Position numbers and translations under genes: made by a program
Shown here: positions 1-64,000 of the stretch, in pieces
Numbering within the stretch: position 1 is the stretch's first letter
Layout of the letters: each line of letters begins with the position of its first letter
The notes under the pieces: model-generated
Told to the model about the DNA's origin: nothing
Database searches by the model: none
What the model saw: the letters and a program-made list of their open reading frames with translations, nothing else
Assembly (NCBI GenBank): GCA_964467035.1
Contig: CAYXNX010000003.1
Span: 21,252 to 85,251, forward strand
Reading direction: 5' to 3'
Length of the DNA stretch: 64,000 bases
Source of the DNA: Candidatus Woesearchaeota archaeon
GTDB taxonomy: Archaea; Nanobdellota; Nanobdellia; Pacearchaeales; GW2011-AR1

Positions 1-169
1 CAAATCCATAATTCATGTCTTCAACTTTCCCAAACTCTCTAATAACTTTTCCTTCAAGAGGCACTCGCTGAGTTTCATATTTGTGAAATTGATAAGCTAA
101 ACTTCCTGCTACTATTGATCCTGCACATACCAGTCCTAGGTATATTTTTTTCCAAGTTTTCATTTTCAT
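1..169 (-). CDS. hypothetical membrane-anchored protein, N-terminal part (gene continues past window start)
   Basis: Own minus-strand reading: ATG at 169-167, MKMKTWKKIYLGLVCAGSIVAGSLAYQ..., hydrophobic N-terminus, frame open to position 1. Below the ORF-track size cutoff. Confidence 0.3.
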   Translation of the reverse strand, partial: MKMKTWKKIYLGLVCAGSIVAGSLAYQFHKYETQRVPLEGKVIREFGKVEDMNYGF

Positions 170-287
170 ATTTCTCATTGAATTTACTTCTTAACAATAA
201 TAACACTTAACATATATTTAATACTTTTTTCTGTATTTTCTTACTTCTACGTAATATTTATATACCTCTAACACATTTATTCTAAAT

Positions 288-1250
288 ATGGCTATAAAAC
301 TGGATTTAAAAGACAAGAAGATATTGACTTTATTAGACGAAGATGCAAGACTTAGCAATAGTCAAATTGCTAAAAAAATTGGACTTTCAAAACCAGCAGT
401 TGAATATAGATTAAAGAGGTTTGAAAAAAATAATCTTATCTTTCAATATTATACAATTATAAATTTCACAAAATTAGGATATTCTCAATACAAAATCTAT
501 TTTAAGTTTCAAGACACAACTTTAGAAGATGAACAAAAAATAATCAATTATTGGAATAAATCCAATAATTCTGTTTGGGTTGCCCAAATTCGGGGAAGAT
601 GGGATTTAGCTGTTTCTGTAATAGCAAGATCAAACTTTGAATTTGGAAAAGTTTTAAGCGAATTTATGAACAAATTTTCAAAATTTATTCTAGAAAAAGA
701 TGTTCTACTGACTGAATATTCTCCTATTTACTCCAGAGAATATTTAACAGAAACAAAACCCTCTGAATTTGTTTATGGAGTTCCCTCTAAAATTTATGAG
801 TTAGACGAAACAGATAAAAGAATATTAAAAGAACTTTCAAAAAATGCACGAATTAATATTGTTGATTTAGCAGAAAAAACAAAACTATCAAGAGATATTA
901 TCAATTACAGGTTAAAAAAACTGACAAAAGAGAAAATCATTTTTCAATATAGATGTTACCTCAATCTTCAAAATTTGGGAGTAAATCATTACAAGATTAT
1001 TTTCAGAACAAAAAATCTTGATGAGCAATCTGAAAAAGAAATAAAATCTTATGTAACTCAACACAAAAAAGCAACCCAATTCTTAAAATTAATTGGCTCA
1101 TGGGATTTAGAAATTGAATTTGAAACAGAAAATGAAGATGAACTTTACAAAATTTTAACAGATATCCGAAAAAGATTTTTTAATATTATTAGGGATTTTG
1201 ATATTCTAAGGATAACTGAAACTTACAAATATGATTATTTCCCCTTCTAA
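288..1250 (+). CDS. Lrp/AsnC-family transcriptional regulator with two tandem HTH+RAM-like modules
   Basis: Two internal copies of the Lrp/AsnC HTH signature: DKKILTLLDEDARLSNSQIAKKIGLSKPAVEYRLKRF and DKRILKELSKNARINIVDLAEKTKLSRDIINYRLKKL. Confidence 0.8.
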   Translation: MAIKLDLKDKKILTLLDEDARLSNSQIAKKIGLSKPAVEYRLKRFEKNNLIFQYYTIINFTKLGYSQYKIYFKFQDTTLEDEQKIINYWNKSNNSVWVAQIRGRWDLAVSVIARSNFEFGKVLSEFMNKFSKFILEKDVLLTEYSPIYSREYLTETKPSEFVYGVPSKIYELDETDKRILKELSKNARINIVDLAEKTKLSRDIINYRLKKLTKEKIIFQYRCYLNLQNLGVNHYKIIFRTKNLDEQSEKEIKSYVTQHKKATQFLKLIGSWDLEIEFETENEDELYKILTDIRKRFFNIIRDFDILRITETYKYDYFPF

Positions 1251-1433
1251 AATGTTTTTTTTAGAAAAGAACCAAAACAAGACGCCCCTCTCTCTCTCGT
1301 CCTTCGGACATATTCACTCCCTACGGTCGAATTTATCAGTAATCCAAAAACTCTAAAATTTTCCTTCGGAACGTTGCACTAAATTTTAGGTCTTCCCGTT
1401 GGTCAGACGAAACTAACACCCCTTTAAGCCGAA

Positions 1434-1543
1434 TTTTGCTCCCCACATCCCTTCTATTGTCAAGACACCCCCAACGCAAAACTCACTCAAACAAATATAT
1501 GAAAAACTCGTGCCTCTCCAAGTATTCGAGGTCGATTAACACC
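1434..1543. repeat. Family A dispersed repeat, copy 1 (C-rich on + strand)
   Basis: 1434-1497 aligns at roughly 85% by eye with 2611-2664. 1480-1543 aligns at roughly 90% with 30886-30946, including a perfect 27-mer (1500-1526 = 30903-30929). A further shared motif, ccttcgg..ttgcactaaa, is at 1363-1387 and 2530-2550. Confidence 0.8.
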
Positions 1544-1814
1544 CCTTCAACGAAATTTCTAATTCTCCTAAAATCTTTAAGTAAAAAAATAGCTAAAATC
1601 TCTCTCAGACATCCCCCGACCAACTCACAACCTCGCACGGCTTATTTTATTCTTATTTACTGCCTACCACGAAGTTGCTCGCCCACCTCCGGTTACGAGG
1701 TGCGCGCCTGTCCTTCGGACATTTAGTTAAACCTCGTTTCAGATTTATTTAGAAATAATCTTTTTTCCGCCGCCCAATCAATAACTTAATAAATAACATA
1801 TAGAATTAATCTTC

Positions 1815-2414
1815 ATGAAAGACTATGTAAATCCTCACGTACATGATTGGATGTTTCTCCAAGGAAATCCTGTATTATTTGGAGAAGAAAGAAAAGGTTT
1901 ACAAAGATTTTTAGAAAGATGGGATGAGCAAGAAACGTTTTTTTATACAAGAGATTCGAAAAAAGACATAGATACTTTCCGAAGGCTAGTTCAAATGAAA
2001 GAGGTATTTATTAGGTCTTTTGGAGAAATAGATTATGGAGAAGATTCGGAATATATGAAAATTTATGTCCCTTTTCATTTTACTAAAACAGGTGAAAATC
2101 TAGACAATTTTTGTTTATTTGCATATGATGAATTATTGGATAAATATCCCCATAAAAAAATGGTTGATGCGTTAATGTTTATGAGAGATTGTATTCAAGA
2201 AGATTACGCCTTTTATACGCGAATCATTAAAGGGGATGAGGATTTGCTTGGTTCAGATTATATTTTTTTAAACGATCGGGAGAGGTCTTTTATGTACGCT
2301 TCGGATAGGGATGAATGCAGTGGAGGAACCCCCTATACTCGTTGTCGGTATTTTGATTCTCCAATTTGCGATAATTGTCGTTTTCCAAACAATCATTTAT
2401 TTGAAGAAAAATAA
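1815..2414 (+). CDS. hypothetical protein with a Cys-rich C-terminus (accessory ORF bracketed by Family A repeats)
   Basis: 199-aa ORF with no recognisable family. C-terminal CSGG..C.Y....CDNC cluster. Flanked by GC-rich repeat regions. Confidence 0.5.
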   Translation: MKDYVNPHVHDWMFLQGNPVLFGEERKGLQRFLERWDEQETFFYTRDSKKDIDTFRRLVQMKEVFIRSFGEIDYGEDSEYMKIYVPFHFTKTGENLDNFCLFAYDELLDKYPHKKMVDALMFMRDCIQEDYAFYTRIIKGDEDLLGSDYIFLNDRERSFMYASDRDECSGGTPYTRCRYFDSPICDNCRFPNNHLFEEK

Positions 2415-2446
2415 TATCCAATCCCTCCCAAAAAAGATTATTTCAT

Positions 2447-2469
2447 CTTCTTTCTTAAAAAGAAAGAAG
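2447..2469 (+). terminator. perfect 9-bp hairpin downstream of ORF 1815-2414
   Basis: cttctttct / taaaa / agaaagaag read directly, about 33 nt after the stop codon. Confidence 0.4.
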
Positions 2470-2529
2470 CAAAAAGCGACGACAAACCCCTAAGAAATAA
2501 AATATAGTGCCGACAACTTTGATTTTTTG

Positions 2530-2664
2530 CCTTCGGCATCATTGCACTAAAAATCAATCCCTCCAAGTATTCGGGAGAGTTGAACAGCGATTAATCAAAA
2601 TTTTGCTTCCTACAACCCTTCTATTCTCAAGACACCCTCAACGCAAAACTCACTTCAAATAAAT
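2530..2664. repeat. Family A dispersed repeat, copy 2 (circularly permuted relative to copy 1)
   Basis: Contains ccttcggcatcattgcactaaa, ctccaagtattcggg..gattaatc and ttttgcttcctacaacccttctattctcaagacaccctcaacgcaaaactcac. All three have counterparts in 1363-1543, but in a different order. Confidence 0.75.
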
Positions 2665-2725
2665 CCCAAAGAACATAGTTAAAAAGAATTGTAAGATTTA
2701 TTAACCTTGAATTCCATATAAGATT

Positions 2726-3631
2726 ATGGAAATAAATTTTCTTCAACTCTGGAGCTCAGAATACTTTAAGATTTTAATAAAATCAATTATTATAATTGTT
2801 ATTGCTTTATTTATTAATCTTTTATTTAAAAGATATTTTAAAAAAATAATTTCTCAACTAGAGAAAGGAAAACTTACCCAAGAAAAAAAATCAAGAAAAA
2901 CTCGAATTGAATTTTTTAAAACAATTATTTCTACATTTATAGTTATTTTAGCGTTACTCTCTATTTTAATGCTTATTCCAGGATTTAAAACATTTTCAGT
3001 TTCGTTGCTTGCAGGAGCAGGAATTGTAGCAATTGTAATTGGTTTTGCAGCACAAAAAACACTATCAAATATTGTGTCTGGTATTTCTATTGCAATTTTC
3101 ACTCCTTTTAGAATTGGAGATAGATTAAAAATTTTAGACGAATTTGGAGATGTTGAAGATATAAACTTAAGACACACAACTATCAAAACTTGGGATAATA
3201 GAAGAATAATAATCCCCAACTCATTAATTTCTGAAAAAGAAATAATTAACTACAGTATAAAAGAAGAAAGAATGATTTGGACAATAAACCTTGGAATAAG
3301 TTATGATTCAGATATAGATAAAGCAAAAAAAATTATGATAGACAAGGCAAAAAAACACCCCGATGTAATAATTCCTGAAATAAAAAATGAACAAGGAATT
3401 TTAGAAAAAAGAGAACCTTATGTCAGAGTTACTGAATGTGGAGACTTTGCTGTTAATTTAAGACTTTACTTTTGGGTAGATTCTCCTCTCAAATCTTGGC
3501 CAACTGGTTTTGACTTAATAGAACAAATTAAAAAAGAATTTGATAAGAAAGGAATTGAGATTCCTTTTCCATATAGCACAATTGTTTTTAAAAAAGATTT
3601 AGATGAGAAAAAGAAAAAAGATTCTTCTTAA
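2726..3631 (+). CDS. mscS: MscS-family mechanosensitive ion channel
   Basis: TM helices followed by the QKTLSNIVSGISIAIFTPFRIGDRLKI motif typical of MscS. Confidence 0.85.
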   Translation: MEINFLQLWSSEYFKILIKSIIIIVIALFINLLFKRYFKKIISQLEKGKLTQEKKSRKTRIEFFKTIISTFIVILALLSILMLIPGFKTFSVSLLAGAGIVAIVIGFAAQKTLSNIVSGISIAIFTPFRIGDRLKILDEFGDVEDINLRHTTIKTWDNRRIIIPNSLISEKEIINYSIKEERMIWTINLGISYDSDIDKAKKIMIDKAKKHPDVIIPEIKNEQGILEKREPYVRVTECGDFAVNLRLYFWVDSPLKSWPTGFDLIEQIKKEFDKKGIEIPFPYSTIVFKKDLDEKKKKDSS

Positions 3632-3633
3632 TT

Positions 3634-4272
3634 TTACTTTACAGCTTCTATTCTTTTAAATACATCAAACAGCATCAAGTTATCTTCTCTACTTATTTTT
3701 AATCCTGATTTTTTAATATTTTCAATTGTTTTTCTATCAATGTTAACTCCCAATAAAAATTTAGTTAAAGGGTTATGTATATGTTCAAAAATAGCTAGTA
3801 AAAGATGCTCACTCAACATATGTTCAATCATTAAAACTTTCCCAGAAGGTTTAACAACTCTTTTCATTTCTTCTAAAACTTTTATAGGATTTGGGACAGA
3901 ACATAAAACAAAAGTACATAAAACATAATCAAATTTGTTATCTTTAAATTCCATATTTTGAGCATCCATTTCTTTTAATTCAATATTTTTATTTCCTAGT
4001 TTATTCAATTCTAAATAAGCTTTACCTAACATACCGGGAGATATATCTATTCCAGTTACTTTTGCTTTTGAGTTATAATATTTTAAATTCTTTCCAGTTC
4101 CAACTCCCACTTCTAAAATATTTCCTTTTAAATCTTGAATCAGTTCTTTCCTTAGTTTATTTAAAACTCCTATTTCCATAGGTTTTTCAAAAAGATTATA
4201 AAACTTGGAAAATCTATCATATTTTCTCTTTACTTTATTTGTTTGGATTTCTAATGCAGTCTTTTTCTTCAT
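3634..4272 (-). CDS. class I SAM-dependent methyltransferase
   Basis: Motif I ILEVGVGTGKN, and later FDYVLCTFVLCSVP and KPSGKVLMIEH. Confidence 0.8.
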   Translation of the reverse strand: MKKKTALEIQTNKVKRKYDRFSKFYNLFEKPMEIGVLNKLRKELIQDLKGNILEVGVGTGKNLKYYNSKAKVTGIDISPGMLGKAYLELNKLGNKNIELKEMDAQNMEFKDNKFDYVLCTFVLCSVPNPIKVLEEMKRVVKPSGKVLMIEHMLSEHLLLAIFEHIHNPLTKFLLGVNIDRKTIENIKKSGLKISREDNLMLFDVFKRIEAVK

Positions 4273-4330
4273 TTTTTCTCAAATATACTTATAATTTAAT
4301 AAAAAAATAAAAATAAAAATAAATTTAAAC

Positions 4331-5032
4331 TTATGCTAATTCTGCATCAATTATTTGTTTAAACGCTGAAAATGGTTGAGCTCCACTAAGAGGTTTTCCA
4401 TTAATTATAAAGTAAGGTGTTCCTCTTCCTCCAGCAGCTTGTGCATCAGCAAGATCATTCTTTACTTCACTTAAATATTTTTCAGAATCTAAACATTCAT
4501 CAATATCATAACCAAGATCTTGTGACCATTTTTTCAAATTTGCTTTACTTAACGATTGTTGATTTGCAAAAATCACATCATGGTATTCAAAATAAATTTC
4601 ATCTCCTCCTTGTTCCCTTATACATTCCGCAGCTATCGCAGCAGGCGTAGCCATAGGATGAATACTATCTAAAGGAAAATCTCTATAGACAAAAGTCACC
4701 TGATCTCCATATTCAGCTAAAACCTGTTTTACAGTTCCAGAAGCTCTTGCACAAAAAGAACATTGAAAATCACTAAATTCAATAATTTCTACAGGAGCAT
4801 TAGGGTCTCCAATTCTTGCGTCATCATCAGCACTTGCACTTACAACACTTGGTTGGTTATCTCCACTAGGTTCACTAGGAGGATTGTTATTTGCAACAAC
4901 ATTTCCTTCTTTATTTCCTCCTAAAAAAACAATTCCTCCAATAACTAAAAGTGTAACTAAAACAAATGTGCTATACTTCCACAAATCTTGTTTATTCATT
5001 GTTATTGTATCACTTTCTTCCATCTTTTTCAT
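4331..5032 (-). CDS. membrane-anchored DsbA-like thiol:disulfide oxidoreductase
   Basis: N-terminal TM segment and thioredoxin-fold CxxC (FSDFQCSFCAR). C-terminal GTPYFIINGK is typical of the DsbA family. Confidence 0.75.
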   Translation of the reverse strand: MKKMEESDTITMNKQDLWKYSTFVLVTLLVIGGIVFLGGNKEGNVVANNNPPSEPSGDNQPSVVSASADDDARIGDPNAPVEIIEFSDFQCSFCARASGTVKQVLAEYGDQVTFVYRDFPLDSIHPMATPAAIAAECIREQGGDEIYFEYHDVIFANQQSLSKANLKKWSQDLGYDIDECLDSEKYLSEVKNDLADAQAAGGRGTPYFIINGKPLSGAQPFSAFKQIIDAELA

Positions 5033-5152
5033 TACCTCCTTTCATTCGATATGAGCGTTAGTGAATAGCGAATGAGAGAAGATCTTTTGATCTACTCTCA
5101 ATTGTTTGTTGAGCCTTTCAGGCGATTCAGACGATTGCGCAAAACCTTTGAT

Positions 5153-5731
5153 TTATTCTTCTCCAATATCTCTTTCTTTCCCTCTTAATTTAAATCTCGA
5201 ATTTTTACAAATAAACATATTTTCCCCAATATTAACAATTGTAAATCCTAAAAGTCCTATTGACAAAATTGAAATCTCTAAACCTTTGTAGGGTAAAAAA
5301 TTTAAAACACTTGCTCCAATCCCTAAAAATGAAATTAATCCAATACTGCAAGCACTACATCCTGGAACAAAAGCTCCTAAAAAAATACCTGCACTTCCAA
5401 AAATCCCTAATTTTTTATTATCAATTGATTTTCCAAGATTAATCTTATAGAAAATTAAACTAACTAAAATTCCAACTAACAAACTAATCAAAACTAAACT
5501 AATAAAAGAGTAAACCTCTACAGTTTTCCAAAAACTAGTTAAAAGGTTTAATCCAAATCCCATAGTTCCAAAAAAGCTCAATGTTGAGTAAAATTCCCAA
5601 GGTTTATTTCCTCCTGAGATAAAAACATTAATTAAATAAAAAATAAAACTTACAATTAAAAAAATTAATAAATATTTTTTATCTTTAAAAACAATTTTTA
5701 AATTTTGAAAAATTTGACTCTTTTTTTTCAT
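5153..5731 (-). CDS. polytopic membrane protein with intramembrane CxxC (GCSACS)
   Basis: About 5 hydrophobic segments; VPGCSACSIGL lies within one. Sits next to the DsbA-like gene. Confidence 0.5.
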   Translation of the reverse strand: MKKKSQIFQNLKIVFKDKKYLLIFLIVSFIFYLINVFISGGNKPWEFYSTLSFFGTMGFGLNLLTSFWKTVEVYSFISLVLISLLVGILVSLIFYKINLGKSIDNKKLGIFGSAGIFLGAFVPGCSACSIGLISFLGIGASVLNFLPYKGLEISILSIGLLGFTIVNIGENMFICKNSRFKLRGKERDIGEE

Positions 5732-5828
5732 CCAAAAATATTTAAAATAAACTATAAAGTCTTAGCGTCTGAACAAAAGCATTTAGAAACCCTAAAACTA
5801 CTAAATTTAACTCTTTAAACGTTCATAC

Positions 5829-6326
5829 TTACAATTTAAGAAAAATTTGCATTGTTTTTCCTTTTCTAACTCTCTTTATTAAATTTCTTTTTTCTAAATC
5901 CTGAAGAATATAACTTAACTTAGCTTTAGACATATCTGTCTTAATCCTCAAAGTACTTTGAGTAATTCCTTCTTGTTCCTTAACTTTTTTCAAAACTCGT
6001 GCCTCACTGGGATCTAAAAATTTAAGCGCAAAATCAAATTTGCCATTTTCAATACTTTCCTTTTTTTCATTCTCTAATTTCTCCAAAATAATTTTATCTG
6101 TTTTATTAAAAAACAAAAGATAAAAACCTAAAGCAAAAACAAAAGCAAATATTCCTATTGCAAAATGTGAAACACTTAATTTCCTCTCAATCTCAATACA
6201 ATTAGGATTATTAAAACAACCTATTTTGTCAGATTTATCAACTAAACTATCAACCAAATACATAAACATTCCCCCAATTAATAGAGAAATTACAATCAAT
6301 AAAATACCTAACTTTTTATTTTCCAT
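5829..6326 (-). CDS. membrane-anchored winged-helix (MarR/ArsR-like) regulator
   Basis: Two TM segments with a CFNNPNC loop, then ARVLKKVKEQEGITQSTLRIKTDMSKAKLSYILQDLEKRNLIKRV (wHTH). Confidence 0.6.
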   Translation of the reverse strand: MENKKLGILLIVISLLIGGMFMYLVDSLVDKSDKIGCFNNPNCIEIERKLSVSHFAIGIFAFVFALGFYLLFFNKTDKIILEKLENEKKESIENGKFDFALKFLDPSEARVLKKVKEQEGITQSTLRIKTDMSKAKLSYILQDLEKRNLIKRVRKGKTMQIFLKL

Positions 6327-6384
6327 AATTATATGAAATATTCTTCATATTTAAACTTTATTTATTTCAAAATTTTGTAGAAAA

Positions 6385-6393
6385 CTTTATAAA
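6385..6393 (+). promoter_or_regulatory. TATA box (ctttataaa) about 21 nt upstream of the ATG at 6415
   Basis: Matches the recurrent AAAnnTTTATAAA element seen about 20-26 nt upstream of many start codons in this window. Confidence 0.45.
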
Positions 6394-6414
6394 CCTCTAA
6401 TAAAGAAAAAGTAA

Positions 6415-6771
6415 ATGACAAGTTCTATTAAAGACAGATTAAAAGGAATAATTCATCAAGAATTTCAAAGAGATCATCCCACAGATAGAACTATAAAAAA
6501 CTGTTTACACGACGATTATAAAAAAATTGTTTCTAAAATTAGGTCTAGTCAAAATTTGCTTCAGGATGAAAGAGAATTTGCTTTAAATTGTTTTAATAAA
6601 ATCTTGGACGTATATCCTATGCATTTAGAGGGAAATCCCTCTCAAGAAAATTCACATTTAGATGAAATTCCCTTAAATGATTATTCAAATTTGCTCCATA
6701 CAATTTCAAGATTACAAGATTATAATTATTCTGAAAGAACAAATTCTTGGACTTATTCAAAAAATATATAA
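6415..6771 (+). CDS. hypothetical protein
   Basis: 118-aa ORF with a promoter-like box upstream. No recognisable family. Confidence 0.4.
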   Translation: MTSSIKDRLKGIIHQEFQRDHPTDRTIKNCLHDDYKKIVSKIRSSQNLLQDEREFALNCFNKILDVYPMHLEGNPSQENSHLDEIPLNDYSNLLHTISRLQDYNYSERTNSWTYSKNI

Positions 6772-6808
6772 ACTTTAATCGAAATTTAAGTTTAGGACTT
6801 ATTCTAAA

Positions 6809-9385
6809 ATGACTCAAATCAGACAATCTATAGAACGAAAAGGTCAAGATATAGTTAAAACTCTTAATCCTCTTGTAAAAGAATGGTTTTTTTCAAAATT
6901 CGAAGATTTTTCCCAAACTCAAAAATACGGAGTTCCAGCAATTTGGGAACGGAAAAACATCCTAATTTCAGCTCCAACTGGGGGGACAAAAACACTTACT
7001 GCTTTTTTATCAATTTTAAATTACCTTGTCGGGTTAGCAGAAAAGAACCAATTAGAAAATAGAGTTTATGCAATATATACTTCTCCTCTTAAGGCTTTAA
7101 GCAATGATATTCATAAAAATTTAGAAGAACCATTACAAGAAATAAATGAACTAGCAAAATCAAAAGGAATCAAACTTCAAGAAATTCGTGTAGGTTTAAG
7201 AACAGGAGACACAACTACTTCTGAAAGAGCTAAAATGGCTCGGAAACCACCCCATATTTTTATAACAACTCCTGAATCTTTGGCAATAATTCTAACCTCA
7301 AAAAAGTTTGTCGAATATTTAAGGATGATAGAATTTTGCATTGTAGATGAAATCCATTCCTTAGATAATAAAAGGGGAACTTATTTAAGTATAACTCTAG
7401 AACGTTTAAATGAAGTCAGTAAAATCTGGCCTGTCAAGATAGGACTTTCAGCAACAATCTCTCCTCTAGAAGAAGTTGCAAAATTTCTTGTAGGAATATC
7501 AGAAGAAAGAACAGTTGAAATTGCTAAGGTTCCATTAAATAAAAAAATAGATGCCAAAGTTTTAACTCCTTCTAAAAATCTAATTGAAGACAAAGAAATT
7601 TATCTGAATATGTATGAACTTATAGATCAGCTAATACAAGAACACAAATCAACTCTAATTTTTACAAATACTCGAGCTGGCACTGAAAGAGTTGTAAGTC
7701 ATTTAAAAGAAAAATTCCCTCTTGTTTATGGAGACGATAATATCGCAGCACACCACTCTTCTTTAAGCAAATCTTTAAGATACAACATCGAAGAAAGATT
7801 AAGAAATGGAGAACTGAAAGTTGTTGTTTGTTCAACATCTCTAGAATTAGGAATTGATATTGGTTTTATTGATTTAGTTCTTATGTTGGGTTCTCCTAAA
7901 AGTTCAGCCAGAGCACTGCAAAGACTTGGGAGAGCAGGTCATCAACTCCACAACATTGCTAAGGGACGTTTTGTAGTTTTAGATAGAGATGATTTGGTTG
8001 AATGTTCAGTAATCCAAAAAGAGATGATTGAAAAAAAAATTGATACAGTAAGATTTCCAAAAAATTCTTTAGATGTTTTGTCCCAACAAATTTATGGAAT
8101 GGCTATTTATCGACAGTGGGACATAAATGAAGTCTTCAACCTAATCAAGAAGTCATATTGTTTTTTTGGACTTTCAAAAAATGATTTTTTTGATGTAATA
8201 AGTTATCTAGCTGGAGAATATGCTTTAGAAAAAAATAATGTTTATGGAAAAATTTGGTATGATGAAGAAACCCAAATGATTGGAAAAAAAGGGAAATTAG
8301 CAAGGGTTATTTATCTCACAAATTTGGGAACAATTCCAAGTGAAAGTTTTGTTAATGTAAAACTTTCTTCAGGAGAAAAAATTGGAGCAATTGATGAAGG
8401 ATTTTTAGAAAGAATGAAAAAAGGAGATGTCTTTGTTTTGGGTGGTTCAAGATATGAATACAAATATGTTCGAGGAATGAATATTTATGTAACTCCTTCC
8501 ACTCGCTCCCCAACAATCCCCTCTTGGTTTTCAGAAGCTCTACCCCTAAGCTTTGATTCAGCTTTAGAAATAAATAATTTAAGAACTAACTTATGTGAAA
8601 AATTTAATAGTGGAGAATCAAAAAAATCAATTTTGAATTATCTCAAAAAACAGCTCTATATTCCAGATTCAACAGCACAATCCATTTACCAATATTTTAA
8701 GGAACAACATAAATTTTTCAAAATTCCACACTCACAAAAAATTCTAATTGAAAAATACAAAGGAGAAAAAAATTATCTTTTAATCCATAGTATGTTTGGC
8801 CGAAGAGTAAATGACGCACTTTCCAGAGCTTTGGGTTATTTAATGGCACAGGCTGGTGGGCGAGACATTGAAATCGGAATAAATGATAATGGATTTTATT
8901 TTGCAGGGGAAAAACTCCAAATTGAAAAAGCATTTGAATTTCTTAATTCAAAAAATATTAGAGAAGTTTTAACAGAAGCAATTGAAAAAACAGATATTTT
9001 AGCGCGAAGATTCCGCCACTGTGCTACTCGTTCTTTAATGATTCTTAAAACTTATAAAGGTCAGGAAAAATCAGTTGGGAAACAACAAATGAAGAGCCAT
9101 TTTCTTTTAGCTGCAGTTCGTAAAGTCTCAAACAAATTTCCTATTCTAAATGAAGCTAGGCGTGAAGTTTTAGAAGATGTTATGGAAATTGATAATGCAA
9201 AAAAAGTTTTAGAAATGATTGGAACAAAAAAAGTTAAAATTGAAATTCAAACAGTAACACTCCCCAGCCCATTTGCCCTTAATTTAATAATTCAGGGTCA
9301 TATGGATTTGATAAAAATTGAAGACAAACAGAAATTTCTAAAAAGGATGCACGATTTGCATATGAAAGCAGTTGGAAAAAAATGA
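6809..9385 (+). CDS. lhr: Lhr-type ATP-dependent DEXH-box helicase
   Basis: Walker A SAPTGGTKTL, DEIH box (CIVDEIHSL), SAT (LSATI), helicase C motifs and a long Lhr-like C-terminal extension. Confidence 0.85.
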   Translation: MTQIRQSIERKGQDIVKTLNPLVKEWFFSKFEDFSQTQKYGVPAIWERKNILISAPTGGTKTLTAFLSILNYLVGLAEKNQLENRVYAIYTSPLKALSNDIHKNLEEPLQEINELAKSKGIKLQEIRVGLRTGDTTTSERAKMARKPPHIFITTPESLAIILTSKKFVEYLRMIEFCIVDEIHSLDNKRGTYLSITLERLNEVSKIWPVKIGLSATISPLEEVAKFLVGISEERTVEIAKVPLNKKIDAKVLTPSKNLIEDKEIYLNMYELIDQLIQEHKSTLIFTNTRAGTERVVSHLKEKFPLVYGDDNIAAHHSSLSKSLRYNIEERLRNGELKVVVCSTSLELGIDIGFIDLVLMLGSPKSSARALQRLGRAGHQLHNIAKGRFVVLDRDDLVECSVIQKEMIEKKIDTVRFPKNSLDVLSQQIYGMAIYRQWDINEVFNLIKKSYCFFGLSKNDFFDVISYLAGEYALEKNNVYGKIWYDEETQMIGKKGKLARVIYLTNLGTIPSESFVNVKLSSGEKIGAIDEGFLERMKKGDVFVLGGSRYEYKYVRGMNIYVTPSTRSPTIPSWFSEALPLSFDSALEINNLRTNLCEKFNSGESKKSILNYLKKQLYIPDSTAQSIYQYFKEQHKFFKIPHSQKILIEKYKGEKNYLLIHSMFGRRVNDALSRALGYLMAQAGGRDIEIGINDNGFYFAGEKLQIEKAFEFLNSKNIREVLTEAIEKTDILARRFRHCATRSLMILKTYKGQEKSVGKQQMKSHFLLAAVRKVSNKFPILNEARREVLEDVMEIDNAKKVLEMIGTKKVKIEIQTVTLPSPFALNLIIQGHMDLIKIEDKQKFLKRMHDLHMKAVGKK

Positions 9386-10134
9386 CTCAAAAGAAACTCT
9401 TTAAAGAAAAGGATTTTGAATTCATAAATAAAGCAGTTTACATTCCGAAAATAAAAACTTTAGCAATTGGAGATTTACATCTAGGGCATGAATTTACTTA
9501 TAGAGAATCAGGTTCTTTAATGCCTGAAACTCAAATGAGATTAACAAAATCTGAAATAGACAAAATTTTTACCAAACTTAAAAAAGAAAAAAAATCAATT
9601 GAAAGAGTAATTTTTCTTGGAGATTTAAAACATTTTTTTTCATATCAAAAAGGTGAAAAAACACGCTTTTTAGAAATAATGTATATTGTTTCCCAACATA
9701 TCTCTCGTCAAAAAATAATCACTATAAAAGGCAATCATGAAAAAATTGCAGAAATTGCAGATAAAAAACTGGTTGATTATCATATAATTGAAGATATTGC
9801 ATTTATTCACGGGGATATTTTCCCAAAACAAGTTCTAAAAAAAGAAATTTCAACAATTGTTATGGGACATTTGCATCCAGCAATAATCCTCCGCGACCCA
9901 GAAAAAATAAAACAAGAAAAATACAAATGTTATTTAGTTGGGAGATATAAAAATAAAAAATTTATCATCCTTCCAAGTTTCCTTCCAACAATAGAAGGTG
10001 CAATTGTAAACTCTTATCTTTCTGACTCTCACTCAGCAATCCCTGCTAAAAACTTAGAAAACTTCAATGTTCTAGCTATAGGTAAGGAAAAAGTTTATGA
10101 TTTTGGTAGATTAAAAAAATTGAAACTTAAATAA
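9382..10134 (+). CDS. PdeM-like metallophosphoesterase (Lhr-associated nuclease)
   Basis: GDLHLGHE, FLGDLKH, GNHE, HGD and GHLHP motifs. Overlaps the lhr stop by 4 nt, suggesting an operon. Confidence 0.7.
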   Translation: MTQKKLFKEKDFEFINKAVYIPKIKTLAIGDLHLGHEFTYRESGSLMPETQMRLTKSEIDKIFTKLKKEKKSIERVIFLGDLKHFFSYQKGEKTRFLEIMYIVSQHISRQKIITIKGNHEKIAEIADKKLVDYHIIEDIAFIHGDIFPKQVLKKEISTIVMGHLHPAIILRDPEKIKQEKYKCYLVGRYKNKKFIILPSFLPTIEGAIVNSYLSDSHSAIPAKNLENFNVLAIGKEKVYDFGRLKKLKLK

Positions 10135-10175
10135 ATTTTAATAAACTTTATAATACTTTCTTATTTAATTAATCA

Positions 10176-10682
10176 ATGGAAATAATGCTTTTATTTGCAA
10201 TTTTATGTTTTTTGTTATTTTTTGCTTTGTTATTTTTCATTCCATTCATTATCGGAGCTCCTTATGAGCCTTCAAAAGATAAAGCAATTAAAAAAATGAT
10301 TGATTTTGCAAATATAAAAAAAGGAGATGTTTCAGTTGATTTGGGTTCAGGAGATGGTCGTTTAGTTTTCGCCTTTGCTCGCGCTGGAGCCGAAGCCCAT
10401 GGATTTGAAATAAATCCCTTCCTAGTTACCTACTCAAAATACAAAGCAAAAAAACTCAAACTAAAAAACGCGCACTTTCACTGGAAAAATTTCTGGCACA
10501 CAAATTTGCAAGATTTTAATATTGTAACTCTTTTCCAGATTGGATATATAATGCCCAAACTTGAAAAAAAACTTTTATCAGAACTTCCAAAAAACGCGCG
10601 AGTAGTCTCAAACACCTGGAAATTCCCGAATTTAACTCCAAAAAAAATTGATGACAAAATTAGGTTGTATGTTAAAGAATAA
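10176..10682 (+). CDS. small SAM-dependent methyltransferase with N-terminal TM anchor
   Basis: VDLGSGDGRLVFAFARAG motif I. Confidence 0.6.
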   Translation: MEIMLLFAILCFLLFFALLFFIPFIIGAPYEPSKDKAIKKMIDFANIKKGDVSVDLGSGDGRLVFAFARAGAEAHGFEINPFLVTYSKYKAKKLKLKNAHFHWKNFWHTNLQDFNIVTLFQIGYIMPKLEKKLLSELPKNARVVSNTWKFPNLTPKKIDDKIRLYVKE

Positions 10683-10685
10683 ATC

Positions 10686-11072
10686 CTAATCTAGCATATC
10701 TTCAAATTGTTCAAAACCTTTTACAGGCATTCTATTTTCATAAGGATTTGAGTTATAAGTTTCATTATCTCTGTCAATCCAACCACTTACATATTCTGGC
10801 CTTATTGCAAATTCTTGTTTTTTAGGATGAAAATAACCAATTCCTTTAACTGTCGCCAGCAAATGTTTATCAGTCCCAGGGTTGTTAATTTTATCACAAG
10901 GTATTTTAACAACAACTACTGCATTATCTCCTTTATGCGTTTGATTATACAAAGCTTTTGCTCTATCATAATCTATTGGTTGCCAAGTTGCAGTACTTAA
11001 AAAATCTCCTGCACCACACAAAACCCCTTCTTTCATTATTTCATCAACTAAAGACGAATGAGTCCTATGCAA
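10686..11072 (-). CDS. hypothetical protein (TTG start in the ORF track)
   Basis: 128-aa ORF with no recognised family. Position 11072-11070 reads TTG. Confidence 0.4.
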   Translation of the reverse strand: MHRTHSSLVDEIMKEGVLCGAGDFLSTATWQPIDYDRAKALYNQTHKGDNAVVVVKIPCDKINNPGTDKHLLATVKGIGYFHPKKQEFAIRPEYVSGWIDRDNETYNSNPYENRMPVKGFEQFEDMLD

Positions 11073-11193
11073 AAATACATCGTTTTTTTATTTGATACAA
11101 TATGTTTTTTATAATCCATAAAAATTAACTTGATAAATATTTTTTAAATCTTTCTATATTGTTACTCCTCTTAAATAATTACAATTAGAAACA

Positions 11194-11200
11194 TTTATAA
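11194..11200 (+). promoter_or_regulatory. TATA box (tttataa) 22 nt upstream of the ATG at 11223
   Basis: gaaacatttataaactc read directly. Confidence 0.45.
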
Positions 11201-11222
11201 ACTCTAAACACTTAGAAAAATC

Positions 11223-12020
11223 ATGGAAATTAAACCAATAAATAAAAAAAGAGTATTAAAATGGGCATTGTTAATCAAACTTCCCCTAACAATTTACTTA
11301 GTTATTAGTTTAGTAATTTTTGTACCTGCAGTTGACCAAATCAACGCCGAAGTTATTAAGGGAGCTCACAGAGGAGCATCAATAGATTATGAAGAAAATA
11401 CTTTAGAATCTTTTGAAAAGGCACTTTCAGACCCAGATTTCAAATTTATAGAGTTTGACATAACTTACTCAAAAGATAAAGAAATTATAGTAATTCATCA
11501 AAACAATATGTGGAGAATTCCAAAAAAAGGAATTATAGTAAGTGAAACAAATTACTCTGATATTCAAGAAGCTTTTGAATTTTATATACCAAAATACCAA
11601 GAAACAATGGATTTGTTATCTGGAGAAAAACCATTAAACATTGAGATTAAATCAACAGGCGATTTTGAAAAAGACAAAGAACTTGCAGAATATGTAATTA
11701 ACGATTGTAAAAAAAGAGGAATTTTAGATGAAGTAATGATAAGCTCAATTTCAGATAAAATAGTGGAATATATTGAATCAAACCACCCTAAAGTTAAATC
11801 TGGAAAAATTTATTGGGTAACTTCTTATTCAATTTTTCCAGTAGATTCTTTTTGTAGTTATGTCTACGAAACACCTGCAGACTATGTTTTACTCCATGGA
11901 TACAACATACATAATTATAATACTTTAGTAGAATGCAAACCAGAAGACAAAAAATTAATGTTCTGGTATTTCACTGATGAAGTCTATATTTTAGAAGAAA
12001 ATAATTACTTTTGGCAGTAA
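11223..12020 (+). CDS. glycerophosphodiester phosphodiesterase (GDPD) family protein
   Basis: HRGAS..ENTLESFEKA...IEFDI signature after an N-terminal TM anchor. Confidence 0.7.
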   Translation: MEIKPINKKRVLKWALLIKLPLTIYLVISLVIFVPAVDQINAEVIKGAHRGASIDYEENTLESFEKALSDPDFKFIEFDITYSKDKEIIVIHQNNMWRIPKKGIIVSETNYSDIQEAFEFYIPKYQETMDLLSGEKPLNIEIKSTGDFEKDKELAEYVINDCKKRGILDEVMISSISDKIVEYIESNHPKVKSGKIYWVTSYSIFPVDSFCSYVYETPADYVLLHGYNIHNYNTLVECKPEDKKLMFWYFTDEVYILEENNYFWQ

Positions 12021-12087
12021 CCTCAATTTTTATAAATCAATTTTCCAAAACCAAAAGATTTTTATAGTTATACATACTTGTATAACC

Positions 12088-12363
12088 ATGCCACAAGAAA
12101 TAATAAAAAATATTTTGCATTACCCTCAATTAGATACAATCCTAATGGTAGAAGAATTTATTAAAGATAACTCTGGAGAGTACAAAAAAAAGTCTCTTTG
12201 GGAAGCATTGCCTAAAAAAATGATTTATCAAACTTTTTGTGTAATTTTTGATTATTTATTAGAATCTGGAAAAATAGCCCAAGATAAAGAAGGATGGATT
12301 GTTTGGATTTGGAACCCAGAGTTAGTAAAAAAATATCTTAATAATTCTAAATTGTCAAGATGA
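12088..12363 (+). CDS. putative antitoxin / small DNA-binding partner of the downstream RelE-like gene
   Basis: 91-aa ORF whose TGA overlaps the ATG of the next gene (ATGA at 12360-12363). Confidence 0.4.
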   Translation: MPQEIIKNILHYPQLDTILMVEEFIKDNSGEYKKKSLWEALPKKMIYQTFCVIFDYLLESGKIAQDKEGWIVWIWNPELVKKYLNNSKLSR

Positions 12364-12689
12364 AGTCACAGATTAAATTTGCCGATGAAAAACTCAAAGA
12401 AAGTTTTGAAAAACTCAAAGATTCTAAAACAGAAGATAAAAAACTTTATGGATGAATAAATAGAGCTTTAGATGACTTAGAAGAAAATGCTTTTTGTGGA
12501 ATAAGAATACAGAAAAAATTAATTCCAAAAATATACATTGAAAAATACGAAATTGATAACTTGTGGAAATATGATTTACCTAAAGGTTGGAGACTTATTT
12601 ATTCTGTTGCAAATGGCGAGATTTGTGTTTTATCTATAATTCTAGAATGGATGAATCACAAGGACTATGAAAGAAGATTTGGTTACTAA
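12360..12689 (+). pseudogene. RelE/ParE-superfamily toxin gene with one in-frame TGA (12453-12455)
   Basis: Own translation: MKSQIKFADEKLKESFEKLKDSKTEDKKLYG*INRALDDLEENAFCGIRIQKKLIPKIYIEKYEIDNLWKYDLPKGWRLIYSVANGEICVLSIILEWMNHKDYERRFGY. The C-terminal NLWKYDLPKGWRLIY...HKDYERRF is typical of archaeal RelE-like toxins. Confidence 0.65.
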
Positions 12690-12725
12690 CGCTATTTTTA
12701 TAAACTCTTATTTTAAATCATCTTT

Positions 12726-13121
12726 ATGGAAAAAAACAAAAAACACCTGATAATTTTCTGCATTTCTTTATTAGCATCATTTATATTTTGGAGACTTTTA
12801 GTAATTCTCAAAGCAGGAGAAATCAGTATTTTAAGAGATATCACCGGCCTAAACATCCATCATTATCATTATGGGATTCTCATAATTTTTATAGCAGTTT
12901 TATTCTTTATTTTTAGACATCCTGAAAAATATTCGATAGCTTTAACAGGAATTGGATTTGGAACTTACTTTGACGGATTCCTCTCAAGATTATTTTCAAG
13001 CTCATCAAGATACCAAGAAGTCACAAATTACTCAAACTTATTTTTTCCCACACTTTTACTTTTAGCAATTCTCTGCTTAATTGCAGGAGGATTTTATATA
13101 CTCTTTAGAGAAAAAACTTAA
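12726..13121 (+). CDS. hypothetical integral membrane protein
   Basis: Four hydrophobic segments. Confidence 0.5.
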   Translation: MEKNKKHLIIFCISLLASFIFWRLLVILKAGEISILRDITGLNIHHYHYGILIIFIAVLFFIFRHPEKYSIALTGIGFGTYFDGFLSRLFSSSSRYQEVTNYSNLFFPTLLLLAILCLIAGGFYILFREKT

Positions 13122-13146
13122 TAAATCTTTTTTTGTTTTAATATTT

Positions 13147-13584
13147 ATGAAAAAGAGGAAATTTATAGGAATATTTTTAACCCTTTTAGGAATTGTTCTA
13201 ATTATTAATTCATCAGCAAATATTTTGGGTGCATCAATAGGAATAAAAGAAATATCTGTAAATCTCGGATTAGTTTTAGGATTTGCTTTTTTAGTCGTTG
13301 GAATTTATTTAGGTTTTGCGCAAAGTCGTGAAGGAGAAAATAACAGAAGAATTATCAGGGAGAAAGGTTTTGAAAAATCAATCAAAAGAATTAAAGGAGA
13401 GGAATTAAAAAAAGTTGAAGACACAATTGAAAAAATTAAAAACGGACAAGGAAAAACAGAAAAATTAAGTCATCTTCCAGGATATTCAATTCGTGTAACA
13501 AAAGAAGCAAGAATAAGATTTGATATAGATCCTAATGGAAATTACCATTTAGAAAAATATGAACCACATCATGATTATAGATAA
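13147..13584 (+). CDS. membrane-anchored protein with RelE/ParE-like C-terminal domain
   Basis: Start chosen at MKKRKFIGIF. Two TM helices, then FEKSIKRIKGEELKKVEDTIEKIKNG..EKLSHLPGYSIRVTKEARIRFDI, which resembles the RelE/ParE core. Confidence 0.4.
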   Translation: MKKRKFIGIFLTLLGIVLIINSSANILGASIGIKEISVNLGLVLGFAFLVVGIYLGFAQSREGENNRRIIREKGFEKSIKRIKGEELKKVEDTIEKIKNGQGKTEKLSHLPGYSIRVTKEARIRFDIDPNGNYHLEKYEPHHDYR

Positions 13585-13929
13585 TTAATCCACGATTCCA
13601 ATTTGTTGGTCACATAAAGCACAATTAATTGTCTCCAATCCAAATCTCTTCCTGGTTAAAACAACAGTTTCTCTTTCTAAATAATCTTGTAATGTGTCTA
13701 CATAATTTTCATTTGCTCTATCAAGCTCACAAATTCTATCTCTATAATCTTCCCAATACCCCAAATCCTCGTCTCGAATTTCAGAACAATCAGCATCAAT
13801 AAAAAAATCTTCACATTCTTTTTCCAACTTTTCAACTTTTCTTCGTTTATCATAAAGCTTTTGCAGTTCCGGACATTCGCAATAACCATTTTCCTTCTCT
13901 AATTCTAAAACATAATCTTCTCTATTCAT
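13585..13929 (-). CDS. hypothetical acidic Cys-rich protein
   Basis: ATG start at MNREDYV chosen over the TTG start of the ORF track. CECPE...CEDFF..DCSE...CALCDQ. Confidence 0.45.
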   Translation of the reverse strand: MNREDYVLELEKENGYCECPELQKLYDKRRKVEKLEKECEDFFIDADCSEIRDEDLGYWEDYRDRICELDRANENYVDTLQDYLERETVVLTRKRFGLETINCALCDQQIGIVD

Positions 13930-14101
13930 TTTGTTTTCCCCTATATTTTCTTTTGTCAAGGTTCAATCGTCTCTTAAATTTTAAATCACCTATAGAATCA
14001 TATCTATAATTATCTAAAACACTTGGTTTATTTCTATGCAAAACATATTTTCCATCATTTTGTTTTCCAACTTTCTCTAATCTAAAATTATAATCTCCCA
14101 T
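13922..14101 (-). CDS. hypothetical 59-aa protein (missed by the 60-aa ORF cutoff)
   Basis: Own translation: MGDYNFRLEKVGKQNDGKYVLHRNKPSVLDNYRYDSIGDLKFKRRLNLDKRKYRGKQNE. Overlaps both neighbouring ORFs, as in an operon. Confidence 0.3.
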   Translation of the reverse strand: MGDYNFRLEKVGKQNDGKYVLHRNKPSVLDNYRYDSIGDLKFKRRLNLDKRKYRGKQNE

Positions 14102-14267
14102 TTGTAAATCCTCTCAATTTCATACTAACAAACCTATTAACTATTCCAATTACTTGAGTATTCATAATTTTTTTAGTCAAAACCTCTTCTCCAAATAAAG
14201 GTTTTTTAGGAAGAGTTACATTGCTACCATCCCAATTTTCCATTACTAAAAATCCTTTATTATTCAT
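14088..14267 (-). CDS. hypothetical 59-aa protein (missed by the 60-aa ORF cutoff)
   Basis: Own translation: MNNKGFLVMENWDGSNVTLPKKPLFGEEVLTKKIMNTQVIGIVNRFVSMKLRGFTNGRL. Has a 14-nt overlap with the next ORF. Confidence 0.3.
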   Translation of the reverse strand: MNNKGFLVMENWDGSNVTLPKKPLFGEEVLTKKIMNTQVIGIVNRFVSMKLRGFTNGRL

Positions 14268-14329
14268 TTACTAAACTAATTTAAGCAATTTTTAAATCTT
14301 TCTATTATGTAACCACTAAGAAATAACGT

Positions 14330-14578
14330 CTAATTTTTATAAACATTCCTTCGATGTCCAATTTCTAAAACTAAAATAATCAAATTTTCTTTGTAAATAT
14401 CTAAAATTAACCTATATTTTCTAACTTTTAATTTATACCCTTCAATTCCCACAAGTTTTTCAACAAAACGATAAGGCCTAATCTTAATTCTTTCAAGAAC
14501 TTTTCCAATTCTCTCTTGAGTTTTTTCTAATTTTAAAAATTGTTTTTAAGCTTTATCAGAAAACGCAATTCTATACAT
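14330..14578 (-). pseudogene. RelE/ParE-family toxin gene with one in-frame TAA (14546-14548)
   Basis: Own translation: MYRIAFSDKA*KQFLKLEKTQERIGKVLERIKIRPYRFVEKLVGIEGYKLKVRKYRLILDIYKENLIILVLEIGHRRNVYKN. The classic RelE core is GYKLKVRKYRLI...IGHRRNVY. The ATG overlaps the upstream antitoxin stop. Confidence 0.7.
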
Positions 14579-14753
14579 TTAATTGCAACTCCTTCTTTAT
14601 GTCTTCCCAACTATGTATTTTGCCCTTTCTAACTTCTTCCCTCGCTTCCTCAATTGCCTTTTTAGTTTCTTCAGATAACTCTTTTCTGTCCTCGACTAAA
14701 TCCCAGATAATGTCCTCATAACTTTCTTTAGCATGCATCTTCATCTTTTTCAA
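14571..14753 (-). CDS. putative antitoxin of the RelE-like gene
   Basis: 60-aa acidic protein directly upstream of and overlapping the toxin start. C-terminal KGKIHSWEDIKKEL is typical of archaeal antitoxins. Confidence 0.55.
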   Translation of the reverse strand: MKKMKMHAKESYEDIIWDLVEDRKELSEETKKAIEEAREEVRKGKIHSWEDIKKELQLNV

Positions 14754-14830
14754 TTGATTTAATAATTCTTTACTAATTTGAATTGTAGTTTCCAGGGTAA
14801 TTATATAATTAACTATATCTATAAATTTTT

Positions 14831-15493
14831 CTAAACCTCAATAACATAATGATAAACTTTATCATAAGGAATAAACCACTTCACAGTTTCTTCAATTGTA
14901 GCACCTTCCCAAATTTTTCTAAACAACCTTATAGAATTCCCGTGTCCAGAAATAGCAACATTAACTTTTTCTTTTTTCATAAATTTTTTCAAATTTTTCA
15001 TAAATTTTTTTACTCTACGCTCAACCATTTTAAAACTTTCCCCATTTGGTGGGGGAGTATTCCACCCTCTATGAACAACTTCATATTCATTCTCTGCCAA
15101 TTTGCTAGCAATTTTTTTTCTATCTTTTCTAGATAAATTTTCAAACGCATCTCCAGATTTTCTCAAATCAAGCACCCTATTCTCAATCATATCTTTAAAT
15201 TTTTCATGACTTATTCCTTCTAAATCTCCATAACTTCTTTCAATCATCCTGTTCGCAGTAATTATTTCACGACACTCTGGATGAAATTTCAAAACTTCTT
15301 TCAAAGTATCTTTACTCCTAGAAAGCTTTGTTTGAAAAGCCACATCAATTTTTTTATCCTTCAATTTTTCTGCAATTATCTTTGCATGTTTTTTTCCTTC
15401 CTCTGTCAACTTAGAATCTTTCCAACCTGTAAAAATACCTTTCTCATTATAAAATGTCTTCCCATGCCTGAATAAATAAATGTGTAATTTCAT
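14831..15493 (-). CDS. histidine phosphatase (phosphoglycerate-mutase-like) family protein
   Basis: LFRHGKTFYNEKGIFTGWKDSKLTEEG (RHG motif) and a later GHGNSIR. Confidence 0.75.
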   Translation of the reverse strand: MKLHIYLFRHGKTFYNEKGIFTGWKDSKLTEEGKKHAKIIAEKLKDKKIDVAFQTKLSRSKDTLKEVLKFHPECREIITANRMIERSYGDLEGISHEKFKDMIENRVLDLRKSGDAFENLSRKDRKKIASKLAENEYEVVHRGWNTPPPNGESFKMVERRVKKFMKNLKKFMKKEKVNVAISGHGNSIRLFRKIWEGATIEETVKWFIPYDKVYHYVIEV

Positions 15494-15879
15494 TTTAATT
15501 CCAAAGGTAAATAAGGTTTAATTGCTTTTCTTAATTTAGGTCTTGTCCACTTTTTCTGAAATTCTTCATGACTTAATTTTCTTAAATGTACAAGATTTCC
15601 AGGAATCAATTTTTTTGAATCAGTTACATCTAATACAATTATCTTTTTATTCCCTGCTTTAAATTTTTTCTTAAATAATTTTTCCAATCTCGCTCTTGTT
15701 ATAATAATTATATCTGCCCAGTCAACATCTTCTTGGCTAAAATGATTTGGTATCAAATCTGTTCTATCTTCAACTCCACCATACCTAGTTCTATAACCTT
15801 TATTTCCTAAATATTTCGCAAGATATTTACTCCTATTCAAACCAACTGCACAAATACAAAGAACTTTGGGCTTTTTCAT
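15490..15879 (-). CDS. low-molecular-weight phosphatase-like protein (C-X5-R motif)
   Basis: VLCICAVGLNRSKYLA contains CX5R(S). Size and position of the motif fit the LMW-PTP/ArsC fold. Confidence 0.5.
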   Translation of the reverse strand: MKKPKVLCICAVGLNRSKYLAKYLGNKGYRTRYGGVEDRTDLIPNHFSQEDVDWADIIIITRARLEKLFKKKFKAGNKKIIVLDVTDSKKLIPGNLVHLRKLSHEEFQKKWTRPKLRKAIKPYLPLELK

Positions 15880-15880
15880 T

Positions 15881-16627
15881 TTAAAATTTTAATTTATTTA
15901 AATCAATATTGTCATAATTATATAACTTCTTTTCAATTAAATCATAATAACAATTTTCATAATCATTTTCTTTATTTTCAAGTTTAAAGAAATTTTTTTG
16001 ATATAGATAAATTTCAGATTTCAAAGGTTTTCCAGGATAACACCATAAAACCCATTTTTCTTTTCCATTAAGATATTTATTTGGAAATTTTAAAATCCCT
16101 TTTGAAGCGAGATAAAAAATTAAAATCTCTTCAAGAATAAACAAAACATTTTCTTCATCAATCTTCTTCTTTGATTCTTTAATATCCTCTTTAAGATATT
16201 TTTGAAATGTTTTATCTTTATTATAAATCTCTATTAATTTTGAAAAATAATTCATAAAATCTTTTATTTCAATAAGGGCTTGATTCCATGTGATAAAACC
16301 GAATGAATCCCGAATATACCATAAATTCTTATTCAAAATTTTTTGAAATTCATTTTTATGAGAAATCATCAATGTTTGAAATTTTTTGTTTAATTTTACT
16401 GCATCTCCTTTTTGATAAAGATAAAGATTATCTGAATAAAGAAAAGTTAAACCAACATAAGGATATCTAATTTTTTTAACAATTTCTTCAATGTAAGAAA
16501 AGCATTTCGTTGCACTTTGAATATTTGAAATTTTATTCATTGAGATTCCAAATACTAACATTCCCTCTTTTGCAGGAAATTTATTTATATCAAAAAATTC
16601 ATTTTTTTGTAATTTTTGTTTTTTCAT
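15881..16627 (-). CDS. hypothetical protein, possibly cyclodipeptide-synthase (CDPS)-like
   Basis: LVFGISMNK resembles the CDPS G-x-S-x-x-N pocket motif. LFILEEILIFY and VLWCYPG are placed like the Y/E and Y catalytic motifs of AlbC (YVLAE...VLCYH). Length of 248 aa is typical. Pattern match by eye only. Confidence 0.35.
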   Translation of the reverse strand: MKKQKLQKNEFFDINKFPAKEGMLVFGISMNKISNIQSATKCFSYIEEIVKKIRYPYVGLTFLYSDNLYLYQKGDAVKLNKKFQTLMISHKNEFQKILNKNLWYIRDSFGFITWNQALIEIKDFMNYFSKLIEIYNKDKTFQKYLKEDIKESKKKIDEENVLFILEEILIFYLASKGILKFPNKYLNGKEKWVLWCYPGKPLKSEIYLYQKNFFKLENKENDYENCYYDLIEKKLYNYDNIDLNKLKF

Positions 16628-17058
16628 TTTATGATTTTATAAAACCACCAGAATTTATAACCTTTTTTAAAATTATTTTTTTCATGTAGCTTAATTGATT
16701 TTTTTGAATCTTCTTTAATTAATGAACATATATACTTCATCCCATTCTTTTTTAAAATTTCTATTGCCTCTTTCATTAGTTTTGTGGCGATTCCTCTATT
16801 TTGGAATTCTTTTGAAACCCATGCATTTTCCCAAGTTGCCTTCTTTGTAGGTTTATGAAAAGAAAACATTACAAATCCAATTATTTTTTCATTTTCTTCG
16901 GCAATTAAAATTACATCGTTTTTAGAATTTATCCATTCTTTTAAAATTTCTTTTGGCCAAAAACCTCCTGCTTCAGAGGATATATCAAATTCTTTTATAT
17001 CCTTTCCTATTTTTATTAATTCAAGTATATCTTTTTGTTTTGCTTTTCTTACTCTCAT
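16624..17058 (-). CDS. GNAT-family N-acetyltransferase
   Basis: WVSKEFQNRGIATKLMKEA acetyl-CoA binding motif. Confidence 0.8.
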   Translation of the reverse strand: MRVRKAKQKDILELIKIGKDIKEFDISSEAGGFWPKEILKEWINSKNDVILIAEENEKIIGFVMFSFHKPTKKATWENAWVSKEFQNRGIATKLMKEAIEILKKNGMKYICSLIKEDSKKSIKLHEKNNFKKGYKFWWFYKIIK

Positions 17059-17477
17059 CTCAACCTCTTTCTTATTTTGTCCATAAAATCAATAACTTTA
17101 ATAGCATATTCTTCATTAAAACTTTTCCCATAATACTCAATTCCATTTCTAAAGTATCTCAATTGATCTGCAAATTCAATTTCTTTTTCTGAAAAACCCA
17201 AATTATAAAGATAAACAATTTCTGATTCATGAGCTCCATAACCTGATGCATTTAATCCCTCTTTTAACATTTTAGAACGAATAAATTTCATAATCACATC
17301 GTAACAAGAAGTAATTATAACATTTTAGTTATTATTGTCCAAAAGGAATTTTTTTATTATCTCTTTAATAAAATCATAATCTTTATCTGCTTCATTTACC
17401 AAAGCATTGGCTCTTGATAAATCTGGAGATTGTTTTTTTACAATGCCTTTTTTTATAAATTTTTCAAAATCTTTCAT
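17055..17477 (-). pseudogene. HEPN-domain toxin gene with one in-frame TAA (17325-17327)
   Basis: Own translation: MKDFEKFIKKGIVKKQSPDLSRANALVNEADKDYDFIKEIIKKFLLDNNN*NVIITSCYDVIMKFIRSKMLKEG...LRYFRNGIEYYG. The ATG overlaps the MNT stop (ATGA at 17474-17477). Confidence 0.6.
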
Positions 17478-18019
17478 AGTTCTATCCCTCCCACTAAAAC
17501 AATTCCATTAAAAATATTTTCCTTAAGTTCTTTTTTAATCTCATTAAAAGAATCATAAAAATTAAGAGAAATTTTTTTATTAAAAAACTTTTCATAATTA
17601 ACAAAGTTTATATCTTTTTTCTTGCACCCAATTATTGCAATATCAATATCTGAATTAAATAAATCATATCCTTTTGAATAACTTCCAAACAAAACTATTG
17701 TGGTTCCAGGAAAACTATTTTCCAAAAAATTTGTAATTTTAGATTCATAAATCATTCTAAGATTTTCTGTTCTTTTAAGTTTTATAACAAAATCTCGATC
17801 CACATTTAACTCAACAGCACTTAAATTAATAGTTCCATGTTTTTCTACCTTGACAATTTTCTCTTTTTTTAATTTTTCCAAAGCCTTCGCAACAGCAGTA
17901 GGAGACACATTTAGATTTCTCGATATTTCTCTTTTGTTTATTGATTTGCCAGCATTTACACAAAGGAATCTAAATATTTCATTTTGCAACCTAGTCCATT
18001 TTAGTTTATAAGTTTCCAT
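17474..18019 (-). CDS. winged-helix + minimal nucleotidyltransferase (MNT) protein, HEPN partner
   Basis: N-terminal wHTH (INKREISRNLNVSPTAVAKALEKL). NTase motif LFGSYSKGYDLFNSDIDIAI. Confidence 0.75.
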   Translation of the reverse strand: METYKLKWTRLQNEIFRFLCVNAGKSINKREISRNLNVSPTAVAKALEKLKKEKIVKVEKHGTINLSAVELNVDRDFVIKLKRTENLRMIYESKITNFLENSFPGTTIVLFGSYSKGYDLFNSDIDIAIIGCKKKDINFVNYEKFFNKKISLNFYDSFNEIKKELKENIFNGIVLVGGIEL

Positions 18020-18020
18020 T

Positions 18021-18054
18021 TTAGTTTATACATGTAAACTAAGGTTTATAAAAC
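18021..18054 (-). promoter_or_regulatory. promoter with palindromic operator upstream of the MNT-HEPN operon
   Basis: 8-bp inverted repeat ttagttta/taaactaa (18021-18028 / 18035-18042) lies between the TATA box (rc gttttataaacc, 18043-18054) and the ATG at 18019. The 10-mer ttagtttata recurs at 18001-18010. Confidence 0.4.
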
Positions 18055-18252
18055 TTCGCATTTAAATTTATTTTATTACTTTAACTTTTTTATATAAAAA
18101 CTGTTTCCCAATTATCTTTAGTTCTCGTTTTTCAAAAATCCTTTGAGTATTTTCTTTTTTCAAGAAATTGTAAAAAATTCATTTCAAATTAAGTTATAAT
18201 AAATATAACAAAATTATATTTAAATCTTTATTAAATAATACTGTGATATTTA

Positions 18253-18717
18253 TTAATCAAAATTTGATCCTGGTTGTTCTGTTTGACCAGTATAAACTCT
18301 TCTTCCTCTATGAGGTGGAGGTAAAAGACCACTACAATCATCAACTTTCCTATCATCTAATCTTGTAAAAGAAAATCTCATAAATTCATAAATATCTTTA
18401 GGATGAATTGTAACCTCTAATCCTTGTCTTTCATTATTCTGTATTCTCCCAATATAACTCCTTAATTCATCAACAAATTCATCACTTGCCAATATTCCTC
18501 TAATTTGTTCAGGATTACCTTCTAAAAATTCTGAAAAAGATTCAGCAGGAGATTCCATATACCCTCTAAGAGCTTCCAAATATTTCTTTCCTTCATCTGA
18601 AACTAATTGATAAACTTCCATAGCATTTACTACCTTAGAATCTAAATTGGGGAAAAGAGCTTCTAATGAACCTTCTCCTAAAATTGCTTTCCTTCTTTCA
18701 TATACATCATTTGTCAT
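18253..18717 (-). CDS. hypothetical protein
   Basis: 154-aa ORF with no recognisable family. Confidence 0.45.
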   Translation of the reverse strand: MTNDVYERRKAILGEGSLEALFPNLDSKVVNAMEVYQLVSDEGKKYLEALRGYMESPAESFSEFLEGNPEQIRGILASDEFVDELRSYIGRIQNNERQGLEVTIHPKDIYEFMRFSFTRLDDRKVDDCSGLLPPPHRGRRVYTGQTEQPGSNFD

Positions 18718-18796
18718 AGAGAATTATAAAAATCAGACTTTTTAAACTTTTCTATTTGTAACTATTACAAAATGGCAAATAAACAACCAAGAATCA

Positions 18797-20587
18797 CTAT
18801 TCAATATAACCTCCTTTTTGATAATCCCAAAGCTTTTGATACTCCCCGCCCTCAGTAATCAGTTCTCTATGTGTCCCTTTTTGAATTATTTTCCCTTCTT
18901 TCATTACAACAATTAAATCAGCGTTCATTATAGTGGATAATCTATGAGCAATAATAATTGAAGTCCTACCCTTCATCAAATTTTCCAAGTCTTTCTGAAT
19001 TTCCCATTCGGTTTTTGAATCTAAAGCAGAAGTAGCTTCATCCAAAACTAAAATTTTCTTATTAGCCAAAATAGCTCTTGCAATTGAAACTCTTTGCTTT
19101 TCACCACCCGAAAGTTTAATTCCCCGCTCCCCCACAATTGTATTTTCTTTCTTAGGCAAATTTTTAATAACTTTATCCAATTGGGCAAATTTAATTGCTT
19201 CCATAATTTCTTCTTTAGATGCACGAGGATTTGAAAATTTAACATTCTTGTAAATTGTATCATCAAATAAAATCGGCTCTTGGGGAACAATTGACATTTC
19301 TTCTCTTAAAGAGTCCTGTTTAACATCTTTTACATTATTCCCATCAATCAAAATTTCTCCTGAATCAACATCATACAATCTATAAAGTAATTTGATTAAT
19401 GTAGATTTTCCACATCCTGAATCTCCCACCAATGCAATTTTTTTATTTGGAGGTATTTTTAGATTAAAATTATTAAACAATCCTTCCTTATAGTAACTGA
19501 AATCCACATTTTTAAATTCAATTTTTCCTTTCTTGATATCAATATCTTTAGCATTTGGTTTATCTTTTATTTGATTTTCAATATCGCTATAATCAAACAA
19601 TTCTTGAAAATCTGACATAGCTCTATAAAACCCTTTCACTCCCCAAACAAACTCAAACATACTTCCGATGATATTAAAATAAACAGTATAAATAAAAGCA
19701 ATAGTTCCCAAAGTTATTTCTTGATTTAAAAACTGGACAATTGGAAAATACAAAAGAGCAACAGTCCCCAATGTTAAAATAACAACTTGTCCAGAATCAA
19801 ACCATCTATAATAAAACCAATATTTCAAACCTTTATTTTTTGTATTTTTTGCAATATTCAAAAATTTATTTTGTATTGGTTTTGACTTTCCAAAATATTT
19901 TATTGTTTCAATGTTTGTAAAAATATCTGCAACATTTGCTTTTTCTCTATCCAATTGTTTATTATAAATTAATTTAGCTTTTTGTTGAATATTTTGTATA
20001 TACAAACTATAAGCAACAAATACAAGGGTAATAGCTCCAATTATTAAACCAGAAATCAAACTAAAATATGCAATTGACAAAGCTGATACAATCAAACCAA
20101 TAATAGTTGGCAAAAAATTAAATGCCAATATATCTGTCATCATTTCAGCAGCTGAAGAACTTCTTGTAAGTCGAGAAATCAAACTACCTGTTTTATGGCT
20201 TGTATGAAATTCATAATCTAAATCAACAATATGATTAAAATATTTTCTTTTTATATCTAAAACTACTTTTGAATCAAGAACCGCGAGCAAATGAACTCTT
20301 AACCAAACAAAAATGACTTCAAAAAGCCCAAGCCCCACATAAATCCCCAAAATAATCAACAAAATTTCAACAAACTCGCTTCTTATTAAATTTCCTGCAG
20401 CAAAACTAGATCCTTCATCAATAACAATTTTAAATAAATATTTTGGAGCAAGTCTTGTTAGTTCAACAACCAAAATACTTACCAAAATTAAAATAAAAAC
20501 TGGCTTATACTTTTTTAAAAAACTATAATACTCTGCAAAGTTTCTCCTAAATTTAATCTTTTCTTTTTCTCTTTTTTTACTAATCAT
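18797..20587 (-). CDS. ABC exporter, fused permease/ATPase (MsbA/MdlB-like)
   Basis: Six-TM domain plus Walker A GDSGCGKST, signature LSGGEKQR and Walker B LVLDEATSALD. Confidence 0.9.
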   Translation of the reverse strand: MISKKREKEKIKFRRNFAEYYSFLKKYKPVFILILVSILVVELTRLAPKYLFKIVIDEGSSFAAGNLIRSEFVEILLIILGIYVGLGLFEVIFVWLRVHLLAVLDSKVVLDIKRKYFNHIVDLDYEFHTSHKTGSLISRLTRSSSAAEMMTDILAFNFLPTIIGLIVSALSIAYFSLISGLIIGAITLVFVAYSLYIQNIQQKAKLIYNKQLDREKANVADIFTNIETIKYFGKSKPIQNKFLNIAKNTKNKGLKYWFYYRWFDSGQVVILTLGTVALLYFPIVQFLNQEITLGTIAFIYTVYFNIIGSMFEFVWGVKGFYRAMSDFQELFDYSDIENQIKDKPNAKDIDIKKGKIEFKNVDFSYYKEGLFNNFNLKIPPNKKIALVGDSGCGKSTLIKLLYRLYDVDSGEILIDGNNVKDVKQDSLREEMSIVPQEPILFDDTIYKNVKFSNPRASKEEIMEAIKFAQLDKVIKNLPKKENTIVGERGIKLSGGEKQRVSIARAILANKKILVLDEATSALDSKTEWEIQKDLENLMKGRTSIIIAHRLSTIMNADLIVVMKEGKIIQKGTHRELITEGGEYQKLWDYQKGGYIE

Positions 20588-20784
20588 AAATTTTAACCGA
20601 TAGTAAGATTTATATAGTTTTCTTGTTTTATTATAACATAAAATGGTAAAAGATGAATTCTATGAATCAAAACATCTTTCTAAAAATTATCTAAATGAAT
20701 CTTTCATAGAAATTCCTGACACAGAAGAAAAATTAGAAGAATATTTGGATGAATTAAAAAAATCAGACGAAGTTGAAGAATAAA

Positions 20785-21786
20785 TCACCAATGTTCAACA
20801 AAAATTTTCACTTCTTCCTTGTTTTTCAAAATTTTTGAAATAATTTTATCTTTCCTTTCATAGTAAATTCCACTTCCATCATTATCATAAATTTTTTTTC
20901 CATTTGGTTTAACATAAACAAATCTTTTAATAAAATCTTTTTTCGTCTTTAAACCAATTTTTTCAAAAATCTTTAAATTTTTATCAGAAGTAAATCCTAA
21001 AATTGTCTTATCATTCTCTTTTGCATAATGAATCATAGAACAAATCATAATTTTGCCATAATCTTTTTTCTTTTCTAAAGAAATAGTTGAACAAATTCCC
21101 CAAATATCATAATTTTTGCCTTTAAATTCTAATTTAACCGGCCTCAATCCTCCAAGAGAAACAATCTTATTTTTATTTTTAACAAAAAACCACAAAGTTT
21201 CCGGTTCATAATCTTTTGAAAAATTCTTCACTTCTTCCTTCCCAAATTCTTTTTTTCGGGCATCATTAATAGTTTTCTTTTGATTTTTTGTAAGATTTTT
21301 ATTTTTAACAATATCTGTTCTTATATCATTCTTCAAACTTTTTTCCATTTCGTAAAATCTAACTTTCAACTTATCAATCTTCCAATAAGAAGATTTCACT
21401 TTTTTATAACCTAACTTTTCATAAAATTTAATCGCTGTTTTAGTAGGATAAAGTTTAACTTTTTTAATTCCTTTTTTCTTTGCAAAATTTTCGATAAAAT
21501 CCATTAATTTTCTTCCAACTCCTTTCCCAATAAAACTTGGTTTGATATAAAGTCCTCCTACCAAATCCTTTTCAAGAGTAACAGTCCCAATTAATTTACC
21601 ATCATTCCATGCGCAAAAAACATCTGAATTAATTATTTTTTCTTCTATTTTCCTTGGAGAATTATAATTAACTAGATGGTCAATAACTTCTTTTCTATAA
21701 TCCTTAGAATTAATTGTCTTTTGAGTATTCCTTTTCAACATAGAGATTTTCTTCGTATCACTCTTCCTAGCTTTTCTTATTCTCAT
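20785..21786 (-). CDS. double GNAT-domain acetyltransferase
   Basis: ATG at MRIRKARKSD chosen. GKGVGRKLMDFIENFAKKKG motif in the first half, and a GNAT-like second half. Confidence 0.65.
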   Translation of the reverse strand: MRIRKARKSDTKKISMLKRNTQKTINSKDYRKEVIDHLVNYNSPRKIEEKIINSDVFCAWNDGKLIGTVTLEKDLVGGLYIKPSFIGKGVGRKLMDFIENFAKKKGIKKVKLYPTKTAIKFYEKLGYKKVKSSYWKIDKLKVRFYEMEKSLKNDIRTDIVKNKNLTKNQKKTINDARKKEFGKEEVKNFSKDYEPETLWFFVKNKNKIVSLGGLRPVKLEFKGKNYDIWGICSTISLEKKKDYGKIMICSMIHYAKENDKTILGFTSDKNLKIFEKIGLKTKKDFIKRFVYVKPNGKKIYDNDGSGIYYERKDKIISKILKNKEEVKIFVEHW

Positions 21787-21916
21787 CTCAACCTCTCTAA
21801 TAAAAAGAGCAAATAATTTATAAAACCTTCTTACTTCAATAAATAATGAGGGTGTTAAATCCAATGAAATCAAAATGTAAAATTTATCAATTATTCGTAA
21901 AACTTGAGGAGATTAA

Positions 21917-22378
21917 ATGAGAGGATTTTGGTTTATACTAAGCTTGATTGTTGTTGTAAGTAGTTTGTTTCTAGCTTCAGGAGTTTGGACTTATTATCCT
22001 AATCACGAATACTGGCAAACTAATAGTGCCAATTTTCCAACAGGTTTTATGCACGGGTCTATTGCCCCAGTTATGTTGGTAGCAGGAATTTTTTCAGATT
22101 ATGGAATTTACGAAACAAACAATTCTGGTTGGTTTTATGATTTATTTTTTATTATAGGGTTTTTATTAGTTTGGGCAGGAGGAAGTGGCTCAAGCCATGT
22201 AATTAAAAACTATTATCAAAATCAAAACAATGATAAAAATCTAAAAAAAGATGACTTAAAAGAAATAAATAAACTAATAGAAAAAAATGTTTCGCAAAAA
22301 GTCAATAAATCTAATAAATCAAAAGATAAAAATGAAAAAGGATTTTTTAAAAAATTAATCTCAAAAATCCTAAACTGA
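21917..22378 (+). CDS. hypothetical membrane protein with Lys/Asn-rich tail
   Basis: Three hydrophobic segments. Confidence 0.45.
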   Translation: MRGFWFILSLIVVVSSLFLASGVWTYYPNHEYWQTNSANFPTGFMHGSIAPVMLVAGIFSDYGIYETNNSGWFYDLFFIIGFLLVWAGGSGSSHVIKNYYQNQNNDKNLKKDDLKEINKLIEKNVSQKVNKSNKSKDKNEKGFFKKLISKILN

Positions 22379-22431
22379 AATAACTTTTAAGTAGTAAGAT
22401 AAGTTTATATACTCAATAAATCTATATATAT

Positions 22432-22487
22432 TACTCTATTTCGGTAGAGTAGGGTGTTGGTCTTCGGATTTTACACCCTTTTTTTTT
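22432..22487 (+). terminator. double hairpin followed by a T9 run between convergent genes
   Basis: tactcta/tagagta hairpin, then gggtgt...(cttcgg tip)...acaccc, then ttttttttt. Read directly. Confidence 0.5.
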
Positions 22488-23676
22488 AATTTGATTTATT
22501 TAACCATGTTATTTCTTGTTCACTTAAATTAAGTTCTTTTTGAACATCTGGATTTTGCAGGAACGGTTTTATTATATTAAACTCTTTTACAGCTTTCCTT
22601 TTAGAACAATGAATTTTACGAGCATATTTTGCAACAATTGTCGTTCTATGCTTATTTTTATTGTTGCTTATCCAAATTTTCAAAATTCTTGAAGGTTTTT
22701 GATAATGGGTAAATCCCATTTTTGATTTTGACTTTGCTAAGGAAATTCCTGCACTTAAAAAAATATTTTGGTAAACTAAAAACCTCCAATATCTTTGTTT
22801 TCTAATTCTCCCCCTAAAAACATCAGCCATACTTAAAGCTTCAAAAGCATTATAAAGCTCTTTTCCAGAATATTCATAAGGAATATTTTCTTCAATCCAC
22901 AAAAATATTTTTTCCAAAGGCATATCAACACTATCATAAATTCTTAAAGTTTTATTATTAACTTTATTTTTAAAAACCATTTTAAGAGCATTAAAAATAT
23001 CTTGTGCCCTGCCTCTTTCTCCAATACTCATATAATCTGAAAAAGAATCTTTTTGGTAAGCTAATGTTTGCAAATCATTTATCGCAGCCCGAACATCTCC
23101 CTTAGATCTAATTGAAATAGAAAGCAAAATTTGTTCATTAATTTCCAATCTTTCTTGAATAACAATATCTCTCAAAATTTGCGCAATAACTTTATAATCA
23201 ATATCTCCCAAATTAACTAGTTCGGTTTTTTTTCTTAAAGAACTAAATTTTTGGTCCCAAATACTATTAGCTGTTAAAATTATCGGAAAGTAGGTTGATT
23301 CAATAAGCTCAATTAATTCTGAAAGCCCACCCCTATCTTTTGTAGCAGAAAGCCCATCAACTTCATCAATTAAAAGAACTTTGCCTTTTTTAAACAAACT
23401 TTTTTGTTCAGAAGCAGGTTTTAATTTAGCTTCTAATTGTTCTTTATTTCTAAAATCACTAGCATTCAATTCAAAAATTTCATAATTAAGTTCTTTAGCA
23501 GTAGCATAAGCTAAACTTGTTTTTCCAGTTCCAGCAGGCCCGTGAAGAGTAATTGCTTTTTTCTTTTGCGGAAATTTTGCAAAAAAATTCCTAATTTTTC
23601 CCACAGCTTCTTCCTGACCTTTAACATCAGCAAGATTTTTTATCCTGTATTTTTCAACCCAATTATCGCTTTTCAT
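22486..23676 (-). CDS. rfcL: replication factor C large subunit
   Basis: WVEKYRIKNLADVKGQEEAV, HGPAGTGKTS and LLIDEVDG, with a basic C-terminus. Confidence 0.85.
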   Translation of the reverse strand: MKSDNWVEKYRIKNLADVKGQEEAVGKIRNFFAKFPQKKKAITLHGPAGTGKTSLAYATAKELNYEIFELNASDFRNKEQLEAKLKPASEQKSLFKKGKVLLIDEVDGLSATKDRGGLSELIELIESTYFPIILTANSIWDQKFSSLRKKTELVNLGDIDYKVIAQILRDIVIQERLEINEQILLSISIRSKGDVRAAINDLQTLAYQKDSFSDYMSIGERGRAQDIFNALKMVFKNKVNNKTLRIYDSVDMPLEKIFLWIEENIPYEYSGKELYNAFEALSMADVFRGRIRKQRYWRFLVYQNIFLSAGISLAKSKSKMGFTHYQKPSRILKIWISNNKNKHRTTIVAKYARKIHCSKRKAVKEFNIIKPFLQNPDVQKELNLSEQEITWLNKSN

Positions 23677-23999
23677 TCTCTTTTTAATTCTCTATACTCT
23701 CTTATTAAATTTTTTTCTAAATCAAAATTATATTTTAAAAAAACTTGTCTGTCAAAATAATTCCTACTTTCTCTATAATTTGTAAAAATTTGATGAATAT
23801 TTTTTAATCTCAAAATTGCTAAACTATCGATAATCCTTTTCCTAAAAATTTCCGGACATTTAGTTTCATCTTCAGTATTGAAATCTCTTAATTCAAAATA
23901 TTTTTCGCCAAATCCTTCCTCATCCAATTCATGAATAATTTTACTTAATTCTCTCGAAAATTTTCTAAATTCTTGAGCTTTTTTAAGTATTTTATGCAT
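23673..23999 (-). CDS. hypothetical 108-aa protein between rfcS and rfcL
   Basis: ORF tightly packed between rfcS and rfcL: 4-nt overlap with the rfcL start, and rfcS ends about 2 nt upstream. No recognisable family. Confidence 0.45.
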   Translation of the reverse strand: MHKILKKAQEFRKFSRELSKIIHELDEEGFGEKYFELRDFNTEDETKCPEIFRKRIIDSLAILRLKNIHQIFTNYRESRNYFDRQVFLKYNFDLEKNLIREYRELKRE

Positions 24000-24001
24000 A
24001 A

Positions 24002-24961
24002 CTAATTACCTCTTCCAGCTAAAACAAAACTTGCTAATAAAGCTTCTAATTGAATAAACTCGTCAGCCCCTTCAGTAATTCTAAATTCAATTTCCCCTGT
24101 TTTTTCAGTAAGCTTAACTTTAAGTTCTGGTTCTATTTGTAAATTCCAGATTTCCTTTTGAATTGACTTTATAACATCTGAGCCAGCAATACTTTCCCTT
24201 AACATAATTTCCAAAAGTTTATTTTTTGAGTTAACAAAATCTCCTGACAAAGCATACTCCAAAACAACTTTAATATCACTTGGTTTTGCACTTGGAACCA
24301 CAGTTTCAATCAAATCAGAGTTTATTGTGTTGCTTATTGAACTTGTTGTTTGCAAAAGATTAATAACTCTTCTACAATCTCCTTCACTTACTTCAAATAA
24401 TGTTTCAACACCACTTTCTTCAATTTTCAAATTTTCATTGTCAGCAATTCTATTTACAATTCGTTCAACATCTTTTTTTTCCAAAAGCCTAAATCTAAAA
24501 ATAGCACATCTTGATTGTATAGGATCTATAATTTTGCTAGAATAATTACAAGAAATAATAAACCTGCAATTTGAAGTATAATTCTCCATAGTTCTCCTCA
24601 AAGCATTTTGTGCTTCAGGAGTTAATGAATCTGCTTCATCAAGAAAAATAACCTTGAATGGCACTTCAGAAATTGCTTTAGTCCTTGCAAAATCTTTAAC
24701 TTTTTCCCTAATAACATCAATCCCTCTTTCATCACTAGCATTCAATTCAAGATAATTTTCTTTCCATCTTTCTCCAAACAAATCTTTTACAACAACTAAT
24801 GCTAATGTTGATTTTCCAACCCCTGCAGGCCCTGCAAAGAGCAAGTGAGGAATATTCATTGCATTTGTTAGAGATTTCACTCTTTTCACAATGTTTTCTT
24901 GCCCCACCACTTCTTCAAATTTTTTCGGCCTATATTTTTCAGTCCAAATTTCACTTTCCAT
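24002..24961 (-). CDS. rfcS: replication factor C small subunit
   Basis: WTEKYRPKKFEEVVGQ, AGPAGVGKST, FLDEADSLT and SRC motif. Confidence 0.9.
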   Translation of the reverse strand: MESEIWTEKYRPKKFEEVVGQENIVKRVKSLTNAMNIPHLLFAGPAGVGKSTLALVVVKDLFGERWKENYLELNASDERGIDVIREKVKDFARTKAISEVPFKVIFLDEADSLTPEAQNALRRTMENYTSNCRFIISCNYSSKIIDPIQSRCAIFRFRLLEKKDVERIVNRIADNENLKIEESGVETLFEVSEGDCRRVINLLQTTSSISNTINSDLIETVVPSAKPSDIKVVLEYALSGDFVNSKNKLLEIMLRESIAGSDVIKSIQKEIWNLQIEPELKVKLTEKTGEIEFRITEGADEFIQLEALLASFVLAGRGN

Positions 24962-25017
24962 AGATTATTAAGAAAATATTGAATTAAAAACATTACTATA
25001 ATAAAGTATTATAGAAA

Positions 25018-25134
25018 CTACTTTGACTTTGATTTTCTAGATTTTCTTAGATGCTTTGTTTTTCTAAGCTTTTTTCTCTGCCATTTCCATCGCATCTGCC
25101 ATCTTTTCTTCCATCTTCTACTTGATCTTTTCAT
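25018..25134 (-). CDS. rpl41e: ribosomal protein eL41 (L41e), 38 aa
   Basis: Own translation: MKRSSRRWKKRWQMRWKWQRKKLRKTKHLRKSRKSKSK. The RRWKK..MRWKW pattern matches archaeal L41e. TATA-like ctttataaatc about 25 nt upstream. Confidence 0.55.
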   Translation of the reverse strand: MKRSSRRWKKRWQMRWKWQRKKLRKTKHLRKSRKSKSK

Positions 25135-25341
25135 CTAAGCAATAAAAAATAACTGATTTATAAAGCTTGCCATTCTGAATTATTCTACAAACCCATTCTG
25201 AATTAATCCCAGTTTATTCCAGAAAACAGTATCTTTACAACATTATAAGAAAATTAGTATACTCTCGAACCCTGCTTGAGCAACAATTTTTATTTCAGAA
25301 AAATTATTAAACCAACTTTATCAAATAGTTTAGAGGTATTT

Positions 25342-26226
25342 ATGAAATTATTTATTCCTTTATTGTTAGTTACTCTTGCAGAAGCAACAATCGGTATTTT
25401 TGTTAAACTTACAGGAGATTCAATCCCTATTTTAACTCTTAATTTTTATAGGGTGCTTTTTGCAACACTTTTTCTTGTATTAACAATTTTACTAATAAAA
25501 AAGAACTTGCCAAAATTCCCAAAAAACAATAAAAAAGATGTATTTACAGTTGGGCTTTTAATTGCCTTGCAAATAAGCATCTTTAATTGGGCAATGAGTC
25601 TTGCTCCAATTGCTAATGTGGTTCTTCTATGGAGTGTAGCTCCTTTTTTTGTTTTTATATTTTCAGCAACTTTTTTAGGAGAAAAACCAAAAAAAATTCA
25701 CTTGCTTATTTTTTTATTGGCCTTTTTAGGAATTTTTATTATGAAACCTTTTTCTGGAGGTTTTATTTTGGGCAATTCTTTAGCTTTATTTGACGGAGCA
25801 GTTTATGCAGCAATGGTAACTTATCTAAGACACGAAGGGAATCAAAAACAAGGAGAAGATATTGTTTGGTCTATGGCAGTTGCTGCCTTAATTTTGCTTC
25901 CAACACTTTTAATCTCAGGCATTGGTGATATAACACAAATAAGTTCTCAAAGTTTATTTGGTTTACATCTTCCAGCAATAATTTGGGCAATATGTTTGGG
26001 AGTTATTTCAACAGGAGTTGCATTTTTATTCATAAGTATAGTTATAAAAGATATAAATGCAAACATTTACTCTCTTATTGATATAATTGTTTCACCAATT
26101 GTCGCAGCTATTTTGGGTTATTTAATCCTTAATGAAATCCCATCACAAAACATAGTTTATGGGGGCTCAATACTCCTCCTTGCAGGAGTTTGGCTAATGA
26201 AGACCAATTATAAATACTCAAGCTAA
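25342..26226 (+). CDS. EamA/DMT-family transporter
   Basis: About ten hydrophobic segments in two EamA-like halves. ATG at MKLFIPLLL chosen. Confidence 0.7.
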   Translation: MKLFIPLLLVTLAEATIGIFVKLTGDSIPILTLNFYRVLFATLFLVLTILLIKKNLPKFPKNNKKDVFTVGLLIALQISIFNWAMSLAPIANVVLLWSVAPFFVFIFSATFLGEKPKKIHLLIFLLAFLGIFIMKPFSGGFILGNSLALFDGAVYAAMVTYLRHEGNQKQGEDIVWSMAVAALILLPTLLISGIGDITQISSQSLFGLHLPAIIWAICLGVISTGVAFLFISIVIKDINANIYSLIDIIVSPIVAAILGYLILNEIPSQNIVYGGSILLLAGVWLMKTNYKYSS

Positions 26227-26257
26227 AATTTATAAACAAGTTATATTTAACAAATAT

Positions 26258-27178
26258 ATGATAGAAATATATAAAAGAACTTCTAAAAATGAATCTTTCA
26301 AAAAAATAGACAAATACCAAAAAAACAGTTGGATAAATGTCGTAAATCCTGAAAAAGAAGAGATTGATGAAATCATAAAAAAATTTAATTTAGATAAGGA
26401 TAAATTCGTCGATGGATTAGACATAAATGAATCTCCTAGAATTGAATCAGAAAGCGAAGGAATCTATGTTTTTCTAAGAATTCCCACCAAAAAAATATCT
26501 GATCAAGAAACTTCTTCTTTCCTTATAATTATCACAAAAAATAATTTCATAACAATTTCAAGAAATAACTTAGAAATTTTTGAAAAGGTTAAAACTGGGA
26601 AAATGGTTTTTTATACAGACCAACATGCAAGAAATATAATGAAATTTCTTTATTTAATATCAAGAGATTTTGACATTTCTGTTCGAAGAATATATAAAGA
26701 AATTAAAAAAGAAAGAAAAAATTTGAAAAATTTGAAAAACCAAGATTTAATTGATTTAGTTCGAACCGAGGATATTCTCAATGACTATAACTACTCCTTC
26801 CATCCTTTAGTAGATATTTATAAAAAAATTGTAAAAATCCGCTCTTTAAAATTCAGTGAAGAAGATAAAGATTTTATTGAAGATTTAATTGTTGATTTAA
26901 ATCAAACAATGAATATTAATTTACTTACTTTAAAAACAATAACAAACATGAGAAAATATTATTCGACAAGTGTTTCAAATAGATTAAATGATATAATTAC
27001 TGTTTTAACAGTTTTTACAATCTTTTTAACAATTCCGACATTAATTTCAAGTATTTACGGAATGAATGTAGCTCTCCCTTTCCAACATAGTCCTTATGTT
27101 TTATTCATTCTTTTAGGAGTTTTAATATTTCTTTGGGCAATTTTTCTTGGAGTAATTAAATGGAAGAAGATTATCTAA
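26258..27178 (+). CDS. corA: CorA-family magnesium/cobalt transporter
   Basis: C-terminal two TM helices with the YGMNV motif. Confidence 0.8.
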   Translation: MIEIYKRTSKNESFKKIDKYQKNSWINVVNPEKEEIDEIIKKFNLDKDKFVDGLDINESPRIESESEGIYVFLRIPTKKISDQETSSFLIIITKNNFITISRNNLEIFEKVKTGKMVFYTDQHARNIMKFLYLISRDFDISVRRIYKEIKKERKNLKNLKNQDLIDLVRTEDILNDYNYSFHPLVDIYKKIVKIRSLKFSEEDKDFIEDLIVDLNQTMNINLLTLKTITNMRKYYSTSVSNRLNDIITVLTVFTIFLTIPTLISSIYGMNVALPFQHSPYVLFILLGVLIFLWAIFLGVIKWKKII

Positions 27179-27608
27179 ACCAACCTGTTACACTTGATAA
27201 AAATCTCAGAAATCCAAACTTTATTTTTTTCCCAAAACCTACAGCCTCATAGTCAATATCCTCATTATTTAAAGCTGTTTCAAAACTTCCCAAAACATCT
27301 TCAGAATTTTGAATTTCCTTCAAGGTTTTTTCATCAGTATATACTCTTAATGTCGGGTTTTCAATTCCTTCTTTTTGAGCTCCAACAAACTTTTTATTTT
27401 CAGTAACAATTCCAACGACAATTTCCTCCCCATTATTCATTGAAATATAAATATCCATTCTTTCATTTCCAAATAATTTTCCAGCCACTCCTGGAATTTC
27501 TTCACCTGAAAATTTTTTAATTTCTTCAAGAGTTGAATCCACTTCACTAGCCCCAACTAGTAAAAAACTAAAAACTAGAACCAAGCTTAAACAAAATATT
27601 TTGCTCAT
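27171..27608 (-). CDS. hypothetical secreted protein
   Basis: Signal-peptide-like MSKIFCLSLVLVFSFLLVGAS. The ATG overlaps the thioredoxin stop (ATGA). Confidence 0.5.
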   Translation of the reverse strand: MSKIFCLSLVLVFSFLLVGASEVDSTLEEIKKFSGEEIPGVAGKLFGNERMDIYISMNNGEEIVVGIVTENKKFVGAQKEGIENPTLRVYTDEKTLKEIQNSEDVLGSFETALNNEDIDYEAVGFGKKIKFGFLRFLSSVTGWFR

Positions 27609-27949
27609 TGTAAATTTTTGTCCAACCATTCAATTACTTTCGATTCTGGAAGAGCTCCAACAAATTCATCAGCTATTTCTCCGTTTTTGAATAGTTTAAC
27701 AGCTGGAATACTCATAACCCCATATTCTGCAGGTTTATTTTGATTTTGATTAACATCAACCTTAACTAAAACAAATTTACCTTCATATTTTTCACTTAAC
27801 TTTTCAAGAATTGGTCCCAACATTTGACAAGGCGCACACCAATCAGCCCAAAAATCCACAACAACTGGAACTTGTTTTGATTTTTCAATTACCTCTTGTT
27901 CAAAATTTGCATCAGTTACATCAACCATATCCTTAAAAAAAGAAGACAT
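27605..27949 (-). CDS. trxA: thioredoxin
   Basis: VVDFWADWCAPCQMLGP active site. Length 114 aa. Confidence 0.9.
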   Translation of the reverse strand: MSSFFKDMVDVTDANFEQEVIEKSKQVPVVVDFWADWCAPCQMLGPILEKLSEKYEGKFVLVKVDVNQNQNKPAEYGVMSIPAVKLFKNGEIADEFVGALPESKVIEWLDKNLQ

Positions 27950-28333
27950 TATTTAAATTTATCGTTATCTAAAAATTATGCTCCCACCAGACATATATCA
28001 CTCCCTAAAAGGATTACATCTCTTTCTTCTTGATTTATCTTTTAATTACCATTTTGTCTCATTAAGAAGTTTTGTCCATCTCTGAAGTGTTCTTTTCCTT
28101 ACCTCAACAAATTTGGAGAAAATAATTTTTCTACACTGATTTTGTAATCCATATGAACCGCCATTTATAAATTATAAATTTAATTATATTCTAAAGATTT
28201 CTTTTTTAACATGTCTGATGGACTGGAATTGCCCTCTTTTTCTAAAAGAACATTAAACTTAAACTAAATTGCAACCAACATCGGGCTTAAAAGAAGTTTA
28301 ATTTACTCTAAAAAATCCTCCTCGTGAAACAAA

Positions 28334-28413
28334 GCTGATAATTTTTTCAGAGCTGGGGCGAAATTTTGGGAAATCATCCAGTTTGAGATTTCCTCTTTAT
28401 CTTCTGTTCAACG
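28334..28413. repeat. Family B structured hairpin repeat, copy B1
   Basis: gctgataa...ctgttcaacg outer arms and ggaaatc/gatttcc apical stem. 28341-28375 is identical to 47457-47491 (35 nt). Flanking homology to 47375-47456 begins near 28267. Confidence 0.8.
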
Positions 28414-28506
28414 ACCCAATCTGATAGGCGAGAATGCAACATTCTGAAGTAAAATTTTAGGCGAGGGCTCTGTTTTTAATCTTTTTATGAAGCAAAGTTT
28501 TGTTAT

Positions 28507-29154
28507 TTATCTTAACATTTTACCAACATATTGTGTTGTAGCTAAATTTTCAAGAGCGATAGTGTAAACCATCTCACTATGTAATCTTCCCATATCCATA
28601 GGGTTGACTCCAAGTTTGAATTGGACAGTTCTAATTCCTTCTTCTGCTTTTCCTTCACAAAGCAAGAGATATAAACCATCCCCAATTTCCCGAGGTTCTG
28701 CCACCCCATGTTCAGATTCATTTCCAAATTGATTAAGAAACTCTTTTGTTGGAATAATCTTTCCAGTCATTCCTTCTAAAGTAGATAAATATCTTTTAAG
28801 AGGTTCATTTTGAACGGTGTTTCTTACCATATTTGATATGTTCGGAGTTCTATGCCAAAAAACATCTGGTTCAGATTTTCTACTTCTTTGCTCAACTAAT
28901 TTTTCATAGATATGTCCATCAGAATGGGCATAGTCTTGTTTTTGTGGATTTGATTTAAAATAGGCAACTACTTCTTTCGGAACATTTGTTTCTTCTAATA
29001 ATCGTCCACTATTGTGTCCACCCCTTACACTATCTGGAACTTCCTCTGGCTTTATGGTAGAGACAGACAAAATTTGCATTAAAGGATAGTCTCTAAACCC
29101 TCTTATTTCTCTATCACAACAAGGACACTTTTCGTTTGGTTTTTGTTCTGACAT
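28507..29154 (-). CDS. hypothetical protein (accessory ORF in island 1)
   Basis: 215-aa ORF with N-terminal CPCC. No recognisable family. Long leader with GGAG 9 nt before the ATG. Confidence 0.55.
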   Translation of the reverse strand: MSEQKPNEKCPCCDREIRGFRDYPLMQILSVSTIKPEEVPDSVRGGHNSGRLLEETNVPKEVVAYFKSNPQKQDYAHSDGHIYEKLVEQRSRKSEPDVFWHRTPNISNMVRNTVQNEPLKRYLSTLEGMTGKIIPTKEFLNQFGNESEHGVAEPREIGDGLYLLLCEGKAEEGIRTVQFKLGVNPMDMGRLHSEMVYTIALENLATTQYVGKMLR

Positions 29155-29309
29155 TTTTAATCTCCAAATCTCTAAGAAAACTTAGAGGTTTATCCTTCAC
29201 CTCTTAATAATTAGAAATAAAGGGTAGTTTATAAATTTTTGCCCATTTTGAGTAACTGCTGAAGGCAGACTATATGTGCGTAAGCACTGCCCGAGCCCAA
29301 AATTTTATT

Positions 29310-29395
29310 GCTGATAACACTGGAATTTAACGAAGTTTTGCCGTAGAAAAAATTTGGGAAAATCCTGCAGGATTTTCTGTTTAAGCCCTGTTATG
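29310..29395. repeat. Family B structured hairpin repeat, copy B3
   Basis: gctgataac ... gttatg outer boxes. Perfect 20-nt palindrome gaaaatcctgcaggattttc at 29358-29377. The downstream segment 29397-29467 is homologous to 47530-47583. Confidence 0.75.
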
Positions 29396-29562
29396 TCTTC
29401 CGAGGTCTTTAACACGAGAGCCTGCAAGGCGTGGCACGAGCAGAACGAACGAAGTGACCTCGTGAGTTTCCAATCTCCGAAAATTCGTTGTTATCGTAGT
29501 TGTCAGAGAATTATTTTGAATTTGCCGAAAATTTTAAAAATAGAGAACATCTTCTTTTTTGT

Positions 29563-29910
29563 ATGGCAGAAAGTCAATCAAGATATAGTATAGTTGAAAG
29601 ACTTACAACAAGAAAACTAGAGCTAATGGATAGTAAGTCTAAGTTAAAGGAAGATGTGAAATCAAAAGAACAGCACATTGATAAATTAAAAAAAGATTTA
29701 GCAAATTGGAAGAAAGATGTTCAAGAGGACACAAAAAGAGAACAGAGAAGAAAAGAATTAGGAATTGAAAGAGCTTCTCAAGAATTTAATAATACTAAAG
29801 AACAGATGAAAGATAAAGAAAAAGTCTTTGACGACCAAGTTAAAGCTATCGAAGAAGCTCTTCAATCTATTGAAGAAATTAGTAAAACTTCTCCGACTGT
29901 TCAATCATAG
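29563..29910 (+). CDS. hypothetical coiled-coil protein (accessory ORF in island 1)
   Basis: ATG at 29563 (MAESQSRYSIVERL...) sits about 20 nt downstream of an attttaaaaatag TATA-like box. Heptad-rich Lys/Glu sequence. Confidence 0.5.
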   Translation: MAESQSRYSIVERLTTRKLELMDSKSKLKEDVKSKEQHIDKLKKDLANWKKDVQEDTKREQRRKELGIERASQEFNNTKEQMKDKEKVFDDQVKAIEEALQSIEEISKTSPTVQS

Positions 29911-29992
29911 TCCTCTAAAAAATTATGAATGCCATGTGCGTCAAGAGGACACCTTGGTAAAACTAAATCAATGCCATGTGCTGATTCCCTAG

Positions 29993-30017
29993 GCAGGTTC
30001 AAATCCTGCGCGCGGAG
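29993..30017 (+). other. tRNA 3'-end-like fragment (T-arm plus acceptor strand)
   Basis: GCAGG TTCAAAT CCTGC GCGCGGA G read directly. No D or anticodon arm upstream. Preceded by a duplicated 12-mer aatgccatgtgc (29927-29938, 29969-29980). Confidence 0.5.
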
Positions 30018-30036
30018 AGATGATTCTCTTCGCAGG

Positions 30037-30072
30037 GGCTTTTATTCTCTGACAGGCTTTTATTCTCTGACA
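30037..30072. repeat. perfect 18-nt tandem duplication (ggcttttattctctgaca x2)
   Basis: Read directly: 30037-30054 = 30055-30072. Confidence 0.9.
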
Positions 30073-30075
30073 ATT

Positions 30076-30143
30076 TCGTTAAAATTTTGTTAAGCAGATT
30101 TGCGTAGCAATTTTGTGAGAGCTTTCTTTATGATTTTAACGAA
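30076..30143. repeat. Family B-related hairpin, copy B5
   Basis: 11-bp perfect stem ttcgttaaaat / attttaacgaa enclosing gcgtagcaatttt (compare gcgtagcgaacgatttt in 46131-46148). Followed by gataaca. Confidence 0.6.
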
Positions 30144-30221
30144 GATAACAATATTAGAATTTTCAGTTTTAACCTCTGTGGAGGCAAGTCCCGAATTGAG
30201 CATAACACCGATTATGTCCAA

Positions 30222-30761
30222 TCAAGAATTCATCTCTTTAATCTTCTTTATTAATTCTTTTATATCTTTATTATTTTTCATTATCAAAAATTCTTTTGCA
30301 TATTTTTGTAGATAATCTTTGTGAGAATCTAAAGTCACAAAATGATTTGGGTCGTGATAATATTTGTGGACTTTTTTCATAATATTAAATGTTGATTTAA
30401 TCCCATTATCTTGATATTTATAATTATGGAATTTTCTCTTAAAATGTCTTGAGAAAATTCTTTTGTATAATACCAGTTGAGGTATTTGCAAGAAAATTAC
30501 TAAATCTGCTTTCTTATATAATTCGACAGCATAAGAAGTCCACGCACCTTCAGTAATCCAAGATTTTTTATTTGAAATTTCTTTTACTTTTTTCAATCGC
30601 TCTTTAACAGGCCAAATTATATCATATTTTCGTTTATATTTTATTTCATCCAAATCGTAAGTTTTTATTTTTAATAAAGAGGATAATTTTTTTGCTAGTG
30701 TTGATTTCCCAGAACCATAAATTCCCACAATATGGATTTTTGAAATTCTCTTTTTTCCCAT
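30222..30761 (-). CDS. P-loop NTPase, adenylate-kinase/FlaR-like
   Basis: IHIVGIYGSGKSTLAKKL Walker A at the N-terminus. Size 179 aa. Confidence 0.6.
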   Translation of the reverse strand: MGKKRISKIHIVGIYGSGKSTLAKKLSSLLKIKTYDLDEIKYKRKYDIIWPVKERLKKVKEISNKKSWITEGAWTSYAVELYKKADLVIFLQIPQLVLYKRIFSRHFKRKFHNYKYQDNGIKSTFNIMKKVHKYYHDPNHFVTLDSHKDYLQKYAKEFLIMKNNKDIKELIKKIKEMNS

Positions 30762-30885
30762 AAAAAAATTATTTATTGTATATTTAAATCTCTTTCTATT
30801 TTTAACTATGACTTCTTAACTTCTCACTTCATTCGTCGGCAGATTTAACACCTCTTAACCAAAATTACTCATTTCATTCGCAACC

Positions 30886-30946
30886 CACTTCAAACAAATA
30901 TCTGAAAAACTCGTGCCTCTCCAAGTATTTGGGTTAGATTAACACA
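30886..30946. repeat. Family A dispersed repeat, solo copy 3
   Basis: cacttcaaacaaatatctgaaaaactcgtgcctctccaagtatttgggttagattaacaca aligns with 1480-1543. Enclosed by cattcgc (30874-30880) / gcgaata (30947-30953). Confidence 0.8.
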
Positions 30947-31084
30947 GGCGAATACTCCTTTATTCTAAGTTTAAAGTATTCTTTTCTTATTTCTTCTTTT
31001 TTCATACAAAACCGAAGAATCTATCTCCGAACTATTTTTTGATTTTGCCTAGTGACATATGTCCACCTTGCTATACACATTATC

Positions 31085-32089
31085 TCAAAACAATGTCTTT
31101 TGTTTCTGTTTTTCCTTAGATTCTCTTAATTTTGCCAATTGCTTTTCAATTCTCTCTTCAGAAAAATCGTGGCTCATTAAAACCTCTTTAATTTTATTTT
31201 CATTAATTTTTGGAAACTCAATTTCAATATTTTGCTCAATTTTTGGTTTTTTAAACATCTGGAAGATTTCATGCCAATCAAAATCAGCATCAGGAAATTG
31301 CTCAAAAATTTCAACAGGAGTTTTATATTTTCGAACAGCATCTAAAGCTTTTTTTTGCCCAATTCCCGGAATCCCTGCAGGATTATAATCAGTTCCAACT
31401 AAAATTCCTAAACAAATTAATTGCTCATAATTTATTTGCAATTTATTCAAAACTCTTTCTAGCTCAACAACAACAGGAAAAACTTCTTTCACACCAGTGA
31501 AAGTCTTTCTTTTCTTTGACATTGTTAAATTCTGAATTAATCTAGGAGCCCCAAAAAGCAAGCAATCATAATCTTGCGAACCCACAGCATAAGCTTGGTG
31601 ATTTTTATTTAATACAGATGCTTGGGCTTCACCCTCGCTAGGAGCTTGAATAACAGGAATCCCCATAGCTTCTAATAATTCTTTAGATTCTTCAATCATA
31701 TCCTTAGAAAGTTTGGCAGTTTGTTGGCTGTATTTTTTCATAGAATCATAATCTTCTTTTTCTTTTGCTTTTTCATATTTTTCTTTAGCAATTTCTTTAA
31801 TTTTTTCCCTCTTTTCTTTTGTAGCACTCTTTAAATCTGGAGGTTCCCCATCAAAAACATAGACAACCCTAATTCCCTCGTTTAACAAATTAATATTCCT
31901 ATAAAAAAGCCCAGACAAATGGCTTGTAATCCTCCCTTTACTATCTTGCAAAGGAGTTCCGTCATATTGCCTTATAGTAGAAGTAAATTGATAAATTGCA
32001 TTAAATGCATCAACAACAACTATCTTTCCATTAAGCTCTGCAAACGAAATTTCTTTTTTTGGAACAATATCTTTTATACTTAAACCCAT
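31085..32089 (-). CDS. fen: flap endonuclease 1
   Basis: MGLSIKDIVPKKEI..GKIVVVDAFNAIYQF N-domain, an I-domain and a H3TH region. Confidence 0.9.
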   Translation of the reverse strand: MGLSIKDIVPKKEISFAELNGKIVVVDAFNAIYQFTSTIRQYDGTPLQDSKGRITSHLSGLFYRNINLLNEGIRVVYVFDGEPPDLKSATKEKREKIKEIAKEKYEKAKEKEDYDSMKKYSQQTAKLSKDMIEESKELLEAMGIPVIQAPSEGEAQASVLNKNHQAYAVGSQDYDCLLFGAPRLIQNLTMSKKRKTFTGVKEVFPVVVELERVLNKLQINYEQLICLGILVGTDYNPAGIPGIGQKKALDAVRKYKTPVEIFEQFPDADFDWHEIFQMFKKPKIEQNIEIEFPKINENKIKEVLMSHDFSEERIEKQLAKLRESKEKQKQKTLF

Positions 32090-32119
32090 ATATTATTAAA
32101 ATTAATTAAATATAAATAA

Positions 32120-32470
32120 TTATTCCTCAACCCTTTTTTCAGAATACTCTATCATTCTTCTAAATTGTCCAAAAACTTTATTTGGACTTTTATGCTTAAC
32201 CGGGTCAGACCCACCCTCACCAAATCTTTTTGGAAAATATTCTGCCAATAATCTTTTTCTTGGAGAGGCATATTTTTTAGCATCTCCCTCATATAATTTT
32301 TTTCCTTCAGAAAGGAACGAGCCATAATATCTTTTTTTATCTTCTGCCTCAGCCCAACTAATCTTTTCTTCCCATTCTTTTTGCTTAAATTCCAATTCAG
32401 CTTGCCTTTGTTCAGGGTCAAGATTTCCTTCTAAAAATCCAACACAATCTAATCCATCTTTTGAATCCAT
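32120..32470 (-). CDS. hypothetical protein
   Basis: 116-aa ORF with a promoter box upstream. No recognisable family. Confidence 0.45.
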   Translation of the reverse strand: MDSKDGLDCVGFLEGNLDPEQRQAELEFKQKEWEEKISWAEAEDKKRYYGSFLSEGKKLYEGDAKKYASPRKRLLAEYFPKRFGEGGSDPVKHKSPNKVFGQFRRMIEYSEKRVEE

Positions 32471-32490
32471 ATTTTAGGTAACAAAACAAA

Positions 32491-32500
32491 ATTTATAAAT
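32491..32500 (-). promoter_or_regulatory. TATA box (minus strand atttataaat) about 20 nt upstream of the ATG at 32470
   Basis: The minus strand reads agaaagatttataaatt. The same agaaagatttataaa-type element recurs upstream of other genes. Confidence 0.45.
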
Positions 32501-32580
32501 CTTTCTATTGTAACTACTAGAAAATAATTAATAAAAATAACCAACAAAACTCTTTAATACTCTTTTCTCTTTTATTAAAC

Positions 32581-35034
32581 ATGGAAATAGATTTCATACC
32601 TTTAGATTATGATTATTTTGATTTTGAAGGTAAAAGTTATGTAAAAATTTTTGGAAATACACTATCAAAGAAAAAAGTTTGTCTAATAGACACTTGTGAT
32701 GTTTTTTTATGGGCTATTTTAAAATCCTCTGTAAAAGAAAAACAAATTCCAAAAATAATTGAAGAAATAAACAAAATCTCAGTTAAATCAAAAAATAGAA
32801 CTGCTAAAGTTTTATCAACAAAATTAGAAAACAAAAAATTCTTGGGAAAAAAAGTCAAGGCACTTAAAATTAAGATTACTAATCACAAAGACCTAACAAA
32901 AATTGCAGAATCACTTCCTCACAAATATATTGAACATATTAGGGAACACGACATAAATTTTACAACAAGATATATTTTAGAGAGCAATTTAATTCCTTCA
33001 ACATGGTGTTCAATTCAAGGAGAGGAAATTTCACAAACTAATGAATTCAATGGAATTGCAAATTCCTTAGATGTAGATTTATGTTTAAAGGTTGGAAAAA
33101 TAAAAAAATTAGAAAAAGAAAAAATTCTGCATCCCAATGTGTTAGCTTTGGATATTGAAACAGAAGAATTTGAAATTGGAAAAGGTGAAATTTTAATGAT
33201 TTCTTTGGTTTCTGATAATTTTAAAAAAGTTATCACCTGCAAAACCCAAGGAAAAAATCAACCAAATGTTGAATATTTTAGCTCAGAGAAAAAAATGCTT
33301 GAAGGATTAGTAAATTATATTAAAAAAATCTCACCCGACATAATTACTGGATATTTTTCAGATGGATTTGACATACCCTATCTAAAATCCCGTGCTCAAA
33401 AAAATAAAGTAAAATTATCCTTGGGAATTGATTCAAGCGAGCCCAAATTTTCAGGTGGTTTAAGTAAAAGAGCGAAAATATCCGGTCGCACCCATATAGA
33501 TTTATTTCAATTTATTCAAACTGCTTACTCCCAATACCTTCAAAGCGAAACACTTTCTTTAAATGATGTTGCATCAGAACTTTTAGGAGAAGAAAAAATT
33601 GACCACGAATTTAAACCGCAAGCAAAAATGACTTCCTCAGAATGGACAAAATTTTTTAAATATAATCTCCAAGATTCACTTTTAACTTACAATCTTTTTA
33701 TGAAGGCATGGCCAGATATTTTAGAATTTTCAAGAACAATGCAAGAACCTTTATTTGATGTTTCTAGAAATGGAATGAGTGCAAATATTGATAGTTACAT
33801 AATTCATAACTTATCAAGATACGATGAAATAGTTGAAAAACGTCCAACTCATGAAATGATTTCAAAAAGAAGAAAACGCGAACAATACGAAGGCGCATTT
33901 GTGCTCCAACCAATTCCCAAACTTTATGAAAAAATTGTAATGTTTGATTTCACAAGTTATTGGCCCAGTATCATTGCATCTTTTAACTTATCTTATTCAA
34001 CATTTTTAGAAAAAAAATCACAAAACTCTAGAGAAGTGGAACTAAGCAAAGGGAAAAAAATTTACTTTTCTAAAAGTCCTGGATTTTTTCCAGAAATGTT
34101 AAAAGAAATAATCTTGTTAAGAAAAAAATATAAAAAACAATATCAAAAAAATCCTTCACCAATTTTAAAAGCTCGAAGCAATGCTTTCAAACTTTTGGCA
34201 AATGCTTCTTACGGATATCAAGGATTTTTCGGAGCAAGGTATTATTGTCCTGAAGCAAGTGCTGCTACAACTGCTATTTCCCGCCAATATATGAAAAAAT
34301 TAATTAAAGATTCAAAAAAACAAAGATTTAACCCTATTTACTCTGACACAGATTCTCTTGCACTCGAGTTAAAAGAAAAAACAAAAACTCAATCTTTGGA
34401 ATTTTTAAAAAAAATTAACTCAAAACTTCCAGGAATTATGGAATTAGAGCTTGAAGATTTTTACAAAAGAGGGATTTGGGTTACAACTCGCGAAGGCAAA
34501 ATAGGGGCAAAGAAAAAATACGCCTTGATTAATGAAAAAGGAAAATTAAAAATTAGAGGTTTTGAAACAGTTCGAAGAGATTGGTGTCAACTTGCTCGAG
34601 AACTTCAAAATAAAACTCTTAAAAAAATACTTGAAGATGGAAATGAAAAATCTGCTTTAGAGTTAATTAAAAAAACAATCAAAAAAATAAAAAACAGAGA
34701 GGTTGAAAAAAAGAAACTTATAATAAAAACCCAACTAAAAAAACCTCTTTCAGAATATAAGGCAAAAACTCCCCATGTTACAATTGCAAAAAAAATGCTG
34801 TCTCAAGGTATGCCAGTAAATCAAGGAATGCTAATCCAATATTATATAGCACAATCTGAAAATAAAAAAGCTTTAACAAGAGAACGCGCAAATTTTCCTG
34901 AAGAAAACAAACCTTATGATATTGAATACTACCTAAAAAAACAAATCCTTCCAGCAATTGAAAATATTTTGCAAACTTTTAATATAGAGGCAAAAGAATT
35001 TTTAGAAAATGAAAAACAAAAAAAATTATTTTAA
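32581..35034 (+). CDS. polB: family B DNA polymerase
   Basis: Exo I LALDIETEE, and polymerase motifs SYWPSII, KLLANASYGY and YSDTDSL. Confidence 0.9.
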   Translation: MEIDFIPLDYDYFDFEGKSYVKIFGNTLSKKKVCLIDTCDVFLWAILKSSVKEKQIPKIIEEINKISVKSKNRTAKVLSTKLENKKFLGKKVKALKIKITNHKDLTKIAESLPHKYIEHIREHDINFTTRYILESNLIPSTWCSIQGEEISQTNEFNGIANSLDVDLCLKVGKIKKLEKEKILHPNVLALDIETEEFEIGKGEILMISLVSDNFKKVITCKTQGKNQPNVEYFSSEKKMLEGLVNYIKKISPDIITGYFSDGFDIPYLKSRAQKNKVKLSLGIDSSEPKFSGGLSKRAKISGRTHIDLFQFIQTAYSQYLQSETLSLNDVASELLGEEKIDHEFKPQAKMTSSEWTKFFKYNLQDSLLTYNLFMKAWPDILEFSRTMQEPLFDVSRNGMSANIDSYIIHNLSRYDEIVEKRPTHEMISKRRKREQYEGAFVLQPIPKLYEKIVMFDFTSYWPSIIASFNLSYSTFLEKKSQNSREVELSKGKKIYFSKSPGFFPEMLKEIILLRKKYKKQYQKNPSPILKARSNAFKLLANASYGYQGFFGARYYCPEASAATTAISRQYMKKLIKDSKKQRFNPIYSDTDSLALELKEKTKTQSLEFLKKINSKLPGIMELELEDFYKRGIWVTTREGKIGAKKKYALINEKGKLKIRGFETVRRDWCQLARELQNKTLKKILEDGNEKSALELIKKTIKKIKNREVEKKKLIIKTQLKKPLSEYKAKTPHVTIAKKMLSQGMPVNQGMLIQYYIAQSENKKALTRERANFPEENKPYDIEYYLKKQILPAIENILQTFNIEAKEFLENEKQKKLF

Positions 35035-35781
35035 TTCTGCTCTAGAACCCACAAGTTTATAATTCTTAACAAAAAAAGGAATTAAATTTTTTGATGAAAA
35101 GCCAGTATCGTGCATCAAAACAATATCTCCCTCTTTTGCCCTCCTACAATTTGACATAATAGAACTTGCAGAACATTTATTTTTAGAATAATATCTCCAA
35201 TCATTAGTATCACAATCCCAATGGAAAACATCATAACCTTTTTTACTAAAATACTCTCTGTAAGCTAATTCTTTTTCTTTAGAGCCATTAACTTTCCCAG
35301 AATCTGAAATCCAAAAACCATCATCGCCATAAGGAAACCTAAATAACAAAGGCATTTTCAAACCAACTTGGTCATAAGCATTTTTTATTATTTCTTGAGT
35401 TCTTTCAATCTCTTCAATACCTCTTGAAACAGGAATGTTTGAATATCCTGGATGATTATAAGAATGGTTTCCAATTTCGCTTCCTTGTTCCAATGCATTT
35501 AACATTAAATCAAATTCTTTTTGATTTCTTGCTCTAGAACCCAAAACAAAAAATATTGATGGATTTTCATTAAGCCCACTCAATATTCTTTCCATACTTT
35601 TCTTAGGACCATCATCAATTGTTAATAAAATTTTATCTAAATTTTTTTCTTCTAAAAAAGGATCTTCAAGTTCTTCTACAATTACATTAGAATCCTGACT
35701 CCAAGCATCCTTTAAGCATAAACCACTAGCCCCAACTAAAATCTCTTTCATAAAATTTCTTCTAGATAAGTTTTTATCCAT
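35026..35781 (-). CDS. polysaccharide deacetylase (NodB homology) with Tat-like signal
   Basis: SRRNFMKEIL twin-arginine N-terminus. LTIDDGP and HSYNHP motifs. Confidence 0.75.
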   Translation of the reverse strand: MDKNLSRRNFMKEILVGASGLCLKDAWSQDSNVIVEELEDPFLEEKNLDKILLTIDDGPKKSMERILSGLNENPSIFFVLGSRARNQKEFDLMLNALEQGSEIGNHSYNHPGYSNIPVSRGIEEIERTQEIIKNAYDQVGLKMPLLFRFPYGDDGFWISDSGKVNGSKEKELAYREYFSKKGYDVFHWDCDTNDWRYYSKNKCSASSIMSNCRRAKEGDIVLMHDTGFSSKNLIPFFVKNYKLVGSRAELK

Positions 35782-36076
35782 ATTTTTGATTAAACCCAAC
35801 TCTTTTTAAATTTTTACACAATCTAAAAGATAGTATTAATCAATAAATTAAACGAAATTTTACAAAAGATTTAAAAACACCTCTCTTCTAACAATAATAG
35901 TTGTTTTCAAAAAGGATGTTTTTCAGTATTCTATTGCTCATTAATTAATTTTAATAATACAATATTATGAAAAAAACGAACTTTTTAGAGAGAGGTAAAT
36001 TCTACATTTATCATTGAATAAAGTAGAAAAATACTGACTCTCGTAAAATTTCTCAACTCTTCAAAGGATTATTAAA

Positions 36077-36838
36077 ATGAACTATAAAACATTAATTTCG
36101 CTAATCGGAACATCTTCAATTATACTTGGGAGCACTTTTTCAGGTGCAACTGAATTCAAAAATAATGATTCAAAACAAAATAATTTAGAAGAAAAAGCTT
36201 CAGATTCTGATTACAAAATAGCTTCTGATTACAAAATAATTTTTCCACTAAAAAATGCATATGTAACATCTGAATACGGAAATAGAAAACATCCTTTCAC
36301 TGGAAAAGATAAGTTTCATTATGGGGTAGATTTTGGAACTAATAAAAAACCTTCTCCAATTTATTCCCCGTTTGAAGCAAAAGTTGAAGAGGCAGGATGG
36401 AAAAATGGATATGGAAAAACAATAATTTTAGAAAACGAAACATATGGCTTGTCGTTATTATTTGGACATTGCAGTAAATTAAATATAGAACAGGGTTCAA
36501 TTATAAAAAAAGGACAATTAATAGGATATACTGGCAGAACTGGAAACTCCTCGGGAATACATCTCCATTTAGAAGCAATAGCAACTGATAAAAACAAATT
36601 AAATGATTATTTTCCAAACATAAAATTAGGAAACAAAAATTCAAAAGGAGAAACAACTCTCAACCCCCTTCAAATTTTTAACACTTCTAATTTCAAACCA
36701 AGTTATTTGGAAATCGGAGATAATACTAGAACTGACCTCTTAGAAAATAGAGATTTAATTGTAGAAAATTTTTTAAGTCAAATAAATTTCCCTAAAGAGA
36801 AATATGAACCGAAGAAAATTTTTAAAGAAAACAGCTGA
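36077..36838 (+). CDS. M23-family metallopeptidase (secreted)
   Basis: HYGVDF, GYTGRTGNSSGIHLHLE. Confidence 0.8.
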   Translation: MNYKTLISLIGTSSIILGSTFSGATEFKNNDSKQNNLEEKASDSDYKIASDYKIIFPLKNAYVTSEYGNRKHPFTGKDKFHYGVDFGTNKKPSPIYSPFEAKVEEAGWKNGYGKTIILENETYGLSLLFGHCSKLNIEQGSIIKKGQLIGYTGRTGNSSGIHLHLEAIATDKNKLNDYFPNIKLGNKNSKGETTLNPLQIFNTSNFKPSYLEIGDNTRTDLLENRDLIVENFLSQINFPKEKYEPKKIFKENS

Positions 36839-38498
36839 AGGATTATCAATCTTTCCTATCCTTTACTTACCCAGTTTGAATATACAAACTTTTTCAAATA
36901 AAGGAGTGTGGCCACATTTAAGACAATGGGATTCTGAAGAATTAGATAAATTTTCTCAATGGGTAAATAATATTTACCAACATAAAAAAAATGGATCCTC
37001 TAGGCAAAAATCTGCAAAACCAGATTCAATATTTCGAGACAATGAAATGAATCTTTTAAATAATCCTCATTTTTCAGAAGGAAATAAACAGCTTTCAAAT
37101 TCTGAATTAGAATTATTAAGAAATCTTACTCACTGTGGGTCATTTCCAGCAGTTTTAAAAACATATTACGAGTACAGACGAGGATTACCTTCTGTTATTT
37201 CAAAAATAGCTTCTAAAAAAGGAGGGGATTTAAGATATTCCTACGGAAACCATCCTATAAAACATTTTGATAGTATTTCTTTCAGAGGAAGTTTTTCAGA
37301 TTTTATATCCTATACTTTAGGTTATAAATCTGGGGCAGCATTTTTAACAGGAAATTTTAGAACACACCCTTTTTTAGAAGAAACTGATTCAGTTCCCATA
37401 GCAATAGAACCAAAATTCCTAAAACCTGGAACTGTAGCTTATAATCCTAACGGACATATTTTGGTAGTTGGAAATATAAACAAAACAGGCGAAATAAACT
37501 TTTTAGATAGTCACCCTGACCATTCAGTAACTTATGCCAAAGATATTTCCTCTTTAGGATTTGTTAAATCTGCTGAAGATGGACCAGAAGGATTTGAAAG
37601 ATGTTATGGGGGATTCCGAATGTTAAGACTTTCAAAAATAGCTTCAGATAAAGCAGAATTTTTAACAAATGAAGAAATGATTCCTTTTGGTTATTCAGTT
37701 CAACAATACAAAGACCAAGCAAAAATAAAAAAAGGAGAAATGAAAATAAAAGGAAAAAAAATTTGCTCCTTTCCTTCTTTTGTAAAAACAAAATTAAGAC
37801 AACAAAAATCAGACATCTTGAATGAAATAAAAGATTTTTCCCAACAATACTTGGAAATGATGCAAGCAAGAGAAGAGTTTGTTCAAGACGCTTGGAAAAA
37901 TGTTTTAAATCACGGTCCAATAACTTTTCCAAATAATTCTCAAAACGAAAATATCTACCAAGCAAATGGTAGATGGGAAACCTGGAGCTCTCCTTCTTCA
38001 GATGTTGACAGAAAAAACAAATATGTTTATTTAGCAAAAAATATTGAAGAAGCTTTAGAAAATTTTGGAAAAGAAGGCTCTTATGATTATTCTGATTTTG
38101 AAAATACAGAACAAATGGCCAAAGCAATTAAAGAATATAAAACACAACTTTTTAACTCAAAAACATTTTTCTATTCAGATTCAATTCAATCCCCAATAGA
38201 ACTTTCTTTATCAGATGTAGAAGAGAGATTATTTGATTTATCATTTAATCCAAACCACTGCCCAGAATTAAGATGGGGAGCTCCTCCAAGTGAAGAAAGA
38301 AAAAACGCAAAATATCTTCCAACTCCCTTAAAAACAGGAGGTTCATTATCAGCACTAGAATCTTATAAACAAGAAAAAGGACTAAGATTTTATTTAACAA
38401 GACAAAATACTCCTACAAGTCTAGATAAAAATAAAAATCCTAAACAAGTCCCCATCAAATTCATAGATGAAATATTAATGGGTTATTTGAATCAATAA
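36804..38498 (+). CDS. hypothetical secreted protein with Tat-like signal
   Basis: MNRRKFLKKTAEG N-terminus. 564 aa with no recognisable family. Confidence 0.55.
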   Translation: MNRRKFLKKTAEGLSIFPILYLPSLNIQTFSNKGVWPHLRQWDSEELDKFSQWVNNIYQHKKNGSSRQKSAKPDSIFRDNEMNLLNNPHFSEGNKQLSNSELELLRNLTHCGSFPAVLKTYYEYRRGLPSVISKIASKKGGDLRYSYGNHPIKHFDSISFRGSFSDFISYTLGYKSGAAFLTGNFRTHPFLEETDSVPIAIEPKFLKPGTVAYNPNGHILVVGNINKTGEINFLDSHPDHSVTYAKDISSLGFVKSAEDGPEGFERCYGGFRMLRLSKIASDKAEFLTNEEMIPFGYSVQQYKDQAKIKKGEMKIKGKKICSFPSFVKTKLRQQKSDILNEIKDFSQQYLEMMQAREEFVQDAWKNVLNHGPITFPNNSQNENIYQANGRWETWSSPSSDVDRKNKYVYLAKNIEEALENFGKEGSYDYSDFENTEQMAKAIKEYKTQLFNSKTFFYSDSIQSPIELSLSDVEERLFDLSFNPNHCPELRWGAPPSEERKNAKYLPTPLKTGGSLSALESYKQEKGLRFYLTRQNTPTSLDKNKNPKQVPIKFIDEILMGYLNQ

Positions 38499-38499
38499 T

Positions 38500-39531
38500 A
38501 TGAACCGAAGAAAATTTTTACAAACATCTTGTTTACTTCCCTTAATAAATCCTTTCAGACAAGAAGCTAAAATCACATTTGGAGGCGATACACTATTGGG
38601 AGGTTATATTGGTAGTCCAAAGTATGGTTCAATGACTAGGATTTTTAACACAATTAATCAAATAAATTCAGCTCCAGAAATTGCAGAAGTTTATTTTAAG
38701 AATTTAAAGAAAATATTTAATCAAAGTGATTACACTATTGTTAATTTTGAAGGACCAATAATCCCCAACAAATCCTTGAATTCTATAGGAAAAGAAATGT
38801 ATCCCAAACAATTTCCCCTTGGACAACACGGACTTTCTTATGAAATATTAAAACAGGCAGGAGTAAATGCATTTTCTTTAACCAATAATCATACTTTTGA
38901 TTATAAAGGAAAAATAGGGTTAGAAAATACTTTAAAAATTTTAGATAATTTTATGGGTGCAGGAAATGGAGAAGAAGCTTATTTTCCTTTACAATTAAAC
39001 TTAAATCAGATTAGTTTTGATATTTATTCAATTACTGATGTTTTAGAACCGATTGATATGGTTGCTGAAAAAAATAAAATAGGGGTTGCAGGAATAAAAT
39101 CAGTGTCAAATTATTCCCAAGATAAAAATTTAACAGAACTCCTTAGAAACATAGAAGAACATTCAGCAGACTTCAAGATAGTAAATCTTCATGCAGGACC
39201 TGTAAGAGGTTCTCATTTAGTTAAAAGACAAAAACATATCTCAGAAATTCTTTTAGAATCAGGAGTTGATTTAATCATTGGCCATCATTCTCATTCAGCC
39301 CAACAGATTAGAGAAGAAAGAAAATATGGAAAAAAACAAATTGTATTTTATGGAATTGGAAATTTAGTTTTTGGGGGTCGTCAAAGTATTCAATCAAAAA
39401 GTTTAGTCCCAACAATCCATTTTGAAAAAGATTTAAATAAAAAATCAATAAGAGCAAGTTACTTGGAAATTAATCCAAATCCAAACACAACTTTCTGTCC
39501 CAAAATATTGGATAAAAGAAGATTTAATTAA
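38500..39531 (+). CDS. CapA/PgsA-like metallophosphatase with Tat-like signal
   Basis: MNRRKFLQTS. FGGDTLLG, VNFEGP, NNHTFDY and GHHSH motifs. Confidence 0.7.
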   Translation: MNRRKFLQTSCLLPLINPFRQEAKITFGGDTLLGGYIGSPKYGSMTRIFNTINQINSAPEIAEVYFKNLKKIFNQSDYTIVNFEGPIIPNKSLNSIGKEMYPKQFPLGQHGLSYEILKQAGVNAFSLTNNHTFDYKGKIGLENTLKILDNFMGAGNGEEAYFPLQLNLNQISFDIYSITDVLEPIDMVAEKNKIGVAGIKSVSNYSQDKNLTELLRNIEEHSADFKIVNLHAGPVRGSHLVKRQKHISEILLESGVDLIIGHHSHSAQQIREERKYGKKQIVFYGIGNLVFGGRQSIQSKSLVPTIHFEKDLNKKSIRASYLEINPNPNTTFCPKILDKRRFN

Positions 39532-40078
39532 AATTAACTTTTGGAACTTTTCTTTCAGCTTCGCTAATTTCTAAATAAGGTTTTTCTTTAACTCCATAAA
39601 TTCCTGCAAACATCTTCCCTGGGAAAACTTGGATTGCATTATTATAACTTAAAACACTATCATTGTAAAACTGCCTTGAATAAGCAACTTTATCTTCAAT
39701 AGCTGAAAGTTCTTGTTGCAAGTGCAAAAAGTTTTGGTTAGCTTTTAAATCTGGGTAATTTTCAGCAATAGCAAAAATAGACTTTAAAGCATTTTGTAAT
39801 TTATCTCCAGCTTGAACCTTTTTTTCCATAGAACCAGCATTCACAAGTTCTTTTCTTGCTTTAGTTACTTCACTAATAATTGTTTTTTCGTGTTTTGCAT
39901 AAGCTTTCACAGTATCAATCAAATTAGGCACTAAATCAGCTCTCTTTTTCAACTGAACATCAATTTGTGCCAAAGAATTATCAATCCTATTTCCAAGAAC
40001 AACAAACTTATTATAATAAATTATAAACATAATTACAACTACTACTGCCAATACTCCAATAATCCAAGGCCATACCAT
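39524..40078 (-). CDS. lemA: LemA-family protein
   Basis: N-terminal TM, then YNKFV..IDVQLKRRADLVPNL and RQFYNDSVLSYNNAIQVFPG. Confidence 0.85.
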   Translation of the reverse strand: MVWPWIIGVLAVVVVIMFIIYYNKFVVLGNRIDNSLAQIDVQLKKRADLVPNLIDTVKAYAKHEKTIISEVTKARKELVNAGSMEKKVQAGDKLQNALKSIFAIAENYPDLKANQNFLHLQQELSAIEDKVAYSRQFYNDSVLSYNNAIQVFPGKMFAGIYGVKEKPYLEISEAERKVPKVNFN

Positions 40079-40215
40079 AACTAATCTAAATAAAAAGTAT
40101 TTATAAAACTTATCATCCTAACTTTCCCCATATTTGCTTCGCCAAAACCTTTTCTAAAAAAATATTTCAATTGCCGAGTATCAAAAACTTCAATAATTCT
40201 TGTAATTTCTGAAAT

Positions 40216-40458
40216 TTAATGAATTAATTTAACATCTTTAATCAAATGTTGTTTTTTCTTCAATGCTTCAGTAAGCTCTCTAACTTCTTTAATTGTAAGC
40301 TCAATAATTCCTGAACTATTTTTACCCTTAAAACAGAGAGAAATAGATTCATCCTTAGGATGTAAAAATTCTTCATTAATCAAAATTTCTTTGATATCTC
40401 CGCTTGTTTCAACCCTTACAACCCCGTCACTATTCAGCTTTTTTATCTTTGCTTTCAT
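40216..40458 (-). CDS. hypothetical 80-aa protein
   Basis: ORF only. Confidence 0.35.
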   Translation of the reverse strand: MKAKIKKLNSDGVVRVETSGDIKEILINEEFLHPKDESISLCFKGKNSSGIIELTIKEVRELTEALKKKQHLIKDVKLIH

Positions 40459-40690
40459 ATTTTGACAAATATTTGAAGTTTTATATTAATTTATATATAA
40501 AAAAAGATGTATTAAAATAACTAAGGGACCTAAATAATAAGGTCCCTTTTCTGCCCCCTCCTTCTCCCAACCCTGCTCGCCTTGTTCCATCCTTTTCAAA
40601 CCCCCACTCGCAAAGTTGCTCTGACTCGAAAAATCAAATTTTGAATCTCAACAAATCTACGAAGTAGTAGGGAATCTACGATTCCCAATA

Positions 40691-40919
40691 TGCCCCCTCC
40701 GGGACTCGAACCCGGGTCTGGGCCGTTCTCCGAAGATCCCAAAATTCGCTGAAAAAACGAAAGCTTCTTCATTAACTCTCGGGACCTAACAATTAACTAA
40801 TTGTCGACCTATGAAGTCTTGCCAGAGAGCAGCTGATTTGAGAATCTAGGTTTATCCTTTCATCAAGGATAAACCACTGCTCGAGAGGGCCCAATGCTTG
40901 ACCGCTACACCAAAGGGGC
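40691..40919 (-). tRNA. tRNA-Glu (anticodon CUC) with an intron of about 156 nt at 37/38
   Basis: 5' exon GCCCCUUUGGUGUAGCGGUCAAGCAUUGGGCCCUCUCG (40919-40882). 3' exon CGGCCCAGACCCGGGUUCGAGUCCCGGAGGGGGCA (40725-40691). The acceptor, D, anticodon and T stems all pair. A bulge-helix-bulge can be drawn: a 4-bp helix CUCU/GGAG flanked by 3-nt bulges CGA and AAC. Confidence 0.8.
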
Positions 40920-40955
40920 ATAAATAACCTCAATTTTCTAAGTATAAAAATCTTA

Positions 40956-41738
40956 CTAACATTTCAGTTTATAAAAATTGCAAGAATCTTCAAAGCTACA
41001 AAAACCACTAAAATTCAAATCGCTTTTAGAATTACCAACAACATATAAGAAAATATTTTCTGGATTAAATTTCTTAATCCAATTCACAACACCCAAAATA
41101 GTTTTTCCAGAACAAATAACATCTTCAGAGAGAATGACATTTTTTCCCCCAATTAAATTATTCATATAATTATGATCAACATAAAAAGGAACCCTAACTT
41201 CCTCATCCTTATGCCTAATCTGAGAATACCTGATTGGAAAAATACTCTCTAACCCAAGATAATAAGAAAATAAAGCGCCAGGCTCGAAACCTCCAGATGC
41301 AATAGGAATAATTAAATCAAATTTTTCATTTTTCATTTTTTCAAAAACATCAAAAAAAGAAGCCCTAACCTCATTCTCATATCCAACTAAATGCCTTACA
41401 TTTGTTTCATCTCTAGAACCATATTTCAAAATAATTTCCTCGCACTTCCCAAAATTTTTTAAAACTTTTTCAGTAGAAATTTTCTTTCTCTCATCATAAT
41501 AGCATCCAACAACCTCTTTTAATTCCTTCATCCAAAAATCAAAGGCAAATTTTTGCTCTTTCTGAACTTTTTCATCCTCATAACCTCTCCCAGATTCAAC
41601 TAACCCATCAAAATAAAGCTGAGCAATTCTCAACATTGATTCCTTAAATAAATTTGGACTTGTATTTTCTCCAATTATTTTTAATAAATCCTCCAAGGAT
41701 TTGTTATTCAAACTATTGCTTTCTTTAATTAAATCCAT
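40956..41738 (-). CDS. phosphoribosyltransferase-domain protein with N-terminal extension
   Basis: NVILSEDVICSGKTI PRPP-binding loop in the C-terminal half. Confidence 0.55.
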   Translation of the reverse strand: MDLIKESNSLNNKSLEDLLKIIGENTSPNLFKESMLRIAQLYFDGLVESGRGYEDEKVQKEQKFAFDFWMKELKEVVGCYYDERKKISTEKVLKNFGKCEEIILKYGSRDETNVRHLVGYENEVRASFFDVFEKMKNEKFDLIIPIASGGFEPGALFSYYLGLESIFPIRYSQIRHKDEEVRVPFYVDHNYMNNLIGGKNVILSEDVICSGKTILGVVNWIKKFNPENIFLYVVGNSKSDLNFSGFCSFEDSCNFYKLKC

Positions 41739-41921
41739 AACCTTAATCTAATGAAACAATTTATAAATGTTATCTTAAAGTTTTAAAAACACCTTGCTAA
41801 GATTAAAAATACAAGACAGGATTCGAATGCTTGCTACTTATCTTAAAAAGTTGAACATTTTTCAAGATTTACAAAACACTCAAACACGCCATTTTTCCAA
41901 AATCTTTTGAAAAACACAAAA

Positions 41922-42554
41922 TCACCTCTTTTTTACAAAATACTTCTTAATAAAAATATACAAAATAACTAAAACAATAACTCCAAAAATTATCCAATTA
42001 GTTAAAATATTTAAAATAATTTCTATATTGGATAAATTATTGCCAAAAACCATACCAAAATAAATTAAAATAAAACTCCAAATACTAACTCCCAAAGTAG
42101 TATAAAAAATAAATTTTTTCAAATTCATTTTTCCAAATCCTGCAGGTAAAGAAATCAACTGCCTAATTCCCGGAATTAATCGTCCAGTAAAAGTTGTAAT
42201 TTCTCCGTGTTTTTCCATAAAATTTTCTGATTTTTCAATACTTTTTCTATTTAAAAACAAAAACTTCCCATATTTATCAACCAATAAATTAACTACCCCT
42301 CTCCCAAGATAAAAAGCCAAAAAATAATTCACCAACGCCCCAAACAAAGCTCCAAGAATACCTGAAAGAAAAACCAATATAAAAGACATCTGGCCTTGAT
42401 GAACCAAAATTCCTGCAGGAACTAAAACAGCTTCACTCGGAAAAGGAATAAAAGAACTTTCAATAGCCATCAAAATAAAAATACCCAAATAACCAAAACT
42501 ATCAATAACTCCTGTCAAACTTTGTGTAATATCTAAGATAACATCTCCCAACAT
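41922..42554 (-). CDS. DedA/SNARE-associated family membrane protein
   Basis: [17 protein letters not shown] and [16 protein letters not shown] motifs. Confidence 0.8.
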
Positions 42555-42671
42555 CCTAAAAAAAGGAAACCCTTATTTATAAAATCATCTTTATTCTTAT
42601 AACAAAATTTTATTATTTTAAACTACAAAAAGCAATTCCCACAATATTGCCTATCAAAAGCTTTTAATTAT

Positions 42672-42789
42672 GGCTCGAATCAAACGCTCCAAGCAGGATT
42701 CGATCCTGTATGTTGAGTTTACGAAACATCCGCAACAAAGTGAGGACAAAGGTTCGAATCAAACTCTCCAAGCAGGATTCCATCCTATA
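42672..42789. repeat. tandem tRNA-T-arm-like repeats abutting the 3' end of tRNA-Gln (79-nt period)
   Basis: 42672-42710 and 42751-42789 match at 35/39 positions (ggYtcgaatcaaacKctccaagcaggattcSatcctRta). The core caggattcga resembles the tRNA-Gln T-arm at 42801-42816. A third related copy is at 41812-41830. Confidence 0.7.
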
Positions 42790-42791
42790 AA

Positions 42792-42864
42792 TAGCCCGTC
42801 CAGGATTCGAACCTGGGTCAGCTGGCCCAGAACCAGCTATACTTGACCACTGTACTAACGGGCT
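42792..42864 (-). tRNA. tRNA-Gln (anticodon CUG), no intron
   Basis: AGCCCGUUAGUACAGUGGUCAAGUAUAGCUGGUUCUGGGCCAGCUGACCCAGGUUCGAAUCCUGGACGGGCUA folds into a full cloverleaf. A1-U72 is typical of archaeal tRNA-Gln. Confidence 0.85.
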
Positions 42865-42927
42865 TTACCATTTTAAAGAAATCATAAATGTTTTTAAATA
42901 TTAACTTCTTTAATATAACAAGATAAA

Positions 42928-43227
42928 ATGGCAAGCTTACTTTTAATTGGGGGAATTTTGTTTTTCGTTGTAGCAATATTCTTTTATGTAAAACTAAAAT
43001 ATGTAAAACATAAACTGCATTGGCTTTTTTTAATTCTTTTAATGGTATTTGTCTACATATCCTTTATGGCAAGTATTGCTGGACAAGGAATTAATTTAAG
43101 CACTATAGATGGTTTGGAAAAAGCAGGAGGCCTTTATTTGAGCTGGCTTGGAGATGCTTTCAACAATATGAAATCACTTACAACACATGCAATAAAAATG
43201 GATTGGAATATCCCCGACATTTTTTAA
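42928..43227 (+). CDS. hypothetical small membrane protein
   Basis: Two hydrophobic segments. Confidence 0.4.
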   Translation: MASLLLIGGILFFVVAIFFYVKLKYVKHKLHWLFLILLMVFVYISFMASIAGQGINLSTIDGLEKAGGLYLSWLGDAFNNMKSLTTHAIKMDWNIPDIF

Positions 43228-43228
43228 A

Positions 43229-43432
43229 ATGAAATTTGCAACAATCTTAGTTGTCTTCTTACTTTTAAATGCATTTCTAATTATTTCAAATAATGGACTT
43301 GCACTAAAAGATAAAGAAAATGTAAAAGAATTAGGAGAATTATACTTTGATTGGGTAAAAAACATTGGAAAGAATTTTTTTTCATTAACTGGTGATGTTA
43401 CAAAAATAAAATGGACTCCAGAAGAAATTTAA
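43229..43432 (+). CDS. hypothetical small membrane/secreted protein
   Basis: N-terminal hydrophobic segment. Starts 2 nt after the previous stop. Confidence 0.4.
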   Translation: MKFATILVVFLLLNAFLIISNNGLALKDKENVKELGELYFDWVKNIGKNFFSLTGDVTKIKWTPEEI

Positions 43433-43450
43433 TCTTCCAAAAAATAGATA

Positions 43451-43747
43451 TTACTCACAATACTCAAAATTACCCCCCTTTATTCTAATAGCTTTACCAT
43501 TAATCAAAGCATCAGAAATTTTTTCCCTACCATTTTTTAGCAATCTTGAAAGAGTAGGTTGGGAAATATCCATTTTTTTGCAAGCTTCTTTTTGTTCTGC
43601 CTCTTCCAAATCAATCAATCTCAAAGCTTCAGCTTCATCAAGAGAAATCACATTTTCTTTCAGATTTCTTAAAGGAATACCTACAGGTTTAAAGTAAGTA
43701 GAATCAGGTCTAAACATTATCCTCCTACATCTAATTGGTCTTGGCAT
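43451..43747 (-). CDS. DUF134-family DNA-binding protein
   Basis: MPRPIRCRRI..YFKP.GIP N-terminus and a sigma-70-r4-like HTH (ISQPTLSRLL). Confidence 0.75.
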   Translation of the reverse strand: MPRPIRCRRIMFRPDSTYFKPVGIPLRNLKENVISLDEAEALRLIDLEEAEQKEACKKMDISQPTLSRLLKNGREKISDALINGKAIRIKGGNFEYCE

Positions 43748-44047
43748 TTATTCCTCCTTCCAAAATTCTTTAATACTTCCACTTCCAATTTTGAAATCAA
43801 CACCACTTTCTTCTAAACTTCTCTCCATATTTCTTCCAAAATTTCCAGCAACAACTAAATCAACTTCTTTATTAGCAAGCATTTCAGCAACTCCTAAACC
43901 AGCACCCCCTCCTCCTCTTGTAAAAGGGTTTTCAACTGTTTCAACAAGCTCCTTGTTTTCAAAAATCAAGTAATAAGGAGCTCTTCCTGCTACATCAGAA
44001 ATTTCACTTTCAATATCTTTGCCTGTAGAAGCAATTGCAATTTTCAT
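43748..44047 (-). CDS. NifB/NifX-like (dinitrogenase FeMo-cofactor binding domain) protein
   Basis: MKIAIASTGKD...GRAPYYLIFE...GGGGAG pattern. Confidence 0.7.
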   Translation of the reverse strand: MKIAIASTGKDIESEISDVAGRAPYYLIFENKELVETVENPFTRGGGGAGLGVAEMLANKEVDLVVAGNFGRNMERSLEESGVDFKIGSGSIKEFWKEE

Positions 44048-44589
44048 TTTTTAACCTCCATTATTCTTTCAATTATTAATCCTTGAACTACTGAAAGTAA
44101 AATCATAACAATTAATAAAATTATCGCAAATTTGAATGAAAAATAAAACAAAAGTAAAGGTAAAAAAGGAATTTTTATAGCTCTATTATATAAAAATGTT
44201 GTAACAAAAGCAATTCTCATTCCTTTTTCTTTTAAATCAGCAATCAAAGGATACCACATATAAATTGGTCCACTTGATAAAATACCTAAACCAATAACCA
44301 ATAACCAACTTCTTTTTTTAGACTCTCTTCCAAGATACTTAAAAATTTTATCTTTTGTAAAAAAATAATTTGATAAAGTCATCAGTAAAAAAACTAAAAT
44401 AAACATTCCTAAAACTTTCAAAAAAATATCATAAAAAATCTTCATTGAAGAATTAAAAATAATCGGATTAATGAAAAAGACAATTAAATAAATTACCAAC
44501 ATAATGCCTAAAAAATAAAACCCTGCATTACTTTTTTTCTGTTTTTTAACTTGCTTCTCAATATCTTTTTTATTTGATTCTTCTACCAT
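44044..44589 (-). CDS. predicted permease, C-terminal-type half
   Basis: Polytopic membrane protein in a cluster with DUF134, NifX-like and DUF5320 genes. Confidence 0.5.
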   Translation of the reverse strand: MVEESNKKDIEKQVKKQKKSNAGFYFLGIMLVIYLIVFFINPIIFNSSMKIFYDIFLKVLGMFILVFLLMTLSNYFFTKDKIFKYLGRESKKRSWLLVIGLGILSSGPIYMWYPLIADLKEKGMRIAFVTTFLYNRAIKIPFLPLLLFYFSFKFAIILLIVMILLSVVQGLIIERIMEVKK

Positions 44590-45050
44590 CCTAACCCCCC
44601 CTCAATAAAATTTAAAATAAAAACAGTTATTACAGCAACAACAATTGAAAAAACAAAGTTTACCAGATTTCTTATAATTGCAAATTTTTTACCAAGCATA
44701 ATTGACTCTGCAGGAAGTTGCACAACACCCACAGTTACCCAAGCAACAATAAAAGCAGTTACAGCTATCAACCCAACCCCTTGTTCTAAAAGTTCTCCCC
44801 CAATTATATAACTAAAAACCGGGTTGCCTGCAAAAATACTTCCAACACTTGCTCCAACTAAAGGGTCAATTAAATAACTTCCTTGAAATAATTGTCCATA
44901 AAAATCCTGAGGAACAATTGCATTCACTAAACTAATTAAAAGCATAATCCCAAAAATTGTAGGAATCATTCTTTTAAGCATATTCCCTGCTAATACAAAA
45001 GATTTTTTCCAACGTTTTTTATTTAATTCCATCTTAAAATCTTGGCTCAA
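44583..45050 (-). CDS. predicted permease, N-terminal-type half
   Basis: Polytopic membrane protein. Overlaps neighbouring genes. Confidence 0.5.
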   Translation of the reverse strand: MSQDFKMELNKKRWKKSFVLAGNMLKRMIPTIFGIMLLISLVNAIVPQDFYGQLFQGSYLIDPLVGASVGSIFAGNPVFSYIIGGELLEQGVGLIAVTAFIVAWVTVGVVQLPAESIMLGKKFAIIRNLVNFVFSIVVAVITVFILNFIEGGLGW

Positions 45051-45304
45051 TCTCTCTTTTTTTTAGGTTCTGAAAGTTCTGTTTCTAAAGCTTCTCTTTC
45101 TCCGATATTATCAGTTCTTGTACTTCTAAATCTTCCAAAAAAGCCTCTTCTCGGAGACATTCTTCCAAAACCTCTTCCAGACCTTTGTCTTTTAAATGAA
45201 AAAAATCTTGGCCTTTTATTTTCACAAGGTCCAAAACCTCTTCCTGTTAAAGGTCCTTGGCCGTCTGGTCCTGTTCCATCTTGTCTTGGCATTTTAACCT
45301 CCAC
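45047..45304 (-). CDS. DUF5320-family protein
   Basis: MPRQDGTGPDGQGPLTGRGFGPC N-terminus is characteristic. Confidence 0.65.
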   Translation of the reverse strand: MEVKMPRQDGTGPDGQGPLTGRGFGPCENKRPRFFSFKRQRSGRGFGRMSPRRGFFGRFRSTRTDNIGEREALETELSEPKKKRD

Positions 45305-45379
45305 TAATTTAATTATTAATACATATTCATAAAGGTTTTTAAATGTTTCGGATACTTATTCATAACCAAATTTAGAAAA

Positions 45380-45472
45380 AGCCACTGACGGGACTTGAAC
45401 CCGTGACCTCGTCATTTTTGATATTATCATAGTACCAATGACGCGCTCTATCCTAAACTGAGCTACAGCGGC
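45380..45472 (-). tRNA. tRNA-Thr (anticodon GGU) with an intron of about 17 nt at 37/38
   Basis: GCCGCUGUAGCUCAGUUUAGGAUAGAGCGCGUCAUUGGUA[CUAUGAUAAUAUCAAAA]AUGACGAGGUCACGGGUUCAAGUCCCGUCAGUGGC. All four stems pair. Exact splice points are approximate. Confidence 0.8.
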
Positions 45473-45596
45473 ATTACCTTATTAAATATTATAAAATCCA
45501 AATTAAAAAACTATCTAAACCATGTTGCAAAACTTTTAATAATTATTGAAAGAAAATATTTCTTTTTTTGGTTCTCCAGTGCCTCCTAGATAATTT

Positions 45597-45887
45597 CTAA
45601 AATAAATCTGGTTTCCACCTAAAAAGATCTTCTAAGTTTATTCTTTCCAAGCCCTTGCCAGTAGAAGTAATTGAAATTGAATCTTTGCCTAATTTTTTTG
45701 AAATCACCTTAATTAATTCTAAATTTTCATCAGACATCAAAGGTTCTCCTCCAGAAATATCTAAACTCACATTTAGAATATCTATATTCTCAATAACTGC
45801 TAATTTTTCCCCTAAAGAAAGATCTTTTGTGGGGCTATTTGCATCAAGACAGCAAAAATAACACGAGTAAAGGCATTTATTCGTCAC
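45597..45887 (-). pseudogene. radical SAM protein remnant (N-terminal ~96 codons only)
   Basis: NVTNKCLYSCYFC CX3CX2C motif plus GGEPL, but the ORF stops after 96 aa. The remaining ~120 nt before tRNA-Thr cannot hold the rest of a radical SAM domain. Confidence 0.5.
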
Positions 45888-46110
45888 ATTCCAAATTAGG
45901 GTGTTTTTATCATTTTCATTTTTTCAAGAATTAAGCATCTTGAGGTGCTAACACCTCTAAAAAAAGATATATAAACAGATATATAAATTTAATTGAAACG
46001 AAGTTTCAGCTATCTAATTTTCGATAGAAAAATTGCGCGCGCTTCTTTGGGTGGGAATTATCAATTAGAGATTTAAATTTTTAGCCCTCTTTCTCAATTG
46101 CAATTAACAT

Positions 46111-46184
46111 CGGAATTTAGCGAAGTCGTGAGCGTAGCGAACGATTTTGGAAAATGCGAGCCGAGCATTTTTCCGTTAAATTCC
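46111..46184. repeat. Family B structured hairpin repeat, copy B4
   Basis: Outer stem cggaatttagcg / ccgttaaattcc. Inner stem ggaaaatgc / gcatttttcc. Shares ggaatttaRcgaagt and gcgtag motifs with 29321-29346. Confidence 0.75.
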
Positions 46185-46313
46185 TATTATATTCGTTTTT
46201 CCCAGTAAAAACCTGGGCCAAAGTGAAACGGTTTTTGCGAAGGAAGCACCATTAGTTAAAAGAATAAAGGGCAGGGATTCATTAATTTACTACTATTTAA
46301 TTACTATATAACA

Positions 46314-46328
46314 GAAACATTTATAAGG
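46314..46328 (+). promoter_or_regulatory. BRE/TATA-like box (gaaacatttataagg) 22-24 nt upstream of the ATG at 46350
   Basis: Read directly. Same element type as at 11188-11200. Confidence 0.45.
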
Positions 46329-46349
46329 TATTAAATTTCTCTAGATATT

Positions 46350-47342
46350 ATGGCAAATGAAACACACTATGGTGTAATATCTGATGTTCATCAAGACCCA
46401 GGAATAGTTCCAGCAACTATTGAAGTTTTGAAAAAATTGGGTGCAGAAAAACTTTTGATAAACGGGGATATTGGAAATCAGCAGAGAACTCTTGAAGATA
46501 GTAAAAATTATGTTGCTTTTATTCTTGATTCAATTGGAAAAAGTGGACTTGAATCTTATGTTCAGCCAGGAAGCCATGAAACACTACTTGCTTTTGGACC
46601 TGTAATGGATGCTTTTGCAGATAAATATTCAAATTTAATTGATGCAACAAAAACTCCAAAAGCAGAACAAAAAGGTCATAGTCTAATTTTCTTGCCAGGT
46701 TCAGATTTTCTTTGTGGTGGGGAATATCAAATCGGAAATCATGAACAAATTCCAAGTGGAAGATATATTCAAACTCAAAAAGGATTAATGCAATTTGAAG
46801 AATTTGGTCAATATGTTGGTGCTCTTCAACAAGGAATTGCTCAAGGAGCAATGCAATATGCCAACATGAATGATTTACGAAGATTGGTAAATGATTCAGA
46901 CAAAAGTATTGTTGTTTGTCATGTTCCAAGAAAATTTGACAATCCTGAATATGCAGTTGATATGGCTGAATTCGGAGAAGCAACAGAAAAATTTAATCTA
47001 AATGGTAATGATGTTGAGCAAGGTTCTGTATTTCCTCTGTCTGTTGCACAGCAGATTGTTCAAGCAGGTTATCCTGTTGAGATAAGACAAGAAAATAGAG
47101 GAAATAAGGATTTAAAATCATTATATGAAGAATTAGGAATAAATAAAGCAGTTAGTGGGCATTTCCATGAGAGTGGACACAGAGCAAATGACACTTATGG
47201 AAATCACGTTTCTGAAGGAAATTTAGTAACTGATTTATTTTGGAATTCTGGACATTTAGATACTGGACAAACAGGAATTTTGACAGTTGGAGACGGAAAA
47301 GTAGGTTATAGAAATATCCGTCTTGAAGAACATCTGAAATAG
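46350..47342 (+). CDS. calcineurin-like metallophosphoesterase (accessory ORF in island 2)
   Basis: ISDVHQD, INGDIGN, GSHE, CHVP and GHFHES motifs in canonical order. Confidence 0.7.
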   Translation: MANETHYGVISDVHQDPGIVPATIEVLKKLGAEKLLINGDIGNQQRTLEDSKNYVAFILDSIGKSGLESYVQPGSHETLLAFGPVMDAFADKYSNLIDATKTPKAEQKGHSLIFLPGSDFLCGGEYQIGNHEQIPSGRYIQTQKGLMQFEEFGQYVGALQQGIAQGAMQYANMNDLRRLVNDSDKSIVVCHVPRKFDNPEYAVDMAEFGEATEKFNLNGNDVEQGSVFPLSVAQQIVQAGYPVEIRQENRGNKDLKSLYEELGINKAVSGHFHESGHRANDTYGNHVSEGNLVTDLFWNSGHLDTGQTGILTVGDGKVGYRNIRLEEHLK

Positions 47343-47449
47343 AATCCCTGCCCCTTCTATATTTAGCCGATTTTTTTATTGAGTTTAACATCGTGATTAA
47401 GAGAAGTGGCAATCCCTCCAAAAATTTATCCTCTGGAACGAAGTGACTA

Positions 47450-47530
47450 GCTGAGGATTTTTTCAGAGCTGGGGCGAAATTTTGGGAAATCCCAAGCCGA
47501 AGGATTTCATCTTTATCCCCTGTTATCAGC
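47450..47530. repeat. Family B structured hairpin repeat, copy B2
   Basis: gctgagga ... gttatcagc outer boxes and ggaaatcc / ggatttc apical stem. 47457-47491 is identical to 28341-28375. Confidence 0.8.
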
Positions 47531-47681
47531 CCCGAGGGCTTTAGCCCGAGAACGCAGTGGGGCACGAAGTGAGTTCGAGACGCCTCTTTTTTGTATTTTG
47601 AAATAATATTTTTTTGGGTGGGCTATGTATTAGAGAAGGCACTTTCGTTAAGTTAATAAATAAAACAACTTTCCCATAATC

Positions 47682-48527
47682 ATGAAAAATTCAGATTTGC
47701 ATACACATAGTTATTATTCGGATGGAGATTTGCCTCCTTCAGAAGTTGTAAAATTAGCAAAACAAAAAGGAATAAAAAATTTAGCAATTGCAGACCACAA
47801 TTCTTTTGAAGGAGTTGCTGAAGCAGTTAAGGAAGGCAAAAAACAAGGAATTAATGTTATTCCTGCAATAGAAATTCGTGCAAAAGAAGATGAGGTTTTG
47901 GGCTACTTTATTGATTACCAAAATGAAAATTTTAAAAAAGAGGTAGAGAAAATTCAAGAAAACCTCATCGACAGAGTTAAAAAAATAATTTTAAAATTAA
48001 ACAAAAAAGGAATAGATGTTAGTTTTGAAGATTTGCTTAAAACATATCATCCAAACAGAAATTTCATGGAGATTCATCTTATAAAATATTTGAAATCTAT
48101 TGGCTTGGGAGATATTAGAGAATTATGGCCAAAATATATTTCAAAAGAAGGGGAAACTTATGTTCCTGTTGAAGAAATTTCTATTTTAGATGCAATAAAA
48201 TTAATCAAAAAATATGGTGGCGTTCCTGTTTTGGCTCATCCGTGGGTAGAGTTAAGTTCAAAAGAATTGTTAAAAGAAGAAAATTTTAAGGAGTTGGTTA
48301 AAGCGGGATTAAAAGGAATAGAAATAGATAATGGCGATAGGGATGACAGAAGAGATGAGCAAACATTAAAGAAAATTAAAGAATTAGCAGAAAAGTATAA
48401 TCTTATCATCACTTCTGGTAGTGATTTTCATGGGGATTATTTAGTTCAAGCTACAAAATGTCATGGACTTGGAGATTATAATTGTGATGAGAAAGTTGTT
48501 GAAGAATTGAAAAAAGCAAAAGAGTAG
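47682..48527 (+). CDS. PHP-domain phosphoesterase (accessory ORF in island 2)
   Basis: DLHTHSYYSDG, IADHNS, the LAHP-type histidine, and SGSDFHG. Confidence 0.8.
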   Translation: MKNSDLHTHSYYSDGDLPPSEVVKLAKQKGIKNLAIADHNSFEGVAEAVKEGKKQGINVIPAIEIRAKEDEVLGYFIDYQNENFKKEVEKIQENLIDRVKKIILKLNKKGIDVSFEDLLKTYHPNRNFMEIHLIKYLKSIGLGDIRELWPKYISKEGETYVPVEEISILDAIKLIKKYGGVPVLAHPWVELSSKELLKEENFKELVKAGLKGIEIDNGDRDDRRDEQTLKKIKELAEKYNLIITSGSDFHGDYLVQATKCHGLGDYNCDEKVVEELKKAKE

Positions 48528-48563
48528 AAAGTGCCTTCTCCTATTGGGTGAGAGAAAAAATCT

Positions 48564-48585
48564 GATTTCCTATTTCTGTATTAAC
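48564..48585. repeat. Family B right-arm-only copy (half site)
   Basis: gatttcctatttctgtattaac resembles the right arm gatttcctctttatcttctgttcaac of copy B1. No matching left arm. Confidence 0.5.
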
Positions 48586-48630
48586 TCTAACTTGTAGGCA
48601 TTCTCAAAAATTGAAACTAACAAGACGGAC

Positions 48631-50256
48631 CTACTTATTCAGAATTTCGTCAAGATTAATTTCCATAAAAGAAACAGGCATCTTGATTTTATAATTGCTT
48701 AATAACTTTGGATGAACCTCTCCAAAATAACCTAAAGAAACATCTCCATAAAACACCTCCCCCACTCTTCCCGGGATAAATTTATCCAGCTCTTCTAAAG
48801 GCTCTTTTACTTTTAATTCAACACCCAACATTCTCCCAAAATAATCAATAATTTGCTTTAATTTAGTAAAATTTCCTGGTGCAATAGCAATCATCAAATT
48901 CAAATTTTCCTCTACTTTGGTTTCAAATTTTTCATTTTTGTTAAAAACTTTTCCAATTTCAAAAATCTCTTGAGGGTATGAAACATCAACATTTTCTCCC
49001 AAAATTCTCATAGCAGGAATAAAAAGATTAGGCCTCAAATATTTATACTCTGTTTTAGAACCTTCAACTTCTATAAGATTTTCAAATTTGTTTTTCTTAC
49101 CTTCTGAATCTTTAATTAAGTGATAAGAAGAAACCTCTAATAAATTAGCTCCTACAAGTATTGATGAAACTAACGATTGAAATTCAGATTCTTTAGATTG
49201 TTTTCCAATAGTTGATATGTTTGGAATCTCAGGAGAAATTTTATCATACCCATAAGCAATTGCAATTTCTTCTATCAAATCCACCTCGTGCAAAATATCA
49301 ACTCTCCAGGGAGCTATTTCCACTTTGCCTTTATAATAATTATGTCCCATCTTTTTAATTAAATTTTCAATTTCTTTTTCCTTAAGCTTTAAACCCAACA
49401 AATTATTAACCTTTTCAGTTGACAAATCAATTTTTTCAGGTTTAAAATCTGGCAATTTTTCAGATTTAGAATATTTAACATCACACTGATAAATTTCTCC
49501 CCCCATCCCAGCCAAAGTCGCAACAACAATATTCAAACACTTTTTCAAAGTTTCAAAATCAGCTCCAGAACACTCAATAAAAACCTCCTCAGTTTCTTCA
49601 GAAATCTTCCCAGTTCTATGGGAATTAATAATTGGAGGCATACTTAAAATCTCTTTATTCGCATCAATAAAAATAGGGTATTTTTCAAAACCCTGTAACA
49701 AATCCCCGTATTCTCTTCCCGCAGGATGTTGTGACAAAATTTGCCTTCCATTTATTTCTTTAGGAAATTCCAATGGTTGAAATTTAATCTTATCCGGAAA
49801 CTCAGCTTTGTAAGTTATAGGAAATTTAATTTTCTCCAAAGGATAAATTCCAATCGCTAATTTCTTTCTCTTTCTTCCCAAAGTGTTATGCAATTTTTCC
49901 TGAATGTCAACTATTTCTTTAATTTTTTCATCACTAAATTTTAAATTTTTCACAACAGCACATGCAGTAAAAGGTCTAACTTCCTTAACAGAATTATCAA
50001 TCCGAACCTTATAATTGCTTTTCTTAATATTGTATTCTCTAATTCCCCCCTTACTTTTACCCAAAAACTGCTTAAAACTCGCTATATAATTCTGAAAACT
50101 CAAAAGATCTGGCCGATTCGGAAAAATTTCAATCTCAACTTCTTTATTATCGATTCTTTCCAAGGAAGTCCCAAATAAAGAAATTTTTTCAATAATCTCG
50201 TCGCTAAGTTTAACACTTTTTTCAAATTCTTCTCTTGGAAAAATTACATTTGCCAT
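48631..50256 (-). CDS. pheT: phenylalanine--tRNA ligase beta subunit (archaeal type)
   Basis: Archaeal PheT architecture (B3/4 and B5 domains). IFPNRPDLLS. Adjacent to pheS with a 1-nt overlap. Confidence 0.9.
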   Translation of the reverse strand: MANVIFPREEFEKSVKLSDEIIEKISLFGTSLERIDNKEVEIEIFPNRPDLLSFQNYIASFKQFLGKSKGGIREYNIKKSNYKVRIDNSVKEVRPFTACAVVKNLKFSDEKIKEIVDIQEKLHNTLGRKRKKLAIGIYPLEKIKFPITYKAEFPDKIKFQPLEFPKEINGRQILSQHPAGREYGDLLQGFEKYPIFIDANKEILSMPPIINSHRTGKISEETEEVFIECSGADFETLKKCLNIVVATLAGMGGEIYQCDVKYSKSEKLPDFKPEKIDLSTEKVNNLLGLKLKEKEIENLIKKMGHNYYKGKVEIAPWRVDILHEVDLIEEIAIAYGYDKISPEIPNISTIGKQSKESEFQSLVSSILVGANLLEVSSYHLIKDSEGKKNKFENLIEVEGSKTEYKYLRPNLFIPAMRILGENVDVSYPQEIFEIGKVFNKNEKFETKVEENLNLMIAIAPGNFTKLKQIIDYFGRMLGVELKVKEPLEELDKFIPGRVGEVFYGDVSLGYFGEVHPKLLSNYKIKMPVSFMEINLDEILNK

Positions 50257-51776
50257 TATTTACTCCAAAATTTAATCTCTCTTAATTGTTTAATATCGTT
50301 TTCATATAATTTCCTCAAATCATTTATTTGATAAATCCCCATCATCATTCTATCAAAACCAGGTCCCCAAGCCAATACTGGCATACTAATACCCAACAAG
50401 GGCTTAGTAACTTCTGGTCTAAAAATTCCTGCAGCAATCATCTCAACCCACTCTTGCTTTTTTTCATTCCAGACTACTCCTTCCACACTTGGCTCTGTAT
50501 AAGGAAAGTAAGCTGGCTGAAACCTAACTTTTTCATAACCCATTTTCTTCGCAAACTCTTTCAAATAACCAAACAACTGTCTCAAATTCGCATTAGGATC
50601 AACAACAATTCCTTCTGTTTGATTAAATTCAAAACCATGACTCCAATCAACTGTTTCATTTCTAAAATTTTTACCAATTGCAAAAAACTTTTTTGGAATA
50701 TCTTCTTTTTTTAAGTTATAAAGAGTTTGAGCTGATAAACAAGTTGTATGGGTTCTAATTAAAACTTTTTTAGCATTTTCTTCACTCCATTTATAACCCC
50801 AACCCTTACTTCCTCCAACCCCTGATTCGTGAGCTTTTTTAACTTCATTAACAACTTTTTTTTCAGGAAGATTTGCTTCTAAATCCTTAATAAAAAATGT
50901 ATCCTGTAATTCTCTAACAGGATGGTCTTGTGCTGTAAACAAAGCATCAAAATTCCAAAAAGAACTTTGGACAAAATTGCCAGTCATTTCTTCAAAACCC
51001 ATTTCAGTCCAAATTTTCCTCCCATAATCAATTGCTTGATTAACAAAATGTTTTTTCCCTCCACTTATCTTAGGAACAGGAGAAACAACATCATATCTCC
51101 GAAATTTCTTTCCTTTCCAACTACCTTTTTGAATCATCTCACTTGTAATCTCCTCAACCAAATTTTCAGTATAAGTTAAATCCTTTTTTCCAAGTTCTTT
51201 TCCCAAATTTGTAATTTCATAATTAACAACCTGTCTTTCCTCAATATAAACAATATCTTTTCTTTCCTTTAAAGATTCAAAAGCAAACTTTTCTTCAGCT
51301 TCCAATTCTTCCAAAGGTTTAGGAAGTTTTTCTAAAATTTGTTCTTCCAAAGATTTTTTAGTAATTTCCTCCTTATTTCCAGTAAGAATCAAAGTCCCAT
51401 TTTTAATATCTAACAAAGCTTTTTTCTTCAAAGCTCCAAGAGCTGCCTTAAACTCATTTTTGGTCAGTTTAGATTTTTTTTCTGCTTCCTGAATTGAAAA
51501 ATTACCTTGTTCTAAAAGATGGATTAATTGTCTTTCAGGAAGCCCCTTTCTTACATAATAAATTCCATTAGTTCCCAACTCTACAATTTTCTTTTTTTCA
51601 ATATTTAAATCAATAATTTTTTTAGAATTCAAAAACTCCAAAGCTCTTAAAACTGAAACTTTATCAAGCTTTGATTTTTCAATAAGCACATCAATATCTT
51701 TTTCTCCAATAAAGGGAACTATTTTTCGTTCAATAGGGGATAAAGATTCTACTAGTTTATCTAAATTCTTTTCCAT
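50256..51776 (-). CDS. pheS: phenylalanine--tRNA ligase alpha subunit (archaeal type)
   Basis: Class II motifs (HPVRELQDTFF, FRNE, GFDR) after N-terminal wHTH repeats. Confidence 0.9.
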   Translation of the reverse strand: MEKNLDKLVESLSPIERKIVPFIGEKDIDVLIEKSKLDKVSVLRALEFLNSKKIIDLNIEKKKIVELGTNGIYYVRKGLPERQLIHLLEQGNFSIQEAEKKSKLTKNEFKAALGALKKKALLDIKNGTLILTGNKEEITKKSLEEQILEKLPKPLEELEAEEKFAFESLKERKDIVYIEERQVVNYEITNLGKELGKKDLTYTENLVEEITSEMIQKGSWKGKKFRRYDVVSPVPKISGGKKHFVNQAIDYGRKIWTEMGFEEMTGNFVQSSFWNFDALFTAQDHPVRELQDTFFIKDLEANLPEKKVVNEVKKAHESGVGGSKGWGYKWSEENAKKVLIRTHTTCLSAQTLYNLKKEDIPKKFFAIGKNFRNETVDWSHGFEFNQTEGIVVDPNANLRQLFGYLKEFAKKMGYEKVRFQPAYFPYTEPSVEGVVWNEKKQEWVEMIAAGIFRPEVTKPLLGISMPVLAWGPGFDRMMMGIYQINDLRKLYENDIKQLREIKFWSK

Positions 51777-51811
51777 TATTAAGTTTAGAATAAAGCATTA
51801 ATAAAAGTTTT

Positions 51812-53512
51812 CTATAATCTTTCCCAAATTTCTTCCCCCACCTTTTGAGTAAAATTCTCAACATTTTCTTGCTCAATTTTTTTACTCCCTCTTCTCCTAA
51901 CAGCCAAACTCTCATTCTCCTCCTCTTTATCCCCGATAACAATTATGTAGGGAATTTTTTGAATTTCAGCTTCCCGAATTTTTCCACCCAAAGGCACAGA
52001 TTCAAAATCTTTATCAACTCTCATATGAGGAATCTCTTTTTTTAATTTTTCAATAACTTTTTCACAATACTCTATATTCCTATCTGTATAATTAATCACC
52101 CTTACTTGCACAGGAGCTAACCATGTTGGAAGTGCTCCCCTAGTATGTTCCAATAAAATACCTATAAATCTTTCAAAACTTCCATAAATTACCCTATGTA
52201 ACATAATTGGTCTTTGTTTTTTATCATTCTTATCATTAAAATTTAAATCAAATCTTTCAGGTAAGGAAAAATCTAATTGAATCGTTGATAATTGCCAAGT
52301 TCTTTTTTGCGAATCCTTAACATGAAAGTCAATTTTTGGACCATAAAAAGCTCCATCTCCTTTGTTAATTTTATATTTCATTTTCAAATCTTTCAAAGTT
52401 TTTTCTAAAATTTTTTCAGCCATATCCCAATTTTTATCACTCCCAATTCTTTTTTCAGGTCTTGTAGAAAGTTCAACATGGTCAAATTCTAAATCAAATT
52501 TATTATAAAATTTATTAATAAGATTTACCAAATCTTTAAGTTCAGATTCAACTTGTTTTTCATTTGCACAAAAAATATGTGCATCATCTTGAGTAAATTG
52601 AACAGCCCTGAATAATCCCGACAGTACTCCTGAAAGTTCAGTTCTATGAACAACCCCTATTTCCCCCATCCTTAAAGGCAAATCTTTATAAGATTTTGAA
52701 GAATTTTTATAAACCAACATTCCTCCAGGACAATTCATTGGTTTAACTAAAAAAGGTTTATTTTCATAAGAAGTAATAAAATTATTTTCTTTATATTTAT
52801 CCCAATGTCCTGAAACTTTCCAAAGTTTTGATTCCATAATTTGGGGTGTTTGAATTAATTTATAGTTTTCTTTTTTATGCTCTTCTTTCCAATAATCTTT
52901 AAGTTCTTCAAAAATTGTCAATCCTTTATCATGCCAAAAAACCATTCCTGGAGCAACTTCGGAAAAAGAAAATAAATCCATTTTTTGACCCAAAATCCTA
53001 TGGTCATTTTCTTTTAGCTTACTAGTGTCTAATCTTTGTTTACCAATTTCTCTTAAAATTTGCTTAATATTCACATTTTCTTCACTCTCTTCCTTCTCAT
53101 TTTTAATCTCTCTAGACAACTCTGACAACGGATGCCCTTTAACCTTTAATTCAAATTCTTTATAATACCCAAAAGGTGCTTTTTCAACTTTTTTAAAAAT
53201 CTTTTTTAACTTTTCCTTCACTTCATCTAAAATCTCCATTGCAATTTCAGGTTTAGCCAAACTAGAAGACAAATGAGCATAAGGATATAAAACAATATTT
53301 TCAGCTTTAACTTGGGAAGCAATTTCTTCAATTGATTCAACAAACTTCTCAACTAAATCTTTTGAATCACTTTCTTCAATAGCAGTTAAAACCACCAAAG
53401 GCTCTTCAATATATTTTTCTTTTTCTTCACCTTTTTTAAGTTCAATAGATTTCAAAGCTTTTTTCAAAGGTTTAAATTTGATATAATCGCTGTGTAAGGT
53501 AATATATTTCAT
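51812..53512 (-). CDS. thrS: threonine--tRNA ligase with archaeal N-terminal editing domain
   Basis: Class II catalytic core (FWHDKG, RTELSG, QFTQDDAHIF) and anticodon-binding domain. The N-terminal ~140 aa is the DTD-like archaeal editing type. Confidence 0.9.
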   Translation of the reverse strand: MKYITLHSDYIKFKPLKKALKSIELKKGEEKEKYIEEPLVVLTAIEESDSKDLVEKFVESIEEIASQVKAENIVLYPYAHLSSSLAKPEIAMEILDEVKEKLKKIFKKVEKAPFGYYKEFELKVKGHPLSELSREIKNEKEESEENVNIKQILREIGKQRLDTSKLKENDHRILGQKMDLFSFSEVAPGMVFWHDKGLTIFEELKDYWKEEHKKENYKLIQTPQIMESKLWKVSGHWDKYKENNFITSYENKPFLVKPMNCPGGMLVYKNSSKSYKDLPLRMGEIGVVHRTELSGVLSGLFRAVQFTQDDAHIFCANEKQVESELKDLVNLINKFYNKFDLEFDHVELSTRPEKRIGSDKNWDMAEKILEKTLKDLKMKYKINKGDGAFYGPKIDFHVKDSQKRTWQLSTIQLDFSLPERFDLNFNDKNDKKQRPIMLHRVIYGSFERFIGILLEHTRGALPTWLAPVQVRVINYTDRNIEYCEKVIEKLKKEIPHMRVDKDFESVPLGGKIREAEIQKIPYIIVIGDKEEENESLAVRRRGSKKIEQENVENFTQKVGEEIWERL

Positions 53513-53767
53513 AATTTATTTAGAAATTCTAATTATTTAAATGTTGCTTGGATTAATTATTTACAAACTTCCTTTATTCAAAACTAACTTTCTACTCAAT
53601 AAGTCCTCTTTTCCCATCCTCAAAACCTACATAAATTCCTCTTTCTTCATTCCCAGCCCCTCAAATTACTAACTTATGAGTAATAACATATAGAAAGATT
53701 TATAAACTACGAAATTACATTATTTTATTGTCCAAATTTTTTCACAATTAAATTAACAGTCGTTAAA

Positions 53768-54694
53768 ATGAAATCAATAAGAAATGCTTTAGAAACTGTT
53801 GCAACTCTACCTTACATAGTTGCACAAGGACTAAAACAAGAATGTAAAACTCCGGAACTTCCAACAAGACGCGAATTCTTAGCTTATACTCTCACAGGAA
53901 TTTTAGGAGCTTCAAGTGTTTTAGTAGCAAGAGATTACAATAAAAACAGGGAAAAAACTAATGAACTTCAAAAAAAATCCAATTATTTAGATGACCAAAT
54001 TGATAAAGTTGAAGAACAAATTGAAATCAAAAGAGAAAAACAAAAACAAAAACATTTGGAACAAAAATACAGAGAATGTTTAAATCAAGAAAAGGCTGAA
54101 AAAGAATTCCAAGAATATCAAAAACAACAAGCAGAATTACAACAAGAATGGAAAATGGCAAAAAACGCTTTAGAAGCGCCAGGAAAAATTCCTTTTGGAA
54201 CAAATACAACTGTGGATTTAGCAAGACTTTTGCGTTGTGAAGCAGGAGAATTTTATTATGATGAAAATAAATTAACTTTTTTTTCAAGCACTGTTTTAAG
54301 AAGAGCGCAAATAGCAAATGTGCCAATAAAAGATGTAATTTTTGATGCAAAAACATACTCGAATGGAAGGGTTGTCCACGCTTACAGTTGCCTAAATGAA
54401 TTTGACGGAAATCATGCTCTTTTCATAAATCCATTACAAGGAAAGAATGAAACTGAAAGAATCCTAAACAAACAAGCTTGGGAGGCAATATACCAACATG
54501 CTCAAAAAACTCTTTCAAAAGCAAAACCCCAATACAATATGGATTATTATTGGACAGAACCTTTGGTTCAAAAGCCTAGATGGGCAGACGATAACAAACA
54601 TCAAAAAACTATTCTATCAAGAGATGGAAGAAAAACACATTTTTACAATTTAGGAACATATACTCCTGCGGGAAAAAGTCCTTTAATTAATTAG
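53768..54694 (+). CDS. secreted protein with coiled coil and SleB-like cell-wall hydrolase domain
   Basis: TRREFLAYTL Tat-like N-terminus. LARLLRCEAGEF...STVLRRAQ resembles the Hydrolase_2 (SleB) signature. Confidence 0.45.
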   Translation: MKSIRNALETVATLPYIVAQGLKQECKTPELPTRREFLAYTLTGILGASSVLVARDYNKNREKTNELQKKSNYLDDQIDKVEEQIEIKREKQKQKHLEQKYRECLNQEKAEKEFQEYQKQQAELQQEWKMAKNALEAPGKIPFGTNTTVDLARLLRCEAGEFYYDENKLTFFSSTVLRRAQIANVPIKDVIFDAKTYSNGRVVHAYSCLNEFDGNHALFINPLQGKNETERILNKQAWEAIYQHAQKTLSKAKPQYNMDYYWTEPLVQKPRWADDNKHQKTILSRDGRKTHFYNLGTYTPAGKSPLIN

Positions 54695-54700
54695 TCAATA

Positions 54701-54976
54701 TTATAAAACATCTCCCAAATTGTAAACCTCGTTTTTTTCATCTAATTTTCTAACTTTAAATTTATATTCTTCCTCTCCAAAATCAGGAATTATTTTTTTA
54801 ACCCTATTAATGGCTGATTTTTCATCAGAATCCAAAACAATATAACTTCCTTCTTTTAAAATTCCTCTTTCTCTTCTCCTAGAACAAAAAGATTCATCAT
54901 TATATTCATAAACTACATAACTTTCAATTAGAAAACATTCTATACCTCTTTTAACCACTATACAAAAACTCCCCAA
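54701..54976 (-). CDS. hypothetical 91-aa protein
   Basis: ORF only. Overlaps the trpS 3' end by 26 nt. Confidence 0.3.
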   Translation of the reverse strand: MGSFCIVVKRGIECFLIESYVVYEYNDESFCSRRRERGILKEGSYIVLDSDEKSAINRVKKIIPDFGEEEYKFKVRKLDEKNEVYNLGDVL

Positions 54977-56045
54977 TTTTCTTCTTAGCTTTTTCTTTCT
55001 CTTTCCTATGTTGTTCTAAAAATTCATTAATTTTTTCAATTGTGTATTTTTTCAATTCTCCAGTGGATAAATTTCCTTTTTTATAATTTTCTTCCATTTC
55101 TTTCAATTTTTCATCATCTTTTTCAAAAAATATTTTCAAATATTGAAAAGAAACATCAATATCTGGATTTCCCCCTTTTTCTTTATGTTCTTTCATTGTA
55201 GCGCCTCCCCCAGAAAAAGCATATTTATTGATTTTATTTTTAACTTGTTTCTCGTCGTCTGAAAGAAAAATAACTCCTTCTTTAGAAGCACTCATTTTCA
55301 CACTTCCTTGAAGCGAAGGAATAAATTTAGCATGTAACGCTGTGGGTTTTTCAAAACCAAAAGATTTTGCAATATCTCTTGTCAATCTAATAAAAGGATC
55401 TTGATCAATCCCCACAGGCACCACAGTTTTTCCCTTGCCTTTTTCAAATTGAGGAAATAAAATATGTGCTGCTTGCATCGCAGGATAAAAACTCCAACCA
55501 ATGTTATTCTCAGATTTCAAACCAAAAATCGCCCTTGCTGTAGAATAATTAATCTTCTTCGCACATTGAGCTGCATATCTATAAATGCTAGTATACTTAA
55601 AATCTTGAAAAACAAATGTCTTTTTAGGATTAAAACCCAAAGCTATTAAATCCAAAATATTATCTTTAGAATATTCTAAAGCTTTTTCAAAACTTAAATC
55701 TTTTTTTACATAAAACTTCTCATCATCAGAAATAGGAATAAAAACATCACACCCAAATAAATCTTGCAAACTTTTGGCAACTAAAAATGGCACTAAATGC
55801 CCCAAATGCATTTTTTCACTTGGCCCTCTTCCAGTTAAAACATAAACTCTTTCTCCTTTTTCATAACTTTTCAACCACTTATCAAAATCTCTATGTGAAA
55901 AATAAATTTTCCTTCTAATTAAAGGGTGTGCTTTTGATAATTTTGCATAAATTTTTTCAGAAATTTTTGAAGTGCCAAACTCTTTCACAAGTTTATCATA
56001 ATCAATCTTTCCAGAAACCTCCCAAGGATTTACATTATTTGCCAT
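54951..56045 (-). CDS. trpS: tryptophan--tRNA ligase (archaeal/eukaryotic type)
   Basis: NPWEVSGKIDYDKLVKEFG N-terminus, HIGH-type MHLGHLVPF and KMSKS-type VKMSAS. Confidence 0.85.
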   Translation of the reverse strand: MANNVNPWEVSGKIDYDKLVKEFGTSKISEKIYAKLSKAHPLIRRKIYFSHRDFDKWLKSYEKGERVYVLTGRGPSEKMHLGHLVPFLVAKSLQDLFGCDVFIPISDDEKFYVKKDLSFEKALEYSKDNILDLIALGFNPKKTFVFQDFKYTSIYRYAAQCAKKINYSTARAIFGLKSENNIGWSFYPAMQAAHILFPQFEKGKGKTVVPVGIDQDPFIRLTRDIAKSFGFEKPTALHAKFIPSLQGSVKMSASKEGVIFLSDDEKQVKNKINKYAFSGGGATMKEHKEKGGNPDIDVSFQYLKIFFEKDDEKLKEMEENYKKGNLSTGELKKYTIEKINEFLEQHRKEKEKAKKKIGEFLYSG

Positions 56046-56089
56046 ACTTTTTCAAGGATAAACATATTTATAAAAGTTAGTAATAAAAA

Positions 56090-56539
56090 TTAACTGATAG
56101 TAACTCTTCCCATTAATTCTCCCTGAGCAATAATTTTTCCCTCCATTGCCATTTCAAGTTCTTGTTTACTAGCTCCTTGTTCTAAACTAATTTTACTATC
56201 CAAAGCATAAATTTTGAAATAATATCTATGAGTTCCTGAAGGAGGACAAGGCCCACCATAACCTGTTTTGCCAAAATTATTTACTCCCTGAACAGCTCTT
56301 TCAGGCACAGAATTTTCAGAAATTTTTGTTTTATCAGGCGAAATATTCCAAACAACCCAATGAACAAAAACTCCTGATGGAGCATCTGGGTCATCCATAA
56401 CCAAAGCCAAACTTTTAGTTTTTTCAGAAAGATTTTCAATATTAATTTCAGGATTTACATTCTCCCCTTTACAAGTATATTTTTTCGGAATCTCCTCACC
56501 CTCTTCAAAAACAGGACTTGAAATTTTTAATTTATCCAT
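56090..56539 (-). CDS. YbhB/YbcL (PEBP/RKIP-like) family protein
   Basis: MDDPDAPSGVFVHWVVWNI and GPCPPSGTHRYYF motifs. ATG at MDKLKISS chosen. Confidence 0.75.
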   Translation of the reverse strand: MDKLKISSPVFEEGEEIPKKYTCKGENVNPEINIENLSEKTKSLALVMDDPDAPSGVFVHWVVWNISPDKTKISENSVPERAVQGVNNFGKTGYGGPCPPSGTHRYYFKIYALDSKISLEQGASKQELEMAMEGKIIAQGELMGRVTIS

Positions 56540-56682
56540 TTTAAATCCGCGATTTATGTTTAACAAAAATACAGATAATACCATTACTACTTTATCTATA
56601 TATAAAAAACAATCCATTATTTTTATATTTTATGATTAACACAACAAAAAACATTTATTAACATTGCTTCTTTTTAGATTAT

Positions 56683-57147
56683 ATGAATTTAAAAAAATAT
56701 CAGAAAAAGAGGGATTTCAAGAAAACCAATGAACCAAAAGGAGAAAAGAGTATTAAAAATAATCAGATTTTTGTAATCCAAAAACACAACTCCACACATT
56801 TGCACTATGATTTAAGAATTCAAATTCAGGGAGTTTTAAAATCCTGGGCAATCCCAAAAAAACCTTCTAAAATAGGAACCAAAAGATTAGCAATACAAAC
56901 AGAAGACCATCCACTGGAATATGCAAATTTTGAAGGTGAAATTAGCGAAGGATACGGGAAAGGCAAGGTTGAAATTTGGGATAAAGGAATATACAAAAAC
57001 CTCAAGGACAAATCAATGAAAAAATGTTTTGCCGAGGGAAAAATTGAAATTGAACTCAAAGGAAATAAACTCAATGGCAACTTTGCACTGATACAAACAA
57101 ATATTGGAGAAAATAAAAAAAATTGGTTATTTTTCAAAACAAAATAA
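56683..57147 (+). CDS. stand-alone LigD-type 3'-phosphoesterase (PE) domain protein
   Basis: KRDFKKTNEP...FVIQKHNSTHLHYDLRI...SWAIPK...HPLEY..FEG matches LigD-PE. Confidence 0.75.
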   Translation: MNLKKYQKKRDFKKTNEPKGEKSIKNNQIFVIQKHNSTHLHYDLRIQIQGVLKSWAIPKKPSKIGTKRLAIQTEDHPLEYANFEGEISEGYGKGKVEIWDKGIYKNLKDKSMKKCFAEGKIEIELKGNKLNGNFALIQTNIGENKKNWLFFKTK

Positions 57148-57246
57148 TCAAATTATACAAATTTACTAAATTTATATTTTCAAAACTTTTTAGTTTAAAT
57201 CAACCATTATAAAAACCTTTAAATATAAAGTAAAACTACATTAATT

Positions 57247-59292
57247 ATGGATAAAAAATTGGTGTTCGCAGGACTTATCTTAATATTATTTATTAGTGTA
57301 GCAAGTTCTGAAATTTTTCTCTCAACACAACCCAATCAAGTTTATACTTTGGGTGAAAAAATAGAGGTTGTGAGGGGAACAGATGGAACAGAAGGTTGGG
57401 AAGAAATAAATTTAGTATGTGGAAACCTTTCAAAAATGCTTTATCTAAATTACTTAACAGACTCTGAAGAAAAAGAATTAACATTTCCTTTAACAAAAAA
57501 TTTCTTAGGGGGAATGTCAGGAAAATGTTATTTAGAGCTAATTTTTCAAAATCAAACAAAAAAAAGTTTACAATTTGACATAGTAGATTATTTGGAAATT
57601 GATACAAGTTTTAATAATTTAGAATTTAATCCAAATGAAACTCTAATTTTCTCAGGAGAGGTAAGAAAACCAAACAGTGTAGAAGTAGAAAATGCATTTA
57701 TTGAAGCAAAATTAAAAACAACAGGGTTGGAATCTTTAGTTACTGTTGAAAACAGCCAATTCGAAGGAGAAATAAAACTTCCCGGAACAATCGAATCTAA
57801 AGAATACACTTTAGAAATTTTTGCATATGAAAAAAAAGATGAACAAATCACAAACAATGGAAAAGAAAACTTTACAATAACAATAAAACAAAAACCAACA
57901 AAAATCAAAATAAAAACACAAGAAGAAATAAACCCTGGAGAAGATTTAGAATTTAAAGCAATACTTTATGACCAATCTGGCAAAACAATCAATAATCAAC
58001 AAGTTTCTTATACATTAAAAGATTCAACAGGAGAGGAAAATCTAAACATTTTATCAAGTGGAGACAATTCAACATTTTATAAACTTCCTCCAAACACCCC
58101 AAAAGGATATATGAATTTAACAGCAAAAACAGAAGGACTAACTGCAGAAAAAAGAATATATGTTAAAGAAAATGAACAAGCATCTTTCAATTTAGAGAAT
58201 AATACTCTTTCAATAAGAAATATCGGAAACGTTCCCTACAATAATCCTATAGAAATCAAAATAGGAAATGAAACAAAAGTTATAGAAACAAACTTAACAC
58301 AAGGAGAGTCTGAATCTTTATATTTGGAGGCCCCTGAAGGAGAATATAATATCTCGATAAATGATGGTTTTCAAAATTTAAGTAAAAAAACAGCTTTAAC
58401 AGGAAATGCAGTTTCAGTAAGCTCAAAAAATCCAAATGCTCAAGGAATTTTAGCAAGAAACAGATTTTTGCTTATCTTTTTTATTTTTCTAATCTTTGGG
58501 CTTTTTATTTTTGTAGCTTCTAAGAAATATTCTAATACAAGCATTATGCAAAAACCATTTAGAAAATTAAAGAAAAAACATTCTCCAGAATATACTTCAA
58601 ATGACAAAGGATATGGAGAAGGAGTTATAAAAGCAAAACCTGAAAAAAAGAAAGAAAAAGATGATGGTTCTGCTGCCCACTCTCTTGTTTTAAGCGGTGA
58701 CAAACAAAAATCATCATTAATTGCAATCAAAATAAAAAATTGGAAAGAAATTGACACAGAAGGCTCAAATGCTAATGAAACAATTGCAAAAATTAAAGAC
58801 ATAATAAGTCAAAATAAAGGAAGAGTCTACAAATCAGATGGACACCTAATTGGTGTATTTGCTCCAGTAAACACAAGAACTTTTGATAACTCAATTAACG
58901 CACTTAAAACAGGAAATGAAATAACAAAAATCCTAAATGAACATAACAGAAAATACACAAAAAAAATAAACTATGGTATTGGAATAAACTCTGGGGATAT
59001 AGTTGCAAAAAAAGAGGAGGGTAAACTTTTGTTTACTCCTTTAAAAAATAGCTTAACAGATGCAAAAAGAATTTCAGATATCGCTGAAAACTCAGTTTTA
59101 ATAGGAGAAAATGTTTCAAAAGAAGTTGGAAACAGAGCAAAATTCAACCCATATCCTGCAAAAGCAGGACTTAAAACTTATGAATTATCTGGATTTAATC
59201 AAGCAAGGATACAAAACAAAGATTTCATAAACTCATTTGTTGAAAGAAACAACCAATACAAAAAACTTGACAATTTTAGATTAAGAAAATAA
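57247..59292 (+). CDS. large surface protein: sequon-rich ectodomain, one TM, cytoplasmic cyclase-homology-like domain
   Basis: Signal/TM at the N-terminus. Many N-x-S/T sequons. TM segment FLLIFFIFLIFGLFIFVA. The C-terminal IAIKIKNW...GHLIGVFA...YGIGINSGDIV...LIGENV loosely resembles class III cyclase folds. Confidence 0.5.
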   Translation: MDKKLVFAGLILILFISVASSEIFLSTQPNQVYTLGEKIEVVRGTDGTEGWEEINLVCGNLSKMLYLNYLTDSEEKELTFPLTKNFLGGMSGKCYLELIFQNQTKKSLQFDIVDYLEIDTSFNNLEFNPNETLIFSGEVRKPNSVEVENAFIEAKLKTTGLESLVTVENSQFEGEIKLPGTIESKEYTLEIFAYEKKDEQITNNGKENFTITIKQKPTKIKIKTQEEINPGEDLEFKAILYDQSGKTINNQQVSYTLKDSTGEENLNILSSGDNSTFYKLPPNTPKGYMNLTAKTEGLTAEKRIYVKENEQASFNLENNTLSIRNIGNVPYNNPIEIKIGNETKVIETNLTQGESESLYLEAPEGEYNISINDGFQNLSKKTALTGNAVSVSSKNPNAQGILARNRFLLIFFIFLIFGLFIFVASKKYSNTSIMQKPFRKLKKKHSPEYTSNDKGYGEGVIKAKPEKKKEKDDGSAAHSLVLSGDKQKSSLIAIKIKNWKEIDTEGSNANETIAKIKDIISQNKGRVYKSDGHLIGVFAPVNTRTFDNSINALKTGNEITKILNEHNRKYTKKINYGIGINSGDIVAKKEEGKLLFTPLKNSLTDAKRISDIAENSVLIGENVSKEVGNRAKFNPYPAKAGLKTYELSGFNQARIQNKDFINSFVERNNQYKKLDNFRLRK

Positions 59293-59340
59293 ATATTTAA
59301 CCATATATTTTTTTAAAAACTATTATTTCCTTAAAATTAT

Positions 59341-60999
59341 ATGGATCCCCAACCATTTGGATTAAATAAAACAAAAAGATATACTTCTCAAGAATCTGAA
59401 AAAGCATTATTCCAAAATAGAGCAATAGGCAATTCAGGAAGTTTTGAATTAGTTGATTACATGGGAGGTGATGGAACTGTTGAAAGAGTTGCAACTCTTG
59501 GACACGGAACAGAAATTTTCAAGGAAAAACCAGCCAAAGATTCATTTATTCAGTATTTAGCAACAAACAGAATACTTGCCCCCTTTAAATCTGTTCAAGC
59601 CAAATTTGTAATACAATCCCCTATCGAAGTAGCTTTAAATTTTATTTACGAACCAAATAATAGTGTAAATGAATATTCTTTAAGATATTCTAAACCTCTT
59701 ACATCGAGTTTTCAATTTGAAACAGGAAACAAAGAAGCTGACAAGATTTTTTCTCAAATTCGTGAATCTTCTTTGAGAGGATATAATTGGCTTATTAAAA
59801 AAGACCTAGCAAGAGAACTTTCAAGATCTATTTTGGGAAGTGACCAAAACACAAGATATTATATTAAATCAGACTTTTTGTCTTTAGTTGGCTTCATAAA
59901 ATCAATGGAAAAATTCTCACAAAAATTCCCAAACCCTTTAGAGGACTATATTGTTTACCTAAAAAACACTTTAGGAAAAATTGCACCCTTGTCGTTTGAT
60001 GCTCTTTATAATCCAAGAAGAATTTCCATTGATTTAACATTTCCAAAAGATGAAGATATTGTAGATTCCCCTCTTTCTCCACAAAATTGGGAGTCCAGTC
60101 AAACAAAAAGACGCACAGTAAAAAATTTAGAAGAAATTTTATTCTCGCCTTTTCAGGTTTTAGATAACGGAGAAATCCAAGCAGTAGATTATATGGGAGA
60201 CGATAATTCCATGGCAGAAGCTGCAAGAACAAGCTATGGAGAAGGAACTAAAACTTTAACAGACAATGCAAATTTAGTAAGAAGTTTAATAAGAGATAAT
60301 CACACATCTCCTATTGAAATGGCTGAATTAGCTTTTGAATCAAAAGCCCCTGTTTTTTCAGACCCAAGACAATTTGGAAGACACAGAACATTGGATTTCC
60401 ACGGATTTATGGGATATTTCCCAAAAGGAAGTCAAATTTATTTTCCAGAAGATACTGAATTCAAACATCAAGATAGAAAAAACAGACAAGGAAGGAATAA
60501 ATTAATGGAAGAAAATGACAGAGAAACTTCTAAAAAAATTTTAGCCAAAACTTTTGAAAAACAAAAACAAGGCATTGAGAAATTAAGGAAATTAGGGATT
60601 AGCGAAAATTCAATTCGTATGAGCAAAGGTGTTGGAACATTTACAAAAACTTGGAGAACTGGAGATGTTCACAATTTAGGACATTATCTATCTCTAAGAA
60701 ACGACCCTCATGCTCAAAAAGAAATAAGAGTTTATGCTGAAATAGTTGACGAAATTTTAGCAAAATTTGTCCCTATTGCACATAAATCACTCCATACATA
60801 CAAATTGGATTCAATAAAATTTTCAACAAAGGAAATTGAATTATTAAAACGTAATTTAAAAAAACAAGAAATTAATTGGGATAATTTGGATAATTTTAAA
60901 GGGGTAGGATTTGTAAGAAAAAACAAAGAAACTAAAAAAGAACAATTAAGCAGAGAAGGAGAAACATTTAAACAAAAACTTCGCAGATTATTAGATTAA
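59341..60999 (+). CDS. thyX: tandem-domain ThyX-like FAD-dependent thymidylate synthase
   Basis: Two ThyX-like halves. The N-half keeps SVNEYSLRYS. The C-half keeps HTSPIEMAE, FGRHRT, KNRQGR and LSLRNDPHAQKEIRVYAE. Confidence 0.6.
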   Translation: MDPQPFGLNKTKRYTSQESEKALFQNRAIGNSGSFELVDYMGGDGTVERVATLGHGTEIFKEKPAKDSFIQYLATNRILAPFKSVQAKFVIQSPIEVALNFIYEPNNSVNEYSLRYSKPLTSSFQFETGNKEADKIFSQIRESSLRGYNWLIKKDLARELSRSILGSDQNTRYYIKSDFLSLVGFIKSMEKFSQKFPNPLEDYIVYLKNTLGKIAPLSFDALYNPRRISIDLTFPKDEDIVDSPLSPQNWESSQTKRRTVKNLEEILFSPFQVLDNGEIQAVDYMGDDNSMAEAARTSYGEGTKTLTDNANLVRSLIRDNHTSPIEMAELAFESKAPVFSDPRQFGRHRTLDFHGFMGYFPKGSQIYFPEDTEFKHQDRKNRQGRNKLMEENDRETSKKILAKTFEKQKQGIEKLRKLGISENSIRMSKGVGTFTKTWRTGDVHNLGHYLSLRNDPHAQKEIRVYAEIVDEILAKFVPIAHKSLHTYKLDSIKFSTKEIELLKRNLKKQEINWDNLDNFKGVGFVRKNKETKKEQLSREGETFKQKLRRLLD

Positions 61000-61235
61000 A
61001 AATTTTTTTGTTTAATTCTCCCCAATAAATCTTCTACTTCTCCCCACTCATTTGCTCTGCAAAAATCATAAGGTCTTGAATTTCCTAAACCCACATTACC
61101 AGAATAAAACCATCTAACAGCTTCTTCTTCATTAAAAACTTCATAAATTGTTTTAACTAAATTCCTCCCTGCAAATTTCTCCATTGACTCTTTTTTTTCT
61201 TGATAATTTTCCATTATTTGTAAAGATAAATCCAA
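60996..61235 (-). CDS. hypothetical 79-aa protein
   Basis: ORF only. Tightly packed after taw1. Confidence 0.35.
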   Translation of the reverse strand: MDLSLQIMENYQEKKESMEKFAGRNLVKTIYEVFNEEEAVRWFYSGNVGLGNSRPYDFCRANEWGEVEDLLGRIKQKNF

Positions 61236-61238
61236 TTT

Positions 61239-62276
61239 TTAAATATTTGGCATTATTTTATTTGAAGAATAATTTTCAGAAGTATAATCAACACCTGAAT
61301 TCACAAATCCAAAAAACTTTGGAAAGTCAATATACTTTTTTCCATTCAAAGATTTTTTCATCAACAAAACAACTCTCGAGGGCAAATGTTGGTCAATAAT
61401 TTCATAATCTGGCAAATATTTTTTCAACTCCTTGGAAAATTCCTTAACTTCATTCATATAAGGCATATTCTCAACATTATAATATCTCTGACTCCCACCC
61501 ACCCACATATAAGACTTTAACTCAATAAAATCTGGCTTACCCAAATTAATTAATTTAGCATAATCTCCAAAATCCCTCATATTTTCTTTCTTTATCAATG
61601 TCAACCTAATGCAAGTTCGGTATTTTCTCGTAGCCAACAATTCCAAACTTTTTTTCAAACGCTCCCAGTAATCTTTAAACAATGGTCTATCTATTTCTTT
61701 CAAAACTTTTTTATTTCCTCCATCAAGACTAATATAAAGTTGGGTTACATTTTCAATTATCTCAATTTGCTCTGGAAATTGTGCATTAGTTACTAAAAAT
61801 GTTGAAATTTTGTTTTTATGAAATTCTTTTAATATCTCATTTATCTTAGGATAAGTAATTGGTTCTCCTGTAAGTGACAAAGCAACATGTCTTACATTTT
61901 TAGATTCTTGAAATGCTTTTTTATTCAACTTTTTATATCCTCCAAAACCTTTTAAGAAATCTTCATGTTTTTCTAAGGATTTTGAAATTATTTCTTTAGG
62001 AGAATCAATTTTCCCATACCACTCTTTTCCAACAGGTGCTTTTTGTCCTCGCCAACAAAATTTACACCTAGAGGCACAATACATCGAAGTTGTCATTTGC
62101 ATACATTGATGACTTCTTATTCCATAAAACTTAAACTTATAACAACCCCCTTCTCCCCTTAACATTTTCTTAGTCCACCCGCAGGTTTTTACAGCAGAAT
62201 GCTCCCCCACAATCCCATATTGTTGCTTCTTAAGTTGAGCTTTTTGCCCTTCTGCAAGTTGCTTTTTCTCTACCAT
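61239..62276 (-). CDS. taw1: tRNA 4-demethylwyosine synthase Taw1/TYW1 (radical SAM)
   Basis: N-terminal Cys cluster (HSAVKTCGWTKK..CYK..YGI.SH.C), CASRCKFCWR radical SAM motif and LSLTGEP. Confidence 0.85.
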   Translation of the reverse strand: MVEKKQLAEGQKAQLKKQQYGIVGEHSAVKTCGWTKKMLRGEGGCYKFKFYGIRSHQCMQMTTSMYCASRCKFCWRGQKAPVGKEWYGKIDSPKEIISKSLEKHEDFLKGFGGYKKLNKKAFQESKNVRHVALSLTGEPITYPKINEILKEFHKNKISTFLVTNAQFPEQIEIIENVTQLYISLDGGNKKVLKEIDRPLFKDYWERLKKSLELLATRKYRTCIRLTLIKKENMRDFGDYAKLINLGKPDFIELKSYMWVGGSQRYYNVENMPYMNEVKEFSKELKKYLPDYEIIDQHLPSRVVLLMKKSLNGKKYIDFPKFFGFVNSGVDYTSENYSSNKIMPNI

Positions 62277-62352
62277 TAAATAAACTATTGTTAACTCTTT
62301 AAAAATTTTTGTAAATAAAAAAATATTTATACTACAAATTGTTTAAAGTAAT

Positions 62353-62643
62353 ATGATGTCCAAAGGTGTTGAAAACAGAATGCAACAAATCTTTAGAGAT
62401 GAATTTCCCCTTGCAAAAAGAATAGTAAATTACATGGATGAAGAGAGTTTTCATGAAAAACATCCTCGGGAATACCAAGACATTGCGTTGAGCTCAATTC
62501 AAAGAAAGTTTCTTGAATACGAAGGAATTGATAAGGAAAAATTTTGGAACATAATTACTTTATTAAAAACAAATGGGTATATCCATGAAAAAAGAAAAGA
62601 AAGGTATACATTAAGTAAACCCCTTAGAAGAAAAGTTAATTAG
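62353..62643 (+). CDS. hypothetical protein, possible winged-helix
   Basis: ORF with a promoter-like aaatatttatac box upstream. Confidence 0.4.
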   Translation: MMSKGVENRMQQIFRDEFPLAKRIVNYMDEESFHEKHPREYQDIALSSIQRKFLEYEGIDKEKFWNIITLLKTNGYIHEKRKERYTLSKPLRRKVN

Positions 62644-62689
62644 TAAGATTTAAAAACATATAATTAAATATTAAAATAGTTTTCAAACA

Positions 62690-62962
62690 ATGGCACGATT
62701 AATTAATGTAGAAACAGGCAAAGAAGTTAAAGTAAAAGAAAATGATAAAAAAGATTTAATTGAAAAAGCAGAGGAACTGGGAGTGATTCTTGCATGTCAA
62801 AATGGAATCTGTGGTTCTTGCAGAATTGAAGTAATTGAAGGGATGGAAAACCTCTCAGAATTCACAGAACAAGAAAAAGATATGGGTTTTGATGAAAGTG
62901 GAAAAGAAAGATTATTGTGTCAATGTATGATTAAGAAAGGTGATGTTAAAATAAAAATTTAA
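62690..62962 (+). CDS. 2Fe-2S ferredoxin-like protein
   Basis: ACQNGICGSCRIEV ... LLCQC cysteine pattern. Confidence 0.6.
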   Translation: MARLINVETGKEVKVKENDKKDLIEKAEELGVILACQNGICGSCRIEVIEGMENLSEFTEQEKDMGFDESGKERLLCQCMIKKGDVKIKI

Positions 62963-63001
62963 CACCAAAAACTTTAATAATCAAGTTTACTGGAAATTAA
63001 A

Positions 63002-63298
63002 ATGGAAAAAGATATTGGAAAAGTAAAAAAGAATGAAAACACAGAAATTGTTGTAAGAATTGATGATTTCGGAGGAAAACCAGGAGTAACAATTCGGGAA
63101 TTTGTTACAAGCGACAGATACACCGGATTCACAAAAGCTGGAACAAGAATCTCGCCAGACAACTTTCTAAAATTCAGAGAACTCATAAACCAAATAGACA
63201 TTTCTGAACTTAATGCAATGGGTTCTGAAGAAAACAAGGAATCTGAAAACACAGAAAGTTCTGAAGATAAAGAAGAAAACTCTCAGGAAGATTACTGA
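63002..63298 (+). CDS. PC4/YdbC-like ssDNA-binding protein with acidic tail
   Basis: TEIVVRIDDFGGKPGVTIREFVTSDRYTGFTKAGTRIS fits the PC4-like fold pattern. Weak. Confidence 0.35.
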   Translation: MEKDIGKVKKNENTEIVVRIDDFGGKPGVTIREFVTSDRYTGFTKAGTRISPDNFLKFRELINQIDISELNAMGSEENKESENTESSEDKEENSQEDY

Positions 63299-64000
63299 AA
63301 TTCGTCCAAAAATTTCTCAGGATTAAATGCTTCAACTAAATTAACAATTGGTTTATCTGTGTGAACAATATCATCAGTTCCAATTCTCGGACAAGCTGTA
63401 TTAACCCAACACTTAATAAAATTAAAATTCTCAAAGTCCTCAAAATTAACACTATCAGTTAAAAAAATATAAGCATTTTTCCCTTTTATTTTTAATTCTT
63501 TTTTCAAATTATTAGCTCGCGCCAAATATTGTTGCCCAGGTTTTTGCGTCACCAAAATTCCAATTTCTTTTGCTAAAATAAACGCCTTCAAATTCTGTTT
63601 CATTTTTCCAATCTGGGACGCAATATCTTTCTTACCCACAATCTTCATTTTCTTTGCAATAGGGTCCCATAAAATCACTGGTTTTGGATTAGACAAATTT
63701 CTTTGTGCTAACAAAAGGGCCTTTGGATGAAACAACCCGTCTCCCAAATAAAGAATAGCATCTGCTTCAGAAAACAAATCTTTTTCAAAATTTTCCTTAT
63801 AACAATCACACCCCAAAATTTGAATTTTATCATTGGTTCTTGAAGCCTTAGTTGTCAAAATTTTTATACCCAATTTTTTTAATTGTTTTTTAATTTCAGA
63901 AATTTCAGAAAACTGTGTGCTTGCAAAAATCCCCAAAGATTCAATTTTATTTTTCTTCAGATACTTGATTAATTTTTCACCCAATTTTAAATCTCCTTCA
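63292..64000 (-). CDS. dph2: diphthamide synthase Dph2 (partial; N-terminus beyond window end)
   Basis: ILGCDC, ILYLGDGLFHP and WVNTACPRIGTDD motifs. The frame stays open to position 64000. Confidence 0.7.
   Translation of the reverse strand, partial: EGDLKLGEKLIKYLKKNKIESLGIFASTQFSEISEIKKQLKKLGIKILTTKASRTNDKIQILGCDCYKENFEKDLFSEADAILYLGDGLFHPKALLLAQRNLSNPKPVILWDPIAKKMKIVGKKDIASQIGKMKQNLKAFILAKEIGILVTQKPGQQYLARANNLKKELKIKGKNAYIFLTDSVNFEDFENFNFIKCWVNTACPRIGTDDIVHTDKPIVNLVEAFNPEKFLDEFQ

Follow-up and report, generated by a model that had tools for sequence, protein, structure and literature searches.

A small, partly degenerate array of integron-type cassettes as the likely content of a pheT/tRNA-Thr interval in a DPANN archaeon

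The interval between pheT and tRNA-Thr in a Woese/Pacearchaeota-like DPANN archaeon, here called Island 2, is probably occupied by a small, partly degenerate cassette array of the integron type (a CALIN-like cluster), as judged from its comparative anatomy. The two phosphoesterase genes of the island would accordingly be the cargo of a short, partly decayed mobile cassette array, and its bounds are likely to be folded-DNA recombination sites. Integrons are classic bacterial gene-capture platforms. An earlier note on the window (the whole 64-kb stretch of DNA analysed here) had described repeat-delimited accessory cassettes beside a tRNA gene, a description supported by the empty locus of the relative L072 and by a metallophosphoesterase (MPE) block that recurs among varying neighbours. 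Everything it had seen in the island is present: both ORFs, GC-rich spacers, the hairpin B4, the B2 repeat, a half site and shared short motifs. Archaeal integrons and CALINs are known already; the inverted repeats that also flank each ORF, and the native codon usage of the ORFs, go beyond that note. Read from pheT outward, the order of cassettes is most likely a 40-nt empty one (truncated site), PHP with B2, MPE with B4, and a truncated radical-SAM cassette. The features of the region, in window coordinates, are these:

45380-45472, minus strand: tRNA-Thr(GGU), 76 nt plus a 17-nt intron (ARAGORN, introns allowed), a backbone gene beside the island
45597-45887, minus strand: radical-SAM N-terminal remnant, 96 aa, with CxxxCxxC
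45888-46104, plus strand: end region of the distal (radical-SAM) module, with TTGGGTGGG at 46047-46055, end motif TTTTTAGCC...CAATTGCAATTAAC and R'' flank
46101-46192, plus strand: attC-like site 1 (B4), core TAACA at 46105-46109, arms at 46112-46122 and 46174-46184, 3' core mutated to TATTA at 46185-46189
46243-47392, plus strand: conserved MPE cassette block, 92-94% nt identity to L002, L003, L010 and L011-L014
46267-46280, plus strand: left arm of the MPE inverted repeat, AAGGGCAGGGATTC
46320-46326, plus strand: MPE TATA box TTTATAA, 24-30 nt 5' of the ATG, invariant in 6 homologous cassettes
46350-47342, plus strand: MPE coding sequence, 330 aa, calcineurin-like (PF00149, E=2e-5; 316 homologues)
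47342-47356, plus strand: right arm of the MPE inverted repeat, GAATCCCTGCCCCTT, beginning within the stop codon
47382-47530, plus strand: attC-like site 2 (B2), long variant, cores TAACA at 47386-47390 and TGTTA at 47521-47525
47526-47599, plus strand: leader of the PHP cassette, GC-rich and hairpin-rich with a T-run at its end; relatives have equivalent 'post-core' modules
47600-47614, plus strand: outer (tier-2) inverted-repeat arm of PHP, GAAATAATATTTTTT, pairing 13/15 with 48555-48569
47633-47646, plus strand: inner inverted-repeat arm of PHP, GAGAAGGCACTTTC, a 14-nt exact repeat
47653-47665, plus strand: PHP TATA box TTAATAAATAAAA, upstream of the PHP ATG
47682-48527, plus strand: PHP/TrpH-family phosphoesterase coding sequence (PF02811, E=6e-15; NF041577, E=4e-40; PDB 3E0F, 2YB1)
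48527-48540 and 48555-48569, plus strand: right-hand inverted-repeat arms of PHP; the loop between them holds TTGGGTGAG at 48544-48552
48562-48585, plus strand: truncated half site, CTGAT...TTCCTATTTC-TGTATTAAC, made up of the R'' remnant CTGAT, the L' arm and TGTATTAAC
48609-48622, plus strand: terminal core AATTGAAACTAACA, the apparent array/chromosome junction, ~10 nt from the pheT stop codon
48631-50256, minus strand: pheT, backbone gene and island boundary

Default ARAGORN types 45380-45472 (minus strand) as Tyr(GTA); once an intron is allowed, Thr(GGU) is the better call, as the earlier note had it, and its identification of pheT and pheS was likewise correct. The radical-SAM remnant at 45597-45887, for which no continuation was found in any frame, probably represents the cargo, now truncated, of the distal cassette. 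A homologue search found the MPE gene conserved across Woese/Pacearchaeota; exact look-up of the MPE protein returned no record, and that of the PHP protein a sole match, on a 1.1-kb contig of the same strain. A cassette appears to comprise one gene, in either orientation, with its own archaeal promoter, and the TATA-like box reported for each ORF is indeed found in both cases, ~25-27 nt before the ATG. The spacers are richer in GC than the genome, as had been noticed: they reach 31.6% (39% in the hairpin), 40.7% and 35.0%, vs 29.3% for the window, and ordinary short intergenic regions have 7-25%. A foreign composition of the ORFs themselves (46350-48527) has to be rejected because the codon usage of both is native (RSCU distance z=-1.3 and -1.4; GC3 0.13 and 0.19 vs a mean of 0.19), the GC enrichment being limited to the spacers. 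Bacterial or viral best matches, also considered at the outset, did not materialize, the ORFs having no bacterial, viral or defence affinity; PADLOC and PHROGs yielded generic domain matches only, and a viral or defence origin was rejected.

The non-coding part of a cassette is structured, and its apex is likely to be a hairpin of ~90 nt with the form TAACA-TC-stem...stem-TGTTA. Folded as single-stranded DNA, B4 (46112-46184) reaches -14.8 kcal/mol, with z=-3.1 on the plus strand and z=-1.5 on the minus strand, and positions 46101-46192 are matched at 50.8 bits (E=5.9e-9) by the covariance model R1, which was built from other contigs only, with the window sequence left out. B2 holds as a repeat: 47449-47491 and 28333-28375 agree at 95%, and exactly so over 35 nt (47457-47491 = 28341-28375). 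The fold of 47382-47530 is no better than that of shuffled sequences (z=0.2), and its R1 score is weak (12 bits). The half site beyond PHP is real, and its CTGAT is complementary to the ATCAG that comes after the 47521 core. As for the shared short motifs, TTGGGTGRG occurs at 46047, 47614 and 48544 (3 matches vs 0.71 expected), the first of these having been misplaced at 46042, while TTAACATC is found twice (46104 and 47385) and AACATCG at 28277. Counts of such short motifs alone are near chance, and their meaning is drawn from context. A stretch of the distal module, 46037-46084, reappears at 85% identity in L010 (2756-2803), where it flanks an unrelated cassette ORF.

We consider the inverted repeats around the ORFs to be, in all likelihood, outer tiers of the hairpin structure of the cassette. 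The inner repeat of PHP is exact over 14 nt vs a control maximum of 12 nt among ~600 mismatched pairs; the MPE-flanking repeat of L011 is a perfect 14-nt pair, and a motif of the GAAATAATATTTTTT type also makes the inverted repeat of the ORF at 1815-2414. It is very improbable that the GC-rich spacers instead encode small RNAs, terminators or insulators, or mRNA processing stems, with the inverted repeats acting as RNA. RNA genes of AT-rich genomes do typically stand out as GC-rich, structured intergenic DNA, and some hairpins have T-runs after them; yet the spacers have no Rfam match even at E=10 (with Rfam 15 at gathering and at E<=10, only two tRNAs reach threshold), and whole-spacer RNA folds are unremarkable, most lying between z=-0.4 and +0.6 with only spacer 1, on the plus strand, at z=-2.1. 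The strand of the hairpins is independent of gene strand, and the left inverted-repeat arms fall outside the transcripts, the genes being apparently leaderless and their TATA boxes lying 3' of these arms. An excess of G.T over A.C pairs on one strand (see below) would be equally expected of RNA, but the reshuffled gene order and the empty L072 locus would be left unexplained. Processing stems of the BHB or rRNA-like kind were rejected as well for the ORF flanks, the stems being perfect and bulge-free and the left arms lying 5' of the promoters.

Evidence for folded DNA sites of the integron type comes from the hairpin family as a whole, whose members are ~90 nt long and have the form TAACA-TC-[11-bp stem]...[stem]-TGTTA. 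Across 18 aligned sites of L002 and L011 the TAACA/TGTTA core is invariant and the stem 11 bp long, with compensatory changes at 10/16 pairs; over 28 sites, 89.4% of cells are paired vs 79.8% in shuffles (0/500 as high), and slid controls give 34-49%. In the window R1 matches 46101-46192 (E=6e-9) and 29311-29396, and it has no match in viral contigs (256 kb) or at other loci of Woese/Pacearchaeota (~770 kb); a hairpin pattern search likewise gave 0 viral matches. Within each contig the sites share one strand, however the genes are oriented (11 in L002, 15 in L011 and 13 in L076), and on that strand G.T pairs outnumber A.C pairs by 28 to 9. Past the core, the two ends of the same module are complementary at 5.2/11 positions vs 3.1/11 for other pairs (p=7e-7), and no such complementarity links the ends of a single hairpin; complementary module ends of this kind are the signature of integron cassettes. 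Inversion of genes between inverted cores was rejected as the source of mixed gene orientation, since module-end motifs keep a fixed polarity irrespective of how the gene is oriented.

Palindromic transposable elements offer another reading of the ~90-nt units, in which these would be MITEs with a TA duplication and ACA...TGT ends, and the 'cassettes' ordinary genes between insertions. Every element does have TA on both sides (T-A|ACATC...TGT|T-A), which fits a target-site duplication but is part of the core. Identical copies occur twice in L011, where tandem ORF-less units are also found, and the elements are confined to one lineage, being short, GC-rich, intergenic and palindromic as MITEs and REP-type repeats are. 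Rather than the near-identical copies of a burst, in both orientations and with gene order unaffected, however, we find highly diverse copies with compensatory stem changes, ~40/40 sites co-oriented within their own contigs, and neighbourhoods reshuffled with breakpoints at the element cores. Moreover, complementarity joins the ends of gene modules and not those of elements, and arrays stop at a fixed site by a recombinase gene. We therefore regard the transposon reading as improbable.

Reshuffling is best seen in the MPE block, which is found again, 92-94% identical in nt, on at least 4 other contigs with different neighbours each time, its homology breaking at TG|TTA and TAAC|ATC cores. In L002, L010 and L011, blocks of this identity are flanked on either side by unrelated hairpins; the hairpins upstream of MPE in the window and in L011 have only the stem arms in common, and those of L002 and L010 differ. 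In classical integrons attC stays with its ORF; on the sequences compared here, the hairpin beside MPE is not co-inherited with MPE. The closest backbone relative, L072 (aa identity of 78% for pheT and 83% for pheS), has the order pheS-pheT-[tRNA-Thr]-ArsP-ArsP-NifB-like, with 448 nt from pheT to ArsP and no MPE, PHP, radical-SAM remnant or hairpin in the pheT-ArsP locus. The synteny comparison proposed earlier thus finds pheT directly by tRNA-Thr at a locus from which the island is absent; a pheT scan of GTDB genomes found no close relative. Homology to L072 stops after TAGGTCC.CTTG, where the window goes on as TTAGTTTC, and the demonstrable junction appears from this alignment to be a crossover of the G|TT type ~10 nt past the pheT stop codon. 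Of the suggested tRNA integration hotspot, the adjoining tRNA-Thr and truncated gene are real, but the tRNA as target is not upheld, the L072 copy occupying the same place in inverted orientation: tRNA-Thr is a neighbour of the island, not a demonstrated integration target.

Full arrays of relatives point to a candidate recombinase. In five related genomes, whose recombinases are 60-100% identical, the arrays end 117-126 nt upstream of a XerA-like gene, and the motif AACA[TG]CTATT[GA]GAT is conserved at -117 to -126 from the recombinase start in 5/5 homologues at >=60% identity. The best PDB match of this array-linked enzyme is XerA (4A8E); against the IntI profile TIGR02249 it scores 159.6 bits vs a cutoff of 265, in two pieces around the missing IntI insertion. 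The ATTGGAT of the array-end motif equals an outer-arm sequence of the P. abyssi dif site, ATTGGATATAA-TCGGCC-TTATATCTAAA (PMC2958812). The site that terminates full arrays takes the form, in L079, of an 11-6-11 imperfect palindrome, CTATTGGATTA-CTTTTG-TAATACAATTG, and has ATTGGAT in common with this dif. A recombinase scan of JGI metagenomes gave two weak matches only, and a 17-mer of the attI-like motif had 29 matches in IMG/VR, which are attributed to chance as none has hairpins.

The array could also be a classical CALIN with ordinary attC sites, served by a canonical IntI elsewhere or in trans, the XerA-like protein being a housekeeping Xer and its adjacency coincidental. Archaeal integrons were first reported in 2022 (Ghaly et al. 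2022), nearly all of them without an integrase, and CALINs of 2-5 attC without IntI are on record for Woesearchaeales and Pacearchaeales (PMC9668308). Integron rules are obeyed by both the AAC/GTT cores and the complementary cassette ends. The recombinase is one of the ubiquitous DPANN XerA enzymes, with >3000 homologues; the gene could be a housekeeping Xer beside dif at which arrays gather for other reasons. Against this stand the fixed array end with its conserved non-palindromic site, the absence of an IntI-type gene from ~20 array-bearing contigs and from the window, and a geometry of unpaired spacers unlike that of attC; the absence of GCA_007117065.1 from the 75 genomes of the 2022 survey weighs little, as it may not have been screened and its single contig examined begins inside a hairpin. 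On balance, the classical reading is unlikely.

Under the mechanism that we propose for the cassette array, the plus strand would fold as single-stranded DNA and a tyrosine recombinase would carry out strand exchange at the AA|C / G|TT core in the manner of IntI on attC, which would allow cassettes to be excised, inserted and reshuffled. The likeliest enzyme would be the XerA-like recombinase at the head of the full arrays of relatives, presumably acting at the adjacent dif-arm-like site (AACATCTATTGGATTAC). The copy in the window, judged from its sequence, looks like an immobilised, decaying remnant, because the 3' core of B4 has changed from TGTTA to TATTA, the MPE leader is replaced (the first ~95 nt past the 3' core), the site past PHP is half deleted, and tblastn found no integrase or recombinase gene in the 64 kb. 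As a serious but tentative possibility, a lineage within Woese/Pacearchaeota may run a Xer-based analogue of integrons, with a XerA-type enzyme lacking the IntI domain, a dif-like attI, promoter-bearing single-gene cassettes, multi-tier folded-DNA palindromes, and recombination at both ends of the hairpin. If true, the integron principle would have been invented independently in Archaea, or the system would be a living descendant of relatives at the transition from Xer to IntI. The repeated anchoring of arrays to a XerA-type gene and a dif-arm-like site suggests that a different enzyme can run a structure-specific cassette logic, and it raises the questions of which recombinase serves archaeal attC-like sites, how IntI evolved from Xer-like ancestors and how a resident gene becomes a cassette. 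The system could bear on the origin of integron cassettes because its cassettes look built from resident genes, with native promoters and native codon usage. For DPANN biology, it would represent a way for very small genomes to shuffle toxin-antitoxin genes and nucleotide-housekeeping hydrolases.

Comparison with integrons and CALINs reveals extensive likeness: arrays whose cassettes mostly hold a single gene and have imperfect palindromic sites between them (here TAAC...GTTA), all co-oriented, in which the AAC...GTT cores are conserved and the stems keep their structure while varying in sequence; a cassette 5' end (TTRRRY... in integrons) complementary to its own R'' box, with breakpoints at cores and a chromosome junction at G|TT (...CTTG|TTAGTTTC at pheT); a tyrosine recombinase gene, divergent from the array direction, heading full arrays together with a non-palindromic attI-like site; and cargo rich in toxin-antitoxin pairs and small enzymes. 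In contrast to IntI with attI, the adjacent enzyme of the relatives is XerA-like without the IntI-specific insertion, and the attI-like site resembles a dif arm. Whereas canonical attC, with its R'' (RYYYAAC) and R' (GTTRRRY) cores, has a two-sided unpaired central spacer between an R box and an L box with extrahelical bases, core and stem are separated here by a one-sided 2-3-nt bulge only (TC or TCT); the sites are further marked by a three-way junction and, at their centre, a conserved TTTGGG(T)GG. Further differences are cassettes with their own promoters and genes in both orientations instead of promoterless, Pc-driven ones, extra inverted-repeat tiers around each ORF, hairpin bodies that are not strictly co-inherited with the ORF, and small clusters scattered along the chromosome.

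Two Xer-dependent systems also bear comparison. In CTX-phi, folded single-stranded attP DNA mimics dif. Such IMEX, which use Xer at dif, resemble the present arrays, whose candidate enzyme is of the Xer family, whose predicted substrate is a folded single-stranded hairpin and which likewise accumulate in tandem beside a dif-arm-like site; the units here are, however, promoter-plus-gene cassettes of ~0.5-1.3 kb with dozens of diverse hairpins, not phages or genomic islands, and Island 2 adjoins pheT, away from any dif-arm-like array-end site, a site whose dif function is itself putative. The pdif modules of Acinetobacter plasmids are similarly single-gene or toxin-antitoxin modules with inversely oriented cores (TGTTA...TAACA) in varying contexts, but pdif are 28-bp double-stranded XerC/XerD sites, whereas the cores described here form the bases of ~90-nt hairpins and the candidate enzyme is a single archaeal Xer. 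We took the minus strand of the window for the putative integron 'top strand', on the evidence of where the recombinase lies, of the G.T bias and of the junction at pheT.

Island 2 (45890-48630) comprises two phosphoesterase genes and their spacers, located between a radical-SAM remnant with a neighbouring tRNA gene and pheT, in a window that is archaeal: one tRNA contains an intron, pheS and pheT are of archaeal type, and TATA boxes lie ~25 nt 5' of start codons. The features are:

45380-45472, minus strand: tRNA-Thr(GGU), standard 76 nt plus a 17-nt intron (intron-aware ARAGORN)
45597-45887, minus strand: radical-SAM N-terminal remnant, 96 aa
46269-46280 paired with 47342-47353: MPE-flanking inverted repeat, GGGCAGGGATTC
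46350-47342, plus strand: metallophosphoesterase (MPE), 330 aa
47633-47646 paired with 48527-48540: PHP-flanking inverted repeat, GAGAAGGCACTTTC
47682-48527, plus strand: PHP/TrpH-type phosphoesterase, 281 aa
48631-50256, minus strand: pheT

The earlier note had called the tRNA Thr, which holds once introns are allowed; under default settings ARAGORN reports a 93-nt tRNA-Tyr(GTA) both here and at 11899-11991 of L072, a contig of the nearest backbone relative, and such mistyping of an intron-bearing archaeal tRNA is an annotation pitfall. The gene next to it is truncated, as claimed: the radical-SAM ORF retains CxxxCxxC, stops after 96 aa and has no continuation in any frame. Solved pAp phosphatases and RNase AM are structures similar to the PHP protein. 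The spacers are indeed GC-rich (31.6%, 40.7% and 35.0%, against 7-25% in ordinary short intergenic regions and 29.3% for the window as a whole). The ORFs gave no such signal: MPE and PHP deviate less than most genes from the mean codon usage of the window (z=-1.3 and -1.4), and their GC3 values are unremarkable. Nor were bacterial or viral best matches found for MPE, all 316 homologues of which belong to Woese-, Pace- and Nanoarchaeota, several being 94-95% identical.

Near-identical MPE genes have different neighbours in every contig fetched. In these relatives, array genes lie in both orientations, separated by spacers of 150-350 nt, nearly all of which contain AACATCG, always on the same strand. 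Alignment of 18 such sites gave the consensus nnnTAACATC-GGGATTTAGAGAAG-[hairpin]-AATTTGGGnGGAG-[hairpin]-CTCTAAATCC-TGTTAnnn, for which RNAalifold predicts an 11-bp stem separated by a 2-3-nt bulge from a 5-bp TAACA/TGTTA core that never varies, with compensatory changes at 10 of 16 pairs. Over 28 sites, 89.4% of cells are paired, versus 79.8% in column shuffles (0/500 as high) and 34-49% when the partner is slid. On the TAACATC-reading strand G.T pairs outnumber A.C pairs (28 vs 9), and it is therefore for that strand that folding is conserved. A covariance model, R1, made from array sites of relatives with the window sequence left out, matched the window at 46101-46192 (50.8 bits, E=6e-9) and 29311-29396 (43 bits), and yielded zero matches in 55 MPE-homologue loci (~770 kb) of other Woese/Pacearchaeota genomes and in 256 kb of viral contigs. 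These sites thus form a genuine family, limited to one lineage.

The first of these matches is hairpin B4, upstream of MPE, whose existence is further borne out by its ssDNA fold (z=-3.1, + strand). For B2, between MPE and PHP, the claimed repeat stands (a 35-nt exact core is shared with 28341-28375), but as a whole the element folds no better than shuffled sequence; R1 scores are weak for the long-variant sites at 47382 and 28272. The short motifs proposed earlier are present, with one coordinate 5 nt off and counts that alone are only marginally above chance. TTGGGTGRG is the conserved centre of the hairpin-site family and recurs in loops between inverted-repeat tiers. In addition to what the note described, an inverted repeat of its own encloses each ORF along with its promoter; ORF 1815-2414 likewise has one of 15 nt. 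In ~600 mismatched upstream/downstream control pairs no match exceeded 12 nt, and 14 nt was never reached.

The window MPE block (46243-47392) is 92-94% identical to those of L002, L003, L010 and L011-L014. Across contigs its two limits are the 3' core of the hairpin upstream (TG|TTAAACTC...) and the 5' core of that downstream (...GAGTTTAAC|ATC). The ends of gene modules are reverse complements over 8-10 nt, the outer 4-6 nt varying by module (GTTAAACTC, GTTAAATCC, GTTATACGA, GTTAGTAGAA and others); matches cover 5.2/11 positions within the same module versus 3.1/11 between different modules (p=7e-7), and the two ends of a single hairpin show no match. Integron arrays display the same pattern, because in them R' is restored only when the cassette is circular. 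The ORF-flanking inverted repeats may represent further tiers of a single long interrupted palindrome in the circular cassette. Three tiers are present in the L011 MPE cassette (TGTTAAACTC / GAGTTTAACA; AAAAAAATCGGC / GCCGATTTTTTT; AAGGGCAGGGATTC / GAATCCCTGCCCTT), and in several others the flanking repeats are 10-17 nt long and unique. Contrary to integron rules, an ORF does not reliably retain its hairpin body: hairpin arms upstream of MPE are common to the window and L011, whereas those of L002 and L010 are unrelated, which suggests that exchange may be possible at both hairpin cores. In L004, an MPE gene 85% identical has neither hairpins nor flanking inverted-repeat arms, and an upstream GGCGTATC..AAGCACC stretch (5940-6000) is shared with the cassette leader; this may be a non-cassette version and could bear on cassette construction.

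Comparison with relatives supports an accessory status of Island 2. Among 5.8 billion proteins pheT has no relative above 78% identity; the nearest (L072-L074) has the same backbone as the window (pheS, pheT, ArsP, ArsP, NifB-like, two small genes, tRNA-Gln, VTT-domain gene). In L072, pheT and ArsP are 448 nt apart, an interval that contains a small ORF and, in inverted orientation, the same tRNA, and no MPE, PHP or radical-SAM remnant; R1 hairpins are absent from its 21.6 kb. Past the pheT stop codon, homology with L072 stops at ...TAGGTCC.CTTG, beyond which the window reads TTAGTTTCAATT, the reverse complement of the terminal core 48609-48622, suggesting that the junction is a G|TT-type crossover ~10 nt beyond pheT. 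The site family with its covariation and strand bias, the cassette-type boundaries and this empty site are shown by these comparisons; what the earlier note observed at Island 2 is confirmed, and its interpretation as repeat-delimited accessory cassettes is supported. A recent foreign origin is counted against by the native codon usage and by the occurrence of MPE outside arrays in the more distant relatives L004 and L007. The cassette block is sampled at 92-94% nucleotide identity far more widely than the host backbone, which fits mobility without proving it. The pheT-ArsP region has seen more than one rearrangement: the tRNA-Thr of L072 is inverted relative to both flanking genes, and a DUF5320 ORF (45047-45304) of the window is absent from L072.

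No recombinase gene was detected in the window by tblastn. L002 has 11 hairpins, all in one orientation; after them comes a non-palindromic AACATCTATTAGATAAGG site, and 119 nt beyond this starts a gene for a 268-aa tyrosine recombinase. The gene product scores 206.9 bits against the XerA profile NF040815 (just under the cutoff of 220), matches the integron-integrase profile in two pieces only, around the missing IntI insertion, and has XerA of P. abyssi and T. acidophilum as best solved relatives. We took all available homologues at 60-72% identity (L075, L076/L077, L078 and L079; three NCBI assemblies, ENA and Logan). All possess R1 hairpins upstream on the same strand (13 in L076) and, at positions -117 to -126 relative to the start codon, AACA[TG]CTATTGGATTAC. 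Neither upstream hairpins nor this motif accompany two XerA-like genes of 36-38% identity. The attI-like site of L079 is an 11-6-11 imperfect palindrome sharing ATTGGAT with the outer arm of the P. abyssi dif site, which was defined experimentally (PMC2958812). Arrays are thus associated with a recombinase gene, and from five independent co-localisations we infer that XerA is probably the enzyme, for which the site would fold as ssDNA. Read opposite to the TAACATC strand, the arrays match the classical integron layout (divergent recombinase gene, attI-like site, then cassettes each with a terminal hairpin), a reading favoured by the pheT junction and the G.T bias as well.

Integrons in Archaea, mostly CALINs, were described by Ghaly et al. 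2022 and include clusters of 2-5 attC in Woesearchaeales and Pacearchaeales, generally co-oriented cassettes and only six IntIs, each defined by the IntI-specific domain (PMC9668308). Island 2 falls within this broad class, with several differences. The recombinase adjoining related arrays is of XerA type, and the attI-like site is similar to a dif arm. Sites bulge on one side only and share a conserved TTTGGG centre. Cassettes are equipped with promoters of their own and occur in both orientations, each ORF is surrounded by multi-tier inverted repeats, and hairpins are swappable between cassettes. In mechanism, the closest parallels are attC x attI recombination and the way CTX-phi integrates at dif via a folded ssDNA site. 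A literature search of incomplete coverage found no account of Xer-linked cassette arrays in DPANN.

The copy in the window appears to have decayed: B4 has TATTA instead of TGTTA as its 3' core, other sequence has taken the place of the first ~95 nt of the MPE cassette, the site beyond PHP is reduced to CTGAT plus L' and R', and the radical-SAM cargo is truncated. It is presumably immobile at present, and Island 2 is a small fossil of a larger, more interesting system. Among the cargo genes of L002, L010 and L011 are toxin-antitoxin pairs, NUDIX, APH, HAD, a second metallophosphoesterase and dCMP deaminase. In the arrays of these three contigs and of L076 two classes dominate, namely nucleotide or 'house-cleaning' hydrolases (NUDIX, HD/YfbR, HIT, HAD, metallophosphoesterases, nucleoside deoxyribosyltransferase, dCMP deaminase) and toxin-antitoxin pairs (ParE, PIN/VapB). 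Six ORF-less hairpin units in tandem (L011 5630-6982, period ~258 nt) are read as empty cassettes amplified in place.

Elsewhere in the window, other long GC-rich spacers (31-40% GC) contain the same kinds of module: 1251-1814, 2415-2725, 27950-28506, 29155-29562, 29911-30221, 30762-31084 and 40459-40955. Within them lie the R1 hairpin at 29311-29396 and a long-variant hairpin at 28272-28405, and around ORF 1815-2414 there are post-core modules and half sites in opposite orientation. Small cassette clusters appear to be scattered through the genome instead of forming a single array. A double-HTH (AsnC/HTH_24) gene beside a cassette-like region (288-1247) is 94% identical at the amino acid level to its counterpart at a different location in L072 (17232-18194), backbone genes being 62-88% identical, and may itself be mobile. 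Finally, two 39-nt direct repeats, 90% identical (42672-42710 and 42751-42789), abut tRNA-Gln (42792-42864, minus strand) and resemble tRNA T-arm / 3'-half fragments (GGTTCGAATC...CAGGATTCGATCCTG).

Follow-up and report, generated by a model that had tools for sequence, protein, structure and literature searches.

We found that the inverted repeat around the metallophosphoesterase (MPE) gene of a Candidatus Woesearchaeota archaeon is the inner closing helix of a gene cassette, which we call P_inner. Our preferred reading, to which we assign a probability of about 0.6, is that this gene and the neighbouring PHP gene lie in a small, partly decayed integron-like array of a Woese-/Pacearchaeota-type DPANN archaeon, that P_inner is part of a two-helix cargo hairpin, and that recombinase-driven exchange at an attC-like hairpin (H1) splits the closing stem around the gene. 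We observed the architecture, the mobility, the covariation, the attC-like features and the association with a recombinase; where crossover takes place, which strand or molecule folds, and what the helices do, we infer. The two-helix cargo hairpin that brackets the gene of each cassette is apparently undescribed, as a literature search for helices flanking archaeal cassettes returned nothing beyond Ghaly et al. (2022; PMC9668308). The first reports of archaeal integrons date from 2022 and concern mostly bare attC clusters, which are on record for genomes of Pacearchaeales and Woesearchaeales as well (PMC9668308).

The window, which is the whole stretch of 64,000 nucleotides that was analysed, contains the MPE repeat as an earlier note on this DNA had described it: AAGGGCAGGGATTC pairs with GAATCCCTGCCCCTT through 12 contiguous pairs (46269-46280 with 47342-47353), a 1-nt bulge and 2 further pairs. 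In a repeat search the pair extended to 24 nt at 79% complementarity (46257-46280 with 47342-47365). The left arm does lie 5' of the promoter, whose TATA box (TTTATAAGG) is 21 nt ahead of the ATG. The PHP gene has the same geometry, with a perfect 14-bp pair whose right arm likewise begins at the G of the TAG stop codon. The features of the window are as follows.

1752-2444, minus strand (E elements on the minus strand): third cassette, with 15-bp arms (1752-1766 and 2430-2444) around ORF 1815-2414
29500-30073, plus strand: fourth cassette-type repeat; TTGTCAGAGAAT (29500-29511) pairs with 30062-30073 (12 bp) around ORF 29563-29910
46102-46191, plus strand: attC-like hairpin H1 of element E2, upstream of MPE, assigned by homology to the canonical E family
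46192-46224, plus strand: degenerate remnant of module 2, ending in CCAAAGT and lacking the conserved TTAGTGCAACGTTCCG core of intact module 2
46243-46266, plus strand: left junction J5, GAAGCACCATTAGTTAAAAGAATA; homology with the mobile MPE unit of loci L075, L076 and L077 begins here
46267-46280, plus strand: 5' arm of P_inner, MPE cassette, AAGGGCAGGGATTC
46281-46349, plus strand: cassette promoter region with the BRE-like/TATA sequence AGAAACATTTATAAGG; TATA box at 46320-46328
46350-47342, plus strand: cargo ORF, calcineurin-like MPE of 330 aa (Pfam PF00149)
47342-47356, plus strand: 3' arm of P_inner, MPE cassette, GAATCCCTGCCCCTT
47357-47365, plus strand: right junction J3, CTATATTTA
47366-47377, plus strand: 3' arm of the outer helix (P_outer), MPE cassette, GCCGATTTTTTT
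47379-47528, plus strand: TTGA linker and attC-like H1 of element E3, from the family alignment
47633-47646, plus strand: 5' arm of P_inner, PHP cassette, GAGAAGGCACTTTC
47682-48527, plus strand: cargo ORF, PHP-domain phosphoesterase of 281 aa (Pfam PF02811; homologs found)
48527-48540, plus strand: 3' arm of P_inner, PHP cassette, GAAAGTGCCTTCTC
48597-48621, plus strand: 3' arm of P_outer, GGCATTCTCAAAAA (48597-48610), followed by TTGAAACTAAC (48611-48621)

The best complementarity between the upstream and the stop region of a gene was scored in bits and compared with 5112 non-cognate gene pairs. The PHP pair (30.2 bits) and the MPE pair (29.3 bits) both exceeded every control (99.9th percentile 23.2, maximum 28.5), and they took the top two places among 11782 inverted repeats when the whole window was scanned. 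The gene at 1815-2414 scored 25.2 bits and has copies of module 2 nearby (about 1340-1400 and 2510-2590). At the fourth repeat, the right arm is present in a tandem duplicate.

Two details of the earlier description have to be modified. First, the right arm does start at the G of TAG in both window cassettes, but this overlap is incidental: in the L075 and L077 copies of MPE, which are 92-93% identical, the stop codon is TAA and the arm begins right after it. Second, the MPE and PHP arms had been called unrelated, whereas both contain an AAGG(G)CA/TGCC(C)CTT core followed by CTAT, which is part of a conserved cassette frame.

This frame is best seen in intact arrays, such as those of sample ERZ27265937, where each unit runs from H1 through a conserved accessory hairpin module (module 2) to a long cargo hairpin, whose two helices are specific to the cassette. 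P_outer (12-16 bp) abuts module 2 on its left and TTGA-R'' on its right; P_inner (11-18 bp) has a conserved AAGGG/CCCTT base and a variable distal part. The helices are separated by conserved junctions, J5 of about 35-44 nt and J3 of about 6-13 nt. The loop consists of the standard promoter and an ORF, which may face either way with respect to E and whose stop codon lies against one arm; reverse cassettes mirror forward ones, so that their stop codon abuts the 5' arm (for example at L199). The promoter sequence of the window's MPE cassette is also conserved in cassettes with unrelated ORFs.

In about 40 of 74 unique cassettes, the 12-17 nt straight after module 2 pair with the segment straight before TTGA-nTAAC. 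When arms were defined by their anchors alone, blind to complementarity, at least 11 of 12 positions paired in register in 16 of 25 cassettes, compared with 0 of 596 non-cognate pairs; these arms comprise 15 distinct sequences with a mean identity of 38%. At constant geometry, P_inner lay above the 99th percentile of the null in 19 of 32 cassettes. Five cassettes with one common frame (the same J5) carry different ORFs and different, self-complementary P_inner tips, and an empty cassette in L075 (6845-6912) consists of a 12-bp stem and a 44-nt loop. Thus, the earlier proposal that complementarity is kept while arm sequence differs holds for dozens of cassettes as well as for orthologous ones, and the 15 distinct arms agree with its argument against a shared transposon terminal repeat.

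Between the cassettes lies a conserved folded element, E, composed of H1, a bulged attC-like hairpin with TAAC...GTTA cores, and module 2. The R box of H1 is a TAAC/GTTA core, its R''-L'' arm bulges by 2-3 nt, its L box covaries and its tip is branched; in the fold of L075 6704-6790 (-21.4 kcal/mol), for example, TTAACA pairs with TGTTAA, the bulge is 3 nt long and the L box has 9 bp. Compensatory changes were present in 27 of 40 pairs among 22 aligned E elements, in which the TAAC/GTTA core is paired and almost invariant. The L-box columns (16-25 with 82-91) each show 3-6 double compensatory changes, except 20/87 (one) and 21/86 (none). The bulge follows TAACA and occurs on the R''-L'' arm only. 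By the definition of Bouvier et al. (2009; PMC2727003), the R''-L'' arm of an attC site carries unpaired or extrahelical bases, placed within the R and L boxes or between them; H1 matches this in its R''-L''-arm bulge, which we do not equate with the extrahelical G and T bases. The E motifs are absent from the text of the PMC9668308 supplement. A metagenome scan by a 16-mer pattern gave about 35 chance hits in GC-rich contigs, which were removed by sequence context. Two other arrangements were considered and rejected: E as an end-to-end hairpin with the arms as its terminal repeats, as the ends of one E are not complementary, and an ORF in the variable tip of a giant classical attC, in which the core boxes would stand in the wrong order.

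Cassettes of the same type (arm TTTTTGGATTACT) in five contexts diverge exactly upstream of GTTAT. Hybrid copies of H1 and of module 2 also exist, and homologous recombination between highly conserved E segments can be an alternative cause of cassette breakpoints.

The MPE unit is mobile, as its occurrence in three different neighbourhoods at 92-93% DNA identity shows. The unit at 46243-47392 recurs in L075/L076 and in L077 among unrelated genes; L075 contains small ORFs and toxin-antitoxin pairs in an array that also has a tyrosine recombinase. In BLAST, the homology block spans 46243 to 47392 or 47364, ending in J5 and at R'' and not at R'. MPE homologs are widespread in Woese-/Pacearchaeota (the exact protein had no record in the look-up), and both MPE and PHP occur as chromosomal genes and as cassette cargo behind the shared promoter. 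Orthologs of MPE in 74 GTDB genomes provided 68 testable loci (at most 78% identity), of which only L048 had the repeat, as an AT-rich match; the PHP orthologs at L203 and L204 lacked it. On this result, we dropped the view that the MPE gene carries the repeat as a conserved feature. The repeat is not a gene-specific, stand-alone device but the inner of two helices in a conserved integron-like frame. Compensatory changes in orthologous arms, which the earlier note had named as a check, occur in both cassettes: GGGCAGGG/CCCTGCCC in the window corresponds to GAGCAGGG/CCTTGCTC in L077 for MPE, and GAGAAGGCACTTTC/GAAAGTGCCTTCTC to TTTTGGGGCACTCTC/GAGATTGCCCAAAA in L201 for PHP.

The window's own arrays are partly decayed. 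P_outer is broken in all cassettes: no intact P_outer adjoining TTGA-TAAC was found in the window, only chance matches within coding sequence, and a search of the window for the 5' partners of its outer arms found none. The 5' partner of the MPE P_outer (AAAAAAATCGGC) is present in L075 (3871-3882) and has been lost from the window. Both H1 sites that flank MPE (46102-46191 and 47383-47528) have their core boxes, with one R' mutated and one L box poorly paired. E2 has R'' AATTAAC (46102-46108), L'' GGAATTTAGCG (46112-46122) and L' CGTTAAATTCC (46174-46184), and its R' core is mutated to TATTATA (46185-46191), from which the site is judged to be decayed. E3 has R'' GTTTAAC (47383-47389) and R' GTTATCA (47522-47528), and its poorly pairing L box looks like a recombinant hybrid. 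After the PHP cassette, the array ends with TTGAAACTAAC, a remnant of R'', and the PheRS gene follows. Because P_outer is broken and one R' is mutated, the window copies may be inactive relics in which P_inner persists.

XerA-like recombinase genes were found in nine array-bearing loci (L075 and eight others), two of them as weak matches, and in several such loci the gene lies just 3' of an R''-type site. The array-linked enzyme of L075 (encoded at 7041-7847) is 268 aa long and XerA-like, scoring 207 bits on NF040815 (cutoff 220). IntI models (IntI4) and PDB 2a3v match it in two stretches and XerA (4a8e) in one; the array-associated recombinase lacks the IntI-specific insertion. The window contains no recombinase gene, no attI or Pc was identified for these arrays, and no transposase was found in them.

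Based on these observations, we propose a model for cassette exchange. A XerA- or IntI-like tyrosine recombinase would exchange cassettes at the R' core of H1 (GTTA), presumably crossing over between G and TTA. In the excised circle, P_inner and P_outer would close a multi-branch single-stranded junction of about 270 nt with the order outer' - TTGA - H1 - module 2 - outer. When the reconstructed circular junction was folded as ssDNA, it took up the closed multi-branch structure that the model predicts (-55.8 kcal/mol, z = -9.3, none of 200 shuffles as good). The integration cut would fall between H1 and module 2, and the two strands of the closing stem would therefore land at opposite ends of the cassette, flanking the gene. 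Once the cassette is integrated, its arms would pair in ssDNA and loop out the cargo, bringing the two flanking recombination sites together and favouring clean excision of a single cassette. Thus, among the structural roles considered in the earlier note, excision or circularisation fits a mobile MPE unit with covarying arms, whereas the arms are unlikely to close the mRNA of the gene itself, as the left one lies ahead of a leaderless-type promoter.

Evidence for the strand that folds is mixed. GNA triloops, a hyperstable motif in DNA that is not typical of RNA, outnumber TNC loops 24 to 4 on the top strand of E, and G.T-type pairs exceed A.C there; classical integrons recombine the bottom strand. 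Unlike in those systems, the loop composition here points to the top strand.

The arrays resemble integrons and CALINs in being tandem arrays of small ORFs split by imperfect hairpin sites with AAC/GTT core boxes. The sites resemble attC in their unpaired R''-L''-arm bases, covarying L box and variable or branched tip, and the cassettes resemble integron cassettes in their stop codons abutting the site, toxin-antitoxin cargo, nearby tyrosine recombinase and, possibly, breakpoints at the R' core. The differences are also considerable. Integron cassettes are promoterless and co-oriented, with a platform promoter Pc beside attI, whereas these carry their own conserved promoter and cargo in both orientations; the recombinase is XerA-like without the IntI insertion; and the branched tip and site flanks are conserved in sequence, unlike those of attC. 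In bacterial cassettes, self-pairing reaches beyond the R boxes, to 9-11 nt (PMC2727003, which also mentions VCR structure). Here, in contrast, end complementarity takes the form of two helices (P_outer 12-16 bp, P_inner 11-18 bp), separated from the R box by a conserved accessory module of 60-75 nt and by conserved junctions.

Three other systems offer partial parallels. The VCRs of the Vibrio superintegron are self-contained hairpins of about 120-130 bp. As attC sites, they are like E in their length, their conserved sequence and their branched end, and in recurring between the cassettes of a sedentary chromosomal array; no ORF-enclosing, cassette-specific helices are known among them. CTX-phi attP(+) is folded ssDNA recombined by XerCD, a single phage attachment site that integrates at dif. 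It shares with our proposal a Xer-family recombinase acting on a site that would exist only as a folded single strand, but it has neither a cassette array nor cargo-enclosing helices. Archaeal and bacterial rRNA processing stems are also long-range helices from sequences on either side of a gene; those helices are RNA structures of the transcript and contain bulge-helix-bulge or RNase III sites. In the cassettes, the left arm precedes the promoter, and the arms are uninterrupted helices of 12-14 bp (with one 1-nt bulge in MPE), not the two 3-nt bulges around a 4-bp helix of a bulge-helix-bulge.

Several other explanations were weighed. The arms could be a scar of cassette formation without a continuing role, in which ORFs were loaded into the loop of a pre-existing empty-frame hairpin whose remains are the arms. 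The empty cassette of L075, the presence of different ORFs in identical frames and the survival of P_inner in window arrays with damaged P_outer and R' are all consistent with this. Nevertheless, we consider it unlikely: cassettes that share a frame differ in distal arm sequence, yet the pairing always holds, and the double compensatory changes in orthologous MPE and PHP cassettes are not what a neutral scar, expected to decay rather than covary, would leave.

A little less probable still is a structure at the RNA level, with the arms and E in read-through transcripts serving the processing, insulation or stability of cassette RNA. The fold of E is conserved and covaries strongly, with invariant motifs in its single-stranded parts, its G.U-type pairs outnumber A.C on the top strand, and a T-run in and beside the 3' arm of P_outer (47371-47377) could terminate a forward transcript. 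These features have to be set against a left arm upstream of the cassette's own leaderless-type promoter, cargo in both orientations relative to E, and hairpin loops that are overwhelmingly GNA triloops. E matched no Rfam family, and in the whole window (gathering and E-value thresholds) Rfam reported only two tRNAs and nothing in the intergenic elements.

The earlier note also raised an inversion substrate, in which the arms would allow the promoter and ORF to flip as a module within the frame. We regard this as improbable. Cargo does occur in either orientation relative to E and reverse cassettes mirror forward ones, but in about 75 cassette regions no single cargo turned up facing both ways; homologous inversion would be inefficient with arms this short, and, besides AAGGG, they have no conserved recombinase-binding sequence. 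Lastly, although isolated inverted repeats of 11-16 bp with similar scores arise by chance in coding sequence of this AT-rich window, chance matches or transposon/MITE terminal repeats are a most implausible source of the arms, given cognate scores above all controls, the same geometry in dozens of cassettes, and cassette-specific arms with no common terminal repeat or transposase.

In sum, we favour the integron-like array with a two-helix cargo hairpin. It is conceivable, if rather doubtful, that these arrays go further and form a distinct, structure-addressed cassette system of DPANN archaea and not an ordinary IntI integron. A XerA-family recombinase would then act on the folded junction of about 270 nt, with the cassette-specific helices as address codes: by pairing the two ends of a single cassette, they would determine which of the neighbouring sites come into synapsis. 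The architecture may also record the building of new cassettes, because both the frame and the promoter of the cargo are standard.

These arrays show a recombination unit far richer than the classical cassette of an ORF plus an attC. The helices are a mark of cassette ends that can be read from sequence, so that no attC model is needed to delimit a cassette and its cargo. The occurrence of MPE and PHP both on the chromosome and as cargo provides matched pairs for studying cassette formation. Should the helices prove to guide synapsis, site-specific recombination addressed by base pairing would have a natural example in them, and a structure-addressed system, if real, would bear on the unsolved origin of integron cassettes.

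The window is archaeal and AT-rich (29% GC), and carries genes for FEN-1, an archaeal-type PheRS and a tRNA-Tyr with an intron. The calcineurin-like metallophosphoesterase gene (MPE; 46350-47342, +) is enclosed by the inverted repeat described in the earlier note: AAGGGCAGGGATTC (46267-46280) pairs with GAATCCCTGCCCCTT (47342-47356) through 12 contiguous pairs, a 1-nt bulge and 2 more pairs. The adjacent PHP-domain phosphoesterase gene (PHP; 47682-48527, +) is bracketed likewise, by a perfect 14-bp pair (47633-47646 / 48527-48540). For 72 ORFs, the 300 nt preceding the start were compared with the stop region and scored by their best complementary match, with 5112 non-cognate pairs as the control. 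PHP and MPE scored 30.2 and 29.3 bits, against a control 99.9th percentile of 23.2 bits and a maximum of 28.5 bits, and their pairs ranked first and second among 11782 inverted repeats in a scan of the whole window. These repeats are far from chance occurrences. Further ORFs with flanking arms are:

ORF 1815-2414: arms 1752-1766 / 2430-2444, 25.2 bits
ORF 29563-29910: 12-bp flanking pair

The right arm of the 29563-29910 cassette is duplicated in tandem (30044-30075), so that GGCTTTTATTCTCTGACA occurs twice.

MPE homologs are common among Woese- and Pacearchaeota. In a survey of 74 ortholog loci from species-representative genomes (at most 78% identity), the flanking repeat was absent from the 68 testable loci, bar one AT-rich case. 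Copies with 92-93% DNA identity to the window were found at loci L075/L076 and L077 of other genomes or metagenome contigs; they match only over 46243-47392 (or 46243-47364), and the surrounding genes are entirely different. In L075, small ORFs (ParE, PIN/RHH, VapBC and part of an aminoglycoside phosphotransferase) form an array that also contains a tyrosine recombinase gene. The 87% identical copy of L078-L080 lies in an ordinary chromosomal setting and shares only the ORF and a left-frame fragment with the window. PHP is a cassette with arms in L201/L202 (88% amino-acid identity), and is chromosomal and armless in L203 and L204, in the latter within an ABC-transporter operon. These sequence comparisons indicate that the repeat is a property of the mobile unit, not of the gene.

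The intergenic stretches that are richer in GC are copies of one repeat family, E, in which TTGA is followed by an attC-like hairpin, H1, and then by an accessory module 2. The R box of H1 is TAAC/GTTA, its R''-L'' arm carries a bulge of 2-3 nt, its L box is 11 bp long and its tip is branched (for example L075 6704-6790, predicted fold -21.4 kcal/mol). In module 2, an invariant TTAGTGCAACGTTCCG is enclosed by a 9-bp helix whose strands covary (CTGAAATTT/AAATTTCAG or a variant). A metagenome scan with the 16-mer TTAGTGCAACGTTCCG returned 120 loci; ~85 of these lie in AT-rich contigs and are true copies of E. When 22 E elements were aligned, double compensatory changes were seen at 27 of 40 predicted pairs. 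An attC site is defined by its R and L boxes, by bases left unpaired on the R''-L'' arm and by a terminal structure that varies or branches (PMC2727003); the predicted features of E match this definition, and each attC feature that could be tested appears to be present. Archaeal integrons and attC clusters have been described, some of them in Pacearchaeales and Woesearchaeales (Ghaly et al., PMC9668308). Minimal attC-like sites of ~22-28 nt, such as TATAACATCGGCCCCGTTATA, occur in L108, L183, L092, L190, L128, L129, L107 and L082; their R box remains, as does a short L box, but the branched tip is wholly lost, which suggests that the tip is dispensable.

Of 74 unique cassettes, about 40 have, right after module 2, a stretch of 12-17 nt complementary to a segment that lies 180-2100 nt further downstream; TTGA-nTAAC, with which the next H1 starts, follows that segment directly. 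We tested this helix, P_outer, blind, with its right end set by the TTG...TAAC anchor alone and complementarity ignored: 16 of 25 cassettes had at least 11 of 12 in-register pairs, compared with none of 596 non-cognate pairs. The 15 distinct P_outer arms share a mean mutual identity of 38%. A second helix, P_inner, lies inside P_outer at constant spacing (left junction J5 ~35-44 nt, right junction J3 ~6-13 nt). Its AAGGG/CCCTT base is conserved and its distal part is cassette-specific; 19 of 32 cassettes score above the 99th percentile of the non-cognate null for this helix. The MPE and PHP repeats are the P_inner helices of their cassettes. The earlier note's structural, excision-related reading pointed in the right direction, but the repeat forms just one of the helices in a conserved cassette frame.

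Inside the loop lie a conserved promoter (..AGAAACATTTATAAA..) and the ORF, whose stop codon abuts one arm; the cargo faces either way. A conserved promoter (..GTAACAAAATAGAAACATTTATAAA..) is common to cassettes with unrelated ORFs (window 46281-46349; left flanks in L075, L083, L110, L130, L180 and L190). Short TTACTA/TAGTAA repeats upstream of it may be a common operator, a hint of possible co-regulation of cassette genes. Five cassettes have almost one frame, including P_outer TAAAAAAATCGGC, around different ORFs (330, 127, 187, 145 and 125 aa); their P_inner tips differ, each being self-complementary. In L075, an empty, ORF-less cassette (6845-6912: TTTTTTCTTTGC - 44 nt - GCAAAGAAAAAA - TTGGA - TTTAAC) has a 12-bp P_outer stem and a 44-nt loop, with the recombinase gene after TTGGA-TTTAAC.

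The arrays of the window show the following features:

J3 of the MPE cassette: kept
47366-47377: P_outer 3' arm of MPE, kept
47379-47389: TTGA-GTTTAAC, kept
46185-46191: mutated R' core
48611-48621: R'' remnant at the end of the array, adjoining the PheRS gene

The MPE P_outer 5' arm is lost from the window and is still present in L075 (3871-3882). Because this arm is missing, one R' core is mutated and the array ends in an R'' remnant, the arrays are partly decayed. A truncated radical-SAM ORF (96 aa; 45597-45887, -) separates tRNA-Tyr (45380-45472) from the first attC-like site; behind it comes a frame-like right end, GCCCTCTTTCTCA + ATTGCAATTAAC (46084-46096), and together they are probably a decayed cassette. 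The array abuts a tRNA gene on this side, as does the decayed MPE locus L078. Module 2 is intact at 1267-1385 (-), where it, a type-2 left frame and the P_outer 5' arm TTTTTGGATTACT look like an array edge beside the gene of an AsnC-type regulator (288-1250); both module 2 and the left frame have counterparts of 89-95% identity in L093, L108, L138 and L183, and a 3' arm matching TTTTTGGATTACT is absent from the window. Elsewhere, at 40693-40919 (-), two GC-rich segments resemble tRNA halves (5' GCCCCTTTGGTGTAGCGGTCAAGC... and 3' ...GGGTTCGAGTCCCGGAGGGGGCA) ~170-190 nt apart. They may form a tRNA whose intron is unusually long; neither ARAGORN nor Rfam called it.

Compensatory changes in the arms of orthologous cassettes point to selection for pairing. 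MPE P_inner is GGGCAGGG/CCCTGCCC in the window and GAGCAGGG/CCTTGCTC in L077, a difference of one G-C to A-T double change and one G.T; the L075 arms differ from the window by two single transitions. For PHP, GAGAAGGCACTTTC/GAAAGTGCCTTCTC in the window and TTTTGGGGCACTCTC/GAGATTGCCCAAAA in L201 differ by several double changes. Compensatory changes do not fit a neutral scar of cassette formation, which we regard as improbable even though it would explain the empty L075 cassette and the frames common to different cassettes.

The L075 tyrosine recombinase (268 aa) is XerA-like, scores 207 bits against NF040815, just below the cutoff of 220, and aligns to Pyrococcus XerA (4a8e) in one stretch. 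Since it aligns to IntI4 (2a3v) and the IntI model in two stretches only, it lacks the IntI-specific insertion. Related genes occur in 8 further array-bearing loci (2 of them weak matches), often right behind an R''-type site and pointing the same way as the array; the window itself contains no recombinase gene. The array-linked recombinase thus differs from that of IntI integrons, which has the IntI-specific domain. Classical integron cassettes are promoterless and co-oriented, whereas those described here are neither. The literature searched contained no account of the accessory module or of the helices that enclose the cargo.

Same-type cassettes were compared across five different contexts, and their sequences part exactly upstream of R' GTTAT, although this mapping is blurred by homologous recombination between conserved E segments, which hybrid copies of H1 and module 2 reveal. 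The point of divergence is where an integron-type crossover at G|TT would be predicted. In the hybrid elements of L139, L140, L173 and L121, the 5' and 3' strands of the L box or of the module 2 helix derive from different variants and have lost their pairing, which likewise points to frequent recombination within conserved cores. With a crossover at R', module 2 and the 5' arms would move with the downstream cargo, and H1 and the 3' arms with the upstream cargo.

We joined both ends of the RHH-PIN cassette of L075 as in an excised circle and folded the resulting 272-nt sequence as single-stranded DNA. In the predicted fold (-55.8 kcal/mol, z = -9.3; none of 200 shuffles as good), P_inner and P_outer close a junction that holds H1 and module 2. 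GNA triloops, which are hyperstable in DNA, make up most of the top-strand hairpin loops in E and the frames (24, vs 4 TNC), and on the top strand of E, G.T pairs outnumber A.C pairs. Both hint at folding of single-stranded DNA and favour the top strand, whereas classical integrons use the bottom strand. Loops of the DNA type, cargo in both directions and a left arm upstream of a leaderless-type promoter all speak against a role in RNA; strong conservation of E would suit such a role, which seems slightly less probable still than a scar. Inversion would account for the two cargo orientations, but among ~75 cassette regions the same cargo was never found in both, and we consider it very unlikely.

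We therefore favour, with a probability of roughly 0.6, an integron-like cassette array in which a large folded recombination junction would have the helices as its closing stem. This junction would be split on integration, so that its two strands end up flanking the gene. We hypothesize that, in the integrated state, pairing of the arms loops out the cargo and brings both flanking sites together. In its working, the system would resemble an integron cassette array.

Follow-up and report, generated by a model that had tools for sequence, protein, structure and literature searches.

A perfect inverted repeat framing a PHP-domain phosphoesterase gene in a Pacearchaeales genome: one instance of a recurrent arrangement that may reflect gene cassettes

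In the window, by which we mean the whole stretch of 64,000 nucleotides analysed here, a PHP-domain phosphoesterase gene and its putative promoter are enclosed by a perfect 14-bp inverted repeat, and this repeat is one instance of a rule that runs across many Woese-/Pacearchaeota genomes. We propose that the PHP gene was integrated as a cassette together with its own promoter, and that the palindromic attachment site of this cassette was split by recombination at a short core, K; this is the best of the readings considered, and we judge it to be evenly balanced between right and wrong. A broader proposal is that Woese-/Pacearchaeales possess an undescribed platform that parallels integrons but arose independently, in which an XerA-type enzyme inserts circular single-gene cassettes at a hairpin site recognised by its structure. 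This wider claim is tentative, and the balance tips somewhat against it. Our analysis establishes the anatomy of the junctions, the unrelated nature of their cargo, the complementary variation of their arms, the differing neighbourhoods and, in related genomes, the linkage to a recombinase gene.

Genes framed by their own inverted repeats

The framing of the PHP gene had been described in an earlier note on this DNA, and its geometry was borne out. The left arm is the exact reverse complement of the right arm, the first base of the right arm is the G of the TAG stop codon (48525-48527), and the left arm lies just upstream of a TATA-like box, with 35 nt between its end and the ATG (Table 1). 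The role of this box as a promoter is inferred without mapping; its distance from the ATG would imply transcription that begins downstream of the left arm and yields an mRNA with no leader or almost none. The same spacing of the box was found in 21 further framed genes. The PHP protein has more than 4000 homologs, for which some sources give the name TrpH or 3',5'-nucleoside bisphosphate phosphatase. The pattern was also correctly said to repeat that of the adjacent gene, which is framed with the same geometry. The window holds three framed genes in all, and reverse-complement copies of the core, CCGCCGCCCAA (1767-1777) and CCCTCCCAA (2423-2431), surround the third.

Table 1. Features at the framed genes, junctions and repeat elements of the window
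Feature	Position	Strand	Details
Inner arm Q (left arm)	47633..47646	+	GAGAAGGCACTTTC; occupies the position of canonical Q, GAGAGACGCGCGC
Inner arm Q' (right arm)	48527..48540	+	GAAAGTGCCTTCTC; overlaps final base of stop codon
Cargo gene, PHP-domain phosphoesterase, 281 aa	47682..48527	+	Pfam PF02811, E 6e-15
TATA-like box	47653..47665	+	TTAATAAATAAAA; about 24 nt 5' of PHP ATG; from sequence
Adjacent putative cassette, metallophosphoesterase-like gene 46350..47342	46269..47353	+	Arms GGGCAGGGATTC (46269-46280 / 47342-47353); orthologs found
Third framed gene, ORF 1815..2414	1752..2444	+	Arms GAAATAATCTTTTTT (1752-1766 / 2430-2444)
Element copy B	47374..47636	+	nhmmer E 2e-33; model positions 3-277 of ~375
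Divergent element copy A, 5' of the adjacent putative cassette	46100..46244	+	Weak nhmmer match
Outer arm P, platform-side junction half	47600..47614	+	GAAATAATATTTTTT; 13/15 paired with 48555-48569
Core K, left copy of direct repeat	47616..47622	+	GGGTGGG; proposed crossover region
Spacer s between K and Q	47623..47632	+	CTATGTATTA; gctatgtatta in the canonical junction of other genomes
Spacer s' (CTATT) and right K copy (GGGTGAG)	48541..48552	+	Canonical form in other genomes CTATT GGGTGGGAG
Outer arm P'	48555..48569	+	AAAAAATCTGATTTC; 2 mismatches to reverse complement of P
Tail with R' (GGCATTCTCAAAAA, 48597-48610)	48570..48625	+	Inverted partial copy of element 3' body

The possibility that the inverted 14-mer is a mere coincidence draws its only support from its bare occurrence. 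We ranked by composition every perfect inverted repeat of the window with arms of 11 nt or more that are separated by 100-3000 bp, and the repeats of the PHP gene and the adjacent gene came out as the least probable two (log10 p -9.10 and -8.82). A single repeat that improbable, with arms within 3 kb, nevertheless arose somewhere in 8 of 60 windows simulated with a first-order Markov model, so the statement that such a repeat is very unlikely by chance is valid only when its position is taken into account, and fails for occurrence alone; two such repeats in one window were seen in none of the 60 simulations. When the sequence upstream of each gene was scored for pairing with the sequence downstream of the same gene, the PHP gene and the adjacent gene reached 30.2 and 29.3, and the gene at 1815..2414 reached 25.2; in 1500 mismatched pairs the 99th percentile was 19.4 and the highest score 25.4.

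The framing of a gene and its promoter by a gene-specific repeat is supported as a generalisation beyond the PHP gene. Of the 276 genes in 57 related Nanoarchaeota loci, 28 (~10%) are framed, against 1-3 in mirror/complement controls, and at a score of at least 24 the numbers are 23 against 0-1. In 25 of the 28 cases the framing repeat is a unique sequence of 12-16 bp. The geometry is tight: the right arm coincides with the stop codon, and the left arm is close to the TATA-like box, 5' of which it was located in all 21 cases inspected. Non-randomness rests on the placement and the recurrence of the framing repeats, and chance is effectively refuted by the precise gene-framing placement (p < 1/1500), by the adjacency and common geometry of the window's two best repeats, by homologous junctions in dozens of genomes and by the enrichment over controls.

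Nested junctions and the conserved element that they adjoin

The 14-bp repeat is the inner, Q/Q' pair of a nested junction that reads P (15 bp)-K (GGGTGGG)-s-Q, then the gene, then Q'-s'-K-P'. Only K is repeated directly; the remaining parts are inverted. The junction is located at the 3' end of a conserved structured repeat element of ~350 nt. An identical P followed by GGGTGG is present in about 55 Woese-/Pacearchaeota/Nanoarchaeota MAG loci, and K is kept at both junctions in about 20 loci; the scan for canonical junctions used the exact P+K pattern, and the resulting set is therefore biased towards that form. The K motif has 7 matches against 2.1 expected, and the window carries TTGGGTGGG at 46047 and 47614 and TTGGGTGAG at 48544. 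Outer arm P, searched on its own with up to 2 mismatches, was not enriched (29 matches against 28.9 expected). The tail beyond the right junction ends at the pheT stop, and a tail of the form 'ctatttctttgttttaactctaacttgtaggcattctcaaaaattgaaac' follows the right junction in more than 10 loci likewise. When reconstructed junctions are folded as single-stranded DNA, strong hairpins are formed, and the reconstructed P-K-P' site, whose 15-7/9-15 geometry is conserved across genomes, folds at -10 kcal/mol. The P and Q arms have little sequence in common, which is unusual for sequence-specific tyrosine recombinases and counts against the cassette proposal.

Copy B of the element was identified with an nhmmer profile built from 34 copies in other genomes; a search with a single sequence recovers only 3-4 copies, and the profile was needed for divergent ones. 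The 3' part of copy B is replaced by the putative PHP cassette, and a 35-nt exact block is common to copy B and window positions 28341-28375. Copy A shares TTAACATCG and a covarying hairpin, ggaaaatgc/gcatttttcc. Element bodies contain covarying hairpins and, on one strand, C(UUCG)G-type loops. RNAalifold yielded no consensus from 24 copies, owing to the poor alignment of their variable hairpins, and covariation within the element was therefore judged by eye only. Rfam at gathering score reported only two tRNAs in the whole window, and at E <= 10 nothing relevant appeared in 45900-48700, in 1200-2800 or in the canonical copy in L048.

Such an element might itself account for the arms. They could be the terminal inverted repeats of a MITE-like element, with a gene between two element copies, or between two inverted ends of the element, framed by an accident of neighbourhood and without any cassette biology. 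The canonical P, Q and R modules are indeed borne by the element, and many genomes carry them in identical form; the element itself does not code for protein, exists in multiple copies and is located at many contig ends, and the tail past P' is an inverted partial copy of its body; moreover, a Pfam summary of 150 neighbouring ORFs revealed no recurrent transposase or integrase family. We still regard this explanation as unlikely. The uniqueness of most framing repeats speaks against it, arm variants move together with the cargo, and K is direct rather than inverted and flanks the cargo rather than the element. The ends of copy B (GAATCCCTGCCC on the left, GAGAAGGCACTTTC on the right) are not complementary, so it is across genes and not across the element that the arms pair. 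The element showed no target-site duplication, so that an element with terminal inverted repeats and such a duplication, as expected of a MITE, is not what we find. Multi-copy, non-coding, hairpin-rich intergenic sequences that break assemblies are likewise typical of REPIN/BIME and Correia repeats, from which the present element differs in the same respects.

Arm variation, cargo and changing neighbourhoods

The same junctions enclose unrelated cargo of 0.8-6 kb, in either orientation, in about 15-20 MAG loci from ~15 other genomes, and in one locus (L061) only 31 bp separate them. The inner arms differ between loci and are complementary in each: the canonical GAGAGACGCGCGC is replaced by GAGAAGTTGTTGC in L062 and L063, by GAGAAGGCACTTTC in the window and by TTTTGGGGCACTCTC / GAGATTGCCCAAAA in L002. 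The outer GAGA is conserved, and the inner part is variable yet complementary to Q'. Loss of the arms, or of their covariation, in orthologous loci had been named as what would refute the observation, and the observation withstood this test: the PHP ortholog in L002, which is 88% identical and located between repeat elements, keeps the arms with compensatory changes, and the adjacent gene retains its arms, including one compensatory pair, in all four of its genomic contexts.

Orthologs of the adjacent gene, with 94-95% protein identity, occur in 4 different neighbourhoods, and the breakpoints are common to them and lie near the arms; the block common to the four spans about 46245-47393. One of these neighbourhoods is an array rich in toxin-antitoxin pairs, an integron-like trait, and contains a recombinase gene. 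The context of the PHP gene differs in every lineage examined. A scan of metagenomes with the PHP protein found only 6 loci, a synteny search of genome contigs with the pheT protein found no relatives, and when pheT and PHP were looked up by exact protein match, nothing but short contigs of the same sample, broken at the repeat, came back. A link to a viral contig rested on a single match and was rejected as a chance match.

The cassette proposal, which we infer from this anatomy, runs as follows. Recombination at K would join a circular cassette, bearing the palindromic site Q'-s'-K-s-Q, to a platform whose own site, P-K-P', is palindromic and dif-like, and the likely enzyme would be a tyrosine recombinase of the XerA type. 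Both palindromes would be split, and the halves of the cassette site would end up framing the gene in the manner of attL and attR. In the broader and more tentative proposal, the conserved ~350-nt element would supply the dif-like hairpin site, and since the crossover would take place in the hairpin loop, every integrated gene would be bracketed by its own perfect inverted repeat. The circle junction would read GAAAGTGCCTTCTC-CTATT-GGGTGGG-CTATGTATTA-GAGAAGGCACTTTC, and the empty site GAAATAATATTTTTT-GGGTG(G/A)G-AGAAAAAAT(A/C)T(T/G)ATTTC. Crossover at K, the circular intermediate, recognition of the arms by structure and not by sequence, and the identity of the enzyme are all inferences.

Several observations stand against the cassette proposal. 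A regex search of 0.81 Mb of related loci found neither excised-circle junctions nor clean empty P-K-P' sites, and tblastn found no recombinase homolog in the 64-kb window. Direct copies of K do not flank most of the uniquely framed genes, the adjacent one included. Where PHP orthologs have a compact context (L013, L018, L019 and L005), they retain only ~7 bp of the arms or none. Finally, the window's reconstructed empty site, whose P' carries 2 mismatches, folds into only a weak hairpin (-4.1 kcal/mol, z -0.9).

The arms could instead act in RNA, if a read-through transcript paired the flanks of the gene for processing (bulge-helix-bulge cleavage or circularisation) or for protection against exonucleases. 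Long-range, gene-specific stems with compensatory change do resemble the rRNA processing stems, the hairpins and C(UUCG)G-type loops of the element point the same way, and the two mismatches in L111 would form G.U pairs on the antisense strand. We nonetheless hold this explanation to be quite unlikely. An RNA-processing motif around the stem, which the earlier note had suggested seeking, is not supported: the duplex is perfect and free of 3-nt bulges, no pairing is possible between the K+s and s'+K flanks, both of them rich in G, and the left arm, being 5' of the TATA-like box, falls outside the predicted transcript. No Rfam family matches, and copy B folded as RNA has no excess stability on either strand (z 0.16 and -0.51). 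Archaeal rRNA and tRNA bulge-helix-bulge stems similarly bracket a whole gene with long-range inverted repeats and tolerate compensatory change; here, by contrast, the cargo is protein-coding and there is no wobble-pair signature, as 37 repeats contain only 1 G.T and 1 A.C mismatch. Arms that are almost always perfect, without a G.T bias, speak for a role at the DNA level. The note's other suggestion, a DNA-level rearrangement, is favoured by the evidence, with recombination itself supported only indirectly, by the same cassette in different neighbourhoods and by different cargo between identical junctions.

A recombinase might also flip the gene between the inverted arms and so produce phase or orientation variation. 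This idea fits a unit of promoter and gene flanked by inverted repeats, cargo whose orientation relative to the junctions varies between loci, and a tyrosine recombinase gene nearby in some genomes. We consider it very unlikely, given that the asymmetric core K is direct and not inverted and that the adjacent unit keeps one orientation relative to its flanks in four contexts. There would also be no apparent switch of expression, because the promoter would flip along with the gene.

Recombinase linkage, known systems and significance

In five related loci (L020, L107, L102, L031 and L108), a gene for an XerA-like tyrosine recombinase starts 168-302 bp past the right junction; in L020 it spans 2857..3621. 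This link surfaced only through tblastn with the enzyme of L111. The best solved relative of the recombinase is P. abyssi XerA (E 1e-50), and the NCBIfam model recomb_XerA_Arch scores 206.9 bits on a related-locus recombinase; these enzymes score best on archaeal XerA, and on the integron integrase model TIGR02249 they reach 159.6 bits against a cut-off of 265.

Integrons (IntI/attC), including those of archaea (Ghaly et al. 2022, PMC9668308), are similar in several respects: they form arrays of unrelated, accessory single-gene units with very tight boundaries, a site arm abuts or overlaps the stop codon, the palindromic sites keep their structure while their sequence varies, and a tyrosine recombinase gene is located at one array end. 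Unlike integrons, the loci described here have, as judged by eye, no 57-141-bp attC (paired R''/L''-L'/R' boxes) 3' of the ORF, their arms lie on opposite sides of the gene, the putative cassettes bring their own promoters, the spacers are the conserved ~350-nt structured element, and the recombinase scores as XerA rather than IntI. The integron hallmark of IntI next to the array is not met in the window, which is devoid of a tyrosine recombinase homolog. A candidate attC (R'' RYYYAAC ... R' GTTRRRY) was considered by eye only and rejected, as no attC-like palindrome was seen: GTTTAAC (47385) and GTTAAGT (47647) are 269 bp apart, and the stretch before GTTAAGT complements DNA beyond the next gene, not the stretch after GTTTAAC. 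None of the element motifs is present in the supplements of the archaeal integron paper (PMC9668308).

A literature search found no description of this architecture. Xer-dependent elements (IMEX, e.g., CTX phage) use a folded hairpin attP, and pdif modules occur on Acinetobacter plasmids; the arms of pdif and dif are conserved 11-bp protein-binding sequences. The loci described here resemble these systems in the Xer-family recombinase (linked in five related loci and absent from the window), in a conserved palindromic site, here reconstructed and not seen intact and unoccupied, whose arms of 11-15 bp enclose a short spacer, in gene modules, toxin-antitoxin pairs included, bounded by such sites, in flanking sites that are mutually inverted, and in a mobile form that would carry a hairpin-forming attachment site. 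They differ in having inner arms that vary from one putative cassette to the next, a directly repeated core and a chromosomal, archaeal setting. The archaeal dif described so far has an 11-6-11 geometry and is not located beside xerA in Thermococcales (PMC2958812).

If the proposal is true, these cassettes would form a system that is both widespread and specific to these lineages, and the architecture of its sites would be new, with one arm on either side of the gene instead of both joined behind it. To our knowledge, the gain and shuffling of accessory genes are poorly understood in DPANN archaea, which have tiny genomes and are dependent on hosts. Such a system would explain why orthologs have differing neighbourhoods among close relatives, why assemblies break at a conserved repeat, and how a housekeeping-type Xer recombinase might come to be recruited for gene capture. 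Gene-framing perfect repeats of 12-16 bp, together with P-K junctions, would then provide a signature for mobile genes in these genomes.

Placement of the framing repeats

The earlier note described the promoter and ORF of the PHP phosphoesterase gene as enclosed by a perfect 14-bp inverted repeat, and the sequence reads as described, the two arms being exact reverse complements. The first base of the right arm is the G of the TAG stop codon, and the left arm lies just upstream of the TATA-like TTAATAAATAAAA, ending 35 nt before the ATG. The window has a G+C content of 29% and an archaeal gene content, with archaeal-type PheRS, ThrRS with an archaeal editing domain, and two tRNAs.

Features in the window (coordinates relative to the 64,000-nt stretch)
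Feature	Sequence	Position	Remark
Outer arm P	GAAATAATATTTTTT	47600-47614	left side, outermost
Core K, left copy	GGGTGGG	47616-47622	after P
Spacer s	CTATGTATTA		left side, between K and Q
Inner arm Q	GAGAAGGCACTTTC	47633-47646	innermost on left
PHP ORF		47682..48527	281 aa; PHP domain, Pfam E 6e-15
Inner arm Q'	GAAAGTGCCTTCTC	48527-48540	first part on right
Spacer s'	CTATT		right side, between Q' and K
Core K, right copy	GGGTGAG	48546-48552	
Outer arm P'	AAAAAATCTGATTTC	48555-48569	13/15 complementary to P
Adjacent gene		46350..47342	metallophosphoesterase-like
Adjacent cassette arms	GGGCAGGGATTC	46269-46280 / 47342-47353	
Third framed gene	GAAATAATCTTTTTT	ORF 1815..2414	
K copies, third gene		1767-1777; 2423-2431	reverse complement
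Repeat element, copy B		47374-47636	G+C-rich, upstream of PHP cassette
Further element copies		1345-1429; 2515-2606; 28267-28500; about 29310-29460	
Direct repeat	ATTAAGAGAAGTGGCA / ATTAGAGAAGGCAC	47397-47412 / 47629-47642	start and end of copy B
Mini-hairpins		46100-46260; 47440-47590; 1290-1720	also in many other loci
Boundary heptamers	GTTAAAA; GTTTAAC; GTTAAGT	46255-46261; 47385-47391; 47647-47653	GTTTAAC = RYYYAAC; GTTAAGT = GTTRRRY
tRNA-like halves	gccccctccgggactcgaacccgggtc...; ...gcttgaccgctacaccaaaggggcat	40690-40935	minus strand; 3'-half-like and 5'-half-like
tRNA-3'-half-like copies		42672-42710; 42751-42789	39 nt, direct, 90% identical
tRNA-Gln		42792-42864	
tRNA-Tyr		45380-45472	93 nt
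Radical SAM-like ORF		45597-45887	minus strand; 96 aa

When every perfect inverted repeat of 11 nt or longer with arms 100-3000 bp apart was ranked across the window, the PHP pair and the adjacent pair were the two least probable (log10 p -9.10 and -8.82). The claim that such a repeat is very unlikely by chance fails on length alone, as 8 of 60 windows simulated with a Markov model contained one repeat as improbable as this; none of the 60 contained two. The claim does stand for placement. When the upstream 130 nt of each gene were compared with its own downstream 70 nt, 3 of 72 window genes were outliers, with scores of 30.2, 29.3, and 25.2 (the last for the third framed gene), while among 1500 mismatched pairs the 99th percentile was 19.4 and the highest score 25.4. 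The non-random aspect is the placement, not the length of the repeat.

In related loci, framing was tested on 276 ORFs of at least 110 aa from 57 element-bearing loci, with crude ORF calls. Scores of at least 22 were reached by 28 genes (mirror control 1, complement control 3), of at least 24 by 23 genes (1 and 0), and of at least 26 by 16 genes (0 and 0). Unique sequences of 12-16 bp account for 25 of the 28 framing repeats. Between the end of the left arm and the ATG there are usually 25-66 nt, with a TATA-like box some 25-30 nt upstream of the ATG (promoters being inferred from sequence). In 12 of the 25 unique repeats, the start of the right arm falls at -3 to +6 nt relative to the stop codon. 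Given this tight spacing, the identical stop-codon geometry noted for the two neighboring window genes proves to be a lineage-wide feature.

Elsewhere in the window, about 200 nt separate two tRNA-like halves that were called by neither ARAGORN nor Rfam; they may represent a tRNA that is split, decayed, or interrupted by a very large intron. Both tRNA-3'-half-like copies adjoin tRNA-Gln, a pattern left by elements integrating into tRNA genes. The tRNA-Tyr probably contains an intron because of its length. Between it and the cassette region, the similarity of the 96-aa ORF to radical SAM enzymes is confined to their N-terminal part (CxxxCxxC region, Pfam E 6e-6), and the gene is probably truncated.

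Nested junctions, repeat element, and cargo

Within a nested structure, the 14-bp arms form the inner pair, with K repeated in direct orientation and P/P' as well as Q/Q' inverted. Nearly the same P arms flank the third framed gene, with its K copies inside them. A second conserved G-rich motif, GGGG(C/T)GGGTGGTCGGGGGTT, lies beside framed genes in two genomes (L048 5255-5285, L002 6866-6886) and may be a variant of the K core.

Copy B belongs to a repeat family. A scan for the exact P+K pattern, with one genome per species, gave 90 loci, a set skewed to canonical junctions because the exact motif was demanded; about 55 are Woesearchaeota, Pacearchaeota, or Nanoarchaeota MAGs, with about 95% identity around the motif. 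Conservation in the consensus spans about 355 nt, and a profile of 34 copies matches the window copy (E 2e-33) over model positions 3-277, past which the window sequence departs into the PHP cassette. Copies are frequent at contig ends, and same-orientation arrays alternate with genes (e.g., five copies in 8 kb of L083). The consensus starts with GATTAAGAGAAG and ends with TATTAGAGAGAC; together with the direct repeat at both ends of copy B, this makes the left arm of the PHP repeat resemble the element's own start motif.

No Rfam family was matched by the element. Several internal hairpins change in sequence and keep their pairing (in one, GAAACC/GGTTTC, GAAGTC/GACTTC, GAAAATCC/GGATTTTC, and GAAATGCC/GGCATTTC), as judged by eye from the alignment because RNAalifold returned no consensus. 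Mini-hairpins C-GAAG-G / C-TTCG-G (e.g., gtccttcggac, tgccttcggca, ccgaagg) are abundant in the elements; either one strand would form a cUUCGg tetraloop as RNA, or the other would form the DNA mini-hairpin d(CGAAG), which is very stable.

The right junction was located in about 20 loci, its canonical form being GCGCGCGTCTCTC-CTATT-GGGTGGGAG-AAAAAATATTATTTC followed by a conserved tail; the canonical left junction is P-GGGTGG-gctatgtatta-GAGAGACGCGCGC. The two lie 0.8-6.2 kb apart, except in L061 (only 31 bp), and enclose one to four genes, in either orientation, for unrelated proteins. The junctions are conserved, but the cargo is not. About 15 loci have GAGAGACGCGC(GC) as the inner arm of each side, and L062/L063 have GAGAAGTTGTTGC / GCAACAACTTCTC; across these variants and that of the window, the outer GAGA/TCTC does not change, and the inner part is variable yet complementary.

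The PHP gene is widespread, with different neighbors in every lineage examined. Its ortholog in L002 (88%) likewise lies between repeat-like sequences: each arm of its inner repeat TTTTGGGGCACTCTC / GAGATTGCCCAAAA departs from the window sequence at about six positions, most of them compensated, and the locus also has a perfect outer repeat of 16 bp and, to the left and right, G-rich GGTGG motifs. The neighboring gene there is framed by a separate perfect repeat of 16 bp. Where PHP orthologs sit in compact contexts (L019, L018, L013, L005), no more than about 7 bp of the arms are retained. Proteins of the adjacent cassette, 94-95% identical, occur in four different neighborhoods (the window, L111, L117-119, L121), which share a block that begins about 24 nt outside the left arm and extends about 40 nt beyond the right one. 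In two of these contexts the arms pair perfectly; those of L111 carry two A.C mismatches, and in L121 one G:C pair has become A:T by compensatory change and one G.T is present. The shared block stops right after TTTAACATC, the start of the next element. At or close to cassette boundaries there are heptamers that equal or approach the core-site consensus of integrons.

Probable DNA-level role and proposed recombination

A bulge-helix-bulge stem, which the earlier note suggested looking for, is argued against by the bulge-free Q/Q' duplex, by unpaired flanks that are G-rich on both strands, and by the left arm, which lies upstream of the predicted promoter in 21 of 21 inspected cases. Moreover, nearly all of 37 framing repeats are perfect (one G.T and one A.C mismatch only), and copy B folded as RNA has no unusual stability. 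As single-stranded DNA, the reconstructed cassette site Q'-s'-K-s-Q is predicted to fold at -13.8 kcal/mol (z -5.9) and the canonical P-K-P' at -10.0 (z -5.2). On these predictions and comparisons, we favor a DNA-level role.

A tyrosine recombinase of 268 aa in L111 scored 206.9 bits against a cut-off of 220 with the NCBIfam model recomb_XerA_Arch and 159.6 against one of 265 with the integron-integrase model, and tblastn found homologs in eight further element loci. Five loci (L020, L107, L102, L031, L108) run from the element body through P-K-s-Q, the cargo, and Q'-s'-K-P' to a recombinase gene that lies 168-302 bp past the right junction in the same direction. The best solved relative of the L020 enzyme is Pyrococcus abyssi XerA (4a8e, E 1e-50), ahead of IntI4 (2a3v, 8e-37). 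L111 itself (1-10993; ENA ERZ27265937 k141_156198) is a dense small-ORF array with toxin-antitoxin pairs (three ParE, PIN_2+RHH, VapB+PIN), repeat-element copies, and this XerA-like recombinase; the array is like that of a sedentary integron, though without attC sites.

We propose that a circular cassette, inferred to consist of promoter and ORF plus the palindromic site Q'-s'-K-s-Q, would recombine at K with P-K-P', a dif-like palindrome that terminates a repeat element. Such a crossover would yield P-K-s-Q ... Q'-s'-K-P', the arrangement observed, and the recombinase of related loci is the inferred enzyme. Since arm sequences vary yet stay complementary, sites may be recognized by structure, like integron attC or folded CTX attP. 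The proposal has weak points: many uniquely framed genes have no flanking K copies, and the window lacks a recombinase gene (no homolog by tblastn with the L111 protein across the 64 kb). No empty or circular junctions were seen in the loci searched.

Among known systems, integron cassettes and Xer-dependent modules (IMEX, pdif modules) come closest. The present system shows no defining integron feature among those tested, and Xer/dif modules match only in part, through the Xer-type enzyme of related loci and the reconstructed dif-like palindrome. Archaeal dif, as described, has an 11-6-11 geometry and is not adjacent to xerA (PMC2958812). No account of the element or the gene-framing rule was found in a literature search. 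On evidence that is comparative sequence analysis throughout, we rate the system as site-specific recombination gene cassettes of a previously undescribed form.
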